A DNA stretch of 64,000 nt from a virus. The DNA lies in IMG/VR virus record IMGVR_UViG_3300043395_002359, positions 1-64,000 of that record; one strand, 5' to 3'. This document shows positions 1-64,000 of this stretch, one piece after another. The notes under the pieces were generated by a model. That model had not been told where the DNA came from, searched no databases, and was given only the letters and a program-made list of their open reading frames with translations. The stretch's first letter is position 1, and the number at the start of each line of letters is the position of its first letter. The position numbers were made by a program, and so were the translations under genes.

Positions 1-49
1 GCGGGCCGTTCACGATCTCGCGGCCCGCACCACGCATAGGAGCCCTCCA

Positions 50-283
50 ATGTCCATCACCGCCAAGTCCACCAAGTCCGAAATCTGGGACGCCTACCAG
101 GCCCTGCTCAAGCAGTCCCAGGCCGAAGTCGTCACCCCGGTGGCGATCCGCAACACCGCTCAAGCTGTCGCGCATGAGACTCTTGAGCTGGCAAGGGATC
201 TCCAGCGCCTGGGCGCCTGGGGCCGCTACCAGATCACCGAGTTGATCAAGATTTACAACAGGCCGGTGCTGAAAGCCGACTGA
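50..283 (+). CDS. Cassette gene, hypothetical (77 aa), inverted relative to its neighbours; paralog of 4122-4364
   Basis: AGGAG RBS; TGA stop overlaps the repeat arm (TGATCGTGA); alignable by eye to 4122-4364. Confidence 0.85.
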   Translation: MSITAKSTKSEIWDAYQALLKQSQAEVVTPVAIRNTAQAVAHETLELARDLQRLGAWGRYQITELIKIYNRPVLKAD

Positions 284-315
284 TCGTGATCAACTGACCT
301 GCGGGCCGTTCACGA

Positions 316-591
316 TCATTCGTAATCATGCGGCCGGTTGCGCTCCCATTCCATTGCTTCACACCGGGCCGTGTGCCAGGCATCCCTGAGGTCGCTGGCG
401 AGGCTCACCAGATCAGCCCAGCCCAGCGCTTCAACCGCCTCTTCTACCTCCGGTTCGCCGCAGTCGTCCAGCATGTAGTAAACCCAGGTGGCGTCGATCT
501 CTGACAGATCCTCGGGGATGCTGAACGTCCCCAGGTTGTTCAGGTAATCCCAGGCGAGGTCGTTTTCAGTGATGATTGGCGTGGTGGTCAT
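316..591 (-). CDS. Cassette gene, acidic hypothetical protein (MTTTPIITEND...)
   Basis: TAGGAG RBS, sigma70-like promoter upstream, stop overlaps the repeat arm. Confidence 0.85.
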   Translation of the reverse strand: MTTTPIITENDLAWDYLNNLGTFSIPEDLSEIDATWVYYMLDDCGEPEVEEAVEALGWADLVSLASDLRDAWHTARCEAMEWERNRPHDYE

Positions 592-613
592 TGGAAAACT
601 CCTATTCGAATCG

Positions 614-642
614 AGTGTAGCACGAAGCGAGATCGTGATCAA
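614..642 (-). promoter_or_regulatory. Sigma70-like promoter TTGATC-N17-TACACT with extended TG; the -35 lies inside the repeat
   Basis: Minus strand reads TTGATC acgatctcgcttcgtgc TACACT. Confidence 0.6.
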
Positions 643-675
643 CTGACCGGCGGGCCGTTCACGATCTTGCTCTTA

Positions 676-873
676 TCATACAGCGATCGGGGCGTTACTG
701 GCAATAAACCTCTGGGCCTGATTCTGATCGATCCAGTAATGCCGATCAGTCCCGATCCTAAACGCAACCTCCCAGATCAATAGGGTGGCAATGCGGCGAT
801 CGACCTTGAAGTGATCAGCAACCCAGCTAACGGACTCAGTAAAGCTGGAGCAGGGCAGGCGGTGGGTTGACAT
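676..873 (-). CDS. Cassette gene, hypothetical (MSTHRLPC...)
   Basis: TAGGAG RBS; fills the space between two repeats. Confidence 0.8.
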   Translation of the reverse strand: MSTHRLPCSSFTESVSWVADHFKVDRRIATLLIWEVAFRIGTDRHYWIDQNQAQRFIASNAPIAV

Positions 874-930
874 TGGAATTCTCCTAGTGGGTGACTTGAT
901 CGTGAGCAATGACCGGCGGGCCGTTCACGA

Positions 931-1152
931 TCAATTCCAGGTTGAATCAGCGGCTGCCTGGCTTCTGACGTAGGAGGAAATCCCGAAGAATCTGCCGTCA
1001 GCCTTCATTTCCTTGGCTGCCACAATGGCCTGGTCCATCGTGTCAAACCATTCCGTAACGGGTCGCGTGCCGCTGGCGGTGACGAACCGCTCAACGTAGA
1101 TGCTGTAACGCCGGCCGCGAGAAGCGAGATTGCGGAATTTGTAGGTTGTCAT
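931..1152 (-). CDS. Cassette gene, hypothetical (MTTYKFRNL...)
   Basis: ORF between repeats; stop overlaps arm; TTGCTC-N17-TAAGGT upstream. Confidence 0.8.
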   Translation of the reverse strand: MTTYKFRNLASRGRRYSIYVERFVTASGTRPVTEWFDTMDQAIVAAKEMKADGRFFGISSYVRSQAAADSTWN

Positions 1153-1260
1153 GGGAAATGCCCGATTGAGTGAATTTCCGAAATTTCCGGAATTGCCTGG
1201 TGGCCCTCCCACCTTAGCACCGATCCTGATCGTGAGCAATGACCGGCGGGCCGTTCACGC

Positions 1261-1419
1261 TCATGATTCGTAACCTATCACCTCCTCGGCCCGTTCCCGT
1301 TCGTTCAGGGCCTCAATCCAGGCGATGTCTTCCTGCAGGCGCTCGAGCAATTCCTCGAGCAGTTCCAAGCTGGCGGTCTCTCGCTCGAGCCAGCGATCAA
1401 AGGATTCAGCGACAGTCAT
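1261..1419 (-). CDS. Cassette gene, small acidic coiled-coil protein (MTVAESFDRW...)
   Basis: AAAGGGAG RBS; stop overlaps arm; Glu/Leu-rich. Confidence 0.8.
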   Translation of the reverse strand: MTVAESFDRWLERETASLELLEELLERLQEDIAWIEALNERERAEEVIGYES

Positions 1420-1485
1420 TGGGGTCTCCCTTTGGTTCAATGATAGCATGGTGAGCGTGAGCAATGACCGGCGGGCCGTTCGCGA

Positions 1486-1899
1486 TCACGCTGCAATCCT
1501 AGCAGCTTGCTGCAGGATGTAGTTGTCAGCGTCAAGGCGCATGGCCCACTCGTCTGAGCCTTCCCAGGCCCCGTTCGAAGCGTACCACGTAAAATCCTGC
1601 TGGCTGATGCCCTCGCCTGGCACGAAGGCCCGCAGGAGGGCGTTAAGGCGTGATTTCGTGGTGTTGGTGCGGTAGCCGCAATCGCTCAGGCGGATCCGCA
1701 TCATGTCTGGCTCCACCACGCCGATCAGGTTGCCATGCAGGCGGATCTCGATTTCGCGGTAGTAGCCTGGCGTATGGGCGATGCCGTGGTGGACCTGGGT
1801 GACCTCAGTGTTGCCGCACAGCAGCAGCCGGCCGTCCCTGGCAGCGGCGCCCAGGCCGTCGCGGATGGCTTGAATCATGCGGGCTTCGACGACTCTCAT
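1486..1899 (-). CDS. Cassette gene, cyanophage-type conserved hypothetical protein
   Basis: AAAGGGG RBS; motif LHGNLIG...GYRTNTTKSRLNALL resembles a family I recall from cyanophages; stop overlaps arm. Confidence 0.85.
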   Translation of the reverse strand: MRVVEARMIQAIRDGLGAAARDGRLLLCGNTEVTQVHHGIAHTPGYYREIEIRLHGNLIGVVEPDMMRIRLSDCGYRTNTTKSRLNALLRAFVPGEGISQQDFTWYASNGAWEGSDEWAMRLDADNYILQQAARIAA

Positions 1900-1954
1900 G
1901 GGATTTCCCCTTTGGTGGTTTGATCGTGATCAATGACCGGCGGGCCGTTCGCGA

Positions 1955-2149
1955 TCACGCGCAGTATCCCATTGGCTGGCCAGCTAGCGTGTGGCTCTGA
2001 ACCACGGAATGGCGCATCCACATCCTGACAGTGTTGTATTCGCCAGTGAAACGATCGCCGTCCCAGCGGTTGGCTACGGCGCGAGCCTGGGCACACTTGG
2101 CCAGGTTCAGCTTGGCAAACATGGTCAGTTCCGGGAAGTCGTAGTTCAT
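1955..2149 (-). CDS. Cassette gene, hypothetical (64 aa)
   Basis: AGGGA RBS; stop overlaps arm. Confidence 0.75.
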   Translation of the reverse strand: MNYDFPELTMFAKLNLAKCAQARAVANRWDGDRFTGEYNTVRMWMRHSVVQSHTLAGQPMGYCA

Positions 2150-2312
2150 GGGGGGTCCCTGTAGCGGATTCAGTCTAGGGCTTGGAATTGGTGGATGGGC
2201 GTGGATCGTAGCAATTCTTGATCGTGATCAATGACCGGCGGGCCGTTCGCGATCACGTTCTGGGCTTCCTGCATTGCACCAGGAATACTAGGGAACACGC
2301 ACTCCTGGGTCA

Positions 2313-2582
2313 ATGGCTGAAAAGAAACGCAACACGATGGACTATTACAAGTCTCATCCTGAGGCGTACAAGAAGAAGATGGAGTACGAGGCGCAGAGAA
2401 GAAAGACTGACAGGGAGCGCGAGAGGTATAACCAGCGCCGCCGGTTCAAGCGGGCGCATGGGCTTGAAGGCAAGATGGGCAACCGTGATGTCAGCCACAC
2501 GAAGGACGGGAAACTCGTCCTGGAGAACCGTTCGACCAACAGGGCTCGAAACGGAGAGGGCGGTCGTCGCACACTGAAGTGA
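2313..2582 (+). CDS. Small basic HNH-like protein; paralog of 52140-52439
   Basis: SHPEAYKKK...DVSHT...EN.S.NRARNG shared with 52140-52439. Confidence 0.85.
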   Translation: MAEKKRNTMDYYKSHPEAYKKKMEYEAQRRKTDRERERYNQRRRFKRAHGLEGKMGNRDVSHTKDGKLVLENRSTNRARNGEGGRRTLK

Positions 2583-2667
2583 CCGGTGCCTGCGATTGCC
2601 GCCTCAGTGCCGTTCGCACCTGCCACATTGCATTGTGACCGGATGTAAATTGCAGTAAGTGGGCAAT

Positions 2668-2691
2668 AAAAAAGGCCCCCATGTGGGGGCC
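2668..2691 (-). terminator. Intrinsic terminator for 2713-3060
   Basis: GGCCCCC-ACAT-GGGGGCC stem followed by a T run on the minus strand. Confidence 0.8.
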
Positions 2692-2712
2692 GTTCTCAAC
2701 AGTCTCAGACTC

Positions 2713-3060
2713 TCAATCCTCCCAGTCAATCAGCGTCACCAGGGCAACTTTGATCCTGACGGGATACTTGTCATTGAGCAAGGTGGTATCCCTCATCTTC
2801 AGCCACACGTCATTCATCTCATCCCAGATCATCACGTCGCCCCGGCTGTAGCGCCGCTGGGCGTCGTCCTGTACGGCAAGCGGGCAGGCGCCACCGATCT
2901 CGAGGTCTACAGTGGCGTCTGGGCGGATCACCAGCTCCCAGCCGGCATCGGCGGGGGTCAGGCCGAACCGGCCGAGCGTGTAGGCCAAGTCGCACCACTC
3001 GAGTGTGCAGGCGTTGTACCGAGCCTCGGCAGGGGCGGGGCGGGACTGCAGGTAGGTCAT
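2713..3060 (-). CDS. Hypothetical protein in module A (MTYLQSRPAP...)
   Basis: ORF between a TTGACG/TAGAAT promoter-like pair and a terminator. Confidence 0.8.
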   Translation of the reverse strand: MTYLQSRPAPAEARYNACTLEWCDLAYTLGRFGLTPADAGWELVIRPDATVDLEIGGACPLAVQDDAQRRYSRGDVMIWDEMNDVWLKMRDTTLLNDKYPVRIKVALVTLIDWED

Positions 3061-3330
3061 GGGAATGATCCCGTTGGACTCCCCGATTCTAACCACGGAT
3101 CCCGGCGGATCGTCAACCCTCTGGCACTAATTATAAAACAAGGTCTGGCTAAATATAGCTAACTAGGCCGAGAAAGCACCTGCGATCCGACCGAAGGGCC
3201 GTTCGCAAGTTCCGAACGGCTTGATTGATTGCCAGCGGCGGGCGCCCGGTGCCTGCGATAGTCGCCTCAGTGCCGTTCGCAGTTGCCAGATTGCACTGTG
3301 ACTGAGTGTAAAGTTGTGGCAGGTAAGCAT

Positions 3331-3354
3331 AAAAAAAAGGCCCCTTTCGGGGCC
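3331..3354 (-). terminator. Intrinsic terminator for 3382-3624
   Basis: GGCCCC-GAAA-GGGGCC followed by T8 on the minus strand. Confidence 0.85.
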
Positions 3355-3381
3355 CCGGTGTAAGCAGTCTCACCAGTCTCG

Positions 3382-3624
3382 TCACTCCTCCTGTGCGTGG
3401 GCGTTGGTCATTAGGTAGTCGTGCAGGCTGAACAGCCAGCGCGTCGCGTCGCTGTAGAACTCGAACGCCTCGTCTGTCATGCCGTCGTCGCTGCTGATCT
3501 GGCTGCGGGCCAGGTCTGTGAGCTGAGAGACGGCGTACAGCATGCCGAGCCGGAAGGCGGTGCCGTCGCCGGCACACTCCTGCTGGCGCTCTGCCTCGAT
3601 GGCGATGGACTTCATTGCGGCCAT
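3382..3624 (-). CDS. Hypothetical protein in module B (MAAMKSIAIE...)
   Basis: Same flanking frame as module A; TTGACG-N18-CATACT upstream. Confidence 0.8.
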   Translation of the reverse strand: MAAMKSIAIEAERQQECAGDGTAFRLGMLYAVSQLTDLARSQISSDDGMTDEAFEFYSDATRWLFSLHDYLMTNAHAQEE

Positions 3625-3779
3625 GGGATTAACCCGATTGGACTCCCACAGTATGGGCACGGCCGTGCCTGCCCGTCAACCCTCAGACGCTAATTGATAA
3701 TTAGCATCCGGCTAAATATACCTAACAACCCCGAGATGGCACTTGCGATTCGACCGAAGGGCCGTTCGCAAGTTCCGCT

Positions 3780-4091
3780 TCATTCGCGCTGGTAGCCCAG
3801 TTGGTCAAGCCGGCGCTCAAGGCGCTGGCAGTCCTCTTCGCTGCTGCACTGGGCCTCGAGCTGGTACCACTCCATTCCAGGGAAGGGGACGAGGTTCGCG
3901 GATACAACGGCCACCGGCCCGGATGCCCCAGGATGGTGGATCAGGACTGACTGGGCCTTGCCTTGCAGGCCGTAGAAGATGCAGGCCAAGCCGATGCCGA
4001 GGCCGATGGTGCCGCCGAGGAGGTTGTCTTGCACTGGAAGGGTCCTTTGGTGGTGGTGGTGCGGCTGTACCGCATGGAATGATCTTAGCAT
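3780..4091 (-). CDS. Cassette gene, putative membrane protein (true start may be an internal GTG)
   Basis: Hydrophobic LLGGTIGLGIGLACIFYGL; fills the inter-repeat interval. Confidence 0.7.
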   Translation of the reverse strand: MLRSFHAVQPHHHHQRTLPVQDNLLGGTIGLGIGLACIFYGLQGKAQSVLIHHPGASGPVAVVSANLVPFPGMEWYQLEAQCSSEEDCQRLERRLDQLGYQRE

Positions 4092-4121
4092 GGAACCTGC
4101 GATTCGACCGACGGGCCGTTC

Positions 4122-4364
4122 TCAGGTGCCTTGGCTTTTGAAGATTGGCCTCCTGTATGTATCAATCACCAGTGTACAGCATGACCGCAGCCAGCGGCCA
4201 GCCTGCTGACAATCCTTCACAAAGAGCGGCAGTTCGCGTGAGACGGTCGAGACTGTACGCTGCATCAGGGTCGGTACGTCGCTCCAGGTGACAGGGGGCC
4301 GAGCCTCGGCGGCCTCCAGGCGGGCGATCAGTTCGGCCTTGGTCAAGCGGGAGTGTGCAGTCAT
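4122..4364 (-). CDS. Cassette gene, paralog of 50-283
   Basis: TKAEL...RTV..V.RE...DCQQAGRW.R...IDTYRRPIFK matches 50-283; C-terminal GT-stop is encoded by the repeat arm. Confidence 0.85.
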   Translation of the reverse strand: MTAHSRLTKAELIARLEAAEARPPVTWSDVPTLMQRTVSTVSRELPLFVKDCQQAGRWLRSCCTLVIDTYRRPIFKSQGT

Positions 4365-4437
4365 GGAAGTGTCCGATGGTGGTTTGTGTAACGAACTTGG
4401 CTGAGAAGGGTACCTGCGACTGACCGACGGGCCGTTC

Positions 4438-4611
4438 TCAGGTGCCAGGCTGCACGGCCCTGGCGACCCGGCACCCCATGACATCGCAGTACACGGTGGC
4501 GGTACCGGGCTTGGCCGCCTTCCGCGGCCCGCCGAACGGAACGAGGATCACGGCCGTTGCCATCGCGCCGAGCAGCAGGCCGGCAGCAACAGAGGAGAGA
4601 GGAGCCTTCAT
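4438..4611 (-). CDS. Cassette gene, small membrane or secreted protein (MKAPLSSVAAGLLLG...)
   Basis: N-terminal hydrophobic stretch; C-terminal GT-stop is encoded by the repeat arm. Confidence 0.75.
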   Translation of the reverse strand: MKAPLSSVAAGLLLGAMATAVILVPFGGPRKAAKPGTATVYCDVMGCRVARAVQPGT

Positions 4612-4650
4612 GGTTGGATGGATGAGAATGGGATTGTCCCTTTCGGTGTC

Positions 4651-4679
4651 AGTGTAGGGCCGATGGTCATGCATGTCAA
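4651..4679 (-). promoter_or_regulatory. Near-consensus sigma70 promoter TTGACA-N17-TACACT pointing into the array
   Basis: Minus strand reads TTGACA tgcatgaccatcggccc TACACT. Confidence 0.8.
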
Positions 4680-4713
4680 GGTACGTGCGACTGACCGACG
4701 GGCCGTTCTCAGG

Positions 4714-4854
4714 TGCCTGCTGCCTGCCTGCCCTGCCTGCCTGCCCTGCCTGCTGCCTGCCCTGCCTCGATGCATCACGCACAAGCAGCGAGGCGATGGC
4801 ATTGCGTTGGCTCTGCCCCTGCCTGCTGCCTTGCCTGCTGCCTGCTGCCTGCTG
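4714..4854. repeat. Low-complexity TGCC/TGC tandem repeats, two tracts
   Basis: tgcctgctgcctgcctgccctgcc... at 4714-4768 and about 4814-4854. Confidence 0.9.
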
Positions 4855-5008
4855 TCATGTGGTGCCTCTCTTGATGCCGGTGCTCGCCGGGGGGTTTGCC
4901 GCCTGGGCGCCAGGAGGCCTGGGTACCCCCACCCCCGATTCCTGGAAAGCCAATCCGAGACAACCCCCTCAGGAAATTTTTCAAAAAAACTGGTACCCTA
5001 GAACAAAA

Positions 5009-5206
5009 ATGGATTTACCGAACATCGAGGACAGCAAGGTTATTAGTGCATATTGTTTAGGGTGTAACAATTACCGTGATGTAAACGAGATGTATATTGG
5101 ATATTTACCGATTATGACCTCAGAGCAAGCGCAACTTTTAGGTGTGCGTGGCAGTTTACCGAGGATGATATCAAGTTGTAAGGAATGTCGAAATGGATGC
5201 CAATAG
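5009..5206 (+). CDS. Small zinc-ribbon-like protein
   Basis: CLGC...CKEC; GGTACCCTA motif upstream. Confidence 0.65.
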   Translation: MDLPNIEDSKVISAYCLGCNNYRDVNEMYIGYLPIMTSEQAQLLGVRGSLPRMISSCKECRNGCQ

Positions 5207-5211
5207 AGGGG

Positions 5212-5262
5212 GTATATTAATGGATGTCTACAGAATGGAAGTATATTAATGGATGTCTACAG
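5212..5262. repeat. 22-bp direct repeat x2, 29-bp period
   Basis: GTATATTAATGGATGTCTACAG at 5212 and 5241. Confidence 0.9.
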
Positions 5263-5277
5263 TAGATTTGGGGACAG

Positions 5278-5796
5278 ATGGCAAAGCGCAGCCCATTAGA
5301 CATTTTAGTAAATTCCAGTATATTAATACAGGAACCGAATGCAACGGCGCTATTAAATGGCAGGTATATTGAGGATGGCGAGGGTCCAAGATATTTAGTA
5401 AAGGCATATTTACAAAGAAGTGAAGGGGATGGAACGGATGACGGGGAGCTTCCTAGTTTTGGCAATAGGGCATCAAGTGGTGGCGGATCTACCAGTACAT
5501 GGTTATTCAGGGGATATGGGATAGAATATACGGAAGTACCGAGTACATTCAACCATGGAGATAACGAGGATGGGTATACGTATCAATCAATATTGACTTC
5601 CAGTGATGCGCCAGCGATTAAGATACCGATATATCCAAATTTAAAAGTCAGTCTTAGGCATGGCACATTACCGATTATACATAAATCGGAGGTAGTAATG
5701 ATTGGCGGTAAATATCAAGGTCTAGGACCTGACAAGACGATATATGTAGAACTGAGGGGGATACCAATTGTCCTCAGGGGATCAATGGTACGTTAA
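5278..5796 (+). CDS. Hypothetical virion protein (possibly head-tail joining)
   Basis: 172-aa ORF at the head of the tail module; position only. Confidence 0.6.
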   Translation: MAKRSPLDILVNSSILIQEPNATALLNGRYIEDGEGPRYLVKAYLQRSEGDGTDDGELPSFGNRASSGGGSTSTWLFRGYGIEYTEVPSTFNHGDNEDGYTYQSILTSSDAPAIKIPIYPNLKVSLRHGTLPIIHKSEVVMIGGKYQGLGPDKTIYVELRGIPIVLRGSMVR

Positions 5797-5825
5797 TCAC
5801 CCTCAGGGGATCAATGGTACGTTAA
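5772..5825. repeat. 25-bp direct repeat x2, 29-bp period
   Basis: CCTCAGGGGATCAATGGTACGTTAA at 5772 and 5801. Confidence 0.9.
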
Positions 5826-6311
5826 ATGGCTGATGAATTTGACCTAGACATACCGGATGAAATCACGCTTAATTTAAGCGGTGATATTGGATTCAAGGGT
5901 AATATACGAGTCACAGACAGTCCTAGGCTTTCAAATATTATAAGTAAATTACGAAGCAACAAGGCTTCTAGTGAATTTGCTGTAATTTTAGATAGTGTAT
6001 TACGAGAAGCGATCAATGCTAGTATATGGACCACCAGAAACGGTACGGATGATATTATTGACAGCGGGGATTTACTAAGATCAGGTGAGGTACGGGTTAC
6101 AAATAATGGTGTATCAATTAATTATGATGTACCGTATGCATCATTAATTCATTATGGTGGATATATTGTACCATATGGCAATACAAATGCGCAACGTGTA
6201 TTCATACCACCCAGGCCATGGGTAAGCACGGTATTAAATTCAGGGTTTGGTGGATTCAACCCGGCTTTAGCATACCGTGAGATCATTGTACGAATATTGT
6301 CAAGCATATAA
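5826..6311 (+). CDS. Tail completion/neck protein (HK97 gp10-like or virion morphogenesis family)
   Basis: DIIDSGDLLRS...VPYASLIHYGG...PPRPW motifs. Confidence 0.7.
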   Translation: MADEFDLDIPDEITLNLSGDIGFKGNIRVTDSPRLSNIISKLRSNKASSEFAVILDSVLREAINASIWTTRNGTDDIIDSGDLLRSGEVRVTNNGVSINYDVPYASLIHYGGYIVPYGNTNAQRVFIPPRPWVSTVLNSGFGGFNPALAYREIIVRILSSI

Positions 6312-6342
6312 TTGGCACAATATGCTAGTTTTCTAAATCATC

Positions 6343-6969
6343 ATGGCTGGCAAGGTGCGGGATATGAGTCGGTTACCATTTGTTGTACAACCGAAGCGTG
6401 AGGCTGAATTAGTTGAGATTGGTAGTGACGAATCTGGTAAGATCAGTATTTTAAGGAAGGGATATTTAACGACTGGCGAGAAAGCATTTATGCAACAAGC
6501 GATTGGTAATGATGAGACGACATTAAAGATTATCAGTATTTCCAGGCATATTGCAGCGGATAATGGCATCCCGTTAGATAGTGCTTATGCTGATACGGTA
6601 GCAATTCTAGGCGGTCGCGGGTCAATTGAGCCAAGGCTTAGGGATATTGAGACGAAATATATGGAAGATTTTACGGATTTGATGACATTATTAACTAATA
6701 TGCAAACAAAGGAGAAGTTAATCAGTGCATTATGCCTGTTAAAGTATCGAGTGAATGATGAAATTGACATCAATGATGTACTAACGTTACATCCGGATAT
6801 CATTGATGGCTTATCGGAGTTATATTCACTGGAAGAGCGTAAATCACTTGAAAATTTAACAAGCAACCAACCAAAGAAAGAAGAAAGTGACGATACGGTT
6901 TCGGAGGAAGCTGAATTAACGGCTGAGGAAGTAGAAAAAAAGCCATCAAGGCGACGCAGCCAGACCTGA
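6343..6969 (+). CDS. Putative tail assembly chaperone (gpG-like)
   Basis: Ends ...VEKK over the slippery GAAAAAAAG. Confidence 0.65.
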   Translation: MAGKVRDMSRLPFVVQPKREAELVEIGSDESGKISILRKGYLTTGEKAFMQQAIGNDETTLKIISISRHIAADNGIPLDSAYADTVAILGGRGSIEPRLRDIETKYMEDFTDLMTLLTNMQTKEKLISALCLLKYRVNDEIDINDVLTLHPDIIDGLSELYSLEERKSLENLTSNQPKKEESDDTVSEEAELTAEEVEKKPSRRRSQT

Positions 6970-7574
6970 TACCATTTGAAGAATATTACTGGGTATTAAA
7001 GAGGTCATTTCCTGGTGACGATGAATTCAGCATATGGAACTATTGGAAGTTACCATATTGTTATGTAATAGAAGCTGTACAACAGAATGCGACATTACGT
7101 CACCAGGAACTACATGAATCAGAGGTACCGATTGCACTGCTTGCCTGTCAGCAGGCTGAAATGAATCGCGACCGCAAGAAAAGTAAGAAGCCATTTGTGC
7201 TTAGTGATTTTTATTGTTACGCAATACAAGATGAAGTCGACAGTATTGATGCAACACCTGGTGCAGCAGCGAAGAAGATCATAGAACTTGGAAGGTTCCC
7301 GAATTGGGCACTATTTGTTTATAAAGATTTAATGAAGAATGCCGATAAGGGTAGGGCGCCGAATGTTTTATGTTATTTAAGTGATAATGTCATTATTATT
7401 GCACCAAGGATTACGGGTACTCATTGTGTCGGCCTAGTAATTGCACTGGAATCTGCATCCAATAGGATAGTACAGCTACAAACATTGGATGGTGATGATG
7501 CTGTTCGAGTACGGATGCCAATATTAACAGGTCAAACGGTTGCTATTGAAAATTGCTATCTAGATATTGCTTAA
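6942..7574 (+). CDS. -1 frameshift extension (gpT-like) of the tail assembly chaperone
   Basis: The -1 frame is open from the slippery site (AIKATQPDLIPFEEYYW...) into ORF 7161-7574. Confidence 0.65.
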   Translation, partial: AIKATQPDLIPFEEYYWVLKRSFPGDDEFSIWNYWKLPYCYVIEAVQQNATLRHQELHESEVPIALLACQQAEMNRDRKKSKKPFVLSDFYCYAIQDEVDSIDATPGAAAKKIIELGRFPNWALFVYKDLMKNADKGRAPNVLCYLSDNVIIIAPRITGTHCVGLVIALESASNRIVQLQTLDGDDAVRVRMPILTGQTVAIENCYLDIA

Positions 7575-7973
7575 GTTTTCATCGATTGATGATGATTCAT
7601 GATCAGCTAGTAATCTTTTTGCGTCTGCTTCACTTAGTACGATATCATTATTAAGCCAATAGTCAATTCTGAATTCTTTCCATTCTTCATAGAATGATTG
7701 AGTGCGAAACCATGGTCTCCATTCGTATGACCCTTTAGAGGCGTTACATTTCTTATCTGCTGGAACAATATTTGTCCTTAGGTCTTCACCTCCTTTGCAT
7801 TTTGCTTTAACATGATCAAGGGTAAGGCTGGAATCATCAATTGGTGGTTTGCCACAATAGGCACAACAGTTATTCCAGCTACTTTTAATGGCTTCACGCC
7901 ATAGTTTTTTAGCTTGTCGATTATTAAGGGCTTCCATGTTATACAAATAGTCACTGATACGTTGATACATCAA
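7560..7973 (-). CDS. HNH endonuclease
   Basis: CAYCG...TLDHVKAKCKGG...NIVPADKKCNASKG. Confidence 0.9.
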   Translation of the reverse strand: MMYQRISDYLYNMEALNNRQAKKLWREAIKSSWNNCCAYCGKPPIDDSSLTLDHVKAKCKGGEDLRTNIVPADKKCNASKGSYEWRPWFRTQSFYEEWKEFRIDYWLNNDIVLSEADAKRLLADHESSSIDENLSNI

Positions 7974-8204
7974 AGCCCAGCTCCTGTGCGATTTAATAAA
8001 AGCACAGAGCGACTTTTGCCCTTTAATAACATGGCTAGGTATTAGCCCGACTTAGTATTAGCGACCGACATCTTACTGGTATATACATCAATATAGCGAT
8101 ACTGATTGGACAGCTTATCCATAGATCTGCTGGCGATGTATACGTCCTTAGGATTCCGATGCCAGCTATTTTAAGGCATCCTAAGGCAGCAATCATCTAG
8201 TATA

Positions 8205-8639
8205 GTGGCACAATCAAGGGTAAGTTCACCGGATGATATATATGATGCATTATATGCTGACACGACGTTTATGTCCTATATTGGTGAGTATAAATTCATT
8301 AATTCTACTGTTACCCAATCGGCTTTTAGTATTGTAACTCCAAACATTCCGATACCGAACCTAGAGGGTGTGACCGGTCTTGAGGTTGTTATACATGATG
8401 TAGCGTCTGTTTCGCGAAAAGATTTCATAACTGATCCCAGTCTTTCGCTGTTAACATATCAGTTATACTTAATATTATGGACTGGTGGCACTGGTACGCA
8501 GCTAACTGATGCTACAAAAAGAATTGTCGAGACGTTTTCCGGTGCCAGGAGTATGTTAACGGTACCAATTAATAAGACACCGAATGTTGCTATACAATCG
8601 ACAGTTGAAATACCGGATAATGCTCTAATTTTGACATAA
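8205..8639 (+). CDS. Putative tail terminator protein
   Basis: 144 aa directly upstream of the tail tube gene; position and size. Confidence 0.5.
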   Translation: MAQSRVSSPDDIYDALYADTTFMSYIGEYKFINSTVTQSAFSIVTPNIPIPNLEGVTGLEVVIHDVASVSRKDFITDPSLSLLTYQLYLILWTGGTGTQLTDATKRIVETFSGARSMLTVPINKTPNVAIQSTVEIPDNALILT

Positions 8640-8766
8640 TTATTGGTGATTTGCTGACATTTGCTAGGAACACTAATAAAATTATTTGGAATCCTAGGGG
8701 TAGGCAGGTAGGCACCTGCTGATAATCCTTGTCGTCTCGTACTAGGAAATCCTACCTAGCTCAATT

Positions 8767-9369
8767 ATGGCAAACATTTCGACCGCTTTCGGCTACGACG
8801 TTTACATCATTCCTCTGGCCTCTAGCGCAGTGGACACTGCCTTCACTGGTGTTACCGGTGGTATCGGTGCTGGTTCTGGCAAGTTCATCGATACGACGAC
8901 TCTGGTTACCCCTGGCGACGCCGTTACTTATACCAATGGTATCTTTACCGTTGAGGCTAGCGCTTTCGCGATGGACGGCGGTGACAATCCGGTGAAGCTG
9001 TATGGCCTGACCAATGCCGCTCTGGAGACTGACACCAACTCGGAAGAAGTGGTGACCTATGACTCCACGACTGGTGGTTTCAACCTGAGCCTGCCTACCT
9101 CCAAGACCTGGAGCATCTCCCTGGCTGGCGTGGCTGACTTCAAGGACGCTGGTTATCACATCATGCGTCTGACTGAGCAGAACACCGTGAAGGACTCCCT
9201 GCGCGTGAAGTTCGGCCGTCTTGGCCCCACCGGCACCGACGAGGTGATCTACGGTTACGGCACTCTGAGCGGCTACACTGAGTCGATCGAAGCTGGTTCT
9301 ATCGTGTCTTGGGAAGCCACGATTGAAGGTTATGGCGCTTATGTCATCAACGTTGACGCTAACACCTGA
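8767..9369 (+). CDS. Major tail (tube) protein
   Basis: Strongly biased codons; SKTWSISLAG, GYTESIEAGSIVSWEATIEGYG; followed by a terminator and the tape measure gene. Confidence 0.85.
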   Translation: MANISTAFGYDVYIIPLASSAVDTAFTGVTGGIGAGSGKFIDTTTLVTPGDAVTYTNGIFTVEASAFAMDGGDNPVKLYGLTNAALETDTNSEEVVTYDSTTGGFNLSLPTSKTWSISLAGVADFKDAGYHIMRLTEQNTVKDSLRVKFGRLGPTGTDEVIYGYGTLSGYTESIEAGSIVSWEATIEGYGAYVINVDANT

Positions 9370-9397
9370 TCACTGTATCAAGTTTAGTTATTATACC

Positions 9398-9426
9398 AAA
9401 CACCCTCAGAAATGGGGGTGTTTTTT
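9398..9426 (+). terminator. Intrinsic terminator after the major tail gene
   Basis: AAACACCCTCAGAAATGGGGGTGTTTTTT. Confidence 0.8.
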
Positions 9427-9472
9427 ATTGCAAATTCGGAATTCTAGACCTAGAAGTGCTAGGAAATGGTAA

Positions 9473-12400
9473 ATGGCCGGTGATCTCAACCTGTTAGTTG
9501 ATCTTAGCACTCAACAGGCGGCCCAACAGGTTGAGAAATTATTTAATGAGTTCAAAAGCGGCTCGAAGGAAGCCGGCGACCAGCTCAACAGGCTGTTAAA
9601 GGGATCTGTTGAAAAGAAAGTCAGAATACGACTAGAGAAAGATACTGCTGGCATCAAGCAAGTAAAAGCCGAGCTTGTCGAAGTGCAATCGGCTGTAGAT
9701 GGTATTACGAAGGCATATAACAGAGCAAATAAAACACAACCTGGCAGCCTGACAAACCTTAGGCAGCAGGTTAATGAAGCAAAACAAGCAAGGGATGCTA
9801 TTGCTTTATTTTCCAGGGAAGTTGATCTATTAAATAGAAAGCAAATATTAAGCGGAAATTTAAGTCCTGCCTTTGCTGCTGCTCAGCAAAATGTAACGGA
9901 TTTAACTGGTAAATTAAAAAACCTGGAGCTGGCAACATCCAGTACGTTTGATCGGTTCAAGGCATCTCTTGGTGTTGACCAATTCCTTGCATTTGGTCGT
10001 GGCGTCCAGGATCTTGTTACTATCTTCCAGAGCCTAGGGATTGCCATCAGTGCATTAACGGCTCCCATCAATCAAGCCGCGACTGCATTAGCACGCCTGC
10101 AGGGTCTTGAGTTAGCATTCAAGGCAATTGGAGCTGGGTCGGGTGGTGCTTCTATTGCCCTGGCTGAGTCCTCCAGGATCGCCCTTGGCCTTGGCGTCAG
10201 CCTGGATACCGTTAGAAATGGTTTCCAGAAGCTGTCGCCTGTTATCCTGAATTCCGGCGGTCAGCTAAGTGATGTTAGCGCCATCCTTGAGGCACTTTCC
10301 AGCCGATTTGCTGCGTTTGGATTAAATGCAGACGAATCACGCAGAGTTTTGAATGGTGTTGTGCAGGCCTTTGCTAAAGGCAAGCTGCAAGCTGAAGAAT
10401 TAACGCAGCAGATATCTGAAGCTGACCCTGCATTCAAGACAGACTTAGCAAGGGCAATTTTTATTGCTAAGGATTCACTGAAGGAATTTGGTATTGAATC
10501 CGATGGTACGGTAGCTAATCTCGAGGGCTTGGTTAAGCAAGGCAAGCTAACTTCCGAAGTTTTAATCAAAGTATTGCCTGGCCTCAGTAAGTCCGGGGTG
10601 CTATTTGGCAAGCTTGGTACCACCGCCCTGGATGCTGTCGCTTCACTAGGCAAGGCTGGCACGACAATAACTCAAGTAAGAACGCAGATTGATAACCTTA
10701 ATCAGTTATCTTTTGAAAGACTTGCAAAAACTTTTGAACCTGTTATCAAATCGTTCCTTGATATACAGGCTGCATTTACTGATTTTATTACAAAAGTATC
10801 AAAGATTGAGGTGATACAATCCCTGGCTGCAGCATTAGCCAGGGTAACGCAGGCCGTTTCGAACTTAACTCAATTTATACTGAATGGCATCGAAGGTTTA
10901 ATCAGGTTTGCTGATGCTGTTGGTAAAGTATTTAACGCTATCGGTAGGATATTAGGCCCAATTGCTGATTTGGTTTCTGGATTAGCCAATGCACCAGGCC
11001 TGATTGAGGCAATCGGTCTTTTACTTCTCGCAAAACTTGTAAAACCGGCGAAAGAGGCCGTATCTTCTGTCCTTAGCCTGACAAAAGTATTAAACGATTT
11101 TGGGCAAACGGGTAGTATAAAGATTAGTCTGACTGATGATATAACAAAAGAATTCAAGGATGCAGCAAATACCATAAAGCAAACATTTAACCCTGACGAC
11201 ATATCAAGGGGAATTGATGATGGAACCAAAAAGCTTAATACAATTGCCTCTGAGCGTTTACAGGATCTAAGGAAAAAGTTCAGGGCAGCAGCTAATGATC
11301 TGGAGACACCGATCTCAATTCCGGAGCCTGCTTCGCCTGCAAAGCTTGGCATCTCTGCCAAGGTATTACGCGAAGTAAAGGATTCGAAGACATCGCTATC
11401 TGAACTGTTCCAGCTAAGAGGCGAACTAGAGAAAGATCTGTCAAATATATTTGATGACAACAAGAGAAGGCAGTTATTCTCGGAAAATGCCTTAAATCAG
11501 ATAGATGCGGCTAATGTAAAACTGAATGAGCTTGGTGGCCGCATTAAAGATTTGGAAAGCGGTCCTGAAGTTGACATAAAGTCGCTTCAAGCTGCCAGGA
11601 AAGAAGCAGCAACGCTACTTGGAAAGATAGCTGAACTAGAAGATGCTGTTGCTACTGGGTTCACCCCGGAAGTCGATACAAGGCAGGTCCGCGCATTAGA
11701 GAAAGGCCTTACCAGCGTAGAAAAGCAGATACTGAATCTGCAGAAATATAGAAATATCAATTTAAAAGCGTTGGTCGATGACACTGATGTTTTAAGAACC
11801 ATCCGCGACACCGACGGCCTCAGGGCTCTGTACGATAAAAAGTTAGAGCTAGAGGCAATTGTTAACACGCAAGTAGACGCAGAGGGAGCATTGCGCGAAC
11901 TCGAGGATGTAAAGAGAACGATTCGCGCTGTTGGGAAGGTCGATATTCCGATTACCGCTAATGCGTCTGGCGCAATAGATGACATTGCCTTAAGCAAAAA
12001 AGAAATTGCAAAAATAACCGATAATTTAATATTAAGCGAGGATCAATATTACCAGTCTCTAACACGGCAGCAAGCTGCCTTAAGACAGAACGTAGAATTT
12101 GAGCGTCAAAGACTAGATGCCGCAAGACAAGGCGGCGATATCCAAGGGATAGATCCTTCGGTAGCGAGAACTGCTTACGAGCAGCAAGGAAAAGCGCTTG
12201 ACTCGGTTAATGCAAAAATTGATCAATACGTTTCCACACTCAGGGAATCGTATGCCGCCGGCAGTGGTGCAGCAGAAATTGCTGATCAATATACTCAAAG
12301 GGTACTCACTCAAGACCAAGCGCTGTCTGCGCTTTCCAGCCAGCAAGAACGGTTCACTACGATACAAACAGCTACAAGCAACGCTGTTAATGCCACCAAG

Positions 12401-15400
12401 GACAAAGTATTAGTACTTGAATCGGCTTTAGCGAAGGCGAAACAGACTGCTGCAAGTACAAGTTTTGGCAGTAAAGCCGCCGAAGAAGCTCGCGCTACTA
12501 TTGCTAGCCTTACGAGTCAACTGTCTACAGCGAGACAGCAGCTTGGCCAGCTTGGCATCGTTTCTCAATCAGTAGCAGATGAATTAAGCGCCCTTGGTTC
12601 AGTGCAAAAGGGTATTTCTGATGCTGAATTCCGATTTGGAGAAAAACTAAAGGCAGGCTTTGCTCCTGTCGGCGGATTACTGAATGGATTCAGCCAATCT
12701 ATCCAGTCAACCATAACCAGTGCTCAGTCTCAGTTTACCAAGCTAGGTGATGGCATCAAGAAGACATTTAGCGGAGGGATATCTGGATCTGTTAACAATC
12801 TAAAGGGACTTATTGGTGATATCGGAAAATCAGCCGCAAATGCTGGCAGCAGCATAAAGAGTGGAATTGGTAATGCGTTAAACAATCTCGGCACTCAGCT
12901 CGCCAATGTTGGTAAGATTGATGTTGGCAAAACGCTCAAGAATAGTTTTGATGCGGCGAAAGCTAGCGTGTCCACTTTTGCTAAAGATGCTCAAAGGAAT
13001 ATTGGCACATTCTCTGCTGATACTATCAAAAATCTTGGCAAGATTGGAACGAATATAACGGGCGCTTTTAGTAACATCAAGGCAGGCGTTAAGGGCATAA
13101 TAACATCGATTGGCCCTGAGTTAGCGATTTTCGCCACGATTGCCACTTTAACTGCTTCCTACAACGAGGCAACCAAAAAGACTAAGGCGATCAGCGAGGA
13201 TACCGCTAGTTCTGTCAAGATCCTGGCAGATCAGTCGACAGGCCTTAAGGAAAGCCTAGCCGGATTAAACCAGCAGGTTGCTGCCAGTAACGTCACAAAA
13301 CTTGGGCAAGAATACAATGGATTGCAAAAAATATTACTTACGCTGGGCAATGCGTTATTGAGCGTACAAAAGGCATTTGAAGGTCTGTTTAACTTCGTTG
13401 ACAGTGCTGCACCAAAAGTTGGCGCTGTTTCTAACGAATTCGACAGGCTTGCTAGGCAGTTGCTGGTAATTGGTGGCTTTGCTGCTGCCGGTGCGGCCAT
13501 AGGTTCTATTGTGCCGGCAATAGGCACGCTTGCAGGCGCCCTCGTAGGGACTGGTGTTGGAGCGTTTGTCGCCATTACCGGCGCAACCGAAGACTGGAAG
13601 GTAGCACTTGGCGAATCCAAGAAAGAGCTTGATGCCTTAGTCCAATCGGCAGCTACCAGAGTGGCTGCGCTAAAAGATCTAACGAAGCAACTGAATGAAG
13701 CAAAGGCCCAGGCTGCTAAGATCGACTCAACCGCCACGGGGCCCGCCCAAGGGCAAGCCAAGGCGTTATTCGATACGCAGGGTATTGCGGCCTACGCAGA
13801 AGCAAATAAGCAACTGGAAACAATAAGAGCAAACATACTTGGAATAACACAAGCCAGGGATGCGGCCAACGCGGTTGTATTAAAAGAGAAAACCTTAATT
13901 GAGCAAATATCAGCCATAGAGAAGAAAAGGATCGGTGTAAGTAACTACAGTACAGAAGGGAAGAAGCTAAATGCGGAGTATACCAGGCTAAATGAAGAAC
14001 TCAAGAAGAGCCAGGCGCAATTCGGCGGCAGCAAAGAAGCTGTCGCTCAGTACAATACTGCCCTCGCTCAATTGAAATTACAAGAGGCAGCAGCAGCGGC
14101 GGAATCTAAAAAGATAGCGGAAACACTCGGTCTCACCGAAGCGGAACTCAAAAAGATTGCGAAGACCAGCTTCACTGGCGTCGAGGAAGAAATTAAGAAC
14201 CTTGAGAAGGCCGTAAAAGCATTAAACTTTGATAAGTCCGCTGAGATCATAGCTACCTCACAGAAGATCGGTACATTGAAAGCCGATCTTGAAGCACTAG
14301 ACCAGATATCAAAGAAAGCCGAATTAGCGGCATATTTCCAGAGAACAACTGAACTCATCGCAAACGGAAGACTGTCGTCCAGTTTGCAAAACGTAAACAA
14401 TCTGGTTGCTAATTTAAACAATCAGATTGCATTACTTGACTTTACAAAAGCAGAAGATTTAACAAGACTTGACGAGCTAGCGACCAAAATGGGTCGACTT
14501 AGCGCAATCATAGAGGTAGTTGAAGCCAGGGTTGAAAACAATAAGCTTGCTGGTTACATTGAGCAGATCAAGCTTGGCTTAGCTAATGACGAAATTCCGA
14601 GAAGCCTGCAAACTATTGACAACTTAGTAAAGGCGCTCGAGCAGCGCACGATGCTCCTGGATATTAACAGTCCCGAGCTGCCGGAAGTTATTGCTGATAT
14701 GCTGCAGGCAAAGCAAGAGCTTGATTACCTGAACGGGAAAAAAGCCTCCATAACCCTAGAGTTAATACAGGAAGGGCTGGCGAATGGCAGTCTTGTTAAT
14801 ACGCTAAGTCTGATAGATCAGCAGATTGAAGCATTAAACCAGAAGAAACTATCGTTACCTGTTAACAGCGAAAGCTATGTTCAGGTCATAGATCAAATTA
14901 AAGAGATAACAAGACAGCGCCAGCTATCCGAGCAGACGACTGATGATTTACTGGAAAGGAAGTTTAATATACAAAAAGAAAGAATCGATGCCTTAGCCTC
15001 TCTGGAAAAGGCCAAGAGTGACGCCAGGATCGCCCTGATCGACCGCGAGATCGATAAGGTTAAGACCTATTACGATGAGCAAATAAAGGCCTTAGAGAAG
15101 CAGAAAGGCCCCGCTGAGACGCAGCTTGAAGCAGTCAAGCTTGCCGAGCTGCAGCAGAAGGCAAGATCAGGAGGAAGGGAGGGGCTTGAGGCGCAAGCTG
15201 AGCTGGAAAGACTGGATCGCGAAAAGAAAATTGCACAATTAAAGGAGGAATCAGAGAAGAAGGTAGCTGAACTTGAAAAGCAGAAAAAAGCAGAGCAAAA
15301 TGCTATCCTCGACAAGGAGATCGCCGTTGCTGAGAAGAGACTAGAGCTCGAAGAAAAGATTACACAACTCAGGCTGAAATCGCTTGGCGCCGAGGAGGCT

Positions 15401-16738
15401 GACATTGATGCCGTCCTTGCTCAAAGGGCTGGCCAATCTGGCAATAAAGCTGGAACTGCGTACGGCCAAGCATTTGCTCAGGCAAGTGAAATGGTCATCA
15501 GGGAGGCCAAGCCCAATGAGCAGGATCCAGCAAGCAAAGTTCAATTTAACTATGACAACAGTCAGGTCTTAGCGGCAAAGGACCAAGTAATCGCGAAAGA
15601 AGGCGAATATCAAGCTAAATTAACTGAGACAAATGCCCTAAGGGATCAATTCAATTCTGCACAACCGAACACTGATCAGTCTATAATAGTTGATCAGCTT
15701 TTGGCAAAAGAAAGGGAGCTGGCCACTCTTCAAGCCGAGCAGTATACAGCGGAAGAGCAATACAATCAGGTCCTTAGGGACACGGCAACGATAACAGGTG
15801 AAATCAATGTATCGAATGAAAACTTGACGGGTACTATCCAGGAAGTAAGTGCAGCAACCCAGGAGACATCGGCTGCGGCGAACGAAACAGCCGCTAGCTT
15901 CTACGATGTAAATGCTGCTGTTGCTGGTACAGCGGAAGGCTTGGGTCAAACTAGTCAAGCTGCCGGTGACCTAACGAATTCCGTTGGCGACACTGCCGAC
16001 TCTACTCAAAAGATAGGCGAAGGCGTAGAGAAAGCAAAAGGTAACTTTGACGATCTAAATAATGCAATCGTTGACACCGATGGCAATATTCAAGGTACTA
16101 ACGCTTCGTTCGAGGCAGCGGCAGCTAAAGTTAACGATGGCCTTGTACCAGCGCTCGAGAAAGTGCCTGCTACTTTAGATACCATACAAAGTAAAATGAA
16201 CGAAATATTCGACAGAGAGTATACCGTTAATGTAACGCTTAATGTTCAAAAACAAGGGGTCTGGACGGGTGGCCCTGTCACCAGGGGAACCGCTTATACG
16301 GTTAACGAACTTGGCCAAGAAGGTTTCATGAACCGCTTTGGCAAGATAAGCCCAATTCAAAAGCCAAGATGGGGCACCTGGAGACCTCCCAGTGATGGCT
16401 TCGTTATTCCTGCCGATATTTATAGCCAGCTCAGAACAGACGGTGTCAAGCCGCCAAAGTCCAGCGTGAGCCATAGCTCGCCGTCGGTATCTGGCGGGCG
16501 CCGTGACAACGGCACAAAAGAGCTAGCAAGAGCGTTTGCCGCCATCGGCCAGGGTCTTGCCAAGAATAACGACAATGGCCTTGATGAGCTGAGCAAAGTT
16601 CAGGCATATCAAGCCAAGGAGATCGGAAAACTAAGCCGCGCAGTGCAGGAGTTGTCTGAAAAAGACTGGAATGTCAAGGTTGGCGTCAGGAATTCTGGCA
16701 ACATGAATAGCCTCAGATTATCCACTTACAGAATATAA
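9473..16738 (+). CDS. Tail tape measure protein (2421 aa)
   Basis: FAKGKLQAEELTQQISE tape-measure motif; Ala/Leu-rich helical; C-terminal GGPV..G.AYTVNELGQEGF. Confidence 0.92.
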   Translation: MAGDLNLLVDLSTQQAAQQVEKLFNEFKSGSKEAGDQLNRLLKGSVEKKVRIRLEKDTAGIKQVKAELVEVQSAVDGITKAYNRANKTQPGSLTNLRQQVNEAKQARDAIALFSREVDLLNRKQILSGNLSPAFAAAQQNVTDLTGKLKNLELATSSTFDRFKASLGVDQFLAFGRGVQDLVTIFQSLGIAISALTAPINQAATALARLQGLELAFKAIGAGSGGASIALAESSRIALGLGVSLDTVRNGFQKLSPVILNSGGQLSDVSAILEALSSRFAAFGLNADESRRVLNGVVQAFAKGKLQAEELTQQISEADPAFKTDLARAIFIAKDSLKEFGIESDGTVANLEGLVKQGKLTSEVLIKVLPGLSKSGVLFGKLGTTALDAVASLGKAGTTITQVRTQIDNLNQLSFERLAKTFEPVIKSFLDIQAAFTDFITKVSKIEVIQSLAAALARVTQAVSNLTQFILNGIEGLIRFADAVGKVFNAIGRILGPIADLVSGLANAPGLIEAIGLLLLAKLVKPAKEAVSSVLSLTKVLNDFGQTGSIKISLTDDITKEFKDAANTIKQTFNPDDISRGIDDGTKKLNTIASERLQDLRKKFRAAANDLETPISIPEPASPAKLGISAKVLREVKDSKTSLSELFQLRGELEKDLSNIFDDNKRRQLFSENALNQIDAANVKLNELGGRIKDLESGPEVDIKSLQAARKEAATLLGKIAELEDAVATGFTPEVDTRQVRALEKGLTSVEKQILNLQKYRNINLKALVDDTDVLRTIRDTDGLRALYDKKLELEAIVNTQVDAEGALRELEDVKRTIRAVGKVDIPITANASGAIDDIALSKKEIAKITDNLILSEDQYYQSLTRQQAALRQNVEFERQRLDAARQGGDIQGIDPSVARTAYEQQGKALDSVNAKIDQYVSTLRESYAAGSGAAEIADQYTQRVLTQDQALSALSSQQERFTTIQTATSNAVNATKDKVLVLESALAKAKQTAASTSFGSKAAEEARATIASLTSQLSTARQQLGQLGIVSQSVADELSALGSVQKGISDAEFRFGEKLKAGFAPVGGLLNGFSQSIQSTITSAQSQFTKLGDGIKKTFSGGISGSVNNLKGLIGDIGKSAANAGSSIKSGIGNALNNLGTQLANVGKIDVGKTLKNSFDAAKASVSTFAKDAQRNIGTFSADTIKNLGKIGTNITGAFSNIKAGVKGIITSIGPELAIFATIATLTASYNEATKKTKAISEDTASSVKILADQSTGLKESLAGLNQQVAASNVTKLGQEYNGLQKILLTLGNALLSVQKAFEGLFNFVDSAAPKVGAVSNEFDRLARQLLVIGGFAAAGAAIGSIVPAIGTLAGALVGTGVGAFVAITGATEDWKVALGESKKELDALVQSAATRVAALKDLTKQLNEAKAQAAKIDSTATGPAQGQAKALFDTQGIAAYAEANKQLETIRANILGITQARDAANAVVLKEKTLIEQISAIEKKRIGVSNYSTEGKKLNAEYTRLNEELKKSQAQFGGSKEAVAQYNTALAQLKLQEAAAAAESKKIAETLGLTEAELKKIAKTSFTGVEEEIKNLEKAVKALNFDKSAEIIATSQKIGTLKADLEALDQISKKAELAAYFQRTTELIANGRLSSSLQNVNNLVANLNNQIALLDFTKAEDLTRLDELATKMGRLSAIIEVVEARVENNKLAGYIEQIKLGLANDEIPRSLQTIDNLVKALEQRTMLLDINSPELPEVIADMLQAKQELDYLNGKKASITLELIQEGLANGSLVNTLSLIDQQIEALNQKKLSLPVNSESYVQVIDQIKEITRQRQLSEQTTDDLLERKFNIQKERIDALASLEKAKSDARIALIDREIDKVKTYYDEQIKALEKQKGPAETQLEAVKLAELQQKARSGGREGLEAQAELERLDREKKIAQLKEESEKKVAELEKQKKAEQNAILDKEIAVAEKRLELEEKITQLRLKSLGAEEADIDAVLAQRAGQSGNKAGTAYGQAFAQASEMVIREAKPNEQDPASKVQFNYDNSQVLAAKDQVIAKEGEYQAKLTETNALRDQFNSAQPNTDQSIIVDQLLAKERELATLQAEQYTAEEQYNQVLRDTATITGEINVSNENLTGTIQEVSAATQETSAAANETAASFYDVNAAVAGTAEGLGQTSQAAGDLTNSVGDTADSTQKIGEGVEKAKGNFDDLNNAIVDTDGNIQGTNASFEAAAAKVNDGLVPALEKVPATLDTIQSKMNEIFDREYTVNVTLNVQKQGVWTGGPVTRGTAYTVNELGQEGFMNRFGKISPIQKPRWGTWRPPSDGFVIPADIYSQLRTDGVKPPKSSVSHSSPSVSGGRRDNGTKELARAFAAIGQGLAKNNDNGLDELSKVQAYQAKEIGKLSRAVQELSEKDWNVKVGVRNSGNMNSLRLSTYRI

Positions 16739-17505
16739 TGGCTGTCACTATTGGCTCGACAACGTTCAGTAACCTTACGGCTCAGCCGTTTGGTTACGAG
16801 GCGTCCGATGCAAAAGCTGGTTTAACAGCCAAACAATGGTCCATATCTGGCCTTCTAACTCCAAACGAATGGCTAGATGTTGTTGACGAATACAATACAT
16901 GGAGAGACTTAAGGATACAGGACGAAGATACATCCATATCTCTTGTTGTAGGTACGACGATAAGCTTTAGTGGCACCGGCCCTGGCGGTGCTACATGGAC
17001 CAATGTCGCCTGCTGGTTCTCTACGCCGCCAGCAGCAGAACAGTCTGGAAAGTATTTATCTGCATCTTTCGTCGTAGTAGATGCAAATGAAGCCCTAGAA
17101 GTAATAATAAAACAAAAAGAGAATGAAGAGGCTGCTGGAGGAACAACTGAGGCACCAGATTTAGGTACTTACAGTCTTGCTGGTGTTGTGCTAACGTTAA
17201 ATAAACCAATAAACTCGTACCAGGAAGGCCCGCAACTGCAATTAACTACGCTCGGCTACCACTATGTTTCGGGTCCTAAGGTTGTTCAAAAGACGAAGGA
17301 TATAGAGGGTTATTTCGATACTTCCACTTACCCAAACGGTGTAACTACAATTAATTCATGGTACGAAGGGCAGGTAGTGTCATCCCCTTCGTCTGGAAGC
17401 TATTATCCAATATCTGTGCCTAGTTTTTCTGCTGAAAAGGTAATCGTCAGCGGAGTATCGGCCACAAGGTATACTGTAAGCATAGTGTTGGCGCTAGTAA
17501 TCTAA
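16738..17505 (+). CDS. Putative distal tail protein
   Basis: Translationally coupled to the tape measure gene; position. Confidence 0.55.
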   Translation: MAVTIGSTTFSNLTAQPFGYEASDAKAGLTAKQWSISGLLTPNEWLDVVDEYNTWRDLRIQDEDTSISLVVGTTISFSGTGPGGATWTNVACWFSTPPAAEQSGKYLSASFVVVDANEALEVIIKQKENEEAAGGTTEAPDLGTYSLAGVVLTLNKPINSYQEGPQLQLTTLGYHYVSGPKVVQKTKDIEGYFDTSTYPNGVTTINSWYEGQVVSSPSSGSYYPISVPSFSAEKVIVSGVSATRYTVSIVLALVI

Positions 17506-19628
17506 TGACTCTTGATATAAGGGCTACAGCAACCTGTAGTTTGGGTCCTTTGATTTCTGCAAATTTCTCGGATGATTATCTGCAGTTAAATGGTCTTGTT
17601 AAAACGCAAGGTAGCTGCGTCTTAAAGGGACTGTATACGCCCAGTCTTGGGCAATATGTAACATTTACGTATACCAGAAACGGAATAACCAAGACTATAC
17701 CAAAAAAGCTAAGAGTATTAAGCTTCTTCTGTGATCCCTACGAAAAAACAACTAGTATCACGCTGGGCTGCACGCTAACATATTTAAGTGATCTGAAGGA
17801 GGCTATCAACTGGAGCCAGTATGACGATCCGAATAATGCGGATGAAGAGCCCAGCGAGATCGTACTTTTCCCAATTTCTGCTAGCTCTATTGCCAATGAG
17901 TGCCTGTCTAAGCTTCAATTAACAGCTAACAGAATGCCGCTTACTAATAAATTTTCGATAGAAAGCTTTGATTACAGTTCTGGGTACGTCCAAATTCTTA
18001 GCGATCTCCTAGTCTCCGAGGGTTATTTTGGCTACTTGAATGAGAACGATGTTCTTATAATTACGTCTCTCAATGTTCCGGTAAATTCTGCCCCAGTACT
18101 TACTGCCGATCAGATAATTACTATTGGTGAGATTAACTCTGGTGCATTGCCAGGTGAGTCTGTAGTAGTTAGCTATAGTTCACTCAAGTTAAATAAGCCG
18201 GAAAAAGATAGCGGAACTGATGAGGCGGAAGAGGATGATCTCGTAAACTGGGATAAAAGTATAAATGTAGGAAAGTCACAAGACTATGTATTAAATGCAA
18301 AAGATAGAGACGGTAACGAGTATGAAATCACCTGGACCTATGCTCCGTGGTCAGAGGAGACGACTTACTACGACGACTGGGATAGAGCATACAAGAAAGT
18401 TAAAGATAGCTATAACCTTAATGCTGACTTTGCAAACGGTTTCTTCTCTGATTTGATTGCTTCGTGTTTTGGTAATAATAAAATTCAAAATATCAGAGCG
18501 CAGGGATCTGGTACTTACTTCACTAGGGAAACCACAACTACAACTTACGCAATGGCTGTTCAGTATGGCAACAATGGAAAACCAATAAAGGAAAAACCAG
18601 AAGGTTACGATGATGTTCTTCTTGAGGTAACTAGCACACGAGAGCCAGCCGGAAAGGTCCATGCCGGATGTCAGTATAATTTCACTGCATACTCTGGAGG
18701 TTATTTTATAACAGATTTTAACGAATTTAGGGGCTCAGATATAACAACTAGGTACAAAGAGGTTAAGTACGAAAAAGCGCAGATTGACAATACACTTTAT
18801 AACGGCAAGAAATTTGACGGGACAAATTCTCAATTATTTAAAAGAACGTATCCGTCCAACAGGACGACCACTACAGAATACGCGTGCTATGGTTACACAA
18901 GTCGTGGCCAGACATATATATCAAAACAGACGGAAAATGGTAAGAGATTCTATGCATTAAAACTTCAAGCACAAAGACTTGTTTACGATGGGACTGGCAC
19001 CGATATTACCACTGGTAGGCAGATAGGGCTGAAGGAAAGACCCTCTAGTGACTCAAGAAAACTGGATAAGGCTACGTCGGAAGACGTAGATCCGAACAAT
19101 GGTTACTCCACATCTTCCGAAGCTGGAATGACTTTAGTGTTCGGAAATGCTAATGCCACCAGAAGAGTTGAATTCTCTATGCCATATGCTCCAGATGACA
19201 CATTCTATAGAACATATTCAGAAACGGATCCGGAGACTGGAGCAACACTTTGGAACTTCGGCTCTTCACCAAGTGATGCCCCTGCTAAGGCCAGAAATTT
19301 TGGCAGGATTCAAAGCAGATTACTATTCGGAAGCAGGAATGGAATGAATGTTCAAACAACACCAGAGAATCTCCCCAATTTACCGTTTAGACATTTTGCC
19401 ATCCAGGCCGGTGGGCTGACTGGACTGTACGCTACGAACGCTATCTCTTGGACTATAGATTCGTCTGGAATTATAATCTCCACTGATGCTATGTTTTGGC
19501 AACCTGTCGGGGGAAGCGGTAATACTTGGTTCCCAACACCACCTGGTACTGTATCACTTCCGCCTGCCCCTGTTTCTTATACCTTAAATCCTACGGTACT
19601 CGGTTCCATCACAAACGTGTATCAATAA
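17505..19628 (+). CDS. Putative tail tip/hub protein
   Basis: 707 aa, coupled; position after the Dit-like gene. Confidence 0.55.
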   Translation: MTLDIRATATCSLGPLISANFSDDYLQLNGLVKTQGSCVLKGLYTPSLGQYVTFTYTRNGITKTIPKKLRVLSFFCDPYEKTTSITLGCTLTYLSDLKEAINWSQYDDPNNADEEPSEIVLFPISASSIANECLSKLQLTANRMPLTNKFSIESFDYSSGYVQILSDLLVSEGYFGYLNENDVLIITSLNVPVNSAPVLTADQIITIGEINSGALPGESVVVSYSSLKLNKPEKDSGTDEAEEDDLVNWDKSINVGKSQDYVLNAKDRDGNEYEITWTYAPWSEETTYYDDWDRAYKKVKDSYNLNADFANGFFSDLIASCFGNNKIQNIRAQGSGTYFTRETTTTTYAMAVQYGNNGKPIKEKPEGYDDVLLEVTSTREPAGKVHAGCQYNFTAYSGGYFITDFNEFRGSDITTRYKEVKYEKAQIDNTLYNGKKFDGTNSQLFKRTYPSNRTTTTEYACYGYTSRGQTYISKQTENGKRFYALKLQAQRLVYDGTGTDITTGRQIGLKERPSSDSRKLDKATSEDVDPNNGYSTSSEAGMTLVFGNANATRRVEFSMPYAPDDTFYRTYSETDPETGATLWNFGSSPSDAPAKARNFGRIQSRLLFGSRNGMNVQTTPENLPNLPFRHFAIQAGGLTGLYATNAISWTIDSSGIIISTDAMFWQPVGGSGNTWFPTPPGTVSLPPAPVSYTLNPTVLGSITNVYQ

Positions 19629-19629
19629 A

Positions 19630-22600
19630 GTGTCAAATCCCCAAGTAAACCTTTCCAATGCTTATCCGGACGCGCAATCTGGTGACGCAGTACTTGACGA
19701 GGCTACAGGAAATTACTGGGTATATGATGGTTCATCATGGAATGATGTTGGGCCGGTTCTTGGCACTACGATAAACTTTGAAAGTGGACGTACATTATGG
19801 GATGAAATACAGCTCTTTAGCTCGGTTGTTCGTACGGGTCTCGGTAGGGCTACCAGATCGTTTCCTTATAGCTTAGAGCCAAATATAGTTGTTACGCCTT
19901 TAAGCGTCTACACTTCGGTCAATGTTTACGAAGCTGGATCAGCTTCTCCGGGTGTAAGCACCTTTGCTGTAACTGCATATGTGCCGGAAATACTGCAAGG
20001 TATTGCCGTCTTTGCAGTAAACGGCTATTTAGCAATTGCTGGCGCGTCTCCCACTATTGATGCAAGCCTGGGGGCAGCAGTCGATCCGGGTGTCGCGACT
20101 GTACAGTTGATTGGCGCCGCCGACGTAGACATACAAACAACAGCTAAACAGATATTCCCATCAGTCGCAGCCATAGGCGTCTTTCGGAATACACCTACCA
20201 TAGTAGCTGTTCTAGATGCGTTCTTTAGTAACACTACCCTGATTATTAAATCTATTCAGGATTCTAGCGCGACCGGACCAACCAGTAGATTTTTTCCGGA
20301 TGTGAGCCCTGCCGCCAGAACGGTTCGCGTCACAGAATATACTGATAAATACTACGGTTTGCTTGATTCGGTCCAAGCTACCCTGTCTGGCAATTCTCCA
20401 TATGCCTCTAGCCTTGGTTCATGGACTGATGGATTTAAGGGGGTATTCTATAGTACTGCAGCCGCTAAATTCGGCTCAAAAAGTATTTTGTTTTCTAGTA
20501 AGACTTCGTGGCTCCAGGCATCTTACGATGCGACCCTGGCCTTTGGCACAGGCGCGTTTACTATGGAAGCATGGGTGAGATTCAATGAGCTAACCTTGAC
20601 ACAACAATGGTTGTTCGATAATCTTGCCATCAATAATGCTAACGTCGAATTACACAATTCAACTCTTGGCAGTGGCACCCCTTCTGCTACCGTTACATGG
20701 GCTCATGGTGGGGCGATAACAACAAACGCATGGCTGCATGTAGCTGTATCGAGAGATTCTTCTGGCAATATAAGACTATTTGTAAATGGAGCGCAGGTAG
20801 ACACAACCAAGACAATAGCTAGTACTAATTTTACGGTTCCTGTATATAAAATTGGCGCAAAGTACTATAGTAGTGATACGGCTCATGCTAACACATTGAG
20901 GGCATTTGTCCAGGAAGTAAGAATAACTAAAGCTGCAAGGTATACTAGCAATTTTTCGGTACCAACAGAGTCTTTCGTTTCGTATGGCTACACGCTGCCA
21001 ACGGATGAATCACAAACAATACCAAAATCCAGTATTGTTTTGCAAGTCCATGGCATGCCAGATGCCATCACTGGCAATCCCAAGGATTACAGCACGAACA
21101 ACTCAACAATAACACCGGTCACGGTTATCCCGTCAGAAGCGATAACTGGTGATACGAACTGGTACCTTACAACGTTTTTACTACAACCGGATGGACCAAA
21201 TGGAAGTACATTGGCTACGAATAAAACAGGCAAAAGTGGTATTACCAATAACGTCCCTACATACGTTTATCAGTCAACTAGTGTAAGGAAATACGCGGAC
21301 GCCTCATGGTATTTCAGTGGTGGCACGGCAAGTACTCAGCACTTTTTAAATGCCGGCGACCCGGAAGGGATGAGGTTTACAACTACAGACATAGGGACGA
21401 TAGAAATGTGGTTCTATCTTACCAGAACAAGTGGATATAATATTCTAATATATAAAGGCACTTACGGATACAACGAAAACTATTACGTTGCCGTATGCAA
21501 TAATGCAACGCAAATACAACTAGGATACGCAGATGGTGGCTCAAATTACATAACAATTGACTACACAACAACCATAAATACATGGCATCACTTAGCTATA
21601 ACGACAGCCCCAACAAGTTATTACAACTTTGCTTCTAAAGGCATTAGAGTCTACATGGACGGCGCCTATATCGGCGGGAATCCTAGTGTTACATTTACCA
21701 ATAGCAGTAGTGGCTATGTAACGATCGGTGGAGCAGTGTGGAACAATGAAGCTCTTGATTTAGGCTTTCAGGGATATATAGCTGAGCTTAGAGTTACCAA
21801 AGGAATAGCTAGATACAAAGGTAGTACGTATACTGTACCTACTCAAAAATTTGGAAGTGCAGAGCCGTCTCCCGCCTTTGATCCGTATTTCAATAATGTA
21901 AAACTATTGATGAAGATGAATGGTACGAATAATAGTACCAATTTCATTGATAGTAGCCCACTTGGACTCTCAATTGGGGTATTCCAGAACTATATAAGCA
22001 CTGCCATGTCTAGGTATGGCGGTTCTTCAGCTAGATGTATCGGCAGTAATGGTTATATATATACCAATAATAATACGCTTGACCACAATCTTCCTGGCGA
22101 CTTTACGATTGAATGCTGGGTATATGTTATCAGCTATTTCCAATTCCCGTCTGTTGGCAGCTTTGGATTGGTTAGTAGATGGGGATACAACAGTATAAGT
22201 TATCAGAACGAAGCATGGTCAGTTGGCATAAACGACCAACAAGGCATTAGATTCAGGTATGGTAATGACGGCACTAGTGTGGGTCAGATTGATGTAGCCG
22301 CTAACAGTATTGGCGTAAATAATTGGTATCACATCGCAGTTAGCCGTGCCTCTGGTGTTGTAAGGATATTCCTTGACGGAGTGCAACAAGGGACAAGTCA
22401 AACTATTACCAGTAACTTGTCAACGGTGGGCGACAATGGCTACATTCAGACATCGATTGGTATAGATTGGGCTCAAGTATATAGCGGTGGTTTCGCTGCG
22501 ACAAACACCCTAAATGGATACATTGACGATGTTCGCGTTACCAAAGGTGTTTGTAGATATGACGCCAATTTCACTCCGTCAGAAACCCCATTCTACAGCC

Positions 22601-25600
22601 CTGGTTCTTCTACCGTAGCAACTGTCGAGTCGACTACAGTTACTGCCGCAGATCCGTTTGGTTATTACAGAAGACTGTTGAGCATAAAAAATAAGGGTTA
22701 CTTTACGATATCTGGTAACTCGAATCTTGTTTTTAATAAACTTCCCTTCTGCGTTGAATTCTGGGTTTACCCCACAGCCCATCCACAAGGAACTTCTACT
22801 TGGTTTAATGGTTTTTATATCCTTGATGGTACTAGATCTACTTCGCCAAGGCTTCTTGTTGACTGGGATGATGCAAGGAATGATACGTATACTGCCCTTT
22901 TTGGACCAGTCAAGGGAGAGTCGTTTGCCTTGGGATCTGCGTTCGCAGAATTTAGTAATATCCTAAAACTTTACCAATGGTACCATATTGCTTACACCAG
23001 AGATAGCTTGGGAGAAGCTAGGGTATTTGTCAATGGCAAGATGATTGGCTCTCCACAGTTCCTGCACGCCGTGGATTCCAATTACACTTGGACAAGCGAT
23101 GGTTATCAGAATTTTTCCTCAGGATTTAGCTCAATTGGTGTCGATCAAAGTGCTGCTACCCCACTTAGCAGGTGCTACAATGGCTATATTGCTGACATCA
23201 GGGTAACAAAGGGATATGCTAGGTACTTAAGTGATTTTACTTTGCCGACCGCTCCGCTGATTGATCCGTATCAAGCAAGCGGGATCAGTATTCCCTTGAG
23301 TGTTAAAGTCGACATAGCAGCGGTAGTGCCCTTTATCTATACCAGAAAAGGGCCCTATGTAGTTGGCGCGACCAGTGCGTTTGCTTTAAAGGGTAGCACG
23401 CTGACATTGTCACTGCCAAGTGGCACGACAACGAATGACACTACTTTTGTTTTCTTGAATTATGCAAATGGCAGTAATCCAGTCGTGGCTCCCACTCTGT
23501 ATGGGAATGACTCTACCACTGCTATAAATTCTAGCCTGTCCTGGTACCAAACCGAGATACTGACAAACAGCTCGACAAACAAGAGTCCTGTGTCCTATTC
23601 TTGGAGAAAAGCATTCACGTCGACCCCGACAGCGGCGGAAGCAGCCTTTAAATTACCCTTACCGGGCGAATACGTCAAAAACTTTCCAATTGGATACGTT
23701 AGATGTGATAATACTAACCCAACAACTTATCTTACTCGTCCCACTGCTCCAGACAGGACTGTAACACCATCTACTGTTGTGAACTTTGCGGAGCGCGGAA
23801 CTAATGGTTTAAATAATACGCCATCATTTAACGCTTCTACTTGTTTTGGTACATACAAGAGAACTGATATATTAAAAGATGGCCTAGATACAACATGGAT
23901 TACTACCGTCTATAACACATCTGGGACTATGTGGTTCCATGCAGGCAGCCAGATAGGCGCAGCGGATTGCTGTACATCAAGAGCTTGTGGAGACCTTTAT
24001 CCACAGCTTACTACTGTTTACGATTATAATACAACATATCCGAGATACATAAGATTTAGTTTTAAATATTTGAGAACAGATTGGAACGGCACTTTTGGGA
24101 CTACTGGAGGCGTAGTTAGCGGCAAAAGTGATAGCTTTATTTACGTAAATGCTCCAGGCCTTATGTGGAATGGTGTCGACAGCACGAAGGCTTTTAATGG
24201 CACAACACTTGGCAATGTTAAATCTATTTACGAAAACTATAATAACAGAAGGAGCTTGAATTATTTGGCAGGTCAGCCAACAAGCGCTACCTATTGGAAT
24301 TTAACAACACCGGCGACTGGCTATATAGATAGAAAGGTACAATGGGCTAACTGGTCCTCGATTTGGGAGACGGTCAGGTCGTGGCAATCGAACGAGGGAT
24401 TAGCTCTTACACGCAGCATTTGGGACTATATTCCCGCCTGGCAGATAGGCTTTGCCGGCGGTGGCGGCGGCCCTTCCGTCAGAACTGGTGTTGGCATATC
24501 CGAAGCCAAAATAGAGATATCGCCTCAATTGATTTACCATTCTAGATATGTTGGAATGGATAGCTATTCCACTACTACGGGACTTGTAAATCAAGCAGGG
24601 CAGCGACCAGCCGCTAGCCTTTGTTACTTTGACACTTTTAATACTGACATTACATATGACGGCCTTAGCACTACTTTTGTTACTCCGCAGGCCGGAAATA
24701 ATTATGGATTCTGGTGGTTGTCTGCTGGCCTGCCCGGATCGGCTGGACCGAGCTGGAACTGTTGCAACGGTTCAACGGGTTGGTGCAGGGGCGACCAGAT
24801 ACTTGACGATCCAGATGGTTATCGATATGAGTATGGTAACAATAGCACTTCCTGGGATGCAAATGACATTCTAAGGGTAACAACTAGGATAGTTAGAACA
24901 TCTTGGAATGGGACTGTTGGCAGTGCTCCCACCGTCCTCGTCGGTGGCCCAACAAGTACGATTACAATAAGAGGAATGGGTATTGCCCAACCATGGCAGG
25001 GATCAATGTCGGAGGCCAGCCTCGCTAGTCTTGCTATACCAGCATTTCCGACTGGCTCAAACGGCGAGGTTATTACATATACATACGATATTCCGATGAC
25101 AGCTTTTCCATTCTACAATGATATGGAAAAGCCGCTTCGTATTTGCTATGATATAGTTGGTGGCAATGATGGAACGACCAAAAGTTCCGTTGGTATCGTA
25201 GAGGCGTATGCGGAGTTGTTGCCACAGGGATTCAACGGCAGCTTTGCTACTGCAGCAGAGAGCGTTACGGCCCATGCTGTAACTGTTAGAAATGCTGGCA
25301 GTTTGTATAAAAGTTCTCTCTCTAGCAATCTAACCTATTCTGGCTTTACTGCAGCAAGATCGGCGGATCCGTTCTATAAATTCTTGCTTACTAATTACGA
25401 TGGGATGATGGCGAACTTTTACGCCTATGCACATACGCAGTACGCTGGCGCTACAGCAAGTGCTCGTAGTAATATCGAAATGCCGGTTCCATTTGCAATT
25501 AAAGAAAATACTCTTTGGATTAATCTTACAATTGCAGGAAAAGGCAAAGATAGTTGTGACATTAGTTCGTTCCCGACAACCGATGGAGTTTTGGCTCCTG

Positions 25601-26907
25601 TCGCTGGCGCCAGTGTCGGAGCGACTACGGTAGCCGATCCAACAAAGCATGTAACAAGTAGATTGGCCTATGGCACAATCAGGAATACGGGGCCAACGCA
25701 ATCAATTACGCAATCATTCACGACTGCAAACCAAGGCCTAAGTATTAGCTTTACGGTTGACGACAATACGTCGGTTCCCTATGCGGCCTATTGGGTTACG
25801 TATATGGAGTATCTTGGTCTCTTGCATTCAAAGCTGGTAGGCAACTCTGCGTTTAGGACCTCTGTCTCTACTTGTATTACTGAATTATACAACAATACTC
25901 TTTACGGAAGACAAGTATTTCTTCCTATTGGGTTCAAGGAGTTTGAACGTACAAGATACTTCTCTGTTCCGGCGAGCGGACAGCTCAATAGTGGTGGCAT
26001 TAGCACGGATACTTTCAAAGAGCTCAATCCGCTCATGTTTAAAAGATTCAAGACAGCCAATCCTTCTCTTGGAGACAGTCTAAGTGAGTTATACTATTAC
26101 GACAATACAGACTTTAGCATAGCCTATGGCCTAAGAGGTAATCCATCTGCTAGGGCTGAAATAAATCCGTTGTCTTACTCTGATTCCTACGAGAACTTCA
26201 TTCCGAGTACAAATAATACCGGAGCCGTATGGACAAACATGCTTATAACGAGAGCTCCTCTTAAGCCAGAATACAAGGGAGGCACAAAGAAAACGTGCAA
26301 TACTGAATATTTTGGATTCGGAGAAGGCATCTACAGCGGCGGAACGAGTCGGTTATTCAATAAGCATACAACTGGTGATTCTTCCAAGGGCCCTGGTCAG
26401 GTAGTCTGGTTCCTCAGCGTTCCGACAACCAGTTTTACTAGCTATCTGTATGGTGAAATCGGATGGAACGCAGACAGTGCCGGTGGTCGTACCGAGCCAT
26501 TCGATACGCCATACGATTATACAACTGCAACCGTAACCAATAATACGTGGTTTGGCATGGCTCAGACTCAGAATGTTAGCGGATGTAGTGGCAACTATAT
26601 TTACCGTTATATTCATTACAACTTAAAGAATGCTACCACGGAAAGCAATTACCAAAGCCCTATAACGAATGGGTGTCTAGATTCATGTTTTTATCTGCTA
26701 ACGTATCCATGCCTTGGTCATACATTACGTGCAACAGCTTATCTTAAGAATGGAAGAGACGAGCAGGTAAATCCGGCTTATTCTAGCGCAAGAATTGGCG
26801 CGATGACCACCTCATACACTCAATCAAATGGGAATTTTGCCCATCAATTCGCAAACGGTTTAATCAACACACATATAACTAATATTCAGAACATCCTGCT
26901 TTCCTGA
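19630..26907 (+). CDS. Giant tail fibre/tip protein with several LamG (concanavalin A-like) domains
   Basis: Four repeats of FT.E.WV...WxH.A..R...R.F.NG...GYI.E.RVTKG.ARY. Confidence 0.85.
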   Translation: MSNPQVNLSNAYPDAQSGDAVLDEATGNYWVYDGSSWNDVGPVLGTTINFESGRTLWDEIQLFSSVVRTGLGRATRSFPYSLEPNIVVTPLSVYTSVNVYEAGSASPGVSTFAVTAYVPEILQGIAVFAVNGYLAIAGASPTIDASLGAAVDPGVATVQLIGAADVDIQTTAKQIFPSVAAIGVFRNTPTIVAVLDAFFSNTTLIIKSIQDSSATGPTSRFFPDVSPAARTVRVTEYTDKYYGLLDSVQATLSGNSPYASSLGSWTDGFKGVFYSTAAAKFGSKSILFSSKTSWLQASYDATLAFGTGAFTMEAWVRFNELTLTQQWLFDNLAINNANVELHNSTLGSGTPSATVTWAHGGAITTNAWLHVAVSRDSSGNIRLFVNGAQVDTTKTIASTNFTVPVYKIGAKYYSSDTAHANTLRAFVQEVRITKAARYTSNFSVPTESFVSYGYTLPTDESQTIPKSSIVLQVHGMPDAITGNPKDYSTNNSTITPVTVIPSEAITGDTNWYLTTFLLQPDGPNGSTLATNKTGKSGITNNVPTYVYQSTSVRKYADASWYFSGGTASTQHFLNAGDPEGMRFTTTDIGTIEMWFYLTRTSGYNILIYKGTYGYNENYYVAVCNNATQIQLGYADGGSNYITIDYTTTINTWHHLAITTAPTSYYNFASKGIRVYMDGAYIGGNPSVTFTNSSSGYVTIGGAVWNNEALDLGFQGYIAELRVTKGIARYKGSTYTVPTQKFGSAEPSPAFDPYFNNVKLLMKMNGTNNSTNFIDSSPLGLSIGVFQNYISTAMSRYGGSSARCIGSNGYIYTNNNTLDHNLPGDFTIECWVYVISYFQFPSVGSFGLVSRWGYNSISYQNEAWSVGINDQQGIRFRYGNDGTSVGQIDVAANSIGVNNWYHIAVSRASGVVRIFLDGVQQGTSQTITSNLSTVGDNGYIQTSIGIDWAQVYSGGFAATNTLNGYIDDVRVTKGVCRYDANFTPSETPFYSPGSSTVATVESTTVTAADPFGYYRRLLSIKNKGYFTISGNSNLVFNKLPFCVEFWVYPTAHPQGTSTWFNGFYILDGTRSTSPRLLVDWDDARNDTYTALFGPVKGESFALGSAFAEFSNILKLYQWYHIAYTRDSLGEARVFVNGKMIGSPQFLHAVDSNYTWTSDGYQNFSSGFSSIGVDQSAATPLSRCYNGYIADIRVTKGYARYLSDFTLPTAPLIDPYQASGISIPLSVKVDIAAVVPFIYTRKGPYVVGATSAFALKGSTLTLSLPSGTTTNDTTFVFLNYANGSNPVVAPTLYGNDSTTAINSSLSWYQTEILTNSSTNKSPVSYSWRKAFTSTPTAAEAAFKLPLPGEYVKNFPIGYVRCDNTNPTTYLTRPTAPDRTVTPSTVVNFAERGTNGLNNTPSFNASTCFGTYKRTDILKDGLDTTWITTVYNTSGTMWFHAGSQIGAADCCTSRACGDLYPQLTTVYDYNTTYPRYIRFSFKYLRTDWNGTFGTTGGVVSGKSDSFIYVNAPGLMWNGVDSTKAFNGTTLGNVKSIYENYNNRRSLNYLAGQPTSATYWNLTTPATGYIDRKVQWANWSSIWETVRSWQSNEGLALTRSIWDYIPAWQIGFAGGGGGPSVRTGVGISEAKIEISPQLIYHSRYVGMDSYSTTTGLVNQAGQRPAASLCYFDTFNTDITYDGLSTTFVTPQAGNNYGFWWLSAGLPGSAGPSWNCCNGSTGWCRGDQILDDPDGYRYEYGNNSTSWDANDILRVTTRIVRTSWNGTVGSAPTVLVGGPTSTITIRGMGIAQPWQGSMSEASLASLAIPAFPTGSNGEVITYTYDIPMTAFPFYNDMEKPLRICYDIVGGNDGTTKSSVGIVEAYAELLPQGFNGSFATAAESVTAHAVTVRNAGSLYKSSLSSNLTYSGFTAARSADPFYKFLLTNYDGMMANFYAYAHTQYAGATASARSNIEMPVPFAIKENTLWINLTIAGKGKDSCDISSFPTTDGVLAPVAGASVGATTVADPTKHVTSRLAYGTIRNTGPTQSITQSFTTANQGLSISFTVDDNTSVPYAAYWVTYMEYLGLLHSKLVGNSAFRTSVSTCITELYNNTLYGRQVFLPIGFKEFERTRYFSVPASGQLNSGGISTDTFKELNPLMFKRFKTANPSLGDSLSELYYYDNTDFSIAYGLRGNPSARAEINPLSYSDSYENFIPSTNNTGAVWTNMLITRAPLKPEYKGGTKKTCNTEYFGFGEGIYSGGTSRLFNKHTTGDSSKGPGQVVWFLSVPTTSFTSYLYGEIGWNADSAGGRTEPFDTPYDYTTATVTNNTWFGMAQTQNVSGCSGNYIYRYIHYNLKNATTESNYQSPITNGCLDSCFYLLTYPCLGHTLRATAYLKNGRDEQVNPAYSSARIGAMTTSYTQSNGNFAHQFANGLINTHITNIQNILLS

Positions 26908-26959
26908 CGGCAATAGGCAAACTAGGCCTGATTAGGAATCAGGTTAATACAAATTATAA

Positions 26960-29605
26960 ATGGCAACTCCTCAGCAAAATCTTGACAGCGCCTATCCAGG
27001 AGCTGCTGATGGTGTAGCCGTACTTGACGAAACATCCGGTGATTACTGGGTGAAAAATTCTGGTATTTGGTCGAATATCGGCCCAATCCTGGGGGAGACC
27101 ATAGATATCGAGTATGACATACCTCCGTTTAGCCAGTCAATTTTAACAACAAATATTCTAAGAACATCTGTCAAGGTAAGGTCATTTTCCTATAGTTTTA
27201 CTCTGCCACTTCAGACGATTGCGGCAAGTGTCAGCACATCTATTGGCGTCTCTGTTATTAATCGTATATCAATTAGCGGACCAGCCACTGTAGCCATCCA
27301 GCCCCAGACGCCTTCGCGAGGGACTGGTGATGCCTATGTTCTGACTGGCACCGCTTCAATCGCTGTTGTTCAGTTCACTCCAGAAATCCTGTCAAGTTTA
27401 TATATACAAAATCCTAAAATTGTTAGTATTTCTGCATTTGCCCCTGGCACGCAAGCTCAAATAAAGGCCACGATGAAGGGTGTCTTGCTGATACCTCAGC
27501 TACCAACAGTAGATAATGTCATAACATTCCCACCGGCTTTGGTCCAGATCCAGGCACTAATTCCTTCAAAAATTGGAAGCTTTATTGCCCCTAATATAGT
27601 CAATATAGCAATAAATCGATTTATACCGGAAGTCATTATATCAATAAAAACAGCAACGGTCCTGATTGGTGCCTTCACTCCAAGAGTGCAGACACCAGTC
27701 AGGCTGACATCCTCAGTTGTCTTTCAACTTAAGGCAAACAAGCCCGACGACGGAAGCGGTATTATCATTACAACTACACTGGTGAATGTGGCCGGGCCCG
27801 TTCCAACCATAGATGCGTTTCCTGAGATATATCCAAACGCTCAATGGGGTGGCTGGACACTAAACTGGAACCAGGTAGAGGATAGCTATCAAGTATATAA
27901 CAGTACTTCTCAAGATATAGATATGATAAATATACTTGGATACCAAAGGTTGTCCAATGTCAGTACCACAACACCCCAGAATGGAGAGAGATCATCCGTA
28001 GTCAAAAGACAAGGCAACTATTCTGGACGTTTTTACCTGACAGGGCCTACCAATAATCCCATATTACAGGTATCAGATTCACTCATTAACCTATCAGATT
28101 ACCCATGGTTTGGATCTTACAATCCTGACATATTCCACTGGAGCCTTTTCAGTAATGCTACCTATGGATTATTTAGAGGCAAAAAAGATTGGTGCATTGA
28201 AATGTATGTTTATCCCTTGACAGAGAGCTTTACGGGAACAGCAGAAACTGCATCTAGACCATTAATTTGTAATGCGCTAGAAGGAACTCCCTACATTAGG
28301 GGATGGGATATTCATTTCAGGGGTACTGGCACCACAGGAACAGTCTACGCCAGGTTTAATGATGGAAACTATACTGCTAATCCAGTTGCAGTCGTTTTAA
28401 CCGTTCAATCAACGAATAACTTTAATGCTAATCAATGGAACTATGTTGCGGTTGCGAGAATAGGCGATCAAGTTGCCTGTAATGTTAATGGCGTGTGGGG
28501 AACTGTAGTCACTTATACAAATGATCTGGCATCAGTATTTGCGCAGAATGAGATCCAGACTTCAGTGTTTAGTGGCACCAGATGGATTGCTCACTGGCTC
28601 GGCAGATTCAGGAATGATGGCGGTACTGGCGCATTTACCGGTGATTCCAACAGGTTCTCTGGCTATATCAGTGAACTAAGATTCAACAAAGGAGAAATTC
28701 CTTTTACGAGTTTTACTAATTTCAGTATTACTCCCAGTACAAGCCCCGCCTTTCCTGCAAGCGTCCACAAGAGGACCGAGAATTCAGTGCCTTATTATCC
28801 GATCACTTCATTCTATGAAGAGAATATGTGGAGATGGTTCTGGGCAGTTCAGGACACATATGATGCAACAACTCTGGAAGAAGCTGTTAAGCAAACCGTA
28901 AATAGATTTATTATCAGGTGTAAAAAAGATGGCCTATGGAAATGCTTTACCGATTGCTACCTATTTATCGGCCCAAGAACACTCAATGGTGTTATAAAAA
29001 TTGGGCTTTATGGCTCCAACCCCGACGAGTGGCATATAGCTAATTCTGTAAGCACTGGTTTTGTAACTGGTGATTACAATAGAGAGACTGGAATCAAGGG
29101 AGATGGTGTCACTAAGTGGATAAGAACGGAAAGAGTTAATAATACATTTATTACTGACAATCATCATAGAGCGGCATGGGTCACGGAGGTTGGCACCGGC
29201 CCTATTTTTGCTGGTGGTGTGAATCAAATTGGTTCCACATATGTCGACTGGGTGCCGGGATACGGTGGAATTAGGCATGGCTTTGTTACCAATCAAAAAA
29301 CCATCAGTGGCGAGGACGCCTTGACGAGTAGTGGTGGTTTCGTTGGATTCAGCAGAAGCAAAACTAGCAGCTATGACTACATAGTACCCGGAGCCTCTGG
29401 AACCGTATACCAACAGTCTCAAACGCCATGGCTAGAGCCTGTGGAAATACTTGGAGCATCTATCGATCAGACAAGCAACTATCAAGTCGTGGCAAGGGGT
29501 TCTCATAGAATAGGCTTCTATTCACATGGATCAGCTCTTGACCTGGCCAGGTTAAAGCAAAGAGTGTCTCAGTTGATAACGGAAATGCAGGCAGCCATAA
29601 TATAA
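26960..29605 (+). CDS. Tail fibre-like protein with LamG domain; N-terminus paralogous to 19630
   Basis: PQQNLDSAYP...AVLDETSGDYWV shared; WCIEMYVYP...WNYVAVAR...GYISELRF. Confidence 0.8.
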   Translation: MATPQQNLDSAYPGAADGVAVLDETSGDYWVKNSGIWSNIGPILGETIDIEYDIPPFSQSILTTNILRTSVKVRSFSYSFTLPLQTIAASVSTSIGVSVINRISISGPATVAIQPQTPSRGTGDAYVLTGTASIAVVQFTPEILSSLYIQNPKIVSISAFAPGTQAQIKATMKGVLLIPQLPTVDNVITFPPALVQIQALIPSKIGSFIAPNIVNIAINRFIPEVIISIKTATVLIGAFTPRVQTPVRLTSSVVFQLKANKPDDGSGIIITTTLVNVAGPVPTIDAFPEIYPNAQWGGWTLNWNQVEDSYQVYNSTSQDIDMINILGYQRLSNVSTTTPQNGERSSVVKRQGNYSGRFYLTGPTNNPILQVSDSLINLSDYPWFGSYNPDIFHWSLFSNATYGLFRGKKDWCIEMYVYPLTESFTGTAETASRPLICNALEGTPYIRGWDIHFRGTGTTGTVYARFNDGNYTANPVAVVLTVQSTNNFNANQWNYVAVARIGDQVACNVNGVWGTVVTYTNDLASVFAQNEIQTSVFSGTRWIAHWLGRFRNDGGTGAFTGDSNRFSGYISELRFNKGEIPFTSFTNFSITPSTSPAFPASVHKRTENSVPYYPITSFYEENMWRWFWAVQDTYDATTLEEAVKQTVNRFIIRCKKDGLWKCFTDCYLFIGPRTLNGVIKIGLYGSNPDEWHIANSVSTGFVTGDYNRETGIKGDGVTKWIRTERVNNTFITDNHHRAAWVTEVGTGPIFAGGVNQIGSTYVDWVPGYGGIRHGFVTNQKTISGEDALTSSGGFVGFSRSKTSSYDYIVPGASGTVYQQSQTPWLEPVEILGASIDQTSNYQVVARGSHRIGFYSHGSALDLARLKQRVSQLITEMQAAII

Positions 29606-29649
29606 ATTGTTTGGCATACTAGTCAAGATCATCAACGGGATTAACAAAC

Positions 29650-30126
29650 GTGGCTGTTACGGTATCGGTTTATAATCAAGCCGCTGCTTTGTTTGCTCAG
29701 GGTGCGATAAATGCTGCTGGGACCTTCACCCAGCCAGAAACTGCTGATAAATACAAAGTAGCTCTATATACGAATATTGCGGCTCCATTTACTGCTGCTG
29801 ATGTCAGCCTTGCCGCCCTGACCGGAGGCACTTACACGGAAGTCGTAAACTCTGGCTATACTGCTGGCGGCCTGGAGCTTACCGGCGTGACTGTTACTCA
29901 GTCGGCCAATGACGCGACATTAGATGCGAATGACGCTAGCTGGACTGCGACTGGTGCAGCGATCGATGCAGCATTTGCTATCCTGTATCGAAAGTCAAAG
30001 ACTGGGGACTTGATTGATAGGCCTTTATTGCATATCAACTTTGGTCAGACTGAAACAGCGGCGGCTGGAACCGATTTCAAAATTGTCTGGTCGGCAAGCG
30101 GTATCTTTAGCTTCGTTGTGACCTGA
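29650..30126 (+). CDS. Virion structural protein (tail-associated)
   Basis: KVALYT...GYTAGG..LT...DANDASWTA...GTDFKIVW motif typical of phage tail proteins. Confidence 0.7.
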   Translation: MAVTVSVYNQAAALFAQGAINAAGTFTQPETADKYKVALYTNIAAPFTAADVSLAALTGGTYTEVVNSGYTAGGLELTGVTVTQSANDATLDANDASWTATGAAIDAAFAILYRKSKTGDLIDRPLLHINFGQTETAAAGTDFKIVWSASGIFSFVVT

Positions 30127-30128
30127 TT

Positions 30129-30791
30129 ATGTCGATATCTACATCGATCAGTAATAATGAATTAAGACGCCTGGCTGTTCGTGCGTACGAGGGCAAAACC
30201 TTGTGGGTTCGCCTTTGCAGTCAAGTGACTACTACATATGATCAGAATAGTCCTGTCTCCTCCTGGCTAAGCCTGGAGTTGGCGCAGACTCAGGGCTATG
30301 CTCCATTTTCTGCAACGATAGGCTCGGGTCAGTATGATGGCCCTACTGGCAAGTACAAACTTCCTTCGATAGATGCCCCGTTTAATTGCACTAGTGGTGT
30401 AATTACATACAACAATGTTTTGGTTTATATTGATGATTACGTAGACGGCACTGAAACCTATACCGGCACAAACGTGTCGTTTCAGACAAGTCTCAATACG
30501 ATAACCAGAACAAGTGGCACGTTTGTCGGGCTTCTTGAGAGTGGCTCCTACGTGAAGGTTGAAGGTTCTGGTGGAAATGATGGGACATATCTTGTGTCCA
30601 GTGTAGCGGCTCTGACCGTCACTCTTGATGCCAGTACTCCCTTAACTATTACAGAAGGGGCTGGCGCTAGTGTCACGCTGACTAAGCAAACACTATATCC
30701 CTATGCAATTATTGAGGAAATTCCGAACATAGCATTAGCCGAGGGGCAAACACAGACTTACAGGGTAGAGCTAAGCACAGATGATGCTTAG
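30129..30791 (+). CDS. Virion structural protein
   Basis: Beta-rich; GSGGNDGTYLV motif; operon position. Confidence 0.6.
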   Translation: MSISTSISNNELRRLAVRAYEGKTLWVRLCSQVTTTYDQNSPVSSWLSLELAQTQGYAPFSATIGSGQYDGPTGKYKLPSIDAPFNCTSGVITYNNVLVYIDDYVDGTETYTGTNVSFQTSLNTITRTSGTFVGLLESGSYVKVEGSGGNDGTYLVSSVAALTVTLDASTPLTITEGAGASVTLTKQTLYPYAIIEEIPNIALAEGQTQTYRVELSTDDA

Positions 30792-30793
30792 AT

Positions 30794-33700
30794 ATGGCTA
30801 TCAATGTTCAGATAAACGTTGATTTAAGTAATTTATCTCAAAGGGCAATTGAGCAGGCGGTTGCCGATAGAGCTGCTCAGATTCAGAGCGAAGAGGAAGC
30901 CAAGATAAAGAGAGAAGCCCTTGAGGCTAAGACCAACAGACTAGAAGAGAGGCGACAGGACTCAAAGGGAATAGAGGATATGCCTACTTGGCGGTCAAAG
31001 CCACCAAGACTTGAGCTTAGCAGCTACGCTATTAAACAAAAAAATTGGAATATGATGTGGTTTCGCGTTGAAAATGCGCCAAGCCAAAGGCGCTTGCGTG
31101 CCTATATTAGTAATTCGGAAGGCTCTAGCTTTAGGGAGCTTAACCTTGACTGGGCGATGGAATCTTCTCTTTTGCCAATAAACGGAGACCCAGCATCTCC
31201 GGTGGACGAAGAAATACCCACTCCTTCCTCTTACTTGGAATCATTCCTTCCGGATTGGGTTGAGCCCAAAAATTTACATAAAGTAGATGATATGCCGCCG
31301 TTTAGCACGTTTGTGGTTCCAAGAATAGTTGCAGGAAATAACGCAAATGGCTTCTCTTTAGCAAAGCAGCTAGACAATTGGATTTATAATCCATGGTTTA
31401 TGGGTTTAAGTCTTAGCAAGACTGGGCCCTTTGTCCAAGTCCAGAGAGTTTTGTGGGAAAAGATTCAAGACTCAGGTGGAACACGCATAGCCCTGTTACC
31501 ATTGATAGACGATATCGCTGTTGCTGTCGTCTTCACTGAAACCATCGTCAAAAGTAGAAGTATAGATTTCTTTAGAATAAAACAAGGAGGGGGAACGATT
31601 GCGGCTAATTCGCCGAGATCGGTAAGTATTCCCAGTGTATACAGATACGCCCAGAGTATCAGGGGGAATGGGGAGCAGGGCACCCAGGAGACTCCAACCT
31701 GGGAGTTCCTGATTGGCAGGATACCAGGCGGTTTTGGGGCTATCAAGTCAGTGACAGCTCGAATGGCTCCAAGAAATCCAGAAGGTGAACAGATCGCTGA
31801 TGGCACTAAAACCATTGGTCTAACTAATTTTGACCAGACACATAGTATTAAGTTTGCTCTTTGTACCTCGGGAAGCTTCCCGCAGCATTACAGGCAATAC
31901 TATGCCGACAAAGATGTCAGGAGCCAGCAAGCAAAGATAAGGACCGTGCTGACAGATGCTGAAAAAGATAAAACAAAATGGACATGGGCCCCATGTAAAT
32001 TTGTTAGCCCAATAATGACTATTGGGACTGACCCCAGGGTTTATCATCCCAGTCCGTTCTTGCCAGACGGCCAAGTCAATAATTGCGACGGGACAGGCTA
32101 CGACCTATCAAAACGAGGGTGGGATGATACCGAGTATTATTCTGATTTGTTTTATAATTATTCTACAGGGACTACGACCAATAAAAGGGTTTATCGAGGG
32201 TGGTCTAAAACCTGGGGCTCTGAAACTGGGCAAACTCCAGCTACGTTTAAAGCTGTTTACGAGGGTGACTATTTATTTGTAAGGATCTTAGAAGTAGAGT
32301 GGAATAACCAATCTTCTTATTGTCAAAGTCAGTATGGAACGACAAGAATCGCCCCGTACGAGGAGATCACAGAAGGAGACCGGTATACCGGCAATCATAA
32401 CAGTCCGCAGAATTGGACGGAATCGCTGTATTTAACAATAGAACTTGAAGATGGCTCAGCAATAGAAGTCAACTTGTCGGGCGGAAATACCGTTTTTAAC
32501 TATAAAGAAACTGCGCATGTAATGCAAGACTCGGAGTTGATATCATATCACAATGATGTGAACGGAGTAGAGCCTACTGTCAGATGCTTCGTCGTAAGCG
32601 ATGTCGCGCTGGAGGAAATAGAGCCACCTCAAACCCTTAAAGCTAATATAGGCCAACTGTTCAACAGGCTCTACCAACAGGGCGAGGACGAATTCTATGC
32701 AGCTAACATATTAGAGGGCGAGAATCAAAGCAATTTATCTTATGGAGATTATGCGGATAGCGTCTATCACTACAAGTACGGACCACTGCCAGGCAAGAAT
32801 TTACTTGCAGATGGTCACGGCAAGTCACTTGCTCGCTGGCTTCCTTTTAGCCCAGTACCTCAAGGTTATTCCCTGGAAGAGGACTACGGATCGCCGCCAG
32901 TAAAAGTAAAGAGCTCATATCCAGGAATCGAAGACGAAGAATCTGTATTAGCTACTCTACCTGTGATTCCAAGGGATGCTTTATACTCGCTTGGAAATAA
33001 TAGCTATAAATCGTGGATGGAATGCGCCTCACTTAATGTACTTGATTACAGAGGAGGGCAGCCACTCAAGGGCAAATCGTATATATTCTCGGTTTACGTT
33101 AAAGTAAATGATGTTGGAGCTAAAGATAATGGTATATACCCAGATGAAGTGAAAGAGTGCGAAGGAACTCTGGACGACAACGGAGGGAAGCTGGAAGTAA
33201 CGGGCGAAGAAGGAAAAGCCCTAATATGCCTGCAGCAGGTTGTCCCAAAAGCAAATAAATTCTACATAAGTAAATATACTGTACAGGAAGTAGAAATTGG
33301 TTCTTGGTACAGGATTTGGATGAAAATGACATGCAAGGGTGGTGATATTTTTAGGATAGATAACTGGAATGGCAACCATCTGTCTTATTTGCAAATGGAG
33401 GTATTTGGCCCCCAGCTCGAGAGTACCGAAAAAGAAAAGCCTACAGATAAGGATAAGAACGACAAGCCTACAGATTACTTGCCAAGGGGTGATTTTGCGC
33501 AGGTTTACAGGAGTGGTGTCTATACAGATGCCGTTGCAAAAGGCAACGCTTACAACAGTATCGGCACTGAAACTGCTGGCTGGGTTTATGACCCAAACGC
33601 CATACCTGTAGATGGAGTTTTCATGAGCCAAGGCATTGGCTTTGAAAGCATATATCAGCAAGGAGATAGTGGGACCCTTAACGCTCAAAGTGTTGTTAAT

Positions 33701-34630
33701 AATCTTGGAGCCGACAGCAACTCTAACTTGTTTCCGGAAGAGGAAGGGAGAGTCTCTAAATGGTCACCAGCCGCGTATTCCGATCTAGGTGTTGAATCTC
33801 CAATAACTTCTGGTGCGTATAAATCAGATATTGGTGGCGCATCAACAGCGAGATGCGATGTTGGCGCTCCGCAATTCAATGAAGGACCTCTAGCAGACAG
33901 AAAGAACGAAACGTTCCAGTCGGTAAACGATCAACCTGCTACGTATTACGAATCTTTGTATAAAATTTCCAACGAAAAGATAGAAACTGGCAAGATTAAT
34001 AGTTCAAGTACCAATGATTATGCAGGTCTTAATGGGTCTACATCTAAAGTAAGAATGACCAGCAATAACTGCGCCACGCCACCATGGAAGTACGGAGACT
34101 TAGATGCAAGCGATCCGGAGTACTCCGTCAACGGAAACCCTGATTATGATTCAGACAGAAGACTTGTATCTGGATGCCTAGAGCAAGGTTACTCAAGCGA
34201 TAATGGCAAGTACAATAGTAACCTGGGCAAGGCTACTGGTTCAATGTATGGGGTCAATAGCGCAGAGTGTGTCACCTATGCTCAGTATGGCCCCGGAGGT
34301 ACGCCTCTGGGAGCCCCGGAACTGGGAGGAGGATCAAGCTCTCTTGCGGGCACAGCCGAAGGAGCGCAAGGCCAACAGGCCGAAAGAGATCAGTGCAAAT
34401 TTATCATGGATAAAGCCAAAAAGATGCAAGGATGGCTGAAAAATCAAAACTATATGATGTCTGAATTGCTTTTAAGAGGAGAGGCCACATCTCTGCCTGG
34501 GGTGATTCAATATACTTCATGGGGAAATCTAGAAAGGAATGCCAAGTCGCTCGAGAGCCTTGGGTTTGATGCGGAAGTAATACTTGGTATAGGCACCAAT
34601 ACTCCAGTCGATGAGGAGATACAGACGTAA
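30794..34630 (+). CDS. Large hypothetical virion protein (1278 aa)
   Basis: N-terminal coiled coil; YIFSVYVK...WYRIW...VFGPQLE carbohydrate-binding-like segment. Confidence 0.7.
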   Translation: MAINVQINVDLSNLSQRAIEQAVADRAAQIQSEEEAKIKREALEAKTNRLEERRQDSKGIEDMPTWRSKPPRLELSSYAIKQKNWNMMWFRVENAPSQRRLRAYISNSEGSSFRELNLDWAMESSLLPINGDPASPVDEEIPTPSSYLESFLPDWVEPKNLHKVDDMPPFSTFVVPRIVAGNNANGFSLAKQLDNWIYNPWFMGLSLSKTGPFVQVQRVLWEKIQDSGGTRIALLPLIDDIAVAVVFTETIVKSRSIDFFRIKQGGGTIAANSPRSVSIPSVYRYAQSIRGNGEQGTQETPTWEFLIGRIPGGFGAIKSVTARMAPRNPEGEQIADGTKTIGLTNFDQTHSIKFALCTSGSFPQHYRQYYADKDVRSQQAKIRTVLTDAEKDKTKWTWAPCKFVSPIMTIGTDPRVYHPSPFLPDGQVNNCDGTGYDLSKRGWDDTEYYSDLFYNYSTGTTTNKRVYRGWSKTWGSETGQTPATFKAVYEGDYLFVRILEVEWNNQSSYCQSQYGTTRIAPYEEITEGDRYTGNHNSPQNWTESLYLTIELEDGSAIEVNLSGGNTVFNYKETAHVMQDSELISYHNDVNGVEPTVRCFVVSDVALEEIEPPQTLKANIGQLFNRLYQQGEDEFYAANILEGENQSNLSYGDYADSVYHYKYGPLPGKNLLADGHGKSLARWLPFSPVPQGYSLEEDYGSPPVKVKSSYPGIEDEESVLATLPVIPRDALYSLGNNSYKSWMECASLNVLDYRGGQPLKGKSYIFSVYVKVNDVGAKDNGIYPDEVKECEGTLDDNGGKLEVTGEEGKALICLQQVVPKANKFYISKYTVQEVEIGSWYRIWMKMTCKGGDIFRIDNWNGNHLSYLQMEVFGPQLESTEKEKPTDKDKNDKPTDYLPRGDFAQVYRSGVYTDAVAKGNAYNSIGTETAGWVYDPNAIPVDGVFMSQGIGFESIYQQGDSGTLNAQSVVNNLGADSNSNLFPEEEGRVSKWSPAAYSDLGVESPITSGAYKSDIGGASTARCDVGAPQFNEGPLADRKNETFQSVNDQPATYYESLYKISNEKIETGKINSSSTNDYAGLNGSTSKVRMTSNNCATPPWKYGDLDASDPEYSVNGNPDYDSDRRLVSGCLEQGYSSDNGKYNSNLGKATGSMYGVNSAECVTYAQYGPGGTPLGAPELGGGSSSLAGTAEGAQGQQAERDQCKFIMDKAKKMQGWLKNQNYMMSELLLRGEATSLPGVIQYTSWGNLERNAKSLESLGFDAEVILGIGTNTPVDEEIQT

Positions 34631-34667
34631 AGCCAGGACATTTATTGGAAGATTAGCTTATAGTTGA

Positions 34668-34853
34668 TTGCTTTATAGCAGAATGGATGACAATATTCCC
34701 GGAATAGTTGTAGACAGTCTTGCTGTAACTTTAGCGAACAGAGAATCACTAGCGAGAAAGACAGCAAGGGATAACATTATTAAATATGCGGAAAACAGCA
34801 CATCTAGCAAGATTACCAGCAATACATCGTCCCTAGGTAGTCGTATTCATTGA
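34668..34853 (+). CDS. Small hypothetical protein
   Basis: Fills the gap; GGAAGATTA motif variant upstream. Confidence 0.4.
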   Translation: MLYSRMDDNIPGIVVDSLAVTLANRESLARKTARDNIIKYAENSTSSKITSNTSSLGSRIH

Positions 34854-34909
34854 GTCCTATAATTAATTAGGCATCCTAATCCGCCCCTTAGGCGAGATGC
34901 CTAGCTACA

Positions 34910-35662
34910 ATGGAAGAAACCCTGCAGTTTACCGAAGACCAGCAACAGCTTGAGACAGGCGGCGCTGGCGCAAGTGAAACTACTTCTAGTGATCAAAACG
35001 AAAGCCGTAATTACTCAGAAGAAGAGGTCCAAAATCTGCTTAAAGCCCTCAAGGCCGAGCGCGAGTCCAGGAAAATTTACGAAAAAGAGGTAAAAGAAAA
35101 AAGCCAGCAACTTGAAAAGTTTGCTCAAATCAACCCTGACGAATATCGAAAGTTACAAGAAGAAGCTGCAATAGCGGCCAGAGAAAAGGCCGCTGCAGAT
35201 GAACGGACCGCCCTGCTTGAAGAGAAGTATGGTGCCCAGGCAGCCGAGGCATTAAAACAGAGAGACGAAAGAACCAAGGAATTGCTTGAGTTCAGAAAAA
35301 GATATGCGCTGGAGAAGGTCTTTTTCGCCGCCGGCGGTCGTACCGATTCTGCGGATGGGGTGTCATTTTTTGACATGCTTGCCAACCAGATTGGTAATCA
35401 ATTCCGACTTGAGCCCGATGGCAACATTACTGTTGTCGATTACCAAGGCGACCCTGTCCTTGATAAGGATTCCGGTCGGCGCATCACGCCAGAAGATTAC
35501 CTTTCGAAGTTTAAAACCCACGCGATCTACGGAACCTTTTTTAAGGGTAACAAGGGATCTGGCGCTGGGATTGGATATGGCGGCACGAACGCAAGTGGTA
35601 TGCCCACTGAAGACTTGCACGCATTGAGTAGCGAAGAGCTATTCCAGAAGGCCTTTGGCTGA
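34910..35662 (+). CDS. Capsid scaffolding protein
   Basis: Acidic N-terminus, coiled coil, GSGAG near the C-terminus, directly before the capsid gene. Confidence 0.8.
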   Translation: MEETLQFTEDQQQLETGGAGASETTSSDQNESRNYSEEEVQNLLKALKAERESRKIYEKEVKEKSQQLEKFAQINPDEYRKLQEEAAIAAREKAAADERTALLEEKYGAQAAEALKQRDERTKELLEFRKRYALEKVFFAAGGRTDSADGVSFFDMLANQIGNQFRLEPDGNITVVDYQGDPVLDKDSGRRITPEDYLSKFKTHAIYGTFFKGNKGSGAGIGYGGTNASGMPTEDLHALSSEELFQKAFG

Positions 35663-35693
35663 TAAATTAGCAAAACTTAATAATTAAGTTATG

Positions 35694-35718
35694 AACCGGC
35701 CCTAAAAAGGCCGGTTTT
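35694..35718 (+). terminator. Intrinsic terminator
   Basis: AACCGGCC-CTAAAAA-GGCCGGTTTT. Confidence 0.7.
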
Positions 35719-35859
35719 ATAATTATTTAGGTAGTCTAAGGCGAGTACCCAGCCCTGAATTGGTTGTGATGACCTATCGGGGAGGGTCTAGCGCGATGGA
35801 TGTGACATCCTGAAGCGATTTACCTTTCCTGTCAACCGTTCATCCGCCAATTATTTGCT

Positions 35860-36753
35860 ATGGCACTTACTCTTGCAGAGGCTAAAAAGCACTCTACTAA
35901 TCCCCAGGAACTGGCAATCATCACCGAACTGGCTGCCGGCCCCCTGCTCCAGAACCTGCCCTTCCGCGAAGTGCAAGGTAATGGTCTGTTCTGGAAGCGT
36001 GAAGAGTCCCTCGGTGATGTGGGCTTCCGTGCTTTCAACGAAGGCTACGCCGAGAGCTATGCCACCGTCAAACAGCACAGCGAAGCTCTGAAGCTGTTCG
36101 GTGGTGACATCAAGGTTGACCGTGCTATCGTTGAGCTGGAGGGTCCCGAGGCCCGCGCTTATCAGATCCAGGCCAAGACTCGCGCCATGCGCCTGTCCTT
36201 CGAGGCTCTGTTCATCAACGGTGACTCCAACAGCAGCTCTGCTCAGTTCGACGGCCTTGCTCGTCGCCTGGTGTCTGGCTCCAGCCAGTATGTCAGCAAT
36301 GGCGGTGGCGCCCTTGATCTTGGCAAGCTTGATGAGGCCCTTGATGCTGTGGACGCCCAAGGCGGTCAGAAGTATCTGGTCATGTCCAAGTCGGCCCGTC
36401 GTCATCTGAGCAAGCACGCCCGTGCTACCACTCAGATCGACATTGAGCGCAACGACTTTGGTTACCAGCAACTGTTCTACGGCGGCGTGCCCGTGCTCGA
36501 GCTGGATCGCGACCATCAGAACGTGGCCATCCTGGACGCTACCCCCAGCAACCAGTCGATCTATGTTGTCGCCTTCGGCAACGACCTGCTGACTGGTCTG
36601 CAAAACGGCGGTCCCCAAGTCCGTGACCTGGGTGAAGCAACCGATTCGCCTGTTCTGGTTACTAGAGTGGAGTGGTATTGTGGCATGGCTCTTATTAACG
36701 GTAGGGCTGCTGCTCGCCTGGCTGGTGTTGACGCTACTGCAGCCGTTGCCTGA
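35860..36753 (+). CDS. Major capsid protein
   Basis: Strong codon bias; LLQNLPF, FRAFNEGY, FINGD...FDGLARRL, TRVEWYCGMA...AAARL. Confidence 0.9.
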   Translation: MALTLAEAKKHSTNPQELAIITELAAGPLLQNLPFREVQGNGLFWKREESLGDVGFRAFNEGYAESYATVKQHSEALKLFGGDIKVDRAIVELEGPEARAYQIQAKTRAMRLSFEALFINGDSNSSSAQFDGLARRLVSGSSQYVSNGGGALDLGKLDEALDAVDAQGGQKYLVMSKSARRHLSKHARATTQIDIERNDFGYQQLFYGGVPVLELDRDHQNVAILDATPSNQSIYVVAFGNDLLTGLQNGGPQVRDLGEATDSPVLVTRVEWYCGMALINGRAAARLAGVDATAAVA

Positions 36754-36771
36754 TAAGTTCGGCAAATAAGC

Positions 36772-36795
36772 AAAAGGCCCTTCGGGGCCTTTTTT
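36772..36795 (+). terminator. Intrinsic terminator after the capsid gene
   Basis: AAAAGGCCC-TTCG-GGGCCTTTTTT. Confidence 0.9.
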
Positions 36796-36833
36796 ATTGT
36801 TTATGGAAACCTATTACAGGCTTATTACTGGCT

Positions 36834-37049
36834 ATGGATTTCTCTCAGTCGATCGCTCAAATTAGAGATGATGTCCATAATATTGGCGGGTTGAATGTGC
36901 CTGCTTATGACTATACCGAGAATTCTTATACGTCTGGCAATTTAACGCAAGTCGTCTATAAGAGCGGTGGTGCTTCTGGTACGATTGTTGCTACATTGAC
37001 CTTGGCCTATGACGGCAGTGGCAACCTGACTAGCGTTACCAGGACCTAG
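36834..37049 (+). CDS. Small virion protein
   Basis: SGNLTQVVYKSGG...LTLAYDGSGNLTSV. Confidence 0.7.
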   Translation: MDFSQSIAQIRDDVHNIGGLNVPAYDYTENSYTSGNLTQVVYKSGGASGTIVATLTLAYDGSGNLTSVTRT

Positions 37050-37097
37050 TAATTTAGCTGATAATTCTGGCAATCTATAGCAGGTATTTTTTCGATC

Positions 37098-37382
37098 ATG
37101 CTGGCTAACAATCCTGTCGTTATTGATAACGAGACCTACGATCAGCTTGGTATTAACCTGGCAGTGACCTATCGTGTTACTGGTAATGGTACGGGTGATG
37201 CTAGCGTGGCGATGCGTATTGTGCCTTCTCGCATTGACCAGGACGGTAACGTGATTACGGCAGACGAGGCTGCAATGGGCATCTCGGTTGCAACGCTTGA
37301 TGGTGTCGACCAGGATGCTGTTACGGCAGTGGATGCCGTGAAGGCCGCCATCGAAGCATATCTCGCTGCTAAGGGTATCTGA
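37098..37382 (+). CDS. Hypothetical virion/fibre-associated protein
   Basis: Coupled to the next gene; late motif upstream. Confidence 0.7.
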   Translation: MLANNPVVIDNETYDQLGINLAVTYRVTGNGTGDASVAMRIVPSRIDQDGNVITADEAAMGISVATLDGVDQDAVTAVDAVKAAIEAYLAAKGI

Positions 37383-38509
37383 TGGCTAACGTCTATGCGG
37401 TAAAAACCGGCAACTGGTCGGACACTACCGTATGGAATACGGGTGTGTTGCCGACAAGTGCGGACATAGTTTATTCTAATAATTATATTGTTACTATTGA
37501 CGCATCGCCCACTGTTCTTGCTTTAACGAATTTAAGCGCAAGTGGAATCACTCAAGGTGGATACTTTTCAGTAACAAGTGCAAGAACTATAACTTGTACC
37601 GGAACTCCTTCTTTTAGTGGTTTTGCTGCTGAAGCTAATATTGCTGGTTATAGTCAGGTTGTCATTGTAAATACAGGGCCCTCCGTTGTTTGTACAATTA
37701 CTGCAAATCCACAAGGCCATGCTGGAACATTAACTACTACTGGAAATGGAACCACGTATCTAATCGGAAATACAAGAGGATTTTTGTATCCATCATACGG
37801 GCCTGGACTGGCCGTTAGTGGCTCATCTACTGTTTATATGACTGGAAATAGTTACGGATGGGGAGGCGCTGGACTAGCGATCAGTGTTGCCAGTGGAGCA
37901 GTAATAAATCTTACTGGTAACGTATATGGATCCCAGATAGGAGGAGACAATGCTCCAGGTATATACGTCGAAGGAACAGCCATTATTACTGGACTTGCCC
38001 AAGCGTCTGGCGGCACTACAACCAGAGAAAACTGTGCCGGTATAAAATTACAGGCAGGAACATTAACTCATGTAGGCAGCGTTATTGCTTCTGTTTATAA
38101 TTTTGGAATAGAGGGTGGTAGTGGATCTTATACTGCAAGTTTATCTGGTCCATTTATTGACGCATCTAACGCAAGAAAAGCGGTTCATCTAATTGCCTGG
38201 AAATGGGTAAGTAGCCCTTCTGCAACATATTGGGAGATCAGGACGAATGATTTAGCCTCGACTAGAAAGCTTTATAGTTCGGGGCATCCAGATGCTGCCG
38301 TAGGTCAACCTGCAGCATCCAATGTTCGCAGTGGAACGGCCTATGGACCTTCCGGCGAGCTAACTGGCACTTGTGTCGTGCCAAATCCCAACTCGGTTGG
38401 CTATGGCGTTCCTGTTGATAACACAACTGGTACTGCAGTGCTGTCTGCTAGCGCTGCTAAGGAAGCCTGTAGCAAGGCTATTGTTCCCGCCCTTATCGCC
38501 CTAGGTTGA
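37382..38509 (+). CDS. Beta-helix-like fibre/adhesin, paralog 1
   Basis: Gly/Thr/Asn-rich TGN repeats; termini near-identical to the next gene. Confidence 0.8.
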   Translation: MANVYAVKTGNWSDTTVWNTGVLPTSADIVYSNNYIVTIDASPTVLALTNLSASGITQGGYFSVTSARTITCTGTPSFSGFAAEANIAGYSQVVIVNTGPSVVCTITANPQGHAGTLTTTGNGTTYLIGNTRGFLYPSYGPGLAVSGSSTVYMTGNSYGWGGAGLAISVASGAVINLTGNVYGSQIGGDNAPGIYVEGTAIITGLAQASGGTTTRENCAGIKLQAGTLTHVGSVIASVYNFGIEGGSGSYTASLSGPFIDASNARKAVHLIAWKWVSSPSATYWEIRTNDLASTRKLYSSGHPDAAVGQPAASNVRSGTAYGPSGELTGTCVVPNPNSVGYGVPVDNTTGTAVLSASAAKEACSKAIVPALIALG

Positions 38510-38510
38510 C

Positions 38511-39536
38511 ATGGCAAACGTTTATGCTGTTAAGACTGGTAATTGGTCTGATACGACTGTATGGAACACGGGAGCACTGCCAACGAGTGCTGATGACGTA
38601 TTTTCGAATAACTTTACGGTTACGATTGATATTGATGTATCGGTAAAAAGTATTCGTGAATATGGAGCCTACAATGGCGGTATTTTTACTATAACAAGCT
38701 CAAGAACTGTTTCCAGTACTGATGGATTTTTTATCGGAACAAATCAGGGTTTTCTAATAGCATTAGCAACGGGCAGGGTTGTAAATCTAATAGGAAATAT
38801 CGTTACTGGCACTGGTGGCAATGGGCGTGGTGTTTACATATATGGAACAGGGGGCACTGTTAATGTAACTGGTAATATCACATCGAATAATCATACCGGC
38901 ATACTTTTGGGCGAAGGAAATGCAGTCAATGTTACATTAAATGTGACTGGCAACGTCTATGGCAGCGCCGGTAGCTATGGATTTGGTATAGATTTCAACA
39001 ACTCTACAAGTTTTGTTTATATTACAGGCAATCTTTATTCTGGCCTTTCTAGTAATGGTCAAGGATGTGCGGTGGGTCTTCCCAGTGGTAGTGCTATTTT
39101 TGATCACGTTGGAGCCTGTTATCCGGCGAATGGAAATCCAGCGTTTTATGGCGCGAGTGGTGGCACTACCGTGACTTTAAGCGGACCATTTTACACATCT
39201 GTTAATGGAACTCACTCAATTTTTGCACCAACGTGGAAATGGAGATCTGGAGTTGTGCCGACTTTCTATCAAGTTCGGACCTCTGATTTGACTACTATTC
39301 GTTCGCTTTATACTGCTGACTATGTTGGCGGCAATCCATCCGTCAGCAATGTCCGTTCTGGTACTGTCTACGGACCCGCCAACGAACTGACCGGCACTTG
39401 TGCTGTTCCCGCTGCCGGATCCGTTGCCCTGGGCGTACCCGTCGATGCTACTACAGGCACCGCCGTGCTGACCATCGATGCCGTCAAACAGGGCTGCAGC
39501 AAGGCCGTTGTGCCCGCATTGATTGCACTGGGCTGA
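38511..39536 (+). CDS. Beta-helix-like fibre/adhesin, paralog 2
   Basis: MANVYAVKTGNWSDTTVWNTG...CSKAVVPALIALG. Confidence 0.8.
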   Translation: MANVYAVKTGNWSDTTVWNTGALPTSADDVFSNNFTVTIDIDVSVKSIREYGAYNGGIFTITSSRTVSSTDGFFIGTNQGFLIALATGRVVNLIGNIVTGTGGNGRGVYIYGTGGTVNVTGNITSNNHTGILLGEGNAVNVTLNVTGNVYGSAGSYGFGIDFNNSTSFVYITGNLYSGLSSNGQGCAVGLPSGSAIFDHVGACYPANGNPAFYGASGGTTVTLSGPFYTSVNGTHSIFAPTWKWRSGVVPTFYQVRTSDLTTIRSLYTADYVGGNPSVSNVRSGTVYGPANELTGTCAVPAAGSVALGVPVDATTGTAVLTIDAVKQGCSKAVVPALIALG

Positions 39537-39574
39537 TTCCGATAATGGAAAACTATTGGGATTGAATCGATTGA

Positions 39575-40405
39575 GTGATTTTTTCGTCCGCTGATATTGC
39601 AAAAATTATTGGTGGCGATCCTGTCATCAGGGCCCTAGCTCGGGTAAAGATCATTGACGGGCGGCCTCCGCTGGAGCCAAGTAATGAGGTAGTAATATAT
39701 ATTAGTCGCTATCCAGTTGCCACGGAATTTCAGGCGACATGGACATTATGGATAGTTGACGTAAATGGCGAACCACTTGATCTTGTTACGGCACAGCTAA
39801 GAAAGCTGCTGCCCGGTTTCGCCGTATCCGAGCAAGGGATAATAATAAAAGCAACTGTAACCGAGCTTAAGTCTAATAAGACAGAGACAAAGCCCGTCAA
39901 AAAGGATCGGCCTGAGCAGTCACTCCTGTCGATGCTACAGGATAAGTTTGACGAACTAAAGCAGTCAATAGACGACAAGTTATTGCTAGTTGGCCCTGGT
40001 AGAGCTGGTCGCGATGGATCACCAGGAAAGGATGGAGCGCCAGGCCGAGACGGACGCGATGGCAAGGATTTAGTAGCAACAGACACTGAAATAGGGGACC
40101 TAAAAGATGTTCACGTAAGCGGTGCCGAAAAAGGTCAATTCTTAATGTTTGACGGCGCCTCATGGGTCGCCAGATTTGTACCGCAACTGATTCGTGCTTC
40201 TGGTGGAGGAGGTGGAAGCGGTACTGGTGGCGGAATAGAGGAGGCGCCTCTTGACGGCAAATACTATGTTAGACAGAATGGCCAGTGGGTTAGTTTAGTA
40301 GACGCTTTAACTGGTCTTGTTGAGATTGACGCTGGCGACTTTACGCTTGGAGTTGCTGAAACCAATAATTCGAATGAGTTAAATGGTGGCGATTTCAGCC
40401 CGTAG
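39575..40405 (+). CDS. Virion protein with short collagen and fibritin/foldon-like segments
   Basis: GRAGRDGSPGKDGAPGRDG; IEEAPLDGKYYVRQNGQWVSL resembles the T4 fibritin foldon. Confidence 0.75.
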   Translation: MIFSSADIAKIIGGDPVIRALARVKIIDGRPPLEPSNEVVIYISRYPVATEFQATWTLWIVDVNGEPLDLVTAQLRKLLPGFAVSEQGIIIKATVTELKSNKTETKPVKKDRPEQSLLSMLQDKFDELKQSIDDKLLLVGPGRAGRDGSPGKDGAPGRDGRDGKDLVATDTEIGDLKDVHVSGAEKGQFLMFDGASWVARFVPQLIRASGGGGGSGTGGGIEEAPLDGKYYVRQNGQWVSLVDALTGLVEIDAGDFTLGVAETNNSNELNGGDFSP

Positions 40406-40434
40406 CAGGAAAACTAATCTGATTCACAGAAAAT

Positions 40435-43400
40435 ATGACGACACCTTCGCCTAGGAATCCAATCAGAATTGCCCGTGGTCTGTATGCAGACTTGTTGGCA
40501 TCACTGAGCGATCTGAAAGAAGGTGAAATCTGTTTTGCACAAGATCAAGACGCGCTGTATATAAAAGAGAATGGTGTATTAACCCTGACATCTGGCGGCG
40601 TCAGTGCAGCGCTAGTGATGGAAATCACTGGTATTGACCAAACCGGCGAACCAATGGGTCATGCCGACGCAACGGAAAGCGATATTTCATTCAACAGTGG
40701 TAACAGGATATTCGCTATTGCTCCATCTGGAGTTTCGTTTGATGTTTGGTGCAAAGGCATCAAGCATACATATCTAAGCGAACAGTCTGTTCAGATACCG
40801 GACACGACTGGATTGTATTATATCTATTTTGATGAGAATGGTGTTCTTCATTATCAGACAACATTCTTTGATCTGCAGAATCAGGCACCAACTGCTTATA
40901 TTTACTGGAATGCCGCTACTGATCAGGCTGTTTATTTTGCTGACGAGCGTCACGGCATAGTTCTTGACTGGCAGACGCATGAATACTTGCATCGCACCCG
41001 TGGTGCTGCATTTGCGCGTGGATTTGAATTAACTGGTTATACGACTGTTGGCGGTGGTGCAGTTGCCGCTGACGCTCAGATCAGTGTTGAAAATGGTACA
41101 TTTTACGACGAGGATATTCAGGTTGATGTAGTCCACTCATCCACGCCGGCGCAGGATACGTGGCAGCAGGACTTGCAGGGCCCTGCATTGATTCCCGTCA
41201 TGTGGAGGAACGGTACGTCGTGGAGTATTGATACGGCTACCGATTTCCCGCTCAAGGCAGGCACCGCCAGGCCGCAGTATAACCTGGAAGGCATTGGTCA
41301 ATCATGGACTGCCGTTGATATTGATGCAAACAAATACGTCAATATGTTCGTTATTGCTACGAACAATCTGAATCATCCGGTAATTGCTATTCTTGGCCAG
41401 AAACAACACAACAATGCGGCCGATGCTCAGACCGAGACTTGGAACACAATCAATCTGACTGGATTTCCATCGCTCGAGTTTCGCCCTTTATATCAGCTCA
41501 CCTATCAGTGCGGCGCATACGGTAACTCGATCTCGGCAAGACTCAGGTCTGCTGTTGATCTGAGGTATAACCAGATCGGTGCAAGTTCTAGCGGCGTTGG
41601 TGCAACTGGTCCTGTTGGTGCTACAGGAGCCATTGGCGCTACCGGCGTTACTGGTGCTGGCGTTACAGGCGCTACTGGTGTAGATGGTCCGACTGGAGCA
41701 AGTGGTCCTATTGGACCTACCGGTCCGATCGGTATTACTGGCGCTACAGGCATTGCCGGTCCTACTGGGGCCAGCGGTCCTACTGGACCGATTGGCATTA
41801 CTGGTGCCACTGGCGTGGTCGGCATCAGCGGAGCCACAGGTATTGAAGGTCCAAGCGGCCCAACTGGTGCCACTGGTCTCATCGGCCCCACTGGTGCGAG
41901 TGGCCCAACTGGTCCTATCGGCATCACTGGTGCAACCGGTGTAGTCGGCGTAACCGGACCAACCGGTGCCACTGGTGTCATTGGCATCAGTGGCGCTACG
42001 GGCATCCAAGGATCTACTGGTGCTACCGGAGCAACAGGTGTCATTGGCATCAGTGGCGCTACTGGCATTCAGGGCTCAACCGGTGCCACGGGCGCAACCG
42101 GGGTGGTCGGCGTCACTGGTGCAACTGGTGTAATCGGCATTACCGGTCCAACTGGTCCCAGTGGTGTTACTGGCGCTACTGGAGTCATTGGTATCAGCGG
42201 TGCCACTGGCATTCAGGGCGAGCCTGGTACAACCGGCGCTACTGGTGTTGTTGGCGTAACTGGCGCAACTGGCGTCACCGGTGCCACTGGCGTCATTGGT
42301 ATCAGCGGTGCAACGGGCCCGAGTGGTCCCACTGGACCTACGGGACCGATCGGTATTACCGGTGCGACTGGACCAATTGGCTCAACTGGTGCAACTGGAC
42401 CACTGCCAGAGACTACTACATATACGGCCAGTTCAATCACCACAGTCAGTGGTAACTATGTTTCTGGCAGCCTGGCCAGCATCCAAACATATGGCGATTT
42501 CAGTACTGGTAACTACTACAGGGTAGATGACTTAGACGCTACAGCACCGGCCTACGAGGTGCGGGTTGGCTTCAGTGGTGTTACTCAATTTAATCGTATT
42601 GTATTCAACGTAAACTATACAAATACTTCAGCCCACACGATTCGGGTTGAATTATATGACTACGTTAACTCTATATGGGTTGAATTTGGTAGATTTTCTG
42701 GACTTGCAACATGGACACAGTTCTTGCTTGGTGTTATTGATAGCACGAACTTTATTTCTGGTGGCAATGCATCACTTCGTTTCTATCATCAGTCTAGTGG
42801 CAATGCGGTCCACCAGAGCCTGTATGACTACGTGGCACTGGAAGATTCACTCCAGGGTGGCCAGGGCCCTCGCGGTGCTACCGGTGTAACTGGTCAGGTA
42901 GGCGCGACTGGCGTTACTGGCGCAACTGGCGTTGCCGGCATCAGTGCAAGCGGTCGTATCTGGTACTTCAGTCAGATCAATTCTGATATTACTGGCTACG
43001 AAAGCCTGGTACCTGATTCGCCGGATTCTGCGCCGCAGGATGACATGACTGCTGTTACTACAAGTAGCAGTGGTGAGGTGTTGATTGAAGAGTTTGCTAC
43101 CGTTGCTGGTGATCCTGGAATCGAAGAGATTCCCACTGGTGAATACGAGATCCGTTTTTGGAGCTATGTATCTAGCAACGATGGCGATACGCGTCTTGTA
43201 TTCCGTGTTTACAGACGCAGTACTGGTGGTACCGAGACGGAACTGTTCTATGTTATTTCGCCAGAGATTAACGCCACTACTGCTAGCTACTACAATCAAA
43301 TCATTGTAAATACTCAGCCAAACGCAATCGATCCCACTGACAGGATCGTCACAAAAGTATACGCAAAAACAACTAGCACCAGCAATATTACTGCACACTT

Positions 43401-44610
43401 TGTTCATTCTGGCAATACACCCAGTTCCTGGAAGACTGCCATTACTTTGGGCTATGTCGGCCCTCAGGGTGCCACAGGCCCGACCGGTGTACAAGGCCCG
43501 ACCGGCCCGATTGGTATTACTGGGGCAACTGGTCCCGAGGGACCGACTGGCGCTACCGGCGTTGCTGGGCCGACGGGCGCAAGTGGTGTTATCGGCGTCA
43601 GTGGCGCAACTGGAGCGACTGGTGTTGTTGGTGTAAGTGGCGCTACTGGGGTTGTTGGCGTTTCCGGAGCTACCGGTGCTACTGGCGTTGCTGGTGGCAC
43701 TGGAGCAACTGGTGCAACTGGTGTTGTTGGCGTATCTGGTGCTACCGGAGTGATTGGCGTTAGTGGTGCCACTGGCGCTACTGGAGTTGCTGGTATCGAT
43801 GGAGCTACCGGTGCGACGGGCGTTGCTGGTGGGCCCGGTGCCACGGGCGCTACTGGCGTGGTCGGTGTTACTGGTGCTACGGGTGTTGACGGTGCTACGG
43901 GCGCTACGGGCGCTACGGGCGTGGTTGGTGTAACCGGTGCTACTGGCGTTCAGGGCGCTACCGGCATCCAAGGCGCTACCGGTCCCACTGGCGCAACGGG
44001 AGTGGTCGGTGATCCTGGCGCTACCGGAGCGACTGGTGCTACCGGCGTCGTTGGTGTTACTGGTGCCACTGGCGTTACTGGTGATCCTGGCGCCACTGGT
44101 GCTACTGGTGTTGGAATCACCGGGGCAACTGGTGTTGTTGGCGTATCTGGTGCTACTGGTGCCACCGGCGCAACTGGCGTTGCAGGGATTGATGGACCAA
44201 CTGGTGCAAGCGGTCCGACTGGTCCAACTGGTCCAACTGGTCCGACGGGACCCACCGGAGCTACCGGCGTAACCGGTGTTGCTGCGCCCAAAGCTATTAG
44301 CGTTCTATTCCCAACAAACGCAGAAAAGATTGCAATGTTCTATACGACATCTGCAATTACAATCAGCGCAATTCGCGTTGTTCTGTCTGGTACTACTCCT
44401 AGTGTTACGTTCTCAATCAGGCACGGCTCTGATTTCTCGTTAGCCGGTACGGAGGTTGTGACTGGCGGCACAACGACTACAAACACTACGACTGGTCAAG
44501 CGATAACCACATTCAACGCTGCCTCCATTGCCGCCAATAGTTTTGTTTGGCTGACGACGACTGCTGTTTCGGGCACTGTTAACTCAATTAATGTCTCCCT
44601 GCAATACTAA
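40435..44610 (+). CDS. Collagen-like fibre protein with long Gly-X-Thr tracts
   Basis: Two long ([12 protein letters not shown])n tracts separated by globular domains. Confidence 0.9.
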
Positions 44611-45287
44611 TGGCCGTAGCACATAGCGCCGCAAGTGAGTCAACAACCGGCACAGCACCGGCCGTCAGTGTTGCATCGTTCACCTGGACACATACTCAAA
44701 CAGGTACTCCGCAAGGTGTACTGATATTCGTATATTGCCTGAACAGTGCAACCGCTACCGCAACATCTGTTACATATGGCGGCATTACGGTTCCGGCAGT
44801 AACTGGTGGTTCTACTTCTGATGCCGCCGGTGAGCCTGGACGTATTGATACTTATTTCCTGGGATCCGGCCTACCTGCGGGTAACCAGTCGATTATTGTT
44901 AACAGGACAAATAATACTGTGCAGATGTATGCAACTGCAGCAACAGTAACTGCTCTATATAATACGGAAGTTAATACTGCTGGTATCGTTCTGCTCAGTG
45001 CCGACCAGGCACTGGTAGAGCAAAGCGTATCAGATGGCTGGCCAGGCTCCTTCAGCGTGCGTTATGCAGGCACTTATTCTGGTCTGCAGACACCTCCAAC
45101 TGCCGGTGCAAACAGCACACTGCTGAACAGTATTGACGCGGGTAACTTCGGTGCTGCAATGGTCAGAGAAACGACTGCCGGCCAAGGCCCAAGAAACGTC
45201 GGTCTGACTGGTGGCTCGGACGACGTTGCCGCCGTTCATCTTGCGATACGCGAGGTAAGACCAAGACGCGTTGTGTTATACACCTAG
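44610..45287 (+). CDS. Fibre-associated hypothetical protein
   Basis: Coupled; Thr/Ala/Gly beta-rich. Confidence 0.7.
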   Translation: MAVAHSAASESTTGTAPAVSVASFTWTHTQTGTPQGVLIFVYCLNSATATATSVTYGGITVPAVTGGSTSDAAGEPGRIDTYFLGSGLPAGNQSIIVNRTNNTVQMYATAATVTALYNTEVNTAGIVLLSADQALVEQSVSDGWPGSFSVRYAGTYSGLQTPPTAGANSTLLNSIDAGNFGAAMVRETTAGQGPRNVGLTGGSDDVAAVHLAIREVRPRRVVLYT

Positions 45288-45318
45288 ATTGGAATACTGA
45301 ATTAGCGATCCTAGCGCC

Positions 45319-45642
45319 TTGAATCCCGCGTCCCTGGATATTACTATTCACCAGCGTGCAACGTTCAGGCAGGCGTTTACGCTACCATTTGACTGCACTG
45401 GGTATACAGTAGTCGCTCAAGTATGGTCCGAAAAGAGAAGGTCGCTGCTATTTGAGTTTACTGTTGAATGGATTGATCAGGCTGCCGGCAGTTTTTATCT
45501 GGTTGCTGATTACCAGGATACGACAAACATGAAGAAGAACGGCATATGGGATTTGATGGTTATTCAACCAAATAACGAGCGGTATTACTGGATTGAAGGC
45601 ACAGCCATTCTTGACCTTGGCGTAACTGATCCCAATGCCTGA
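45319..45642 (+). CDS. Fibre adaptor-like protein
   Basis: [11 protein letters not shown]...WDLMV...YWIEG; GGAATACTG motif variant upstream. Confidence 0.65.
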
Positions 45643-46396
45643 ACTTGATCCTGTTGTAATAACAACCTATGATCAGGTAAACGTTTCGTGTTCCTGTGAG
45701 GATCCGCCGCAGATTATTGAACTGCAGGCATCTCCAGTAACCGAAACCGTAACTATTGGAGTAGTTGGTCCGCAGGGCTCACCAGGCGCTACAGGCCCCA
45801 TGGGGCCCACTGGACCAAGCGGAACGATCGGTGTTGATGGATCTACCGGGCCAACTGGTCCAAGCGGTCCTACGGGCCCCACAGGCCCCAGTGGCGTTAA
45901 TGGCCCTACCGGCCCCAGTGGTCCCACAGGCCCCAATGGCCCTACTGGTCCAGATGGTTCCACTGGACCCACGGGTCCTGTTGGTGCTACAGGCGCTGAT
46001 GCGCTGTGGAATTTTGTTGGTGAATATAACAATGGCGCTGATTACTACCCTGGCGATGTTGTCACCTACAATGGTGGCACGTATTACAGGATAAATGAGC
46101 CAAATCCTGGGTACCCGCCGACCGATCCTGCTTATTGGACGCCTGTTGCCGAACCCGGAGCATTTGGTGCTACTGGGCCAACCGGTGTTCAGGGTGAGAC
46201 TGGGCCTACTGGACAAACCGGTGCTACCGGTGTTGGCATTACTGGCGCTACAGGAGTTGTCGGCGTTACTGGAGCTACGGGTGTTGTCGGTGCGACTGGT
46301 GCAACCGGCCCATCACTCAGGGATAATATCACTACCAGCACGGCCGATCCGAGTGGCGGCGTAGATGGCGACATCTGGATTAAGTACACCGCTTGA
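45635..46396 (+). CDS. Collagen-like protein with a small carbohydrate-binding-like module
   Basis: GPT repeats; [14 protein letters not shown]...PP....YW; C-terminal [13 protein letters not shown]. Confidence 0.85.
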
Positions 46397-46404
46397 GGTA
46401 AAGC

Positions 46405-48855
46405 ATGGCTACTCTGTATGTTGACTATGAAAACGGCAACGATAATTATGGTGGCACCAGTTTTGCTCCGCTAGCGCAGGGCGCAAATGGTCGTATTACC
46501 AGTACAACTTTTAGTAGCGCTGGTGCGTCGTTCCCGAATGATGGATCTCTGATTGGCCAATATTTAAGTATTTTCAACGGTAGTATCTATGCGGTTTACA
46601 ATATAACGGCCTGGTTATCATCCACTTCGCTTACAATTGCTGCGATATCTGGTGGTACGGCGCTAGCAGACCAGGCAGTAGATCGTCAATATTTTGTTGG
46701 CGGTCGCTGGAAAACACTTACAACTGGAGCAACTACATTAAGGACACTTCCTGGTGATACTATTCGCGTAAAAGAAAGCGCGGCTCCCACGAACCTTGGT
46801 CAAAACGCAACGTGGACTAGCAGCGGCGTATCTCAGAATGCAAAACAAGTTAATTCAAGCACAAATACTGCTCCAATTTCAATTAACTGCACTGCGCACG
46901 GCTATGCCACGGGTGACACAGTTTCGATTTCAGGTCATACAGTTAACACTAACGCCAACGGTACTTGGGAAATTATCAGTACCGGCCCAAATACATTTAC
47001 TCTTAATGGTAGCACGGGAAACGGTGCTGGCGGTGGTGCCGGTTATGCTTATCTGCGTACTAGCAGTCGAGTTTTGTTAACAACTCCTGTTACTAAAAAT
47101 ATTGCTAGTACCGGTGTACGCAGCGCAGCGTGGACAGGTACATCTACGAATGTCACCACTTCACGAATTTCTGACGCCAAAGAAGGAGAGTTATTCGACC
47201 GTATCGCAATTAATAGTGTTTTTACTACTGGCAATGCGGCATATTGGGCTACAGGCGCCCTTGATCTATCTAGTTATCAGCAAGTAAGTTTCTGGATAAA
47301 ACAAGAAAGTGGCACGATTGGAGCAAGTGGCTCAATTGATTTACGCCTTTGCTCAGATACAACTGGCACGACAGCGATTAACATTATCACAATCCCAAAT
47401 CTTGGAGCTATTCAATGTTGGACGCCGATAACTGTAGACTTAGGCGTAAATCTTGGCAGCAATATTCAGAGCATTGCTCTTTACATCAATACTGATAATG
47501 GCGCTCAAACTTTTAGTTTTTCTAATATCATTGCCTGTAAGGCCAGCAGTGCCCCAGATAGCCTAACGCTTACCAGTCTGATTGGTAAAAATACTACAAA
47601 TGAAACATTTTGGGGCATTCAAAGCATCAATGGTACTCGCGTAATGCTCGATAACGGCGTATCTTTCTCGCCAGCAAATTCTACTTTGCGTGGATACTAT
47701 GGTACTAGCGAAACGGTAACAACATGGAAAAGAGAAGCGATAAAACTTGGTCCTTTAGCATCTAGCGGATCTGGTTTATCGGGATTTGAAAACGGTATTA
47801 ACGGTAATCCTACAATATATAGCGGTGGATGGGATAGAACCAATATGAATCTACAGACTTCGGAGACCTGGTTTGATGGTTTGAATGGGAGTGGGACAGG
47901 ATTAAATGCAGATAATTGTAATTGGCTAATATTTGAAAAGTTTGCATTTACTCGATTTAATGCGAATATATCAGCGTCTTCTGCCTCTTGGATTATTCTT
48001 GATATTGTCTCATTAACTAATGCATATTACTACTCGGTGCTCGTAAACTATTCAAATTACATTACCTTAAATATCGGTTTTATAGTTGCATCAGGCAGTC
48101 AAGCGCTTACTGCAACTGGAGGGGTGCGTATTGATGTTACAGTCAGTGGTGGTTTTCTCAGTAATGCTCAAATTGCTGTAGCTGATAATAATCCACTTTT
48201 ATATCTAAAAGGAAGCAATCCATCGGCCTTGATTGCAAATAACCTCGCCGGATTTTCTTTTGGTCAAGGACTCATAAGTGCATACATATCTGACCTAGTT
48301 ATTAGAGATAACAGTGGGTACAGTTTTCTTTTCCCCGCTTTTGGTTCCTATTATCTTAAAAATGTCGCCTACACTAATACGCTTATTGATCAATCGTATG
48401 CAAGTCACATAACAACGTCCCAAAACAATGATCAGACAATCGGAAATCACAAAATATTTATGCGTGGCGCTATAATTAGCTCTGCTACAGACCAGTTTCA
48501 TACTAGCAGTGGGATTAGTTGGAAAATTCAACCAACAAATACAGAACGTAGCGCAAACTATCCGATAATATTTAGTCTTGCTAAAGTTGCATGCGCCGCT
48601 AATAGCTTGGTAACAGTGAAAGCCTGGATGCGCCGTGACAATAGTGGCCTAACAATGCGACTAGTCTGTAAAGGCAATCAAATCACTGGTGTTACCAATG
48701 ACGTAAAGTCATCCGTAGTTGCTGTCAATGCCTGGGAGCAGCTAACCATTGCCTTTACTCCGACTGAAACAGGCGTAGTTGAAATTACTGTTGAAGCTTT
48801 TGGTGGCATCACTTATTCAGGTTGGGTTGATGACCTAACCATTACACAAGCCTAA
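46405..48855 (+). CDS. Tail spike/fibre-like protein (816 aa)
   Basis: LYVDYENGNDN N-terminus, HGYATGDTVSISG...NGTW, beta-helix-like C-terminal half. Confidence 0.75.
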   Translation: MATLYVDYENGNDNYGGTSFAPLAQGANGRITSTTFSSAGASFPNDGSLIGQYLSIFNGSIYAVYNITAWLSSTSLTIAAISGGTALADQAVDRQYFVGGRWKTLTTGATTLRTLPGDTIRVKESAAPTNLGQNATWTSSGVSQNAKQVNSSTNTAPISINCTAHGYATGDTVSISGHTVNTNANGTWEIISTGPNTFTLNGSTGNGAGGGAGYAYLRTSSRVLLTTPVTKNIASTGVRSAAWTGTSTNVTTSRISDAKEGELFDRIAINSVFTTGNAAYWATGALDLSSYQQVSFWIKQESGTIGASGSIDLRLCSDTTGTTAINIITIPNLGAIQCWTPITVDLGVNLGSNIQSIALYINTDNGAQTFSFSNIIACKASSAPDSLTLTSLIGKNTTNETFWGIQSINGTRVMLDNGVSFSPANSTLRGYYGTSETVTTWKREAIKLGPLASSGSGLSGFENGINGNPTIYSGGWDRTNMNLQTSETWFDGLNGSGTGLNADNCNWLIFEKFAFTRFNANISASSASWIILDIVSLTNAYYYSVLVNYSNYITLNIGFIVASGSQALTATGGVRIDVTVSGGFLSNAQIAVADNNPLLYLKGSNPSALIANNLAGFSFGQGLISAYISDLVIRDNSGYSFLFPAFGSYYLKNVAYTNTLIDQSYASHITTSQNNDQTIGNHKIFMRGAIISSATDQFHTSSGISWKIQPTNTERSANYPIIFSLAKVACAANSLVTVKAWMRRDNSGLTMRLVCKGNQITGVTNDVKSSVVAVNAWEQLTIAFTPTETGVVEITVEAFGGITYSGWVDDLTITQA

Positions 48856-48860
48856 GAGCC

Positions 48861-49043
48861 ATGACCTATTACGTTCACGCCGTAGAGCAAGACCTGGCTG
48901 CCAAGTGGTACGCCAGGGTTGTCATCAGCGAAACAGAAGCCCAGTTCTTCAAATTCGATCACTTCCCAACCATGGAAGAAATTCAAGACGCAGCCGTGGC
49001 TTACGTCGCAATGCAGGAGGCGAACAATGCCCTTGCCGAATAA
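48861..49043 (+). CDS. Small hypothetical protein
   Basis: Tight packing in the operon. Confidence 0.65.
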   Translation: MTYYVHAVEQDLAAKWYARVVISETEAQFFKFDHFPTMEEIQDAAVAYVAMQEANNALAE

Positions 49044-49299
49044 AAACAACCTGCAGACCCTGGATATAGCATATTTAGGGCAACCGTTTGTCGAAGTTGA
49101 AGCCCGTAGCCTTAACACCAAATCTCTAGATATTGCCTACTTAGGTCAACCGTTTGTTGTAAGCGCCACGGGATTTAACGTTTATGTAAATGCGACAGGC
49201 GCATGGAAGCAAGTCAGTGCTATTTACGTTAAAGACAATGGCACATGGAAGCCGGCAACCGATGTATATGTAAAAGTTGCCGGAATTTGGAAAGCCTGA
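49027..49299 (+). CDS. Small fibre-associated protein with internal repeats
   Basis: LDIAYLGQPFV x2; YV..G.WK x3. Confidence 0.7.
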   Translation: MPLPNKNNLQTLDIAYLGQPFVEVEARSLNTKSLDIAYLGQPFVVSATGFNVYVNATGAWKQVSAIYVKDNGTWKPATDVYVKVAGIWKA

Positions 49300-49376
49300 T
49301 AAGAAAATTGTGGTAACAATAAATTATCGCAGTCTACTTGTAGCCCGTTATACTGTGGACAGACTCAGACGAGCGC

Positions 49377-50972
49377 ATGCGCCTACACTTAGTTGGCATA
49401 TTCCATACACAGCACACGCAAGAATATTCCCACTGCGCATTTACCGGGAAGGCACTGCGCTTCCCGAAGATGCTACAGAAATACGGATACCATATCATCG
49501 AATACAGCAACGAAGGCAGCTCCAGTACGGCCGACGAGCATGTCTGTATTCTGTCAAAGAAGGAATTCGAGGCGCTGTATGGATCTCGTAAGTCAACTGA
49601 CTTCCACGGGAATGACGCAACAATCGGCAGTGCTGGTCATACCGCATTCGAGTCTAGGCTAATCGAACAGATGCGTCACCGCATCGAGCCTCAAGACATC
49701 ATCTGTCATCCGTTCGGCCATGCCCACCAGCGGTTGATGGAAGAGTTCCCAAACAACCAACATGTTGAAACAGGCATCGGCTATCCCACACTGATGCCAT
49801 CTAGTTTTCGTATATTCGAGAGCTATGCCTGGATGCATTACCACCAGGGCAAAGAGAACAGGAACGGTCGCAACTACGAATGGGTTGTACCGAACTACTA
49901 CGACCTGGACGACTGGGATCCGAGCTACGAGCCTGGTCAATACTACGCCTTCCTGGGGCGTATCACAAGCCTGAAGGGCATGGATACGTTGCGTGCCATG
50001 GCGGATTATTTGAAATATCCAATCGTGCTCCACGGCCAGGGAGATCCGTCCGAATGGGCTCATCCCAACATCGAATATAAAGGTCCGCTTGTCGGTCGTG
50101 CCCGTAGTAACTTCCTGGGTGGTGCCAAGGCCCTGTTGGCACCTACAGTGTTTACTGAGCCGTTCTGCGGGATGGCTGTCGAGGCGATGCTGTGCGGGAC
50201 GCCTGTCATCTCGGTGGACTACGGGGCGATGACGGAAACCGTGCAGCCAGGCATGGGATTCCGCTGTCATACCCTGCAGGACTGGTTAGAGGCGACTGAT
50301 GCGGTCGATGACCTGGATCGGAGGTTTATTGCTGATACTGCCCGCGCCAAGTACAGTCTGGAGGCGTGCGGTGCTAAATATGACAAAATCTTTCGACAAT
50401 TAAATGATCTGTATCGCAAAGGATGGTACGAGGTAAGTTACTTTAATTATACGGAAATCGAAACAGAAGAAAAACCATTCGCTGATCGCTTAGCGGCATG
50501 GATAAAAGAAAATATCGGTCCAGTTCATTGCTTGGATATTGGATGCGGTCCTGGAACATATGTTCGCTCGCTTCGCAATATCGGACTAGAGGCCATTGGT
50601 ATTGATATTGATGAACGCGTCTATAACATACCGCATCTGTATCAACGCAGTATGTTCGACAACAAGGCGACGGCAGAATTGGTATTATGTCTCGAGGTTG
50701 CTGAACATATTGACGAAGAACTGTCGGCAGACGTTGCCCGCTCTGTATGTGATAGCGTCAGGAAACCAGGGATCTTAATATGGTCTGCTGCGCATCCCGG
50801 CCAGGGTGGTGTTGGTCATATCAACTGTCAGCCAAAGGAATTCTGGCAAGAATTACTGGAAGCGAATGGTTTAGCGCGTGATCTAGAGCTGGAGGAGGAG
50901 ATGATTGAGCATTTATCAAATGGTTACCATATGGGATGGTTCATCCAGAACGCAATGATTTTCCGCAAATAG
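49377..50972 (+). CDS. GT-B (GT4-like) glycosyltransferase fused to a class I SAM methyltransferase
   Basis: FLGRITSLKG, EPFCGMAVEAMLCGTPVI...GAMTETV; LDIGCGPG, LCLEVAEHI. Confidence 0.9.
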   Translation: MRLHLVGIFHTQHTQEYSHCAFTGKALRFPKMLQKYGYHIIEYSNEGSSSTADEHVCILSKKEFEALYGSRKSTDFHGNDATIGSAGHTAFESRLIEQMRHRIEPQDIICHPFGHAHQRLMEEFPNNQHVETGIGYPTLMPSSFRIFESYAWMHYHQGKENRNGRNYEWVVPNYYDLDDWDPSYEPGQYYAFLGRITSLKGMDTLRAMADYLKYPIVLHGQGDPSEWAHPNIEYKGPLVGRARSNFLGGAKALLAPTVFTEPFCGMAVEAMLCGTPVISVDYGAMTETVQPGMGFRCHTLQDWLEATDAVDDLDRRFIADTARAKYSLEACGAKYDKIFRQLNDLYRKGWYEVSYFNYTEIETEEKPFADRLAAWIKENIGPVHCLDIGCGPGTYVRSLRNIGLEAIGIDIDERVYNIPHLYQRSMFDNKATAELVLCLEVAEHIDEELSADVARSVCDSVRKPGILIWSAAHPGQGGVGHINCQPKEFWQELLEANGLARDLELEEEMIEHLSNGYHMGWFIQNAMIFRK

Positions 50973-51043
50973 GTTAGGTAAACTATTTTAGATCGCGCCA
51001 CTACTCTACGGGGCGGATCTGTTTGTTCTCCGCTTTTACTGCA

Positions 51044-51391
51044 ATGGCTCGTTCCACTGGCGTATTCCCCAGAGAAAAGTTTGATCTGGATAGCGCCCTC
51101 AAGGTTACCGCTACTTCCGCTGCTGCCGCCATCGATCTCAAGTCGATCCGCACCATCCGCGTTGTCGTTATCGGCGCATCCGGTATTGATGATGCAGGCA
51201 CCAACAAGATTACCGTCAACATTGGTGGTCAAACTGTAGTGTTCAAGGCCGCTGACCTGGATGCAAACGGTGTTGGTATTGCCCACATCCGTGGCTCCCT
51301 GTGTGACGCCAACAACAACATCAGCTACACCCTTGGCGGCACCGGCACGCTTAGCAAGTGCTATCTCGATGCTGTCGATAACGTCGCCTGA
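51044..51391 (+). CDS. Probable capsid decoration/cement protein
   Basis: Codon bias like the capsid gene, small beta-rich protein, own late motif and terminator. Confidence 0.6.
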   Translation: MARSTGVFPREKFDLDSALKVTATSAAAAIDLKSIRTIRVVVIGASGIDDAGTNKITVNIGGQTVVFKAADLDANGVGIAHIRGSLCDANNNISYTLGGTGTLSKCYLDAVDNVA

Positions 51392-51414
51392 TTTACATAG
51401 CACTAGGAATAATA

Positions 51415-51441
51415 AGGGGTGATCTTGGTCGCCCCTTTTTT
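51415..51441 (+). terminator. Intrinsic terminator
   Basis: AGGGGTGA-TCTTGG-TCGCCCCTTTTTT. Confidence 0.65.
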
Positions 51442-51444
51442 GTC

Positions 51445-51813
51445 ATGTATCTTCGTAATGCGCCTATCGTCTTCGAGAAAGATGGAGAAACTTGCCTCGT
51501 ATATCACACTGTAACTGCAGATGAATTGACCCAGTTTGGGTGGAAGGCGGTGGGACCCGAATCGGGCCCGAGCGAGGAAGGGGGAGCTATTACTCCTGAA
51601 GCGACGCGAGAAGAGCAAGTTATCACTCCCGTTGATCCCGAGCCCGAGCCCGAGCCAGAGCCCGAGAGCGAAGCAGAAGCCGATGGTCCAGTGCTAACGG
51701 ATATGACCAAGAATCAACTGATCGAGTATGCTTCGGCGAACAGCATCGCAATTAATCCCTATTCGACAAAGTCTGAGATCCTTGGCGCCTGCCTTGAGGC
51801 ATCGAATGACTGA
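51445..51813 (+). CDS. Acidic protein with C-terminal Rho-N/HeH-like motif
   Basis: PEPEPE linker; LTDMTKNQLIEYA..NSI......TKSEIL. Confidence 0.7.
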   Translation: MYLRNAPIVFEKDGETCLVYHTVTADELTQFGWKAVGPESGPSEEGGAITPEATREEQVITPVDPEPEPEPEPESEAEADGPVLTDMTKNQLIEYASANSIAINPYSTKSEILGACLEASND

Positions 51814-51991
51814 TTTTACTTATAGCGCTGGGCCTAGGATTCTCGAGGATGGAACTAATCTTGACGAAGATTTTCGGGGCTGCCACCCGGTGGTCATGCG
51901 GAGAGAAATAACGGATCCCGTAAGCGATGGCAGTCTTGGCCCTCCTGGTTACCAGCCATGTCAGAAGAATCTGGACGGCAGTGATCTGTAG
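51806..51991 (+). CDS. Small hypothetical protein (MTDFTYSAGPR...)
   Basis: Start overlaps the end of the upstream gene. Confidence 0.6.
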   Translation: MTDFTYSAGPRILEDGTNLDEDFRGCHPVVMRREITDPVSDGSLGPPGYQPCQKNLDGSDL

Positions 51992-52020
51992 GGATACTAT
52001 ATTATTACATCTTGAGCTCG

Positions 52021-52140
52021 ATGGCCCTTCCGTACGCTCTGGCAAAAGCCATTAGTAAGTCAAAAGGAAAATCCATGAAACCGATGGAAGGGCAAAAGCC
52101 TAAGGGTAATTCATCCCGCAAAAAGGGAGGCAAGAAATAA
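52021..52140 (+). CDS. 39-aa Lys-rich peptide (MALPYALAKAISKSKGK...KKGGKK)
   Basis: GGGATACTA motif upstream; TAATG coupling to the next gene. Confidence 0.55.
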   Translation: MALPYALAKAISKSKGKSMKPMEGQKPKGNSSRKKGGKK

Positions 52141-52439
52141 TGGCACCCAAGAAACGCAGTACTGCTGATTTCTACGCCAGCCACCCGGAAGCGTATAAGA
52201 AGAAGTTGGCATACGATAAAAAACGTAATGCTAAACCAGACAGAAAGGATTACAGAGCCGAACTTGCCAGAGAGCGTAGGGCAAGAGGAATAATGGGCAA
52301 AGGCGGCCCTGATGTTTCCCACACAGCGGGAGGAGGATTTAAACTTGAAAATCCCAGTAAAAATAGGGCCAGGAATGGTCATGGGAACAATGGTAGGCTT
52401 GCTCCAGGCAAGGGTTCTACCAAGCAAAAGAAGCGCTAG
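52140..52439 (+). CDS. Small basic HNH-like protein; paralog of 2313-2582
   Basis: DVSHT...ENPSKNRARNG. Confidence 0.8.
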   Translation: MAPKKRSTADFYASHPEAYKKKLAYDKKRNAKPDRKDYRAELARERRARGIMGKGGPDVSHTAGGGFKLENPSKNRARNGHGNNGRLAPGKGSTKQKKR

Positions 52440-52443
52440 AAAG

Positions 52444-52755
52444 ATGCAATCTGACTTTTCGCCAAGGCTGATACTCCGGCTTATATTTTTTGTTTATGCT
52501 TATATGATGCTAATGGCTAGCGCTGGAGTAGTTAATTGCGAGATAAGAGGCAATAAAGAGTGCGGAAATCAGTGGACTCAGGCTTTCACCGTAAGCAGCG
52601 GTGCTGTCACGACACTGTGGGCTTATATCACCGATAATCCAATACAGGCAAACAATAAATCCAATAATCAGCGGTCCGGTAATTCGAGGAATTCTAGTCC
52701 TTCTCCCCCGCCGGCGGCAGAGCCGGTAACTTCCGCCAGAAGGAGACGAGAATAG
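52444..52755 (+). CDS. Membrane protein, holin candidate
   Basis: Two hydrophobic segments, basic C-terminus, near the endolysin. Confidence 0.5.
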   Translation: MQSDFSPRLILRLIFFVYAYMMLMASAGVVNCEIRGNKECGNQWTQAFTVSSGAVTTLWAYITDNPIQANNKSNNQRSGNSRNSSPSPPPAAEPVTSARRRRE

Positions 52756-52794
52756 CCTAAGTTAGGAATTCTAAAAATAGCCCATAACAGTTAA

Positions 52795-53073
52795 ATGCCC
52801 GAAGAAGCCAAAGGGGTATCCCAAGAAGATATATACCATAGATTGGGCACCCTTGAAGGGAAGCTTGATGCGCTGATTGGGAAGATGACTGATTTTAGCC
52901 GCGACATCGATACTTGTTTTACTCGCATTCGGGTTTTAGAGGCAAATCTAAATAAAGCCATTGGTGTTGCGATCTTGATTGGCATCGTTATGCCATTTGC
53001 ATTAGACGTATTGTCCAATAATGCACGTATTCATTTTCAACCAGAATCAACCAATAAAGAACAAGTAAGGTAA
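52795..53073 (+). CDS. Coiled-coil plus single-TM protein (lysis-associated candidate)
   Basis: RLGTLEGKLD...AIGVAILIGIVMPFAL. Confidence 0.65.
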   Translation: MPEEAKGVSQEDIYHRLGTLEGKLDALIGKMTDFSRDIDTCFTRIRVLEANLNKAIGVAILIGIVMPFALDVLSNNARIHFQPESTNKEQVR

Positions 53074-53100
53074 ACTATTGGGCGAATTGAGTCCAACGAA

Positions 53101-54240
53101 ATGTCAGTCACTAGCTGGCACGAAATAGCTAGTTTAGCTAATAAATCTGGAGCAAAGTTTCCCGAACTATGCGCAGCTCAATGGGCCCTTGAGAGTTCCT
53201 GGGGCTCGCTGCCAACTGGTACCAATAATTTTTTTGGTATCAAAGGAAAAGGAACCAAAAAGAAAACGCTTGAATACGTCAACGGGAAAGAGGTAGAGAT
53301 AGTTGACGAATTCATGAATTTTGCAACTCCGGAAGAATGTGTCAAGTACCTGGTAGATAGATGGTATAAAGACTACGCCGGAAGATACAAAGGAGTAAAC
53401 AATGCAGCCACTAGAAACAAAGCTGCTGAAATGTTGGTCACAGAGGGCTACTGTACCGACCCAAGTTATGCGGCAAAGCTTATAAAAATAATGGATAACA
53501 ACACCGCTCCTAGCAAAGGTCAAAGCATGTCAACTGAATTAAAATCAACCATGGATTTAAACAGTGCGGTGGAATATGACAAAAGATTGCCACACCAGAT
53601 TGAAGCATGGAAACTACTGCAGTCTATGCTAACAAAAGAGCAGCTATCTAAATTCTTTGCCGCATACAGGAAACCTGCGCAAAAGCCTACTATCTTAAGA
53701 AAGTTTCCGCTTTCTGTCCCTTATTTCTACCAGCGCGATTCAAAAACTGGTCACGGCGAAAGATCGTGCCAGTCTTCTGCTATTGCAATGGTCATCAAAT
53801 ATTTCAAGCCTAGTGCTATACTTGATGACGATGACTACCTGAACTTAGTTTTAAGATATGGCGATACTGTTGCTCAGTCAGCTCACTGTAAAGCATTAAG
53901 CCAGCTAGGTTTTAAGTATGAGTTCAAGATGAATGGATCCGAGAAAGATCTAATAAAAATTCTTGACGGGGGATGCCCTATTCCCATCGGGATACTTCAT
54001 AAAGGTTCAATAAGTAATCCGTCTGGCGGTGGCCATTATATTACATTAATTGGATACGACGATAAATACTTCTATGTTCATGATCCGTTTGGCGAATTAG
54101 ATCTACAGAATGGCGGATATCCAAAGGCTGGGCCGATCGATGGCCGCATGCAAAAATATACAAGAAAGAACTTAATGAAGCGGTGGTTAGTTCAGAATGA
54201 TTCTGATGGATGGTTCTGGGACTTAAGAGGCAACAGCTAA
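53101..54240 (+). CDS. Endolysin: GH73 glucosaminidase plus C39-like peptidase
   Basis: AAQWALESSWG..NNFFGIKG...GYCTDPSYAAKL; VPYFYQRD...SCQSSAIAM...GGHYI...HDPFG. Confidence 0.88.
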   Translation: MSVTSWHEIASLANKSGAKFPELCAAQWALESSWGSLPTGTNNFFGIKGKGTKKKTLEYVNGKEVEIVDEFMNFATPEECVKYLVDRWYKDYAGRYKGVNNAATRNKAAEMLVTEGYCTDPSYAAKLIKIMDNNTAPSKGQSMSTELKSTMDLNSAVEYDKRLPHQIEAWKLLQSMLTKEQLSKFFAAYRKPAQKPTILRKFPLSVPYFYQRDSKTGHGERSCQSSAIAMVIKYFKPSAILDDDDYLNLVLRYGDTVAQSAHCKALSQLGFKYEFKMNGSEKDLIKILDGGCPIPIGILHKGSISNPSGGGHYITLIGYDDKYFYVHDPFGELDLQNGGYPKAGPIDGRMQKYTRKNLMKRWLVQNDSDGWFWDLRGNS

Positions 54241-54461
54241 TGAGAATGCAAACAATTATACCGTTTCTACCTGGCTACATGTTCAATGGCTATACGCTAG
54301 AGTCGACCGGTGTCGCCCTGAAGCCAACGCAGCATATCCATCCAGAAACTGGTGAGATAGTCTACTATGTTAGACCCTTGTTTGAACATGGAGGCGCCTT
54401 TGTCGGCATGTACATACGACACAAAGGCATAGTAGACTGGTTAGAAAATGCTAACGATTAA
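54240..54461 (+). CDS. Small hypothetical protein
   Basis: TAATG coupling with the endolysin. Confidence 0.55.
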   Translation: MRMQTIIPFLPGYMFNGYTLESTGVALKPTQHIHPETGEIVYYVRPLFEHGGAFVGMYIRHKGIVDWLENAND

Positions 54462-54919
54462 ACGTTAAGATCTATCATATCGTCGTCATCCTCGTCGTCA
54501 TCATTCCCCGAAACATAAGATAAGCCGGGAATGCTTTCAACAATTGCTCTCATGTAAGTGTGTATTTTATCCTTGCTCCAATCACAATTACTATAGAGTT
54601 GCTGGCTGAGCTGATTTAGTGCCTCAGAGTGATTTGAAGTCCAAGTACCTCTACGCAGCGCATCCTCTTTCACGCTGGAAACTTGGCAGAGTATACTTAA
54701 CTCATTGCCTATATCCTCTTGGTCGAGAACCTGCTCAGCGTGGTATACTCTGTCCTTGTCAACAAGCCAAAGTATGCCCTTGAACAGGGAAGCAAATGCC
54801 GTATATACAAAATTAAATATTGAACTAAGTACGTTCAGTACCAAGTTGCCGCAATACTGCAGGGCGGATAATGCGCCCTCAAATATTCCAACTAGAAGAT
54901 CGTATAAACCGTTTTTCAT
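54458..54919 (-). CDS. Hypothetical protein with acidic tail
   Basis: ATGA overlap with the helicase stop. Confidence 0.7.
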   Translation of the reverse strand: MKNGLYDLLVGIFEGALSALQYCGNLVLNVLSSIFNFVYTAFASLFKGILWLVDKDRVYHAEQVLDQEDIGNELSILCQVSSVKEDALRRGTWTSNHSEALNQLSQQLYSNCDWSKDKIHTYMRAIVESIPGLSYVSGNDDDEDDDDMIDLNV

Positions 54920-56694
54920 GTTAGATATTTTGAGCTTTTTACGACATTTACATTCTGCATTGTATCGTCATTTTTCAAGCTTTGAGTGGGGTAGTCCAAC
55001 TGTATGAGTGACATTTGAACATCATTACGCACGGCAACTAATCTTTCATCTGGCGGATTGCCTTCCCAGAAATGCTGACCATTCCGGACGGCGGCATGCC
55101 ATACCTCTAACTTGTTCTCTGACGGTCTACCCTCGACAGCTACCTTATTTTTCCTAATAAGCCATACGGCATGCGATACATGGCTGAGGGCATCGGTGCC
55201 ACGAATTTCATCTAGCTGTGGCTCTTTCACCTCGTTTGATACGTTGCTTCTTTCTGACTTGAGGCCGACCTGATTCATCTGTGCAAGGACAAACAAATCA
55301 ATGTCTACTTCTTTTGCCACTGTAATTAGTTTATACGCCCTTTCTTCCAGCATAGCGGCTGTATCCCTTGGGGCGCCTTTATGTCTAGATAATGCATGAA
55401 AGTGGTCCAAGACGACACAACGAAGGTCTGGGTTCTTTGCCTTCATTGATCTTATTGAATTGACCACTGTGTTGGCACAAGCTCCCCAAGGCGCCTCGAC
55501 CAAAAGCTTGCCATTGGTCTCCTGTAAGGCAAAGGCAAGGCTTCCCACTAGATTGGTTAGACCCTCCTTGTCTTGCTCATTTGGGCTAACAAGTTCGCTT
55601 ACCGTTACATATCCAAGTCTATCATCAGATGCTCTCCAGTGATAGCCGTGCTTCCCGAGAAGTTTCCTACTGAGAGACGACATCAGTCGTGGCTCTATAG
55701 AATCGTAGTCAAGTTCTGCAGAAATATAGCCAACCGTTAATCCCTTAGTTGCTAGCGATGTGGCAACTTGACATCCTATGGCAGTTTTACCAACTTTCGT
55801 CCTAGCCGCTATTGTCATTAGACGGCCTCCAAACAGGCGATGTGGCTCAGGGAATGAGACTCCTCCACCTATATCAAGATCGAATGCGGCAATACCTGTT
55901 GATGCTGGCCTTTTCTGGCAGATATTAGATGAAAACCTATCCATCCAATTCATTCTTTGGCCACCAGGATCGCCCATCATCGCCTCTATCATGCCTACAG
56001 CCTGGCCCTGGTTGCCAATACTGCCACGCATCATTCCGACGCCTTCCATGGCCTGCTGCTGCAGGTATTCGAGGGCTTCTTCTAGCTTCGTATCAGCCTT
56101 CAGGTTTTGCTTGGCGTTATGCAGAGTGTCAAGATATAATGCTCTTACCCTGACTTGCTTCAATACGTCAAGAGCAGTATCCCATTCTGATTTTGGATCT
56201 CCGTAACCTTTAACCAATTCTGGATCAGATAGTTCGGAAATCGTCTGATTGAATGATATTACAGGTGTTATCCTTGACGAACTATTAAGATTAGTGTAGC
56301 TAGCTATGATAGACTCCTTGGAGATTATCTGCCCGCTCCTGTCTCCGATAAAAGTTAGATCTATCTCTTTGGCTATTGCCTTGAAACGGGTATCAGACCA
56401 AAGGCCAAGAGGGACAAGTTGGCCGTGGCCAATGCCAAATCCTGTTCTAAGCTGTCCCCACAGCTCCCTAGCAAGTCCAGGCGGCGACGACAATACGCGG
56501 CTCAGGACAATAGCTTCTTGAGAAGTAGTGTCTTCTCTGTCCTGTACCGATGTCGGCTGCAGCTTATCGACTATTCTAGCCACTTCCGTAGCCTTTTGGA
56601 CATAATCAGTCCTGCAGGCTACGATCTTGCCGTTTTCTTCGGTGAGCAGTCCTAGGTCGACCGCCTTTTGTAGATAAAAGGGTAGTTCAGTCAT
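54916..56694 (-). CDS. dnaB: DnaB-like (SF4) replicative helicase
   Basis: STGIAAFD, AARTKVGKT (Walker A), YISAEL, VVLDHFH, LAQMN, EIRGTDAL. Confidence 0.85.
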   Translation of the reverse strand: MTELPFYLQKAVDLGLLTEENGKIVACRTDYVQKATEVARIVDKLQPTSVQDREDTTSQEAIVLSRVLSSPPGLARELWGQLRTGFGIGHGQLVPLGLWSDTRFKAIAKEIDLTFIGDRSGQIISKESIIASYTNLNSSSRITPVISFNQTISELSDPELVKGYGDPKSEWDTALDVLKQVRVRALYLDTLHNAKQNLKADTKLEEALEYLQQQAMEGVGMMRGSIGNQGQAVGMIEAMMGDPGGQRMNWMDRFSSNICQKRPASTGIAAFDLDIGGGVSFPEPHRLFGGRLMTIAARTKVGKTAIGCQVATSLATKGLTVGYISAELDYDSIEPRLMSSLSRKLLGKHGYHWRASDDRLGYVTVSELVSPNEQDKEGLTNLVGSLAFALQETNGKLLVEAPWGACANTVVNSIRSMKAKNPDLRCVVLDHFHALSRHKGAPRDTAAMLEERAYKLITVAKEVDIDLFVLAQMNQVGLKSERSNVSNEVKEPQLDEIRGTDALSHVSHAVWLIRKNKVAVEGRPSENKLEVWHAAVRNGQHFWEGNPPDERLVAVRNDVQMSLIQLDYPTQSLKNDDTMQNVNVVKSSKYLT

Positions 56695-57690
56695 TTACTT
56701 CTCGTCATCATAACGCCAGAAGCGTTCCCTGCTGGTTTCCGGCTCAGGAACATCGGTCGGCCAGGTTGGGATTTGGTATTTCATCCTGAAGCGTGCTGGA
56801 TCCAGTTTAGCGTCCCTCAGGCGTTCTTCAGTTTCTATAATCCTGCTATCTAGTACATGTAGGCTAGCCGGATCATTCTTAGACAACTCATAATACATGA
56901 ACTGCAGTTCATCATAATCATCAATAAGTGATCTGTATTTCGCTGCTACTACAAGCTCATCCTTCCTGTCGGCTTCTCGCAGCGCTTCGCCCCTTTCGTG
57001 ATTCAACCCCTCATTGTACAACATATATACGTTCTGGTATTTCTTGGATTGAGGTGATCCAATACCAATAATGCTTTGAAGGTTCTTGGACGAGTTCTCC
57101 CTCGACCAGAAAGGTGAATGCTCAACCCCTACTTTGAGGACAGAGAAAAATTCTTCATAGCAATGAGGCTTCAGTTTTAATGCAGTTATGTGAGAATCTA
57201 TCGCCTTTATCAACTCGCTACTCATTACATTTACCTTCGAGTAGTTGGCTGGCCTGTATGCGTTCCAGGCATTTTTAGCCGCCTCTAGGTAGTTTATCTT
57301 TTCAGCTTTTGGCGTCTTCTTTGGTTCTATTTCTGAGACCATTGTTATGCCAAGCAGTTCCTTTTGAGCTTCTGCTCTAGCTGTGTTAGTGCTTTCTATC
57401 AGCTTGCGAAGCACTGGAGCCGGATTGATCAATATAAGATGCTCTTCGGTGCCTTTAACTAACCCGAACTCGCGCAACTCTTTAATACATCTAATTCTTG
57501 TTGACCTGTGTATACCTATCATCTTATCAAGAACTGATTTATCTACTGGCCCAAATTTCGACTGATTAGCTAAGACAATCCAAAGAAGTTTGGTGTTTGG
57601 CTGTAGCTCTTCGCACAACAGAAGCTCGAGAGGCGCTTTGGCATATACCTCCGGCTCCCAATCGGCGTCTTTGGAGACGGAGATTTTCAT
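56695..57690 (-). CDS. Putative replication initiator with N-terminal winged HTH
   Basis: KLLWIVLA...LDKMIGIHRSTRIRCIKELREFGLV; upstream of the helicase and beside an iteron cluster. Confidence 0.65.
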   Translation of the reverse strand: MKISVSKDADWEPEVYAKAPLELLLCEELQPNTKLLWIVLANQSKFGPVDKSVLDKMIGIHRSTRIRCIKELREFGLVKGTEEHLILINPAPVLRKLIESTNTARAEAQKELLGITMVSEIEPKKTPKAEKINYLEAAKNAWNAYRPANYSKVNVMSSELIKAIDSHITALKLKPHCYEEFFSVLKVGVEHSPFWSRENSSKNLQSIIGIGSPQSKKYQNVYMLYNEGLNHERGEALREADRKDELVVAAKYRSLIDDYDELQFMYYELSKNDPASLHVLDSRIIETEERLRDAKLDPARFRMKYQIPTWPTDVPEPETSRERFWRYDDEK

Positions 57691-57805
57691 GAGGCCGTTG
57701 TCGCTGCCCCACAACCTAACGACACCTGATGGCCGGTCAACAAAAGGGAATCTGTTGTTTTCGCGACGACCAACGGTTAAATTATGTTAAGATTTTGGTG
57801 ACCAC

Positions 57806-57991
57806 GTTGCATCGTGCAACATAAAAACGTTGCACTTTGCGACATTCCGCGTTGCGTCGTGCAACAAATCCACGATAAACGCGCAAAATGCAACAAAACC
57901 GTGTTGCGTCGTGCAACATGGCACGTTGCACCGTGCAACACGAACGTTGCGTCATGCAACATAACACCGGAAAAACGTTGCACGACGCGAC
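57806..57991. repeat. Cluster of palindromic GTTGC-N5-GCAAC repeats, putative replication origin
   Basis: Perfect copies at 57806, 57851, 57903, 57925, 57946; degenerate at 57829, about 57880, 57977; A-rich tract follows at about 58012-58040. Confidence 0.8.
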
Positions 57992-58068
57992 ACTTAAAAA
58001 GAACTCCCCTTTGAAAAGAAAAAATAATAAGAAAAGATAGAGGGGGCCGCTGGCGCGTCCCATACACT

Positions 58069-58449
58069 GTGGTCATGGTTAGATCGCACAACAAACGGCT
58101 GAACCTGACTCCAGAGCAGAAGGCCCTGGCTGAACAGGAGTGGCCCGAAATAGGTCGCTCTATCGCCATAGCCGTTGTCCATGGCGGGAAGACAATCACC
58201 TGGGCTTGGGAAATCCTGATGCCACTAGGGATTTACGAATATTGGATGCTTGTTTACTGGGTTAAGAAATGCAGGAGGAAGTGCAAGCCCACGCGATTAG
58301 CAAGGGGGAGACCAAGAGCTGTTACCTCTGTCAGTCGTCGATCAGTATTCAAGAGTCAAGAAGACATCAAGTTGGCCATGCGCATGCTGACTGATGGTAT
58401 TGATCCACAAGAGGTGATTGACACGTATAATAAAAAAAGGGAGGAATAG
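58069..58449 (+). CDS. Hypothetical protein (start uncertain)
   Basis: First ORF of the rightward operon; basic, RGRPR motif. Confidence 0.55.
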   Translation: MVMVRSHNKRLNLTPEQKALAEQEWPEIGRSIAIAVVHGGKTITWAWEILMPLGIYEYWMLVYWVKKCRRKCKPTRLARGRPRAVTSVSRRSVFKSQEDIKLAMRMLTDGIDPQEVIDTYNKKREE

Positions 58450-58453
58450 TTTT

Positions 58454-58696
58454 ATGGAACAAGAAGAGATTATCAATCTTCTCAGCGATGAAGACCTGGA
58501 CGATTTATTTAACGCACTTGATGTACTAAGGAATGTCCACGACTACGGCTGGCAGAACGCCTCTAACATGAAACTGCTTGCCGAAAAATACGCGAACGGA
58601 ACCGTCTACCATACGCGAACCGGATTGCTCTATGAAAGATTAAAAAAAGTCGCCTCCATCAGGATGGGCGCGGAGTTTTTCCGCTATAGTTATTGA
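58454..58696 (+). CDS. Hypothetical protein
   Basis: GAGGA RBS before MEQEEII. Confidence 0.65.
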   Translation: MEQEEIINLLSDEDLDDLFNALDVLRNVHDYGWQNASNMKLLAEKYANGTVYHTRTGLLYERLKKVASIRMGAEFFRYSY

Positions 58697-58711
58697 AACC
58701 GCACAAGGAAA

Positions 58712-59422
58712 ATGGCAGACGTACCCAATCTCGCTGGTATTGCAACCCAGGACTTAGTTGAGACCATTGGTAGTGGCTCCTACAAGGCCAGTTACATAAA
58801 CTGGGCCAGGACCATGAACCTGCTGCATGAGCACGCTCCTGGCTGGGCTCCTGAAATGCTGCCTACCAGTGATGGAGGCTGGGTCCACCCGGCCCCTGGT
58901 TCAGGCGGCTTTCTGATGATTCGCTTTGTCCACACCGATGGATCCGTGCGGCCCGCTTACCCGCAAAGCATCATGGATCATCGAAACAATGCCATACCCT
59001 TAGATAAAATCACGGCCAGAGACGTAACCGACACACATAGACGCGGTTCCTGTATGGCCGCTGCCATGGAATTTGGCTTGGGGCATGAGCTGTGGGCAAA
59101 GATGCCACTGGAAAGTGGCTACCATGACGAGCCAGGAACCGCTCCAAGCAGTCCTACTACAGCAGGCTTTAAGGCCCAGAAGTCAGCGACCCAGAAGGAC
59201 TTCCTCGAGGCTTGTCTTGATAAAGGTCTTACCAGTTATGCAGCGGATAATCTCCTGAGTCTGATCAATGGCAATTACGAAGGAGGCCTCAGAACACTGG
59301 CAAGTAAAACGGTAGAATGGGTTGCCGAGCAAAACGCAAAGGCAGAGCCCCCTACTGAGGAAGCACAGAATAGCAAAGCACCAAAAAAGACAACAAGCAA
59401 GCCGAAACCGGAGGATTACTGA
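58712..59422 (+). CDS. Sak-like single-strand annealing protein (DUF1071-like)
   Basis: SYINWA...IMDHRNNAI...ARDVTDTHRR...AAAMEFGLGHELW. Confidence 0.75.
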   Translation: MADVPNLAGIATQDLVETIGSGSYKASYINWARTMNLLHEHAPGWAPEMLPTSDGGWVHPAPGSGGFLMIRFVHTDGSVRPAYPQSIMDHRNNAIPLDKITARDVTDTHRRGSCMAAAMEFGLGHELWAKMPLESGYHDEPGTAPSSPTTAGFKAQKSATQKDFLEACLDKGLTSYAADNLLSLINGNYEGGLRTLASKTVEWVAEQNAKAEPPTEEAQNSKAPKKTTSKPKPEDY

Positions 59423-59594
59423 TTGACCCAAGATTCCCTCGTCTTCTTGATGAGGGAATCGAATTCAAGGGATTCTCTATTGATTGGGCCGCAGAACAGC
59501 TTGCAAAAGCTTTTGATGGCCTCATCGTAAGAGATTATAAAGGGCCTTAGACGGCCCTTTTCCTTTGCTAGCATCGGTTGGACGCACACGGCAC

Positions 59595-60419
59595 ATGGCC
59601 AATTCGGCTTCAGGACAGGAGGACTTGACGGCATGGATGAACACAGCCGGTAGGTATAAACTCCTATCCGAAGAGGAGATCCTTGGCATTTCAAGGAAAA
59701 TCAAGGCTTCTAATCCTGGATCTGCACAGTATGCAAAGTATGTAAATAAGTTAACCATTCATAATCTCAGGCTTGTTACCAAGTTTGTTAATTCATTTAT
59801 GAATGGCAAAACGAGGAAAAACTTTGGCTGTCCAGAGACGGTTGATTATTTGCAGGTTGGCTCTCTTGGCCTGAGAAGGGCTGCCGAATGCTTTGACCCT
59901 ACCGCTGGTTATAAGTTCTCAACATACGCCTACCCGTGGATTAGGTCGTTTGTGAGCAGGTATAACATGAAGATATCCAGCATTTTTCATGTGCCGGAGA
60001 ACGCCCTAAGGGATAGTTGGCATTACGAAAAGCATGGCGTCCTTTTTACCAAGGACAAAAAGATCAAGCGCGATGAGCAGTATTGCCTAGATTTGATAAC
60101 AAGGGTAAAGGCTGCTCAAGCATTCGTTTCACTAGACATGCCGATCTCTAGTGATAATGACAATTTAATGACACTTGGCACTCTCATAGAGAGCCATTAT
60201 GGTACATCAGTAAATGATGGCGAGTTTTCTGCCGAGATTGAGGACATGATCAGAAACGCTGGTCTTACCAAGATTCAGGTAGAAATCATTAAGTCTTACT
60301 ACCTGGACGGGATAACAATGGAACAAATTTCATGCTTGCATGACCTCACCCGCGAGAAGATTAAATCCTTGAAGGATTCCGCGATAAAGTCCCTCAGGGC
60401 TATTAATGGATTGGTATAA
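59595..60419 (+). CDS. Phage RNA polymerase sigma factor (sigma70 family)
   Basis: LLSEEE, HNLRLV, GLRRAAECFDPTAGYKFSTYAYPWIR, SLD, region-4 HTH LTREKIK...AIKSLR. Confidence 0.92.
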   Translation: MANSASGQEDLTAWMNTAGRYKLLSEEEILGISRKIKASNPGSAQYAKYVNKLTIHNLRLVTKFVNSFMNGKTRKNFGCPETVDYLQVGSLGLRRAAECFDPTAGYKFSTYAYPWIRSFVSRYNMKISSIFHVPENALRDSWHYEKHGVLFTKDKKIKRDEQYCLDLITRVKAAQAFVSLDMPISSDNDNLMTLGTLIESHYGTSVNDGEFSAEIEDMIRNAGLTKIQVEIIKSYYLDGITMEQISCLHDLTREKIKSLKDSAIKSLRAINGLV

Positions 60420-60446
60420 TGTAGTGTAAACCCCTTAACGGGAACG

Positions 60447-60875
60447 ATGGCTACAATTAGTATTGCGGGTACTGTAACTGGTAAAGCCGGTGAATCGGCA
60501 GTTACCTTGAAGACCTTCCCCTCGCGTTTCCCTGGCAGTGATGGCGATACCGTCGCAACCTTCAGTGTTGCCGACCGCGCTTATGTCTATGCCAAGCAAG
60601 GCGAAGAGCGCCAAGGTCAGTTCTATAGAGTTGAAGTGCGTGGCAAGGCTGCAGAAATCTGCAGTGAGCGAATCAAGCGCGGTGACAAGATCGCTGTCAG
60701 CGGTCAACTCGTCCAACGCACTTATCAAGACAAACTCTTCCTTGACGTTAAAAACGCATCCGTAACCTTCCTCGATGAAGGTCAGGGCGGCGGCGGCCAG
60801 GCCCAGACTCAAGGAGGTGTTCAAGCCCGTCGCGGGGCTCGACCGGCCCCTGTCGAGGATGAGCTGCCCTTCTGA
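60447..60875 (+). CDS. ssb: Single-stranded DNA-binding protein
   Basis: VATFSVA, FYRVEVRGK.AE, RGDKIAVSGQL, C-terminal EDELPF. Confidence 0.92.
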   Translation: MATISIAGTVTGKAGESAVTLKTFPSRFPGSDGDTVATFSVADRAYVYAKQGEERQGQFYRVEVRGKAAEICSERIKRGDKIAVSGQLVQRTYQDKLFLDVKNASVTFLDEGQGGGGQAQTQGGVQARRGARPAPVEDELPF

Positions 60876-60942
60876 CGCTAAGGCCGAGGGTTTCATTGGC
60901 GGCCATTGTGGCCGCCTTTATACTATGGATACAGTTACTACC

Positions 60943-61395
60943 ATGGCGAATGATGAGTGCTGCATGGATGGCATTGCCGGCTGTGTGGGCACTCTGATAG
61001 ATGATTTGCCACTATTAACCACCGCTCATGTCAGGCCTTATATTATCGCCATCCTGCTCCACAGAGGGGCGGTCAGGCCTCATGAAGCACTTTCTAGTAT
61101 TAGCCCACATTGCAGAGTGTCGGATCTAAGGGTCGGTGAATGGGATCCGCTTGAGCAAGACTGGTCCGAGGAGACCAGAGCGGAGCGGTTAATAGACGAA
61201 GTTCTCGGTGAACTAATTTCCGAGGGCATAGTAAGATACAATGAAGAGATGGACTTATGGGTTCTTGCTTCAAATCAAATATCAACAATAATATCTTGGG
61301 TCGCTGCAATGGGCGCAAGGATGCCCCAGCACGTTCTTTTGGAAATGAGCAGAGACCAAATCAAAAGAATACCACAGTACATAGAATTATCCTGA
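60943..61395 (+). CDS. Hypothetical protein (possibly winged-helix)
   Basis: TATACT -10 box at 60919-60924 upstream. Confidence 0.65.
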   Translation: MANDECCMDGIAGCVGTLIDDLPLLTTAHVRPYIIAILLHRGAVRPHEALSSISPHCRVSDLRVGEWDPLEQDWSEETRAERLIDEVLGELISEGIVRYNEEMDLWVLASNQISTIISWVAAMGARMPQHVLLEMSRDQIKRIPQYIELS

Positions 61396-61397
61396 TT

Positions 61398-61634
61398 ATG
61401 TCACCAACCAAAAGCAAAAAGTCAACCGAATTTGACAGGCTGTCTAGACCTTCTTTCCCATTACCCGTTCTCCCGAGAGGATCGAAGGTTCAAGTTTACA
61501 TGGGCGCCGGATGGAGTATGGGATTTGTTGTACACAGTCAGCAGGATAGCTGTTCTGTTAGACTAAGTATTGGTAACAGATTGATAACGGTACGCGATGC
61601 AAGGTCAATTAGGCAAGCTGTTGCAAACGACTGA
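61398..61634 (+). CDS. Small SH3/KOW-like hypothetical protein
   Basis: LPRGSKVQVY..GW..G.V; tight packing. Confidence 0.6.
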   Translation: MSPTKSKKSTEFDRLSRPSFPLPVLPRGSKVQVYMGAGWSMGFVVHSQQDSCSVRLSIGNRLITVRDARSIRQAVAND

Positions 61635-62055
61635 CTCTTCCTTGTCAGATATGGAGATCACCGCAACTCAAAAAGAAATCTCAGTTATTTGTGACAATGT
61701 AAAGAACTTGCTTCTATCTAAAAACAAAAAATATGGCGATTCTGCACTAAATCCAGCGAGGGTCTTCAGTAAAGCGAATGCGACCGAGCAAATCCTGGTC
61801 AGAATTGATGATAAATTGTCAAGAATTGCCAGAGGCGTAGGCCTATTTGCTAATGACGAAGACGTTATCAATGATCTGATAGGCTACCTTGTTCTGCTCA
61901 AAATCTCTTTAAAAAGAGAGGCTGGCCAGGCGTGGGACGGCACAGATATTGATTCTTTCGCCAAAACGCCTAATCATTGGGACTCTAGTGTATTGCCTGG
62001 TTCGGATGGGCAGGATTTGCTCGAATTGCACAAATCAGGCGACAAGTTTGCCTGA
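61597..62055 (+). CDS. Nucleotide-modification-associated domain 1 (DUF1599-like) protein
   Basis: LLLSKNKKYGDS...RIDDKLSRI...DVINDLIGYLVL. Confidence 0.7.
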   Translation: MQGQLGKLLQTTDSSLSDMEITATQKEISVICDNVKNLLLSKNKKYGDSALNPARVFSKANATEQILVRIDDKLSRIARGVGLFANDEDVINDLIGYLVLLKISLKREAGQAWDGTDIDSFAKTPNHWDSSVLPGSDGQDLLELHKSGDKFA

Positions 62056-62404
62056 CTATACAATTGTAATCAAGCAACCCCTATTCTCCAAGGCTAGACC
62101 AAGGCTCACCAGGAGCGGCCACGCCTATATGCCACCTGCCTACAAGACAGCTCAGGCTGTAATGAGGAAGCAAATAAAAGAACAATGGCATGAGGGCCCC
62201 CTCGAGGGGCCTATTTCATTGTCAATCAAGGTAAAAGGTGAAGGCAGAGGAGATACCGACAACATAGCAGGTGCATTTATGGATGTAGCTCAAGGCATAA
62301 TCTTTACTGATGACAGGGTCAGTGTTATACCGAGCCTCTCGATAGTATGGGAGAAGGCGACGAAGGCAAAATCGGAATGGATAATCGAGATAAGGTTGTT
62401 ATAA
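62048..62404 (+). CDS. rusA: RusA-like Holliday junction resolvase
   Basis: SKARPR...GDTDNIAGAFMD....IFTDDR. Confidence 0.85.
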   Translation: MPDYTIVIKQPLFSKARPRLTRSGHAYMPPAYKTAQAVMRKQIKEQWHEGPLEGPISLSIKVKGEGRGDTDNIAGAFMDVAQGIIFTDDRVSVIPSLSIVWEKATKAKSEWIIEIRLL

Positions 62405-62426
62405 TGTGGATCATATTGGTCGATGC

Positions 62427-63266
62427 ATGGCCGCCGTCGCGTATAACCAGCCCGATGCTGACTACCGCAGAGAGCTTGGCGAAAACCAGAGCTACCTGAA
62501 GAACATACTGGTAAGTCCTGCTCACTACAAAGCAGCGAAGGTAAGGCGCTTTCCTGTTACCACAAATATGGAAGTCGGTTCGGCTCTTCACTGCAAGGCG
62601 CTTGAAGGTGATGATGAGTTCAACCAAAGGTTTTTACTGAAACCAGATGGTATAGCTTTTAATACCAAAGAAGGGAAGGACTGGAAGGCTTCAAACAAGG
62701 GAAAGACTATTTTAGCGAAACAGGACTATGACAATGTCCTGGGAATGGCAGAAGCACTGTCTAGATTCGACTGGTTTAATCCCGATCAACCTGATTACAG
62801 GAAATACAACGAACTGTCTATCTATTGGGAGGCGGATGGCATCCCCTGCAAGGGAAGGCTCGACAGACTGGTCGAGATGGATGACCATCTTCTTGTCTTG
62901 GATCTTAAGACAACTGATTCAGTTGATTTCTCTACCTTTTTGAAAAAAGTTGTAGGGGGAATGAACTATGTATTTCAGGCTGCCTGGTACGCTGAGGCCG
63001 CTAGCCTGGCTTTTAATAAACCAGCTAAGTTCGTCTTTATCGGCATCGAAAGAGCCGAGCCTTGGGCTACAGGCGTTTTCGAGGTGTCAGATGACATGAT
63101 GACAGAAGGTATTGCTCAAATCAACAAAGCAAGAAAAATATTAAAGGAATGCCTTAGGACCAAGGAATGGCCAAGGCCCAAAGTATCTTATAATGTGCTT
63201 GAGCTACCTACGTGGTACCGCACGCTAGCCGACGAAGGTTCCATTCACGAAGGAGACCTATTCTGA
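62427..63266 (+). CDS. PD-(D/E)XK exonuclease, RecE/exonuclease VIII-like (DUF3799)
   Basis: QSYLK..SPAHY, GSALH, ELSIYW, CKGRLDRL, DLKTT, Y.FQAAWY. Confidence 0.88.
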   Translation: MAAVAYNQPDADYRRELGENQSYLKNILVSPAHYKAAKVRRFPVTTNMEVGSALHCKALEGDDEFNQRFLLKPDGIAFNTKEGKDWKASNKGKTILAKQDYDNVLGMAEALSRFDWFNPDQPDYRKYNELSIYWEADGIPCKGRLDRLVEMDDHLLVLDLKTTDSVDFSTFLKKVVGGMNYVFQAAWYAEAASLAFNKPAKFVFIGIERAEPWATGVFEVSDDMMTEGIAQINKARKILKECLRTKEWPRPKVSYNVLELPTWYRTLADEGSIHEGDLF

Positions 63267-63472
63267 TGACCACTTCAAAAGAGATAAATGTTTCCCAGAT
63301 GGGATTCCTCGGCTGGCTTGGAATTCTGTTTATCGGATTAAAGCTCACCGGCTTTATCAATTGGCCATGGTTATGGGTGCTTGCGCCAATATGGATACCG
63401 TTATCGATAGGCCTTGCCGTAGCAATAATCATGCTTGTATTGTTATTAATTTTTAAGGCATTCGACAAATGA
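63266..63472 (+). CDS. Small two-TM membrane protein
   Basis: LFIGLKLTGFINWPWLWVLAPIWIP. Confidence 0.8.
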   Translation: MTTSKEINVSQMGFLGWLGILFIGLKLTGFINWPWLWVLAPIWIPLSIGLAVAIIMLVLLLIFKAFDK

Positions 63473-64000
63473 GACCAGTTAAAGCAAAAGATCTACTTGC
63501 TCTTGACCCAAATCTTAATGTTGTCAAGTTGCAGAGTTACCCTATCCCTGAGCTTGTGATCTGGCAGGCGGCCAAGGGCGATTACTCCGAGATCCCTGTC
63601 CATGAGCTAGAGCCGCCTTCGCCAAGCGAATGCGGCAAATGGGTGGTCGAGTCTCTGTTGGCCAACGATAGAGGGCACTGGGGCCCCCTGGAGCATCCCC
63701 AGATCACATTCTCATGCAGCGGTTTTGTCCATAATGTAATGGTTCAGGCTCGTACCCACAGGATTGGTACGACCTGGGACGTTCAATCGCAACGCTACAC
63801 AGGCAAGCGCGTTTTGAAAGTTGCGAATGGCGAGATCGATATTGAAGACGTTTTCTATATCAGGCCATGTGGCCTTTATACCAACAGACTTGGCAAGAAA
63901 TACGAGATAACTGAAGCCTGGCGATCTGTCAAGCGCGATGACATTTTGACGGCATGCCGCTCCTATGCATTTGATTATGAAAATGGCATGGCCGAGGAGC
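63469..64000 (+). CDS. thyX: FAD-dependent thymidylate synthase, truncated by the window edge
   Basis: Manual translation: GHWGPLEHPQITF...VMVQARTHRIGTTWDVQSQRYTG. Confidence 0.9.
   Translation, partial: MRPVKAKDLLALDPNLNVVKLQSYPIPELVIWQAAKGDYSEIPVHELEPPSPSECGKWVVESLLANDRGHWGPLEHPQITFSCSGFVHNVMVQARTHRIGTTWDVQSQRYTGKRVLKVANGEIDIEDVFYIRPCGLYTNRLGKKYEITEAWRSVKRDDILTACRSYAFDYENGMAEE

Follow-up and report, generated by a model that had tools for sequence, protein, structure and literature searches.

A hairpin joint repeated between single-gene cassettes in an array of a cyanobacterial siphovirus

The window is a stretch of 64,000 nucleotides, positions 1 to 64,000 of the 93,040-bp IMG/VR record IMGVR_UViG_3300043395_002359, and the virus is a phage of Synechococcus-type cyanobacteria. 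Positions 1-4717 are occupied by an array of small genes separated by a repeated hairpin unit, here called the joint. About 15 copies are present (12 full, one cut by the edge and two degenerate), which agrees with the count in an earlier sequence-only reading of this DNA. The strict pattern GATCGTGA-N15-25-TCACGATC has three matches (at 282, 631 and 898) against 0.00 expected. A scan of the whole record for the core GACCGNCGGGCCGTTC, with one mismatch at most, gives 12 matches on the + strand, always within 296-4708, and no match on the - strand; the backwards control of this core has no match in the 93,040 bp. The cores in the window all point in one direction, as the sequence-only reading had stated, and none lies elsewhere in the 93-kb genome. 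That reading had also placed a repeat every 200-600 bp or so with one short open reading frame in each interval; the single small gene per interval (52-137 aa, with a ribosome site) is borne out, and the measured gaps range more widely, from 192 to 923 bp. Eleven of the 13 cassette genes are on the - strand. The GC content is 58-63% in the array region and approximately 39-56% in the remaining genome, placing the array about 15 GC points above the other parts.

All joints are described on the + strand. A truncated copy, consisting of core and right arm, lies at 1-17 and is cut by the contig start, so the record begins within a repeat and the array runs off the left edge, as had been noticed. 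Joints of arm type A (GATCGTGA...TCACGATC) are found at 282-317, 631-666 (on the - strand the extended -10 box TGCTACACT follows it), 898-932, 1228-1262 (right arm TCACGCTC), 1453-1487 or 1453-1491 (right arm GATCACGC, shifted), 1922-1956 and 2220-2254, the last three belonging to the 'TG' subtype. Two conserved flanks are each present twice. Flank D7 (67 nt) spans 2583-2649 and 3246-3312, + strand, and holds degenerate joints at approximately 2589-2625 and 3252-3288. The 5' flank D5 (104 nt) spans 3111-3214 and 3674-3777, + strand, and holds type B joints at 3178-3210 and 3741-3773, together with an AT-rich stretch on the - strand, noted in the first copy. Type C joints (ACCTGCGA...TCTCAGGT) lie at 4095-4127, where the lone stem mismatch makes a - strand TGA stop, at 4412-4443, and at 4683-4714, which is followed on the - strand by a promoter.

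The cassette genes begin with F1 (50-283, +; 77 aa, predicted two-helix), whose TGA stop overlaps, by its GA, the left arm of the joint that follows, and F18 (316-591, -; 91 aa), which stops within the right arm of the joint at 282-317. These are followed on the - strand by F19 (676-873; 65 aa), F7 (931-1152; 73 aa), F13 (1261-1419; 52 aa), which has a homologue on the opposite strand in the related genome G001, F26 (1486-1899; 137 aa, Pfam PF23790 Kyano_Gp96) and F9 (1955-2149; 64 aa). An 89-aa gene on the + strand (2313-2582) belongs to phrog_6437, of unknown function. The remaining genes are all on the - strand: one of 115 aa without a known family (2713-3060), one of 80 aa (3382-3624), a hydrophobic protein of 84 aa (3780-4034), a second F1 paralogue of 80 aa (4122-4364) in the orientation opposite to that of 50-283, and one of 57 aa with a hydrophobic N-terminus (4438-4612). 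Nearly all of the cassettes are without a known function.

Each joint measures 33-38 nt (at the widest range, 31-38 bp) and consists of two inverted arms of 8-10 nt around an asymmetric core (linker-GACC-NNN-GGGCCG). A hairpin can form on either strand, with -14 to -20 kcal/mol in 13 of 14 single-strand folds, the exception being -8.7; the z-scores are mostly between -2 and -4, and the two strands are about equal. Four stem positions distinguish arm type A from types B/C, and the changes there are compensatory. Over 99 joint copies the paired share of cells is 81%, and covariation scores higher than in any of 500 shuffles or in any slid control; it stems mainly from one lineage, the five type B/C copies. 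The arms stand 15-22 nt apart, a variable spacing that fits a loop rather than an operator for a dimer on double-stranded DNA. Fifteen positions are invariant across the 99 copies, the core GACC...GGGCCG is unchanged among genomes that are only 65-75% identical, and no inverted core occurs in about 200 copies, though genes of at least nine families sit on both strands. On its own coding strand each arm reads TGA-NCG-TGA, and a gene entering from either side therefore terminates within the arm; a TGA stop sharing its GA with an arm ends 71/171 of the genes called, on either strand. The stem-adjacent base follows gene direction (A..C in 33/37 ++ junctions, G/T..T in 21/32 -- junctions), an association that lineage confounding may produce. 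Joints are similarly common at divergent (21/25) and convergent (26/28) junctions; the former, where transcripts do not end, are a counterpoint to a role at transcript ends.

The extended -10 box TGNTANNNT is present in 58 of 141 5' spacers (41%) as compared with 6.0 +/- 2.2 in shuffles and seven on the reverse complement, mostly 20-28 nt upstream of the start codon. This roughly tenfold enrichment of sigma-70 extended -10 boxes gives the cassettes the look of early genes transcribed by the host RNA polymerase. The sequence-only reading had taken them for early host-takeover or anti-defence genes; the enrichment favors the early part, and anti-defence is only hinted at, by one cassette family outside the window, a homologue of an S-CRES1 gene annotated by its depositors as a SAM hydrolase. 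Promoters on the - strand of the window include TTGACG-N17-TAGAAT at approximately 3110-3080, just beyond flank D5 and before the gene at 2713-3060, a full -35/-10 promoter at 3679-3650, just beyond the second D5 copy, and TTGACA-17-TACACT, also with both boxes, at 4679-4651. Many joints have no adjoining promoter. Canonical terminators occur on the - strand at 2668-2695 (D11, a hairpin with a T-run) and 3333-3357, and a terminator consensus scan recovered solely these two, at 2674-2691 and 3337-3356. A T-run (at least five T in the first 8 nt) follows the joint hairpin in only 9/116 tails, with a mean of 2.5 T. With T-runs so rare, and canonical terminators used elsewhere in the array, the joint is ruled out as a standard intrinsic terminator.

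The same joint is present in the relatives G001 (complete) and G002 (partial), in about 33 metagenome contigs and in two phages cultured on Synechococcus, S-CRES1 and S-CRES2, which carry a two-joint version; the joint-bearing contigs number in the dozens and represent uncultured estuarine and freshwater cyanophages. In 185,579 prokaryote genomes the joint is absent save for single chance hits. Over 36 loci, 39 cassette families were recognized in an order that differs everywhere, the common families having 4-9 distinct neighbors per side. Tandem cassette duplicates occur in eight arrays, and F1 is found on both strands even within this window. Approximately two thirds of internal homology ends lie within 6 nt of a repeat edge (e.g., L150/L208, L195/L229, L162/L220 and L222/L212), and within the window the conserved flanking repeats D5, D7 and D11, at 81-87% identity, enclose different genes. 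The shuffling of cassette content and order that had been proposed is thus supported by differing order, neighbors and strands and by breakpoints at repeat edges; since the order differs among relatives and homology breaks at the joints, neither a fixed gene order nor breakpoints unrelated to the repeats stands against it. Core direction is constant in arrays as different as the present one, with almost all - genes, and L171, with all + genes. In all but one of the varying arrays the joint subtypes follow the order CA -> TA/CG -> TG (152 concordant and three discordant pairs), and the subtypes track array position and not cassette family, the flanks of F1 and F2 included. Orientation is stable within deep clades, and in family F2 the + and - members fall on the two sides of one split supported at 100/100, which indicates that gene flips are rare.

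A six-frame HMM search of the present genome (G000), G001 (complete, with direct terminal repeats) and G002 gave no match to PF00589 (Phage_integrase) at E<=0.1, in agreement with the absence of IntI noted earlier for the window; the control for this search was positive in 14/14 genomes. Neither Resolvase (serine recombinase) nor Y1_Tnp (HUH, RAYT-type transposase) was found in the same three genomes. The window does encode a candidate recombination function, a Sak-type single-strand annealing protein (58712-59422, +; PF06378, a modest 27.2 bits at a cut-off of 22.3), and its candidate partner, a PD-(D/E)XK exonuclease (62406-63266, +; DUF3799, 100 bits, phrog 'exonuclease VIII'). The phage itself encodes two sigma factors. 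Several conserved proteins without known function border the arrays of G001, L208 and L154. A dedicated capture system, as suggested by the sequence-only reading, finds no integrase, resolvase or HUH transposase in six frames and has a strictly positional subtype order to contend with; a dedicated integron-like system is not supported, the positional order arguing against excision followed by re-insertion at a single end. The Sak and exonuclease pair, acting through general homologous recombination, is sufficient.

The repeat is considered, with moderate confidence, to be the standard inter-cassette joint of a hyperplastic early-gene region in an S-CBS2/S-CRES-like cyanosiphovirus, and a functional analogue of the PeSLs. 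In mRNA the hairpin would serve as stop-codon punctuation of monocistronic early transcripts made by the host RNA polymerase, and as their 3' stem-loop it could act as a stabiliser, attenuator or insulator. In DNA the common sequence of about 35 bp would be portable homology, at which the phage Sak and PD-(D/E)XK exonuclease, or host recombination functions, may produce crossovers between genomes that are sisters or co-infect a cell. An exchange at joints of like subtype would delete, duplicate, replace or import single-gene cassettes and leave the array in register, and the flipping of a gene between two joints would be a rare event. In-register homologous recombination fits the left-to-right subtype order. 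Two features are not explained by plain homology, namely the invariance of the core across the 65-75% identical genomes and a core that is never inverted despite genes on both strands.

PeSLs are promoter-early stem-loops of the T4-type phages RB49/phi1, T4/PST and KVP40/nt-1 (Arbiol et al. 2010, PMC2839356; Comeau et al. 2014, PMC4122927). Terminator activity and mini-circles between elements have been demonstrated for them, and homologous recombination is the proposed mechanism (PMC2839356). As in the PeSLs, short composite elements lie in a hyperplastic early region, among small genes whose function is unknown, a host sigma-70-type promoter accompanies a stable stem-loop (here in about 41% of cassettes only), the stop codon of the upstream gene is at the element edge, and insertion, deletion and replacement breakpoints between relatives fall in the elements. 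Unlike the PeSLs, the present stem-loop is one sequence-conserved family separable from the promoter, its loop polarity is fixed while genes occupy either strand, both arms contain tandem TGA stops, joint subtypes are in positional order, and the virus is a cyanobacterial siphovirus with an array richer in GC than its surroundings. The earlier view that the array is neither an integron, a CRISPR array nor a canonical PeSL system is upheld: IntI and GTTRRRY are lacking, and in contrast to CRISPR whole genes of 52-137 aa fill the intervals and no Cas-like protein was found among the proteins scanned, as had been observed for the window.

It is unlikely that the joint is purely a regulatory RNA element (an RNase III or RNase E site, a 3' stabiliser or the site of a translational or temporal regulator) with shuffling as a by-product of the repeats. 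Hairpins stable on either strand, a stop codon in the stem and an arm base that follows the direction of transcription would suit such an element, and the two sigma factors point to an early-to-late switch at which early mRNAs possibly need to be shut off. Core orientation, however, is independent of transcription (mostly - here, all + in L171), and with cores pointing the same way and genes on opposite strands one sequence-specific RNA ligand cannot meet the same loop in both; no RNA need include the divergent junctions that hold joints, and an Rfam search of the joint matched no family. The joints resemble REP/BIME elements, which can stabilise mRNA, in being imperfect intergenic palindromes of 20-40 nt that often lie right after stops, and differ from them in lacking a RAYT (Y1_Tnp) and in being confined to one phage module in a single orientation. 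It is very improbable that the joints are operators at which a dimeric repressor or regulator of the phage binds double-stranded DNA to silence the early array, as at the stoperators of cluster A mycobacteriophages. The inverted arms CGTGA...TCACG do look like half-sites, one arm overlaps the -35 of several promoters, and the many copies are restricted to one transcription module, but the arm spacing varies by 7 bp, three arm sequences with one core coexist in one genome, many joints are without a neighboring promoter and, unlike in stoperators, core orientation is not tied to gene direction.

The two features left over by homology bear on a dedicated structure-specific recombination, in which some phage or host enzyme would read the folded joint via its invariant core and insert, excise or flip genes between cores of fixed polarity, the joint being likened to the single-stranded DNA hairpins of integron attC or IS200/IS605 ends. 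Its constant core polarity regardless of gene direction, arms kept as structure through compensatory changes, joints at every junction type including divergent ones, one family on both strands even inside the window, stop codons within the site and the conserved proteins flanking three of the arrays all speak for it; attC sites, too, commonly have stop codons inside. Against it stand the lack of a tyrosine or serine recombinase or Y1 HUH enzyme in six frames, two of the genomes being rated complete, a subtype order that would be scrambled by excision and one-end re-insertion, flips that are rare and orientations that are stable in deep clades (F2), and cassettes that often have their own promoter. 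Integrons share the single-gene cassettes between same-orientation imperfect inverted repeats that are conserved as structure over arm sequence, often with stops in the site. They differ in having IntI, attI and Pc, all missing here, and sites of 57-141 bp, far above the joint length; the joint right ends read TCRCGNTC(A), without GTTRRRY, many cassettes have promoters of their own, members of one family face either way relative to the site, and a subtype set by array position means that a cassette does not move with its own attC. Dedicated recombination is judged quite improbable, and for an undescribed ssDNA-hairpin recombination or insertion mechanism that reads the fixed-polarity core GACC-NNN-GGGCCG and places genes either way between cores the chance is put as slim.

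The gain and exchange of small early phage genes, those for host take-over and anti-defence among them, have largely been inferred from mosaic genomes, and the array offers an unusually clean grammar for this process, with one joint, one gene per interval, stops in both arms and ordered subtypes. The punctuation and recombination model is open to bench test because S-CRES1 and S-CRES2 are cultured and carry two joints. The array extends the PeSL principle beyond T4-type myoviruses, to cyanosiphoviruses, and the joint sequence is a ready marker by which this phage group's accessory genes can be harvested from metagenomes. If a hairpin-specific mechanism were true, the array would be an equivalent of the integron that is carried by a phage and needs no integrase, and the array-bordering proteins would be candidate enzymes.

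The record holds a linear genome of 93,040 bp, with an estimated completeness of 100% (CheckV). The virus is a siphovirus and encodes collagen-like tail fibres, an endolysin, DnaB helicase, terminase, portal, primase, ribonucleotide reductase, ligase and two sigma factors. One sigma-factor gene lies at 59565-60419 of the window and the other at 66600-67229 of the record, 3' of the terminase genes as in phages S-CBS2 and S-CRES1-3, where it is annotated as rpoS/SigF. Two virion proteins are very large, namely the tape measure protein (2421 aa; 9473-16738) and a protein of 2425 aa (19630-26907), which bears four Laminin_G_3 (concanavalin-like lectin) domains. The host is most likely an estuarine or freshwater Synechococcus, since its large terminase shares 69-71% identity with the terminases of the Synechococcus phages S-CRES1-3 and S-CBS2. 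The GC content is 58-63% at 1-4980 and mostly 40-50% in the remainder of the genome. The right end of the contig is also GC-rich and carries at least five tandem paralogues of phrog_32006 (function unknown) at 91191-93040 of the record (7191-9040 of contig L248), running off its end. Close by, the stretches 91510-91546 and 92048-92095 match one and the same site (83660-83711) of the complete relative G001.

The joint, a conserved hairpin repeat which separates single-gene cassettes at 1-4717, has one core common to three arm types: A (GATCGTGA/TCACGATC), B (ACTTGCGA/TCGCAAGT) and C (ACCTGCGA/TCTCAGGT). The strict arm pattern gave 3 matches against 0.00 expected. The core GACCGNCGGGCCGTTC, allowing at most one mismatch, was found 12 times in the whole genome, always on the plus strand and always within 296-4708; the minus strand and a backwards control gave no match. 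A cut copy at 1-17 indicates that the contig starts within a repeat, and two degenerate derivatives lie inside the repeat family D7. The sequence-only reading had counted about 15 copies with cores all pointing one way; both statements were confirmed, the direction also within each array of the relatives (some 200 copies in total). On the minus strand, which holds 11 of the 13 genes, each joint separates the stop codon of a gene from the ribosome site and start ATG of the gene that follows. Some adjacent joints enclose no gene and are 4-118 nt apart (L216, oriented, 1749-1818; G001 13471-13661; L162 1234-1403); a simple crossover between two joints would give one joint, not two.

An alignment of 99 distinct copies (30 loci) has 15 invariant columns. 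Between type A and type B arms, four stem positions show compensatory changes. Paired cells make up 81% of the stem and the covariation score exceeds those of all 500 shuffles and all slid registers, with the double changes coming mainly from five B/C copies. Stem position 3 is essentially unpaired. The earlier proposal that arm position 3 pairs across the cassette instead of inside the repeat is weakly supported (44% versus 39% by chance, p = 0.065; 33% versus 37% within the repeat). When both strands were folded as RNA, 13 of 14 folds had an outer stem of 9-11 bp and a short inner stem-loop (-14 to -20 kcal/mol); the exception is the last joint on the minus strand, at only -8.7 kcal/mol. Rfam has no family for the repeat.

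Several other elements border the arrays. Short repeats of the CTGCC/CTGCCC type (families D6 and D8) occupy 4717-4860, between the last joint and a conserved junction motif, GGGTACCCCCACCCCCGATTC ... CCCCCTCAGGAAATTTTT, which is shared by this phage (4895-5000), the partial relative G002 and cultured S-CRES1 (L032 2650-2740 and L293 2385-2470). The motif is located directly 3' of the last joint and 5' of the first tail-module genes, and is a possible control region of the structural operon. At 5212-5262 and 5772-5825, exact tandem duplications (22 and 25 nt; copies 29 nt apart) lie directly 5' of two start codons (5278 and 5826). The longer one repeats the 3' end of gene 5278-5796 (25 nt, stop codon included) and is absent in G002. 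The left border of the G001 array (L135 10240-10290, equal to L125 7113-7160) has a different hairpin, GTGAATGAAC-N8-GTTCATTCAC, within the usual outer arm bases (GAGCGTGA...TCACGATC), and thus looks like a joint with a replaced core.

A core-only scan of viral contigs yielded mostly single chance matches in GC-rich viruses, and a pattern with arms was required. This pattern retrieved G001 (complete, 85,756 bp, with direct terminal repeats, syntenic with the present genome at 65-75% nucleotide identity), G002 (24.6 kb) and about 33 metagenome contigs with 2-11 copies each. The direction of the joints is uniform within every array, and where flanks exist the array always occupies the position immediately 5' of the tail-gene module, in a constant orientation with respect to that module.

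A codon log-odds model was used to call the cassette genes, which on clustering fell into 39 families and 33 singletons; callers that relied on GC3 or a GC frame plot had assigned wrong strands and were abandoned, and the model adopted missed gene 4122-4364. Cassette order and content vary from locus to locus with almost no exception, a common family has 4-9 different neighbours per side, and in eight arrays one family is represented twice. When related contigs were compared in pairs, about two-thirds of internal homology ends were at most 6 nt from a repeat edge. Individual pairs show divergence exactly at the joint end (L150/L208), convergence exactly at the joint start (L195/L229), translocation (L162/L220) and tandem duplication (L222/L212). 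Within the window, the unrelated genes 2713-3060 and 3382-3624 are placed between flanks that are 81-87% identical, consisting of a joint and promoter on one side and a terminator and degenerate joint on the other. Because order and content vary, homology ends at the repeats and conserved flanks surround unrelated genes, evolutionary shuffling at the repeats, as the sequence-only reading had proposed, is supported.

Pfam and PHROGs assign no function to most cassettes or array-bordering genes. F26 (1486-1899) matches PF23790 (Kyano_Gp96) and F11 matches DUF7178. F6, a family absent from the window, is homologous to S-CRES1 gp62 (E = 3e-8), described as a SAM hydrolase in the depositors' annotation only; none of the sequence relatives has a solved structure. 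For F1, AlphaFold predicts a simple hairpin of two helices (pLDDT 82). Members of nine families are found on both strands, and cores are never flipped. Paralogues of F1 have opposite orientations in the window (50-283, plus; 4122-4364, minus). Gene flips are rare: the plus and minus members of F2 form two clades (100/100 support). The branching in the tree of F1 is not resolved.

Both arms have the sequence TGA-NCG-TGA, each on the coding strand that belongs to it, and 71 of 171 genes end in a TGA whose GA is common to an arm; in type C this stop is created by the single stem mismatch. The median 5' spacer measures 57 nt, and TGNTANNNT is present in 58 of 141 spacers (6.0 +/- 2.2 in shuffles; 7 on the reverse complement), mostly 20-28 nt 5' of the start codon. 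The base adjoining the 8-bp stem tracks gene direction, being A..C at 33 of 37 ++ junctions and G/T..T at 21 of 32 -- junctions (Fisher p ~1e-7 to 5e-10, relatedness not corrected for), which suggests that the arms are under selection in the mRNA or during translation. Joints are present at 21 of 25 divergent junctions, though no transcript needs them there. A standard intrinsic terminator was rejected, since a T-run follows the hairpin in only 9 of 116 tails and the array has two canonical terminators besides the joints.

Domains of the Phage_integrase, Resolvase and Y1_Tnp families were all absent when the present genome, G001 and G002 were searched in six frames. Present in the phage are genes for an annealing protein of the Sak type (PF06378, 27 bits) and for a PD-(D/E)XK exonuclease (DUF3799, 100 bits). 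When joints are divided into subtypes by two right-arm bases, these succeed one another as CA, TA/CG, TG, beginning distally and ending nearest the tail module, with 152 concordant and 3 discordant ordered pairs, and this order is kept in all but one varying array. Recombination between like repeats would preserve such an order, and excision with re-insertion at one end would scramble it. For these reasons the favoured reading, somewhat more probable than not, is an exchange of cassettes by homologous, in-register recombination at a joint likened to the PeSL (promoter-early stem-loop) elements of T4-type phages (PMC2839356, PMC4122927), and the dedicated capture and shuffling system suggested from the sequence was not borne out. 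A mechanism specific to the hairpin is improbable; it is retained because the core GACC-NNN-GGGCCG is invariant and of fixed polarity and the stem-adjoining base flips together with the gene.

Other readings were rejected. Integrons do not apply in the absence of Phage_integrase, nor does a REP/RAYT system without Y1_Tnp; in 185,579 prokaryote genomes the joint is absent except for single chance matches in GC-rich bacteria, which also rules out a host REP element or prophage array in those genomes. The spacing between arms ranges over 7 nt, which suits a loop more than a duplex operator for a dimeric protein; stoperators were set aside. Restriction and ligation (GATC in both arms, phage ligase) was dropped since many arrays have GACC or GAGC there. 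CRISPR was rejected because the repeats enclose whole genes of 52-137 aa and the proteins scanned included none resembling Cas.

Searching 50,697 phage records by blastn with the array and 20 kb of the window gave no match, and a search for related loci from one protein found none. Among these deposited genomes the joint occurs only in S-CRES1 and S-CRES2, with two copies each, which enclose gp61 and gp62 at the same position of the genome; in record OQ587939.1 they lie at about 32283-32318 and 32845-32881. The array contig L232 encodes at 8129-10177 a flanking protein of more than 683 aa, which is weakly similar to the primase/polymerase of cyanophage S-2L and has no homologue in the present genome or G001; so the joint family is possibly not confined to a single phage backbone.

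Follow-up and report, generated by a model that had tools for sequence, protein, structure and literature searches.

The window analysed here, a stretch of 64,000 nucleotides that forms the first 64 kb (bases 1-64000) of a 93,040-bp IMG/VR virus record, opens with an array of small-gene cassettes set between repeats (Table 1). Each repeat is 38 bp long and consists of a left arm (TGAnCGTGA), an oriented core of 19-20 bp ending in GGGCCGT and a right arm (TCrCGnTCA). The two arms are mutual inverted copies, and the TGA in each faces the neighbouring gene. Eight type A copies lie within 1-2255, and the diverged types B and C at 2587-4720; the window has 12 matches to the core motif on the + strand and none on the - strand, where chance alone would give 0.28. 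Repeats 4-6 have one common core and repeats 7 and 8 are identical, as are all of the repeats in a related array, L144. The array has a GC content of 0.60, versus 0.46 in the remaining genome.

Table 1. Coordinates of the cassette array, its principal features and the recombination-related genes in the window.
Feature	Position	Strand	Remarks
Cassette array	1..4720	.	~13 small genes separated by arm-core-arm repeats
Repeat 1	1..18	+	Truncated by record start; last 9 core bases 1-9, right arm TCACGATCT 10-18
Flipped cassette, including both arms	10..289	+	RBS TAGGAG at ~37-42; no recognisable promoter of its own
Gene 1 (77 aa)	50..283	+	No Pfam or PHROG family
Repeat 2	281..318	+	Left arm 281-289 (gene 1 stop), core 290-309, right arm 310-318 (gene 2 stop, - strand)
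Gene 2 (91 aa)	316..591	-	Usual orientation; L109 homologue 8779-9075 (-)
Repeat 3	630..667	+	Rare left arm AGATCGTGA after GCG, 20-bp core variant, right arm TCACGATCT
Gene 5 (52 aa)	1261..1419	-	L109 homologue 8354-8511, opposite relative to cores
Second + strand gene (phrog_6437)	2313..2582	+	Between repeat 8 and degenerate repeat ~2587-2625; canonical terminator 2674-2691 beyond
Gene 1 paralogue	4122..4364	-	Usual orientation; 32% identity to gene 1
HNH endonuclease	7560..7970	-	3 kb from array; generic candidate nuclease
Sak-type single-strand annealing protein	58712..59419	+	Homologous-recombination module with nuclease
PD-(D/E)XK nuclease	62406-63263		Partner of Sak

Gene 1 reads from the + strand and its neighbours from the - strand, and the flanking cores are unflipped: cores 1-9, 290-309 and 639-658 are co-directional, with only nine bases of the left one visible because the record starts inside repeat 1. 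This arrangement, the central claim of the first-pass annotation, can be read directly in the sequence. The same holds for its observation that the cassettes of genes 1 and 2 open with the same 12 bp and close with a stop inside an arm. The 12-mer TCACGATCTCGC occupies bases 10-21, with its reverse complement at 627-638, and gene 1 stops at the TGA 281-283, with which the arm TGATCGTGA (281-289) opens; gene 2, followed along its coding strand, begins after TCACGATCTCGC (the reverse complement of 627-638) and stops in TGATCGTGA (the reverse complement of 310-318). Just within the 5' arm of gene 2 lies an extended -10-like box, TGCTACACT. The open reading frame 50-283 is a real gene, as it has a paralogue in the same array (4122-4364) and eight homologues in other, related arrays (loci L013, L109, L299, L302, L304 and L306; E values down to 6e-12).

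Complete arm-core-arm units are retained at the ends of arrays, as in repeat 8 of the window, L109 (7900-7937), L299 (about 1680-1716) and the leftmost repeat of L305; these outer arms argue against a reading of the cassettes as TIR-bounded transposons that duplicate the core. Several further elements were noted in and around the arrays. A degenerate third repeat type, CCTGCGAT..GCCGCCTCAGTGCCGTTCGCA, occurs twice in the window (2587-2625 and 3245-3285), followed both times by a conserved ATTGCAYTGTGAC and then a GC-stem/T-run terminator on the - strand (2674-2691 and 3337-3356). To the left of the L299 array, at about 950-990 in core orientation, is an arm pair, GATCGTGA ... TCACGCTCA, in which the asymmetric core is replaced by a perfect palindrome, AATAAGCGC TT GCGCTTATT; this element may be related to the repeat as a symmetric form, or may be ancestral to it. 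The GC content of the arrays (0.57-0.60 in window 1-4720, L109, L013, L144 and L299; 0.52 in L302) compares with 0.43-0.51 in the flanking phage DNA, which suggests that cassettes circulate among phages or hosts of differing base composition while the repeat stays constant.

The record, which CheckV classes as linear and 100% complete, is an uncultured freshwater cyanosiphovirus related to S-CBS2 and S-CRES: its large terminase is ~70% identical to those of the Synechococcus siphoviruses S-CRES1-3 and S-CBS2, and the metagenome runs containing the sequence are from freshwater and freshwater sediment. It encodes a DnaB-type helicase, a primase, two sigma factors, ThyX, ribonucleotide reductase and a ligase, in addition to the Sak single-strand annealing protein and the PD-(D/E)XK nuclease, and one cassette gene (1486-1899) falls into the Kyano_Gp96 family. 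At the right end (G000 91000-93040), paralogous small genes with a WGADQELEAC motif run past the last base; as the record ends inside a gene, it is not closed, and a stretch of undefined length lies between its two ends. The array repeat is absent from bases 1-50000 of S-CBS2 and the repeats match no Rfam family. Neither blastn of bases 1-5000 nor tblastn of gene 1 gave a match in the 'phages' collection; an exact 31-mer of gene 1 had no match in viral contigs, and a search for related loci with gene 1 alone as the query returned no relative. Scanning genome contigs for the repeat yielded only single chance matches in unrelated bacteria, with no clue to the host. An origin of the arms as a relic of HIP1 was ruled out, as GCGATCGC has a count of zero in the genome despite the CGATCG-like arms.

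Cassette orientation and expression signals

Core-motif scans of viral and metagenome contigs gave a census of 12 loci, each oriented by its own cores. Related arrays occupy the same genomic position, directly upstream of the same structural genes (L013), and the same architecture is present in the independent contigs L109, L299, L302, L305 and L306. Across the 12 loci, about 11 of the 61 cassettes are flipped, against none of the ~76 repeat cores; one apparent flipped core in L299 proved to be a chance 9-mer within a gene, without arms. Flipped cassettes even lie next to each other with an unflipped core between them (L109 8530 and L302 6618). Flipped cassettes start directly after a right arm in at least 9 of 11 cases and use the first TGA of the next left arm as their stop in 7 of 11.

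Three protein families are known in both orientations. One is the family of gene 1, whose homologues all lie opposite to the core strand, leaving gene 1 as the sole member in the 12 loci that reads with the cores. The others pair gene 5 of the window (-) with L109 8354-8511 (+), at 52% identity, and L109 8572-8747 (+) with L299 3028-3270 (-). The orientation of homologous cassettes in relatives had been named in the first-pass annotation as a check on the inversion, and the eight gene 1 homologues, lying the opposite way, bear the inversion out. Homologous cassettes are ordered differently in L109, L013 and L299, and one flipped cassette retains its orientation between L302 and L306 at 75% DNA identity.

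For both strands of repeat 2, folding predicts a hairpin (-18.6 and -20.9 kcal/mol, z about -3.5), and other perfect copies likewise fold at -18 to -21 kcal/mol on both strands, whereas mismatched copies fold more weakly and are not set apart from shuffles. Over 65 repeats, complementarity of the arms within a repeat was no better than random pairing (p about 0.8), and compensatory selection on stem pairing was dropped on this ground; arms across a cassette pair slightly better than random in the same set, at a level that is not significant (p about 0.1). The only sites that a terminator scan returned, 2674-2691, 3337-3356 and 4955-4972, all lie away from the type A repeats, and no T-run follows the repeat hairpin, the terminator role being judged here from sequence only.

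Counted purely as consensus matches, an extended -10-like TGnTAnnnT box lies immediately interior to the 5' arm in 17 of the 50 cassettes of usual orientation and in 6 of the 11 flipped ones, and a full promoter-like TTGACN-N15-19-TAnnnT match occurs in 10 cassettes. Promoter-like boxes of their own, some of them TTGACA-17-TACAAT, are carried by 7 of the 11 flipped cassettes; they are not significantly commoner there than in cassettes of the usual orientation (about 20 of 50). Textbook promoters within flipped cassettes were seen at L302 6150-6230, L302 8883-8960 and L306 609-690, in the forms TTGACA-17-TACAAT and TTGACA-17-TATCAT with TGC. In the window, a promoter-like TTGACC-17-TAGTAT on the - strand (2313-2285) faces left into the type A sub-array, back to back with the + gene 2313-2582, and may drive that sub-array. 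The cassettes thus resemble autonomous 'moron'-type units for which either orientation is tolerable.

Breakpoints and independent assemblies

Gene-oriented alignments of the gene 1 and gene 5 cassettes with their homologues bring arms and 5' leaders into register, with the flanking cores as mutual reverse complements; the breakpoints of both families therefore lie within the arms. The earlier placement of the inversion boundaries at the arms is hence upheld, with the breakpoints inside the 8-9-bp arms themselves, and so is the accompanying argument that recombination between direct repeats is unable to invert a segment. Repeats 2 and 3 provide a second line of evidence. They share a rare 20-bp core variant, and the 12-mer of repeat 3 (GCG plus AGATCGTGA) occurs elsewhere only as the reverse complement at the 5' end of the flipped cassette. 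If 10-289 is turned back in silico, the identity of repeat 2 to repeat 3 rises from 39/47 to 42/47 and the otherwise unique GCGAGATCGTGA reappears at repeat 2, beside the rare 20-bp core. The simplest history would be that repeats 2 and 3 are sister copies and that cassette 1 was later turned, its arm ends moving along with it; from this, we infer that the flip occurred in place. The breakpoints are not uniform across loci, however. The variant TCGCGATCA, frequent among right arms and without a mirrored counterpart among left arms, has remained with the repeat where L299 cassettes are flipped; the arm variant in the window, by contrast, seems to have travelled with the cassette.

To assess the junctions outside the IMG/VR assembly, Logan contigs from four runs of four studies, one of which may be the source sample, were compared over bases 1-1300. 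In two runs (X1 and X2), one contig extends from 404 nt left of the record start, through repeat 1, to base 257, and in X1 a second contig spans 235-926 without difference. Crossing both junctions as they do, these contigs support both, and the chimeric assembly that the first-pass annotation had raised against its own reading is not what they display. The unitig at the left junction has ~2x the depth of the next one and is unbranched at the arm. No strand-change joint was present in the contigs of the four runs, a form of data in which rare orientation variants are hidden. The X1/X2 contig over gene 1 and the 404 nt upstream ends near base 257, which suggests a second strain variant with the left junction in common that diverges in the last 25 bases of gene 1. 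A contig of a further run (X3) skips exactly from 896 to 1227, with 33 shared letters, so that cassette 4 (931-1152) is gone between repeats 4 and 5; a cassette has here been lost by exchange between direct repeats.

The bridged junctions, the lack of strand-change joints and the stability between L302 and L306 together point to flips that are fixed and heritable, not switching, within the limits of contigs that are blind to rare variants. Of the site-specific inversion proposed in the first-pass annotation, one part stands, namely that the cassette is inverted relative to the usual orientation of its family, with the eight homologues opposite. A site-specific event in the sense of an enzyme-driven, reversible switch is not supported: the 93-kb record contains no tyrosine or serine recombinase, Y1 transposase or Cas1, the contigs of the four metagenomes no strand-change joint, and the L302/L306 flip is stable.

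Origin of the inverted cassette

The history that we favour, and consider reasonably probable, is that repeat-bounded cassettes are shuffled at the repeats and occasionally inverted by exchange in the inverted arms, the flip then becoming fixed. Bases 1-4720 are an accessory-gene (hyperplastic) region of self-contained cassettes, each of which starts with a 5' arm, frequently followed by a promoter, continues with an RBS and a small ORF, and ends in a stop codon within the 3' arm. Cassettes would be gained, lost and reshuffled through recombination over the 38-bp repeat, and a single cassette would be turned by an exchange limited to its 8-9-bp flanking inverted arms, which would leave both cores untouched; the flip of 10-289, fixed in the population, would be one such derived inversion. 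Anatomy, recurrence, arm breakpoints, fixation and the loss of a cassette between direct repeats are demonstrated, whereas the turn in place and its route are inferred. The turn itself could proceed either by microhomology or template switching at the inverted arms or by cutting and rejoining at the base of the hairpin, and either route probably uses general phage recombination and repair functions (Sak, the PD-(D/E)XK nuclease, ligase and HNH). Sak and the PD-(D/E)XK nuclease together make up the homologous-recombination module of the phage and are a candidate driver of repeat exchange; a ligase and, near 82 kb, a weak HNH/EndoVII-like ORF are present besides the HNH endonuclease close to the array. 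In the 93-kb record there is no match to the tyrosine recombinase family PF00589 (controls were positive) or to Cas1 (PF01867), and no serine recombinase or Y1 transposase.

Several observations weigh against inversion by exchange in the arms. Eight to nine bases are very short for homologous recombination, the L299 flips leave TCGCGATCA with the repeat, apparently unlike the flip in the window, and gene 1 is without a recognisable promoter of its own. In addition, random arm-to-arm inversion would be expected now and then to turn a pair of cassettes along with their intervening core, and no core is flipped. The lack of flipped cores, even between adjacent flipped cassettes, implies counter-selection of flipped cores or a mechanism acting on single cassettes.

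A mechanism of the latter type is the basis of the orientation-independent insertion also put forward in the first-pass annotation. In the form considered here, each cassette would be placed singly between repeats by a dedicated mechanism. This might work like the uptake of CRISPR spacers, by staggered cuts at the outer edges of a repeat that is then duplicated, or through a structure-specific nuclease at the hairpin base. Either orientation would then be possible and a core could never flip, in keeping with the contrast between unflipped cores and ~11 singly flipped cassettes, adjacent flips included, with the complete arm-core-arm units at array termini, with the rare right-arm variant that stays in place at the L299 flips and with the frequent identity of neighbouring repeats (the cores of 4-6, repeats 7-8, L144). 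Such local identity is equally expected from gene conversion, however, and the closer match between repeats 2 and 3 once the cassette is unflipped favours a turn in place; Cas1, integrase, invertase and Y1 transposase are all missing from the 93-kb record, and no candidate enzyme is linked to the arrays. On balance, we regard insertion of this type as rather unlikely. Still somewhat less likely is that the arms are the working sites of a recombinase-free form of cassette handling in cyanophages, where a structure-specific cut at the hairpin base, or a staggered cut with repeat duplication, releases or inserts one cassette in either orientation, although cutting at the arms one cassette at a time would explain single-cassette flips without core flips. 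Insertion of a circle through the arms was rejected, as it would leave a flipped core and none exists. If gene 1 had instead been acquired already flipped, by ordinary repeat recombination from a donor array, the frequent exchange implied by the non-collinear cassette order between relatives and the heritability of flipped cassettes would both be accommodated, but within the 12 loci gene 1 is alone in its family in having the + orientation, the sister relationship that repeats 2 and 3 show once unflipped suggests a local event, and the inversion would only be moved to an earlier genome, not removed; we consider this origin distinctly doubtful.

That 10-289 is a programmed, reversible switch, flipped by a phage or host invertase to toggle gene 1, is very improbable. 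Inverted arms do flank the segment, and the expression of a gene without its own promoter would depend on orientation. Nevertheless, arms of 9 bp around a 280-bp segment, identical at every other cassette, give no specificity; no recombinase gene is present in the record, the flipped cassettes of L302 and L306 are stably inherited, and both the unbranched left-junction unitig at about twice the neighbouring depth and the contigs of all four runs lack any sign of the alternative joint. An assembly artefact, with the terminal cassette misjoined at a repeat at the record end, is barely credible: the record does begin in repeat 1, arrays break many assemblies at repeats and several related contigs start in a repeat, but the error would require a strand switch within the 9-bp arm at each end, a length below that of any assembler word, and would have to coexist with Logan contigs from different studies that cross both junctions unchanged and with the same architecture in L109, L299, L302, L305 and L306.

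Comparison with known cassette and inversion systems

The closest analogue of the array is provided by the PeSL (promoter-early stem-loop) cassettes of T4-type phages, small ORFans in a hyperplastic region (Arbiol et al. 2010, PMC2839356; Comeau et al. 2014, PMC4122927). In that system, a composite repeat of stem-loop and promoter bounds each gene, cassettes come and go precisely at the repeats, and the recombination machinery of the phage itself is assumed to be responsible, there being no dedicated recombinase (PMC2839356, PMC4122927). Both systems have a repeated intergenic stem-loop between small ORFs, here with 12 repeats in 4.7 kb, and both undergo insertion, deletion and replacement at the repeats, represented here by the cassette loss in X3 and by the reordered L109, L013 and L299. 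The array differs from PeSL in belonging to a cyanosiphovirus, not a T4-type phage, and in its sequence, with a 9-bp stem that has built-in stop codons, a conserved asymmetric loop of 19-20 nt and no T-run after it. A recognisable promoter is present in only a third to a half of the cassettes here and, unlike in PeSL, ~1 in 6 cassettes is flipped, with breakpoints in the stem arms. The word 'inversion' is absent from both PeSL papers, in which 'orientation' and 'inverted' are used only for PCR primers (PMC2839356, PMC4122927).

Integron attC sites and CALINs, which also occur in virulent phages (Qi et al. 2023, PMC9892861), share with the array promoter-poor single small genes, foldable imperfect palindromes, stop codons at or in the site and, for CALINs, no integrase nearby. 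The repeat here is nonetheless only 38 bp long, and its long loop is conserved in sequence, which the attC loop is not. An attC site measures 57-141 bp and contains paired boxes, GTTRRRY/RYYYAAC, with GTTRRRY as the R' consensus. The junction of core and arm reads GTTCACG or GTTCGCG in all copies, placing pyrimidines where purines are required. Cassettes of integrons flip only together with attC, whereas here the core never flips; the record lacks IntI, but CALINs do so too, and the class is not excluded by that absence alone. Because the sequence features of attC fail and, in addition, there is no integrase, the repeat as read falls outside the integrons and CALINs that PMC9892861 describes.

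Invertible segments such as those of Hin/Gin/Cin, the R64 shufflon and the RecV switches resemble cassette 10-289 in that short inverted repeats flank a segment found either way. They differ in that the present record has no invertase gene, no population shows both orientations in the contigs of the four runs and the 8-9-bp arms are common to every cassette. With CRISPR arrays, the array has in common partly palindromic 38-bp direct repeats in one orientation, inserts lying either way and neighbouring repeats that are most alike; unlike CRISPR, the inserts are genes of 200-450 bp, Cas1 is lacking and there is no evidence of repeat duplication on insertion.

Repeat-bounded arrays of small accessory genes have now been observed in many phages, and they raise the question of how genes move without an integrase. 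On this question, the present array bears in two ways: the breakpoints of its flips lie in the 8-9-bp arms of the stem and spare the longer homologous core, and the complete lack of flipped cores restricts the possible mechanisms, the two together making plain homologous recombination alone unlikely. The cassettes, for their part, must function as expression units in either direction. As the system is abundant in several freshwater metagenomes, it could be tested once a host-phage pair has been isolated. Accessory cassettes bounded by repeats are known from phages, and the flip is not reported in PMC2839356 or PMC4122927; what the array adds to these known systems is the recurrent flipping of single cassettes at the stem arms.

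Follow-up and report, generated by a model that had tools for sequence, protein, structure and literature searches.

Two adjacent minus-strand modules in the genome record of an uncultured phage carry unrelated small genes inside copies of one composite intergenic element, which in each case supplies a predicted promoter and a predicted terminator. The stretch analysed, here called the window, covers bases 1 to 64,000 of an IMG/VR record that is 93,040 bp long and estimated to be complete; module A spans positions 2583-3213 and module B positions 3246-3776. To judge from the signals in its sequence, each module would be a self-contained promoter-gene-terminator unit, and the reading favoured here, with moderate confidence, is that A and B are cassettes resembling both the PeSL (promoter-early stem-loop) cassettes and morons, that is, insulated single-gene units whose composite regulatory sequences belong to one family and also provide homology for shuffling. 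As such they are a local example of a regulatory cassette design known from T4-type phages and not a new kind of system, and a two-copy frame alone will not surprise a phage genomicist. The locus adds a non-T4, probably cyanobacterial freshwater siphophage to those phages whose orphan accessory genes come packaged in standard promoter-terminator frames. Its frame is built round the hairpin repeat of the surrounding array, tying 'regulatory cassette' shuffling and a repeat array together in one locus, and the coupling of a PeSL-like frame to a hairpin-repeat cassette array has not been described in this phage group. By their frames, ORF A and ORF B would be accessory genes with independent expression, candidates for host takeover or anti-defence, and for a host group that is poorly sampled the frames provide defined, predicted promoter and terminator parts.

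The frame shared by modules A and B

When the two modules were aligned with MAFFT (2583-3245 against 3246-3800), all the landmarks described in an earlier note on this DNA were recovered, in the same order in both. On the terminator side these are, in order, the variant repeat, TGCCAnATTGCAnTGTGAC, an A-run with the GGCCCC hairpin and CAGTCTCA; on the promoter side they are CATGGGA..TTGGACTCCC, CGTCAACCCTC, CTAATT, GGCTAAATATAnCTAAC and the main repeat. Global alignment with shuffled controls gave 103/136 identical positions (76%, z 16) for the terminator-side flanks (2583-2712 against 3246-3381; 130 nt in A) and 117/156 (75%, z 18) for the promoter-side flanks (3061-3213 against 3625-3776; 153 nt in A). 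Flanks that are only about 75% alike do not represent a recent copy. Conservation is patchy, reaching 36/38 positions in the main repeat (95%), 34/38 in the variant repeat (89%), 17/19 in the dyad block (89%) and 10/10 in the leader box GGGAGTCCAA, with 53-82% identity in the stretches between these elements. The limits of similarity coincide with the ORF borders, as had been claimed: on the promoter side similarity ends at the ATG (3058-3060 in A, 3622-3624 in B), and on the terminator side it ends 5 nt beyond the stop codon of ORF A (2713-2715) and 9 nt beyond that of ORF B (3382-3384). Since the repeated unit is the intergenic element and not the gene, similarity necessarily stops at the ORF ends. 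This element occurs once in complete form, at 3061-3381 between ORF B and ORF A, and as two halves, at 3625-3776 and 2583-2712; the 93-kb record holds only two copies of the frame, which counts against the cassette reading.

Table 1. Predicted parts of modules A and B and of the spacer between them
Feature	Position	Strand	Remarks
A main-type hairpin repeat	3176..3213	-	8-bp outer stem, inner GGCC/GGUC stem, tetraloop; -19.5 kcal/mol, z -2.7
B main-type hairpin repeat	3739..3776	-	-21.3 kcal/mol, z -3.9
A conserved box GTTAGnTATATTTAGCC, candidate upstream promoter P1	3150..3166	-	-10-like TATATT 3152-3157
B conserved box, candidate P1	3713..3729	-	-10-like TATATT 3715-3720; GTGCCA-16-TATATT called promoter-like
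A AT-rich stretch upstream of -35	3117..3149	-	TATAAT and AATTAG within
A putative promoter P2	3086..3116	-	-35 TTGACG 3111-3116, 19-nt spacer, -10 TAGAAT 3086-3091
B putative promoter P2	3650..3679	-	-35 TTGACG 3674-3679, 18-nt spacer, -10 CATACT 3650-3655
A leader	3061..3085	-	GGGAGTCCAA 3074-3083; SD-like GGGA 3069-3072, 8 nt before ATG
B leader	3625..3649	-	GGGAGTCCAA 3638-3647; mirrored in P0009 read-through
A predicted intrinsic terminator	2668..2691	-	7 G-C pairs, tetraloop, U6; -17.2 kcal/mol
B predicted intrinsic terminator	3329..3356	-	8-pair stem, GAAA loop, U8; -16.0 kcal/mol
A dyad block	2621..2639	-	plus strand TGCCACATTGCATTGTGAC; 17/19 conserved
B dyad block	3284..3302	-	conserved A vs B
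A variant (degenerate) hairpin repeat	2583..2620	-	arms TGCGA/TCGCA kept, inner hairpin lost
B variant (degenerate) hairpin repeat	3246..3283	-	94% over 36 nt to 2583-2618
Spacer, B variant repeat to A main repeat	3214..3245	.	32 nt, not conserved
ORF A (P0002)	2713..3060	-	115 aa + stop TGA 2713-2715; orphan family
ORF B (P0001)	3382..3624	-	80 aa + stop; orphan family

The repeated element would comprise, in order, a terminator, a dyad block, a degenerate hairpin, a spacer, a hairpin, a promoter and a leader (Table 1). Upstream of each ORF, the array hairpin repeat would be followed by an AT-rich stretch, by a host-type sigma-70-like promoter, P2, whose spacer holds a stem-loop, and by the conserved leader, GGGAGTCCAA .. 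GGGA .. ATG, and a possible second, -10-only promoter (P1) lies just after the hairpin; downstream of each ORF would come a strong intrinsic terminator, the dyad block and the degenerate hairpin repeat. TTGACG stands in identical register in A and B, with an AT-rich stretch upstream in both, and these two stretches (3117-3149 and 3680-3712) are the AT-richest of the 60% GC region. Each P2 spacer holds a 5-bp stem-loop, and the two differ in sequence: GATCC/GGATC at 3098-3111 in A (-7.1 kcal/mol) and a perfect 14-nt palindrome, GGCACGGCCGTGCC, at 3656-3669 in B (-7.9 kcal/mol). Since the P2 spacers measure 18-19 nt and the -10 hexamers differ, P2 may be a weak promoter, or transcription may really start from P1; the region has 6 promoter-like sites against 2.2 +/- 1.6 in shuffles, a mild enrichment that counts against the favoured reading. 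As for the terminators, the 5-kb GC-rich array contains three A/T runs of at least 6, two of which are the U tracts of A and B. The 5' side of terminator A shares 12 identical nt with the type-2b repeat core, so that this terminator may be a remodelled repeat, and Rfam returned one sub-threshold match only, at the terminator hairpin. The variant repeats fold no better than shuffles because the inner hairpin has been lost, the arms being kept. About 90 nt downstream of the terminators are conserved between A and B as well; they fall outside the roles assigned by the cassette model and count against it. The predicted signals suggest promoter and terminator activity of the frame and, taken with their comparative conservation, suggest that the element would insulate each accessory gene and provide its own expression.

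Traces of the frame appear in other lineages as N-terminal read-through by the gene caller, in P0003 and P0006-8 of the ORF A family (62% identity) and in P0009 of the ORF B family (63%), whose extensions mirror the in-frame upstream translation of the window. In the ORF A family the extension keeps ..VVDD (GTTGACGAT, the -35 region; ..VVD = GTTGAC), the next five codons vary, and VVTM at the position of the -10 and then G.S.GI.PM follow; in the ORF B family PIL.ES.R..PM is kept. Boxes that are kept around a spacer free to vary are as expected of working promoters, and each ORF family appears, from these protein strings rather than from DNA, to have retained a frame of its own in other metagenomes. 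The frame is absent from G001 and G002, two related phages that carry the array; both lack modules A and B, and their arrays differ throughout. Exact-pattern scans of IMG/VR gave no match for the variant repeat and 25 for the TATATTTAGCC box, all of them chance matches by BLAST of the full flanks, and a scan of JGI metagenomes with the type-2 repeat pattern gave four chance matches inside unrelated genes. No further copy of the frame was thus found by exact patterns in IMG/VR or JGI contigs, which again counts against the cassette reading.

The enclosed genes

Judged by third-position GC (GC3 0.83 for ORF A and 0.90 for ORF B, with GC2 of 0.42-0.44) and by conserved homologues, both ORFs represent real coding gene families. 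ORF A has six relatives (P0003-P0008, 62-90% identity) and ORF B, in an exhaustive phmmer search, three (P0009-P0011, 46-69%); within-family identities of 42-90% indicate that neither family evolves unusually fast. Homologues of both sit on contigs of only about 600-1100 bp, and the homologue P0014 lies on a contig of 58.6 kb. Neither ORF was assigned to a Pfam or PHROG family, tblastn of both against cultured phages and profile-seeded IMG/VR scans for both families returned no match, a scan of JGI metagenomes by ORF A found none either, and searches with Atlas and Foldseek gave no usable fold match for either protein.

No distant homology was found between the two proteins, which the earlier note had taken to be unrelated. 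BLASTP produced no alignment of ORF A with ORF B at E<=100, the best local DNA alignment of the ORF interiors scored below the shuffle mean, and hhalign of the two family alignments returned a probability of 0.3%. The predicted secondary-structure classes differ too, ORF B being modelled as a three-helix protein (pLDDT 70) and ORF A as mixed alpha/beta, at an AlphaFold pLDDT of 36, a low-confidence value that makes weak evidence. Given flanks that remain 75% identical, it is not credible that the two ORFs diverged from a single gene after duplication.

The hairpin array and its rearrangements

The modules lie in a GC-rich region (58-63% GC in bases 1-5000, about 45% in the rest, the far end of the contig being GC-rich as well) that consists of an array of small, mostly minus-strand ORFs between at least 14 hairpin repeats. 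The repeats have in common an invariant asymmetric core, GAACGGCCC..GGTC, and come with two types of arms, GATCGTGA or ACCTGCGA, which differ between types yet remain complementary. Modules A and B are found at the border of the type-2 and type-1 parts of the array. The type-1 cassettes have no promoters of their own, and a predicted promoter at 2313-2285 (TTGACC-17-TAGTAT) could transcribe them together, as one operon. The hairpins show no strand preference across 28 copies, 13 folding better on the minus and 14 on the plus strand, and an RNA-only reading of the hairpins, first suggested by G-U pairs in those of the two frames, was dropped for this reason. The same repeat and array occur in two other viral contigs, G001 and G002. 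In L058/G001 the same GC jump stands beside the same downstream genes and in G002, a closed record, the array is internal, so that a chimeric assembly behind the GC jump is ruled out; array content differs among G000, G001 and G002, with cassettes gained, lost and rearranged.

The phage is siphovirus-like, as indicated by an encoded tape measure protein of 2421 aa, and it is probably a freshwater cyanophage. Three hints point to such a host: a cassette of the Kyanoviridae Gp96 family, a weak match to Synechococcus phage S-CRES1, and the freshwater or aquatic label of nearly all sequencing runs holding the phage. The region had no megablast match among phages, and the sole DNA matches in the phage collection are two of 66 nt, to Synechococcus phages S-CRES1 and S-CRES2, in another cassette (2313-2378).

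Contigs from other samples record rearrangements at the plain repeats of the array. In X5 the cassette 897-1226 is precisely missing (joint 896->1227, 33 shared nt), and X4 has joints 1263->2232 and 1273->281, all at array repeats; in X7, an RNA library, contigs one cassette long have circle-like joints, 909->644, where only 23 nt are shared, and 2217->1920. The X7 contigs do not cover ORF B. Contigs of other samples also end at the repeats of the A and B frames, and among the contigs of four runs no joint between the two frames was seen; neither this nor the missing cover of ORF B is evidence of absence. In another sample the 3214-3245 spacer differs at three positions (X5 loose end at 3233). 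The 93-kb record has no Pfam match to a tyrosine recombinase (Phage_integrase, PF00589) or to a Y1 transposase (PF01797).

Known systems and competing explanations

The PeSL cassettes of T4-type myoviruses (Arbiol et al. 2010, PMC2839356; Comeau et al. 2014, PMC4122927) consist of a sigma-70-like promoter, an AT-rich upstream stretch and a stem-loop, and fill the interval between the stop codon of an orphan gene and the SD of the one that follows (PMC2839356, PMC4122927). In their commonest layout the stem-loop lies between -35 and -10 (PMC2839356). They measure under 100 nt, number about 50 copies per genome in phi1/RB49, are concentrated in hyperplastic regions, and mediate indels and mini-circles (PMC2839356, PMC4122927). 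The element described here is likewise a composite intergenic sequence reaching from the stop codon of a small orphan gene to the SD or start of the next, with a sigma-70-like promoter (TTGACG-18-CATACT in B and TTGACG-19-TAGAAT in A, a consensus match only), an AT-rich stretch upstream of the -35 in both modules, and stem-loops both between -35 and -10 (the 5-bp spacer stem-loops) and upstream (the hairpin repeat); it too stands upstream of orphan genes in a hyperplastic accessory region, with similarity ending at the ORF borders. It differs in that its phage is siphovirus-like and not T4-type, in its length of about 320 nt, about three times that of PeSL, and in the addition of a canonical terminator, two copies of the array-wide hairpin repeat and the dyad block. 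The PeSL stem-loop figures as terminator or attenuator; termination in A and B would fall to the separate canonical terminator, and the small stem-loops may act as attenuators. Moreover, there are two frame copies in 93 kb (next to 14 plain hairpin repeats) against about 50, and the indels and mini-circles that occur at the PeSL motif have their counterpart here in joints at the plain hairpin repeats of the array, none having been seen at the frame.

Like morons, each module has its own predicted promoter and terminator around one accessory gene, and a base composition off that of the phage core (about 60% against about 45% GC). Morons were reportedly described in lambdoid and other phages by Juhala et al. 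and by Hendrix et al., both in 2000; classical morons are lone insertions that share neither ancestry nor signals with one another, unlike the two units considered here, which have homologous signals and lie inside a repeat-punctuated array. The moron-like frame with unrelated cargo of the earlier note thus holds up in its predicted promoter-gene-terminator units and its unrelated ORFs, but its 'precise ORF replacement' is better read as a repeated intergenic element, a simpler description that the data fit as well; no recombinant between the A and B frames was found. Integron cassettes are promoterless and read from a common Pc, next to an integron-type tyrosine recombinase, and their attC sites have an R''/L''-L'/R' layout with GTTRRRY / RYYYAAC ends. 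The array resembles them in its small, mostly orphan ORFs set between imperfect palindromic repeats and in cassette content and order that vary between relatives; unlike them, it comes with no integrase match and no attC consensus in the repeats, and A and B have their own predicted promoter and terminator, with shared sequence that reaches the ORF ends. On these four counts the frame is not an integron cassette. The 'linker' sequences at lambdoid module boundaries, reportedly described by Susskind and Botstein in 1978 and by Clark et al. in 2001, are likewise short and conserved, lie between genes and bring recombination joints to gene borders; in contrast to the A/B frame, they are neither complete expression frames nor tied to hairpin repeats.

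On the favoured cassette reading, unrelated ORFs flanked on each side by 130-150 nt of homology could be moved, deleted or exchanged as whole, undamaged genes when co-infecting relatives undergo general recombination, since ordinary recombination between relatives can swap whole genes where homology flanks them on both sides. We infer such a role in gene shuffling by analogy with the PeSL cassettes of T4-type phages and from the joints at the neighbouring plain repeats. Against it, a flank divergence of 25% makes for poor homologous recombination substrates, except where A and B match without a break, over 27 nt in the hairpin and over 19 nt in the variant repeat. A gene duplicated in tandem, with coding regions that later diverged beyond recognition, would account for two adjacent modules with the same orientation and order of flanks. 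This reading is nevertheless close to refuted: non-coding flanks remain at 75% identity while the coding DNA does not rise above shuffles, the proteins differ in length (115 and 80 aa) and in predicted class (mixed strand/helix and three helices), the profile comparison was null, and each family is conserved at 42-90% without being unusually fast.

It is also improbable, in our estimate, that A and B are hairpin-bounded mobile cassettes moved whole by a structure-specific recombinase of integron-like or HUH-like kind, the shared flanks being a common 'vector' part. Such movement would suit the bracketing of each module by two repeat-derived elements in the same orientation, the invariant asymmetric core of the array hairpins with arms that differ by type and stay complementary, the circle-like or tandem joints and the precise cassette deletion at repeats in other samples, and the contigs of about 600-1100 bp carrying ORF A and B homologues, a length expected with flanking repeats. 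However, the record, estimated to be complete, has no PF00589 or PF01797 match, the attC R'/R'' consensus is missing from the repeats, the inner hairpin is gone from the variant repeats, and no joint falls at the frame's own repeats in the contigs that end there; furthermore, the similarity of A and B extends 115 nt and about 92 nt past the repeats, for which hairpin recombination offers no explanation. Still harder to credit is the further-reaching proposal that the frame is the standard 'expression socket' of a phage-borne cassette platform, in which some phage or host enzyme would recognise the hairpin repeats and load or unload ORFs; with their own promoter and terminator, A and B would then be expressed wherever they land, and the whole would amount to an integron-like system without an integron integrase.

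Somewhat less unlikely than either form of hairpin-directed transfer, though clearly behind the cassette reading, is co-regulation alone, in which paralogous flanks are kept alike by a shared regulator or timing, the different cargo goes back to one ancient illegitimate event, and the frame plays no continuing part in gene exchange. The best-conserved parts are discrete boxes, as contacts with a protein or with RNA polymerase would preserve, the flanks are old (25% diverged) with no A/B recombinant seen, and the read-through suggests that the frame stays with each ORF family across lineages. Co-regulation leaves unexplained, however, how two unrelated ORFs entered one frame, and against it stand the gain, loss and rearrangement of cassettes at the repeats next door and among G000, G001 and G002.

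Possible operon organization and possible origin of terminator A

A sigma-70-like site (see table) heads the type-1 sub-array, and the cassettes of this sub-array are without promoters of their own, which suggests that they form a single operon punctuated by hairpins. For terminator A, the intrinsic terminator of ORF A (window 2668-2699), 12 nt (plus strand, GGGCCGTTCTCA) match the core of the type-2b repeats exactly; a hairpin repeat may be the evolutionary source of the terminator.

Features of the cassette array and of related arrays
Feature	Location	Position	Strand	Remark
Sigma-70-like site	window	2285-2313	-	TTGACC-17-TAGTAT; head of type-1 sub-array
Type-2b repeats	window	4113, 4429, 4700		GGGCCGTTCTCA core
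Kyanoviridae Gp96 cassette	window	1489-1899	-	PF23790, E 2e-17
phrog_6437 cassette	window	2313-2579	+
STKxEI..RETVxLARD family	window	50-283	+
STKxEI..RETVxLARD family	L058	3-212 and 1418-1747	-	two copies
STKxEI..RETVxLARD family	L245	140-415	-	one copy

Named families and an inverted cassette

Two cassettes belong to named families, Gp96 and phrog_6437, and the start of the latter shares 79% DNA identity with a gene of Synechococcus phage S-CRES1 that adjoins the lysozyme gene. Each of these two cassettes is a hint that the host is cyanobacterial. In the window, the STKxEI..RETVxLARD gene family lies on the plus strand; in L058 and L245, the two related viral contigs that carry the same hairpin-repeat array, its members lie on the repeat-sense strand. 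Since the gene strand is flipped but the orientation of the flanking repeat cores is unchanged between these arrays, the cassette is inverted between its arms.

Short contigs and joints at repeats in other samples

Almost all of the contigs encoding the ORF A and ORF B homologues (P0003-P0011) span just ~600-1130 bp, a pattern that would arise if other assemblies likewise broke at the repeats around single cassettes; one further relative, P0014, is encoded on a contig of 58.6 kb. In a contig of another freshwater run (X5) exactly one cassette is precisely deleted (window 896-1227), and joints in a second such run (X4) also fall at repeats (window 1263-2232). The RNA library X7 contains circle-like contigs with a length of exactly one cassette (window 644-909 and 1920-2217), one of which (909->644) has a joint with only 23 shared nt, too short for an artefact of a k=31 graph. 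Cassettes may occur in tandem or circular form.

Array edges and nearby duplications

The accessory array (window 1-5000) is set off by a sharp GC jump (58-63% vs ~45%), with a GC3 of 0.66-0.90 in its ORFs, and a run of simple repeats of the CTGCC/CTGCCTGCC type (window 4713-4852) is found at its inner edge, directly ahead of the GC drop. Window position 1 falls in a repeat core. Because the opposite end of the 93,040-bp record (91000-93040) is likewise GC-rich, the array probably runs on across the ends of the contig, the assembly having broken inside a repeat. Two exact tandem duplications, both with a period of 29 nt, occur at window 5212-5262 and 5772-5825: a 22-mer is present twice upstream of a 172-aa gene, and a 25-mer spanning the last codons and the stop of this gene is also present twice. 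These could be either real slip-duplications or assembly artefacts.
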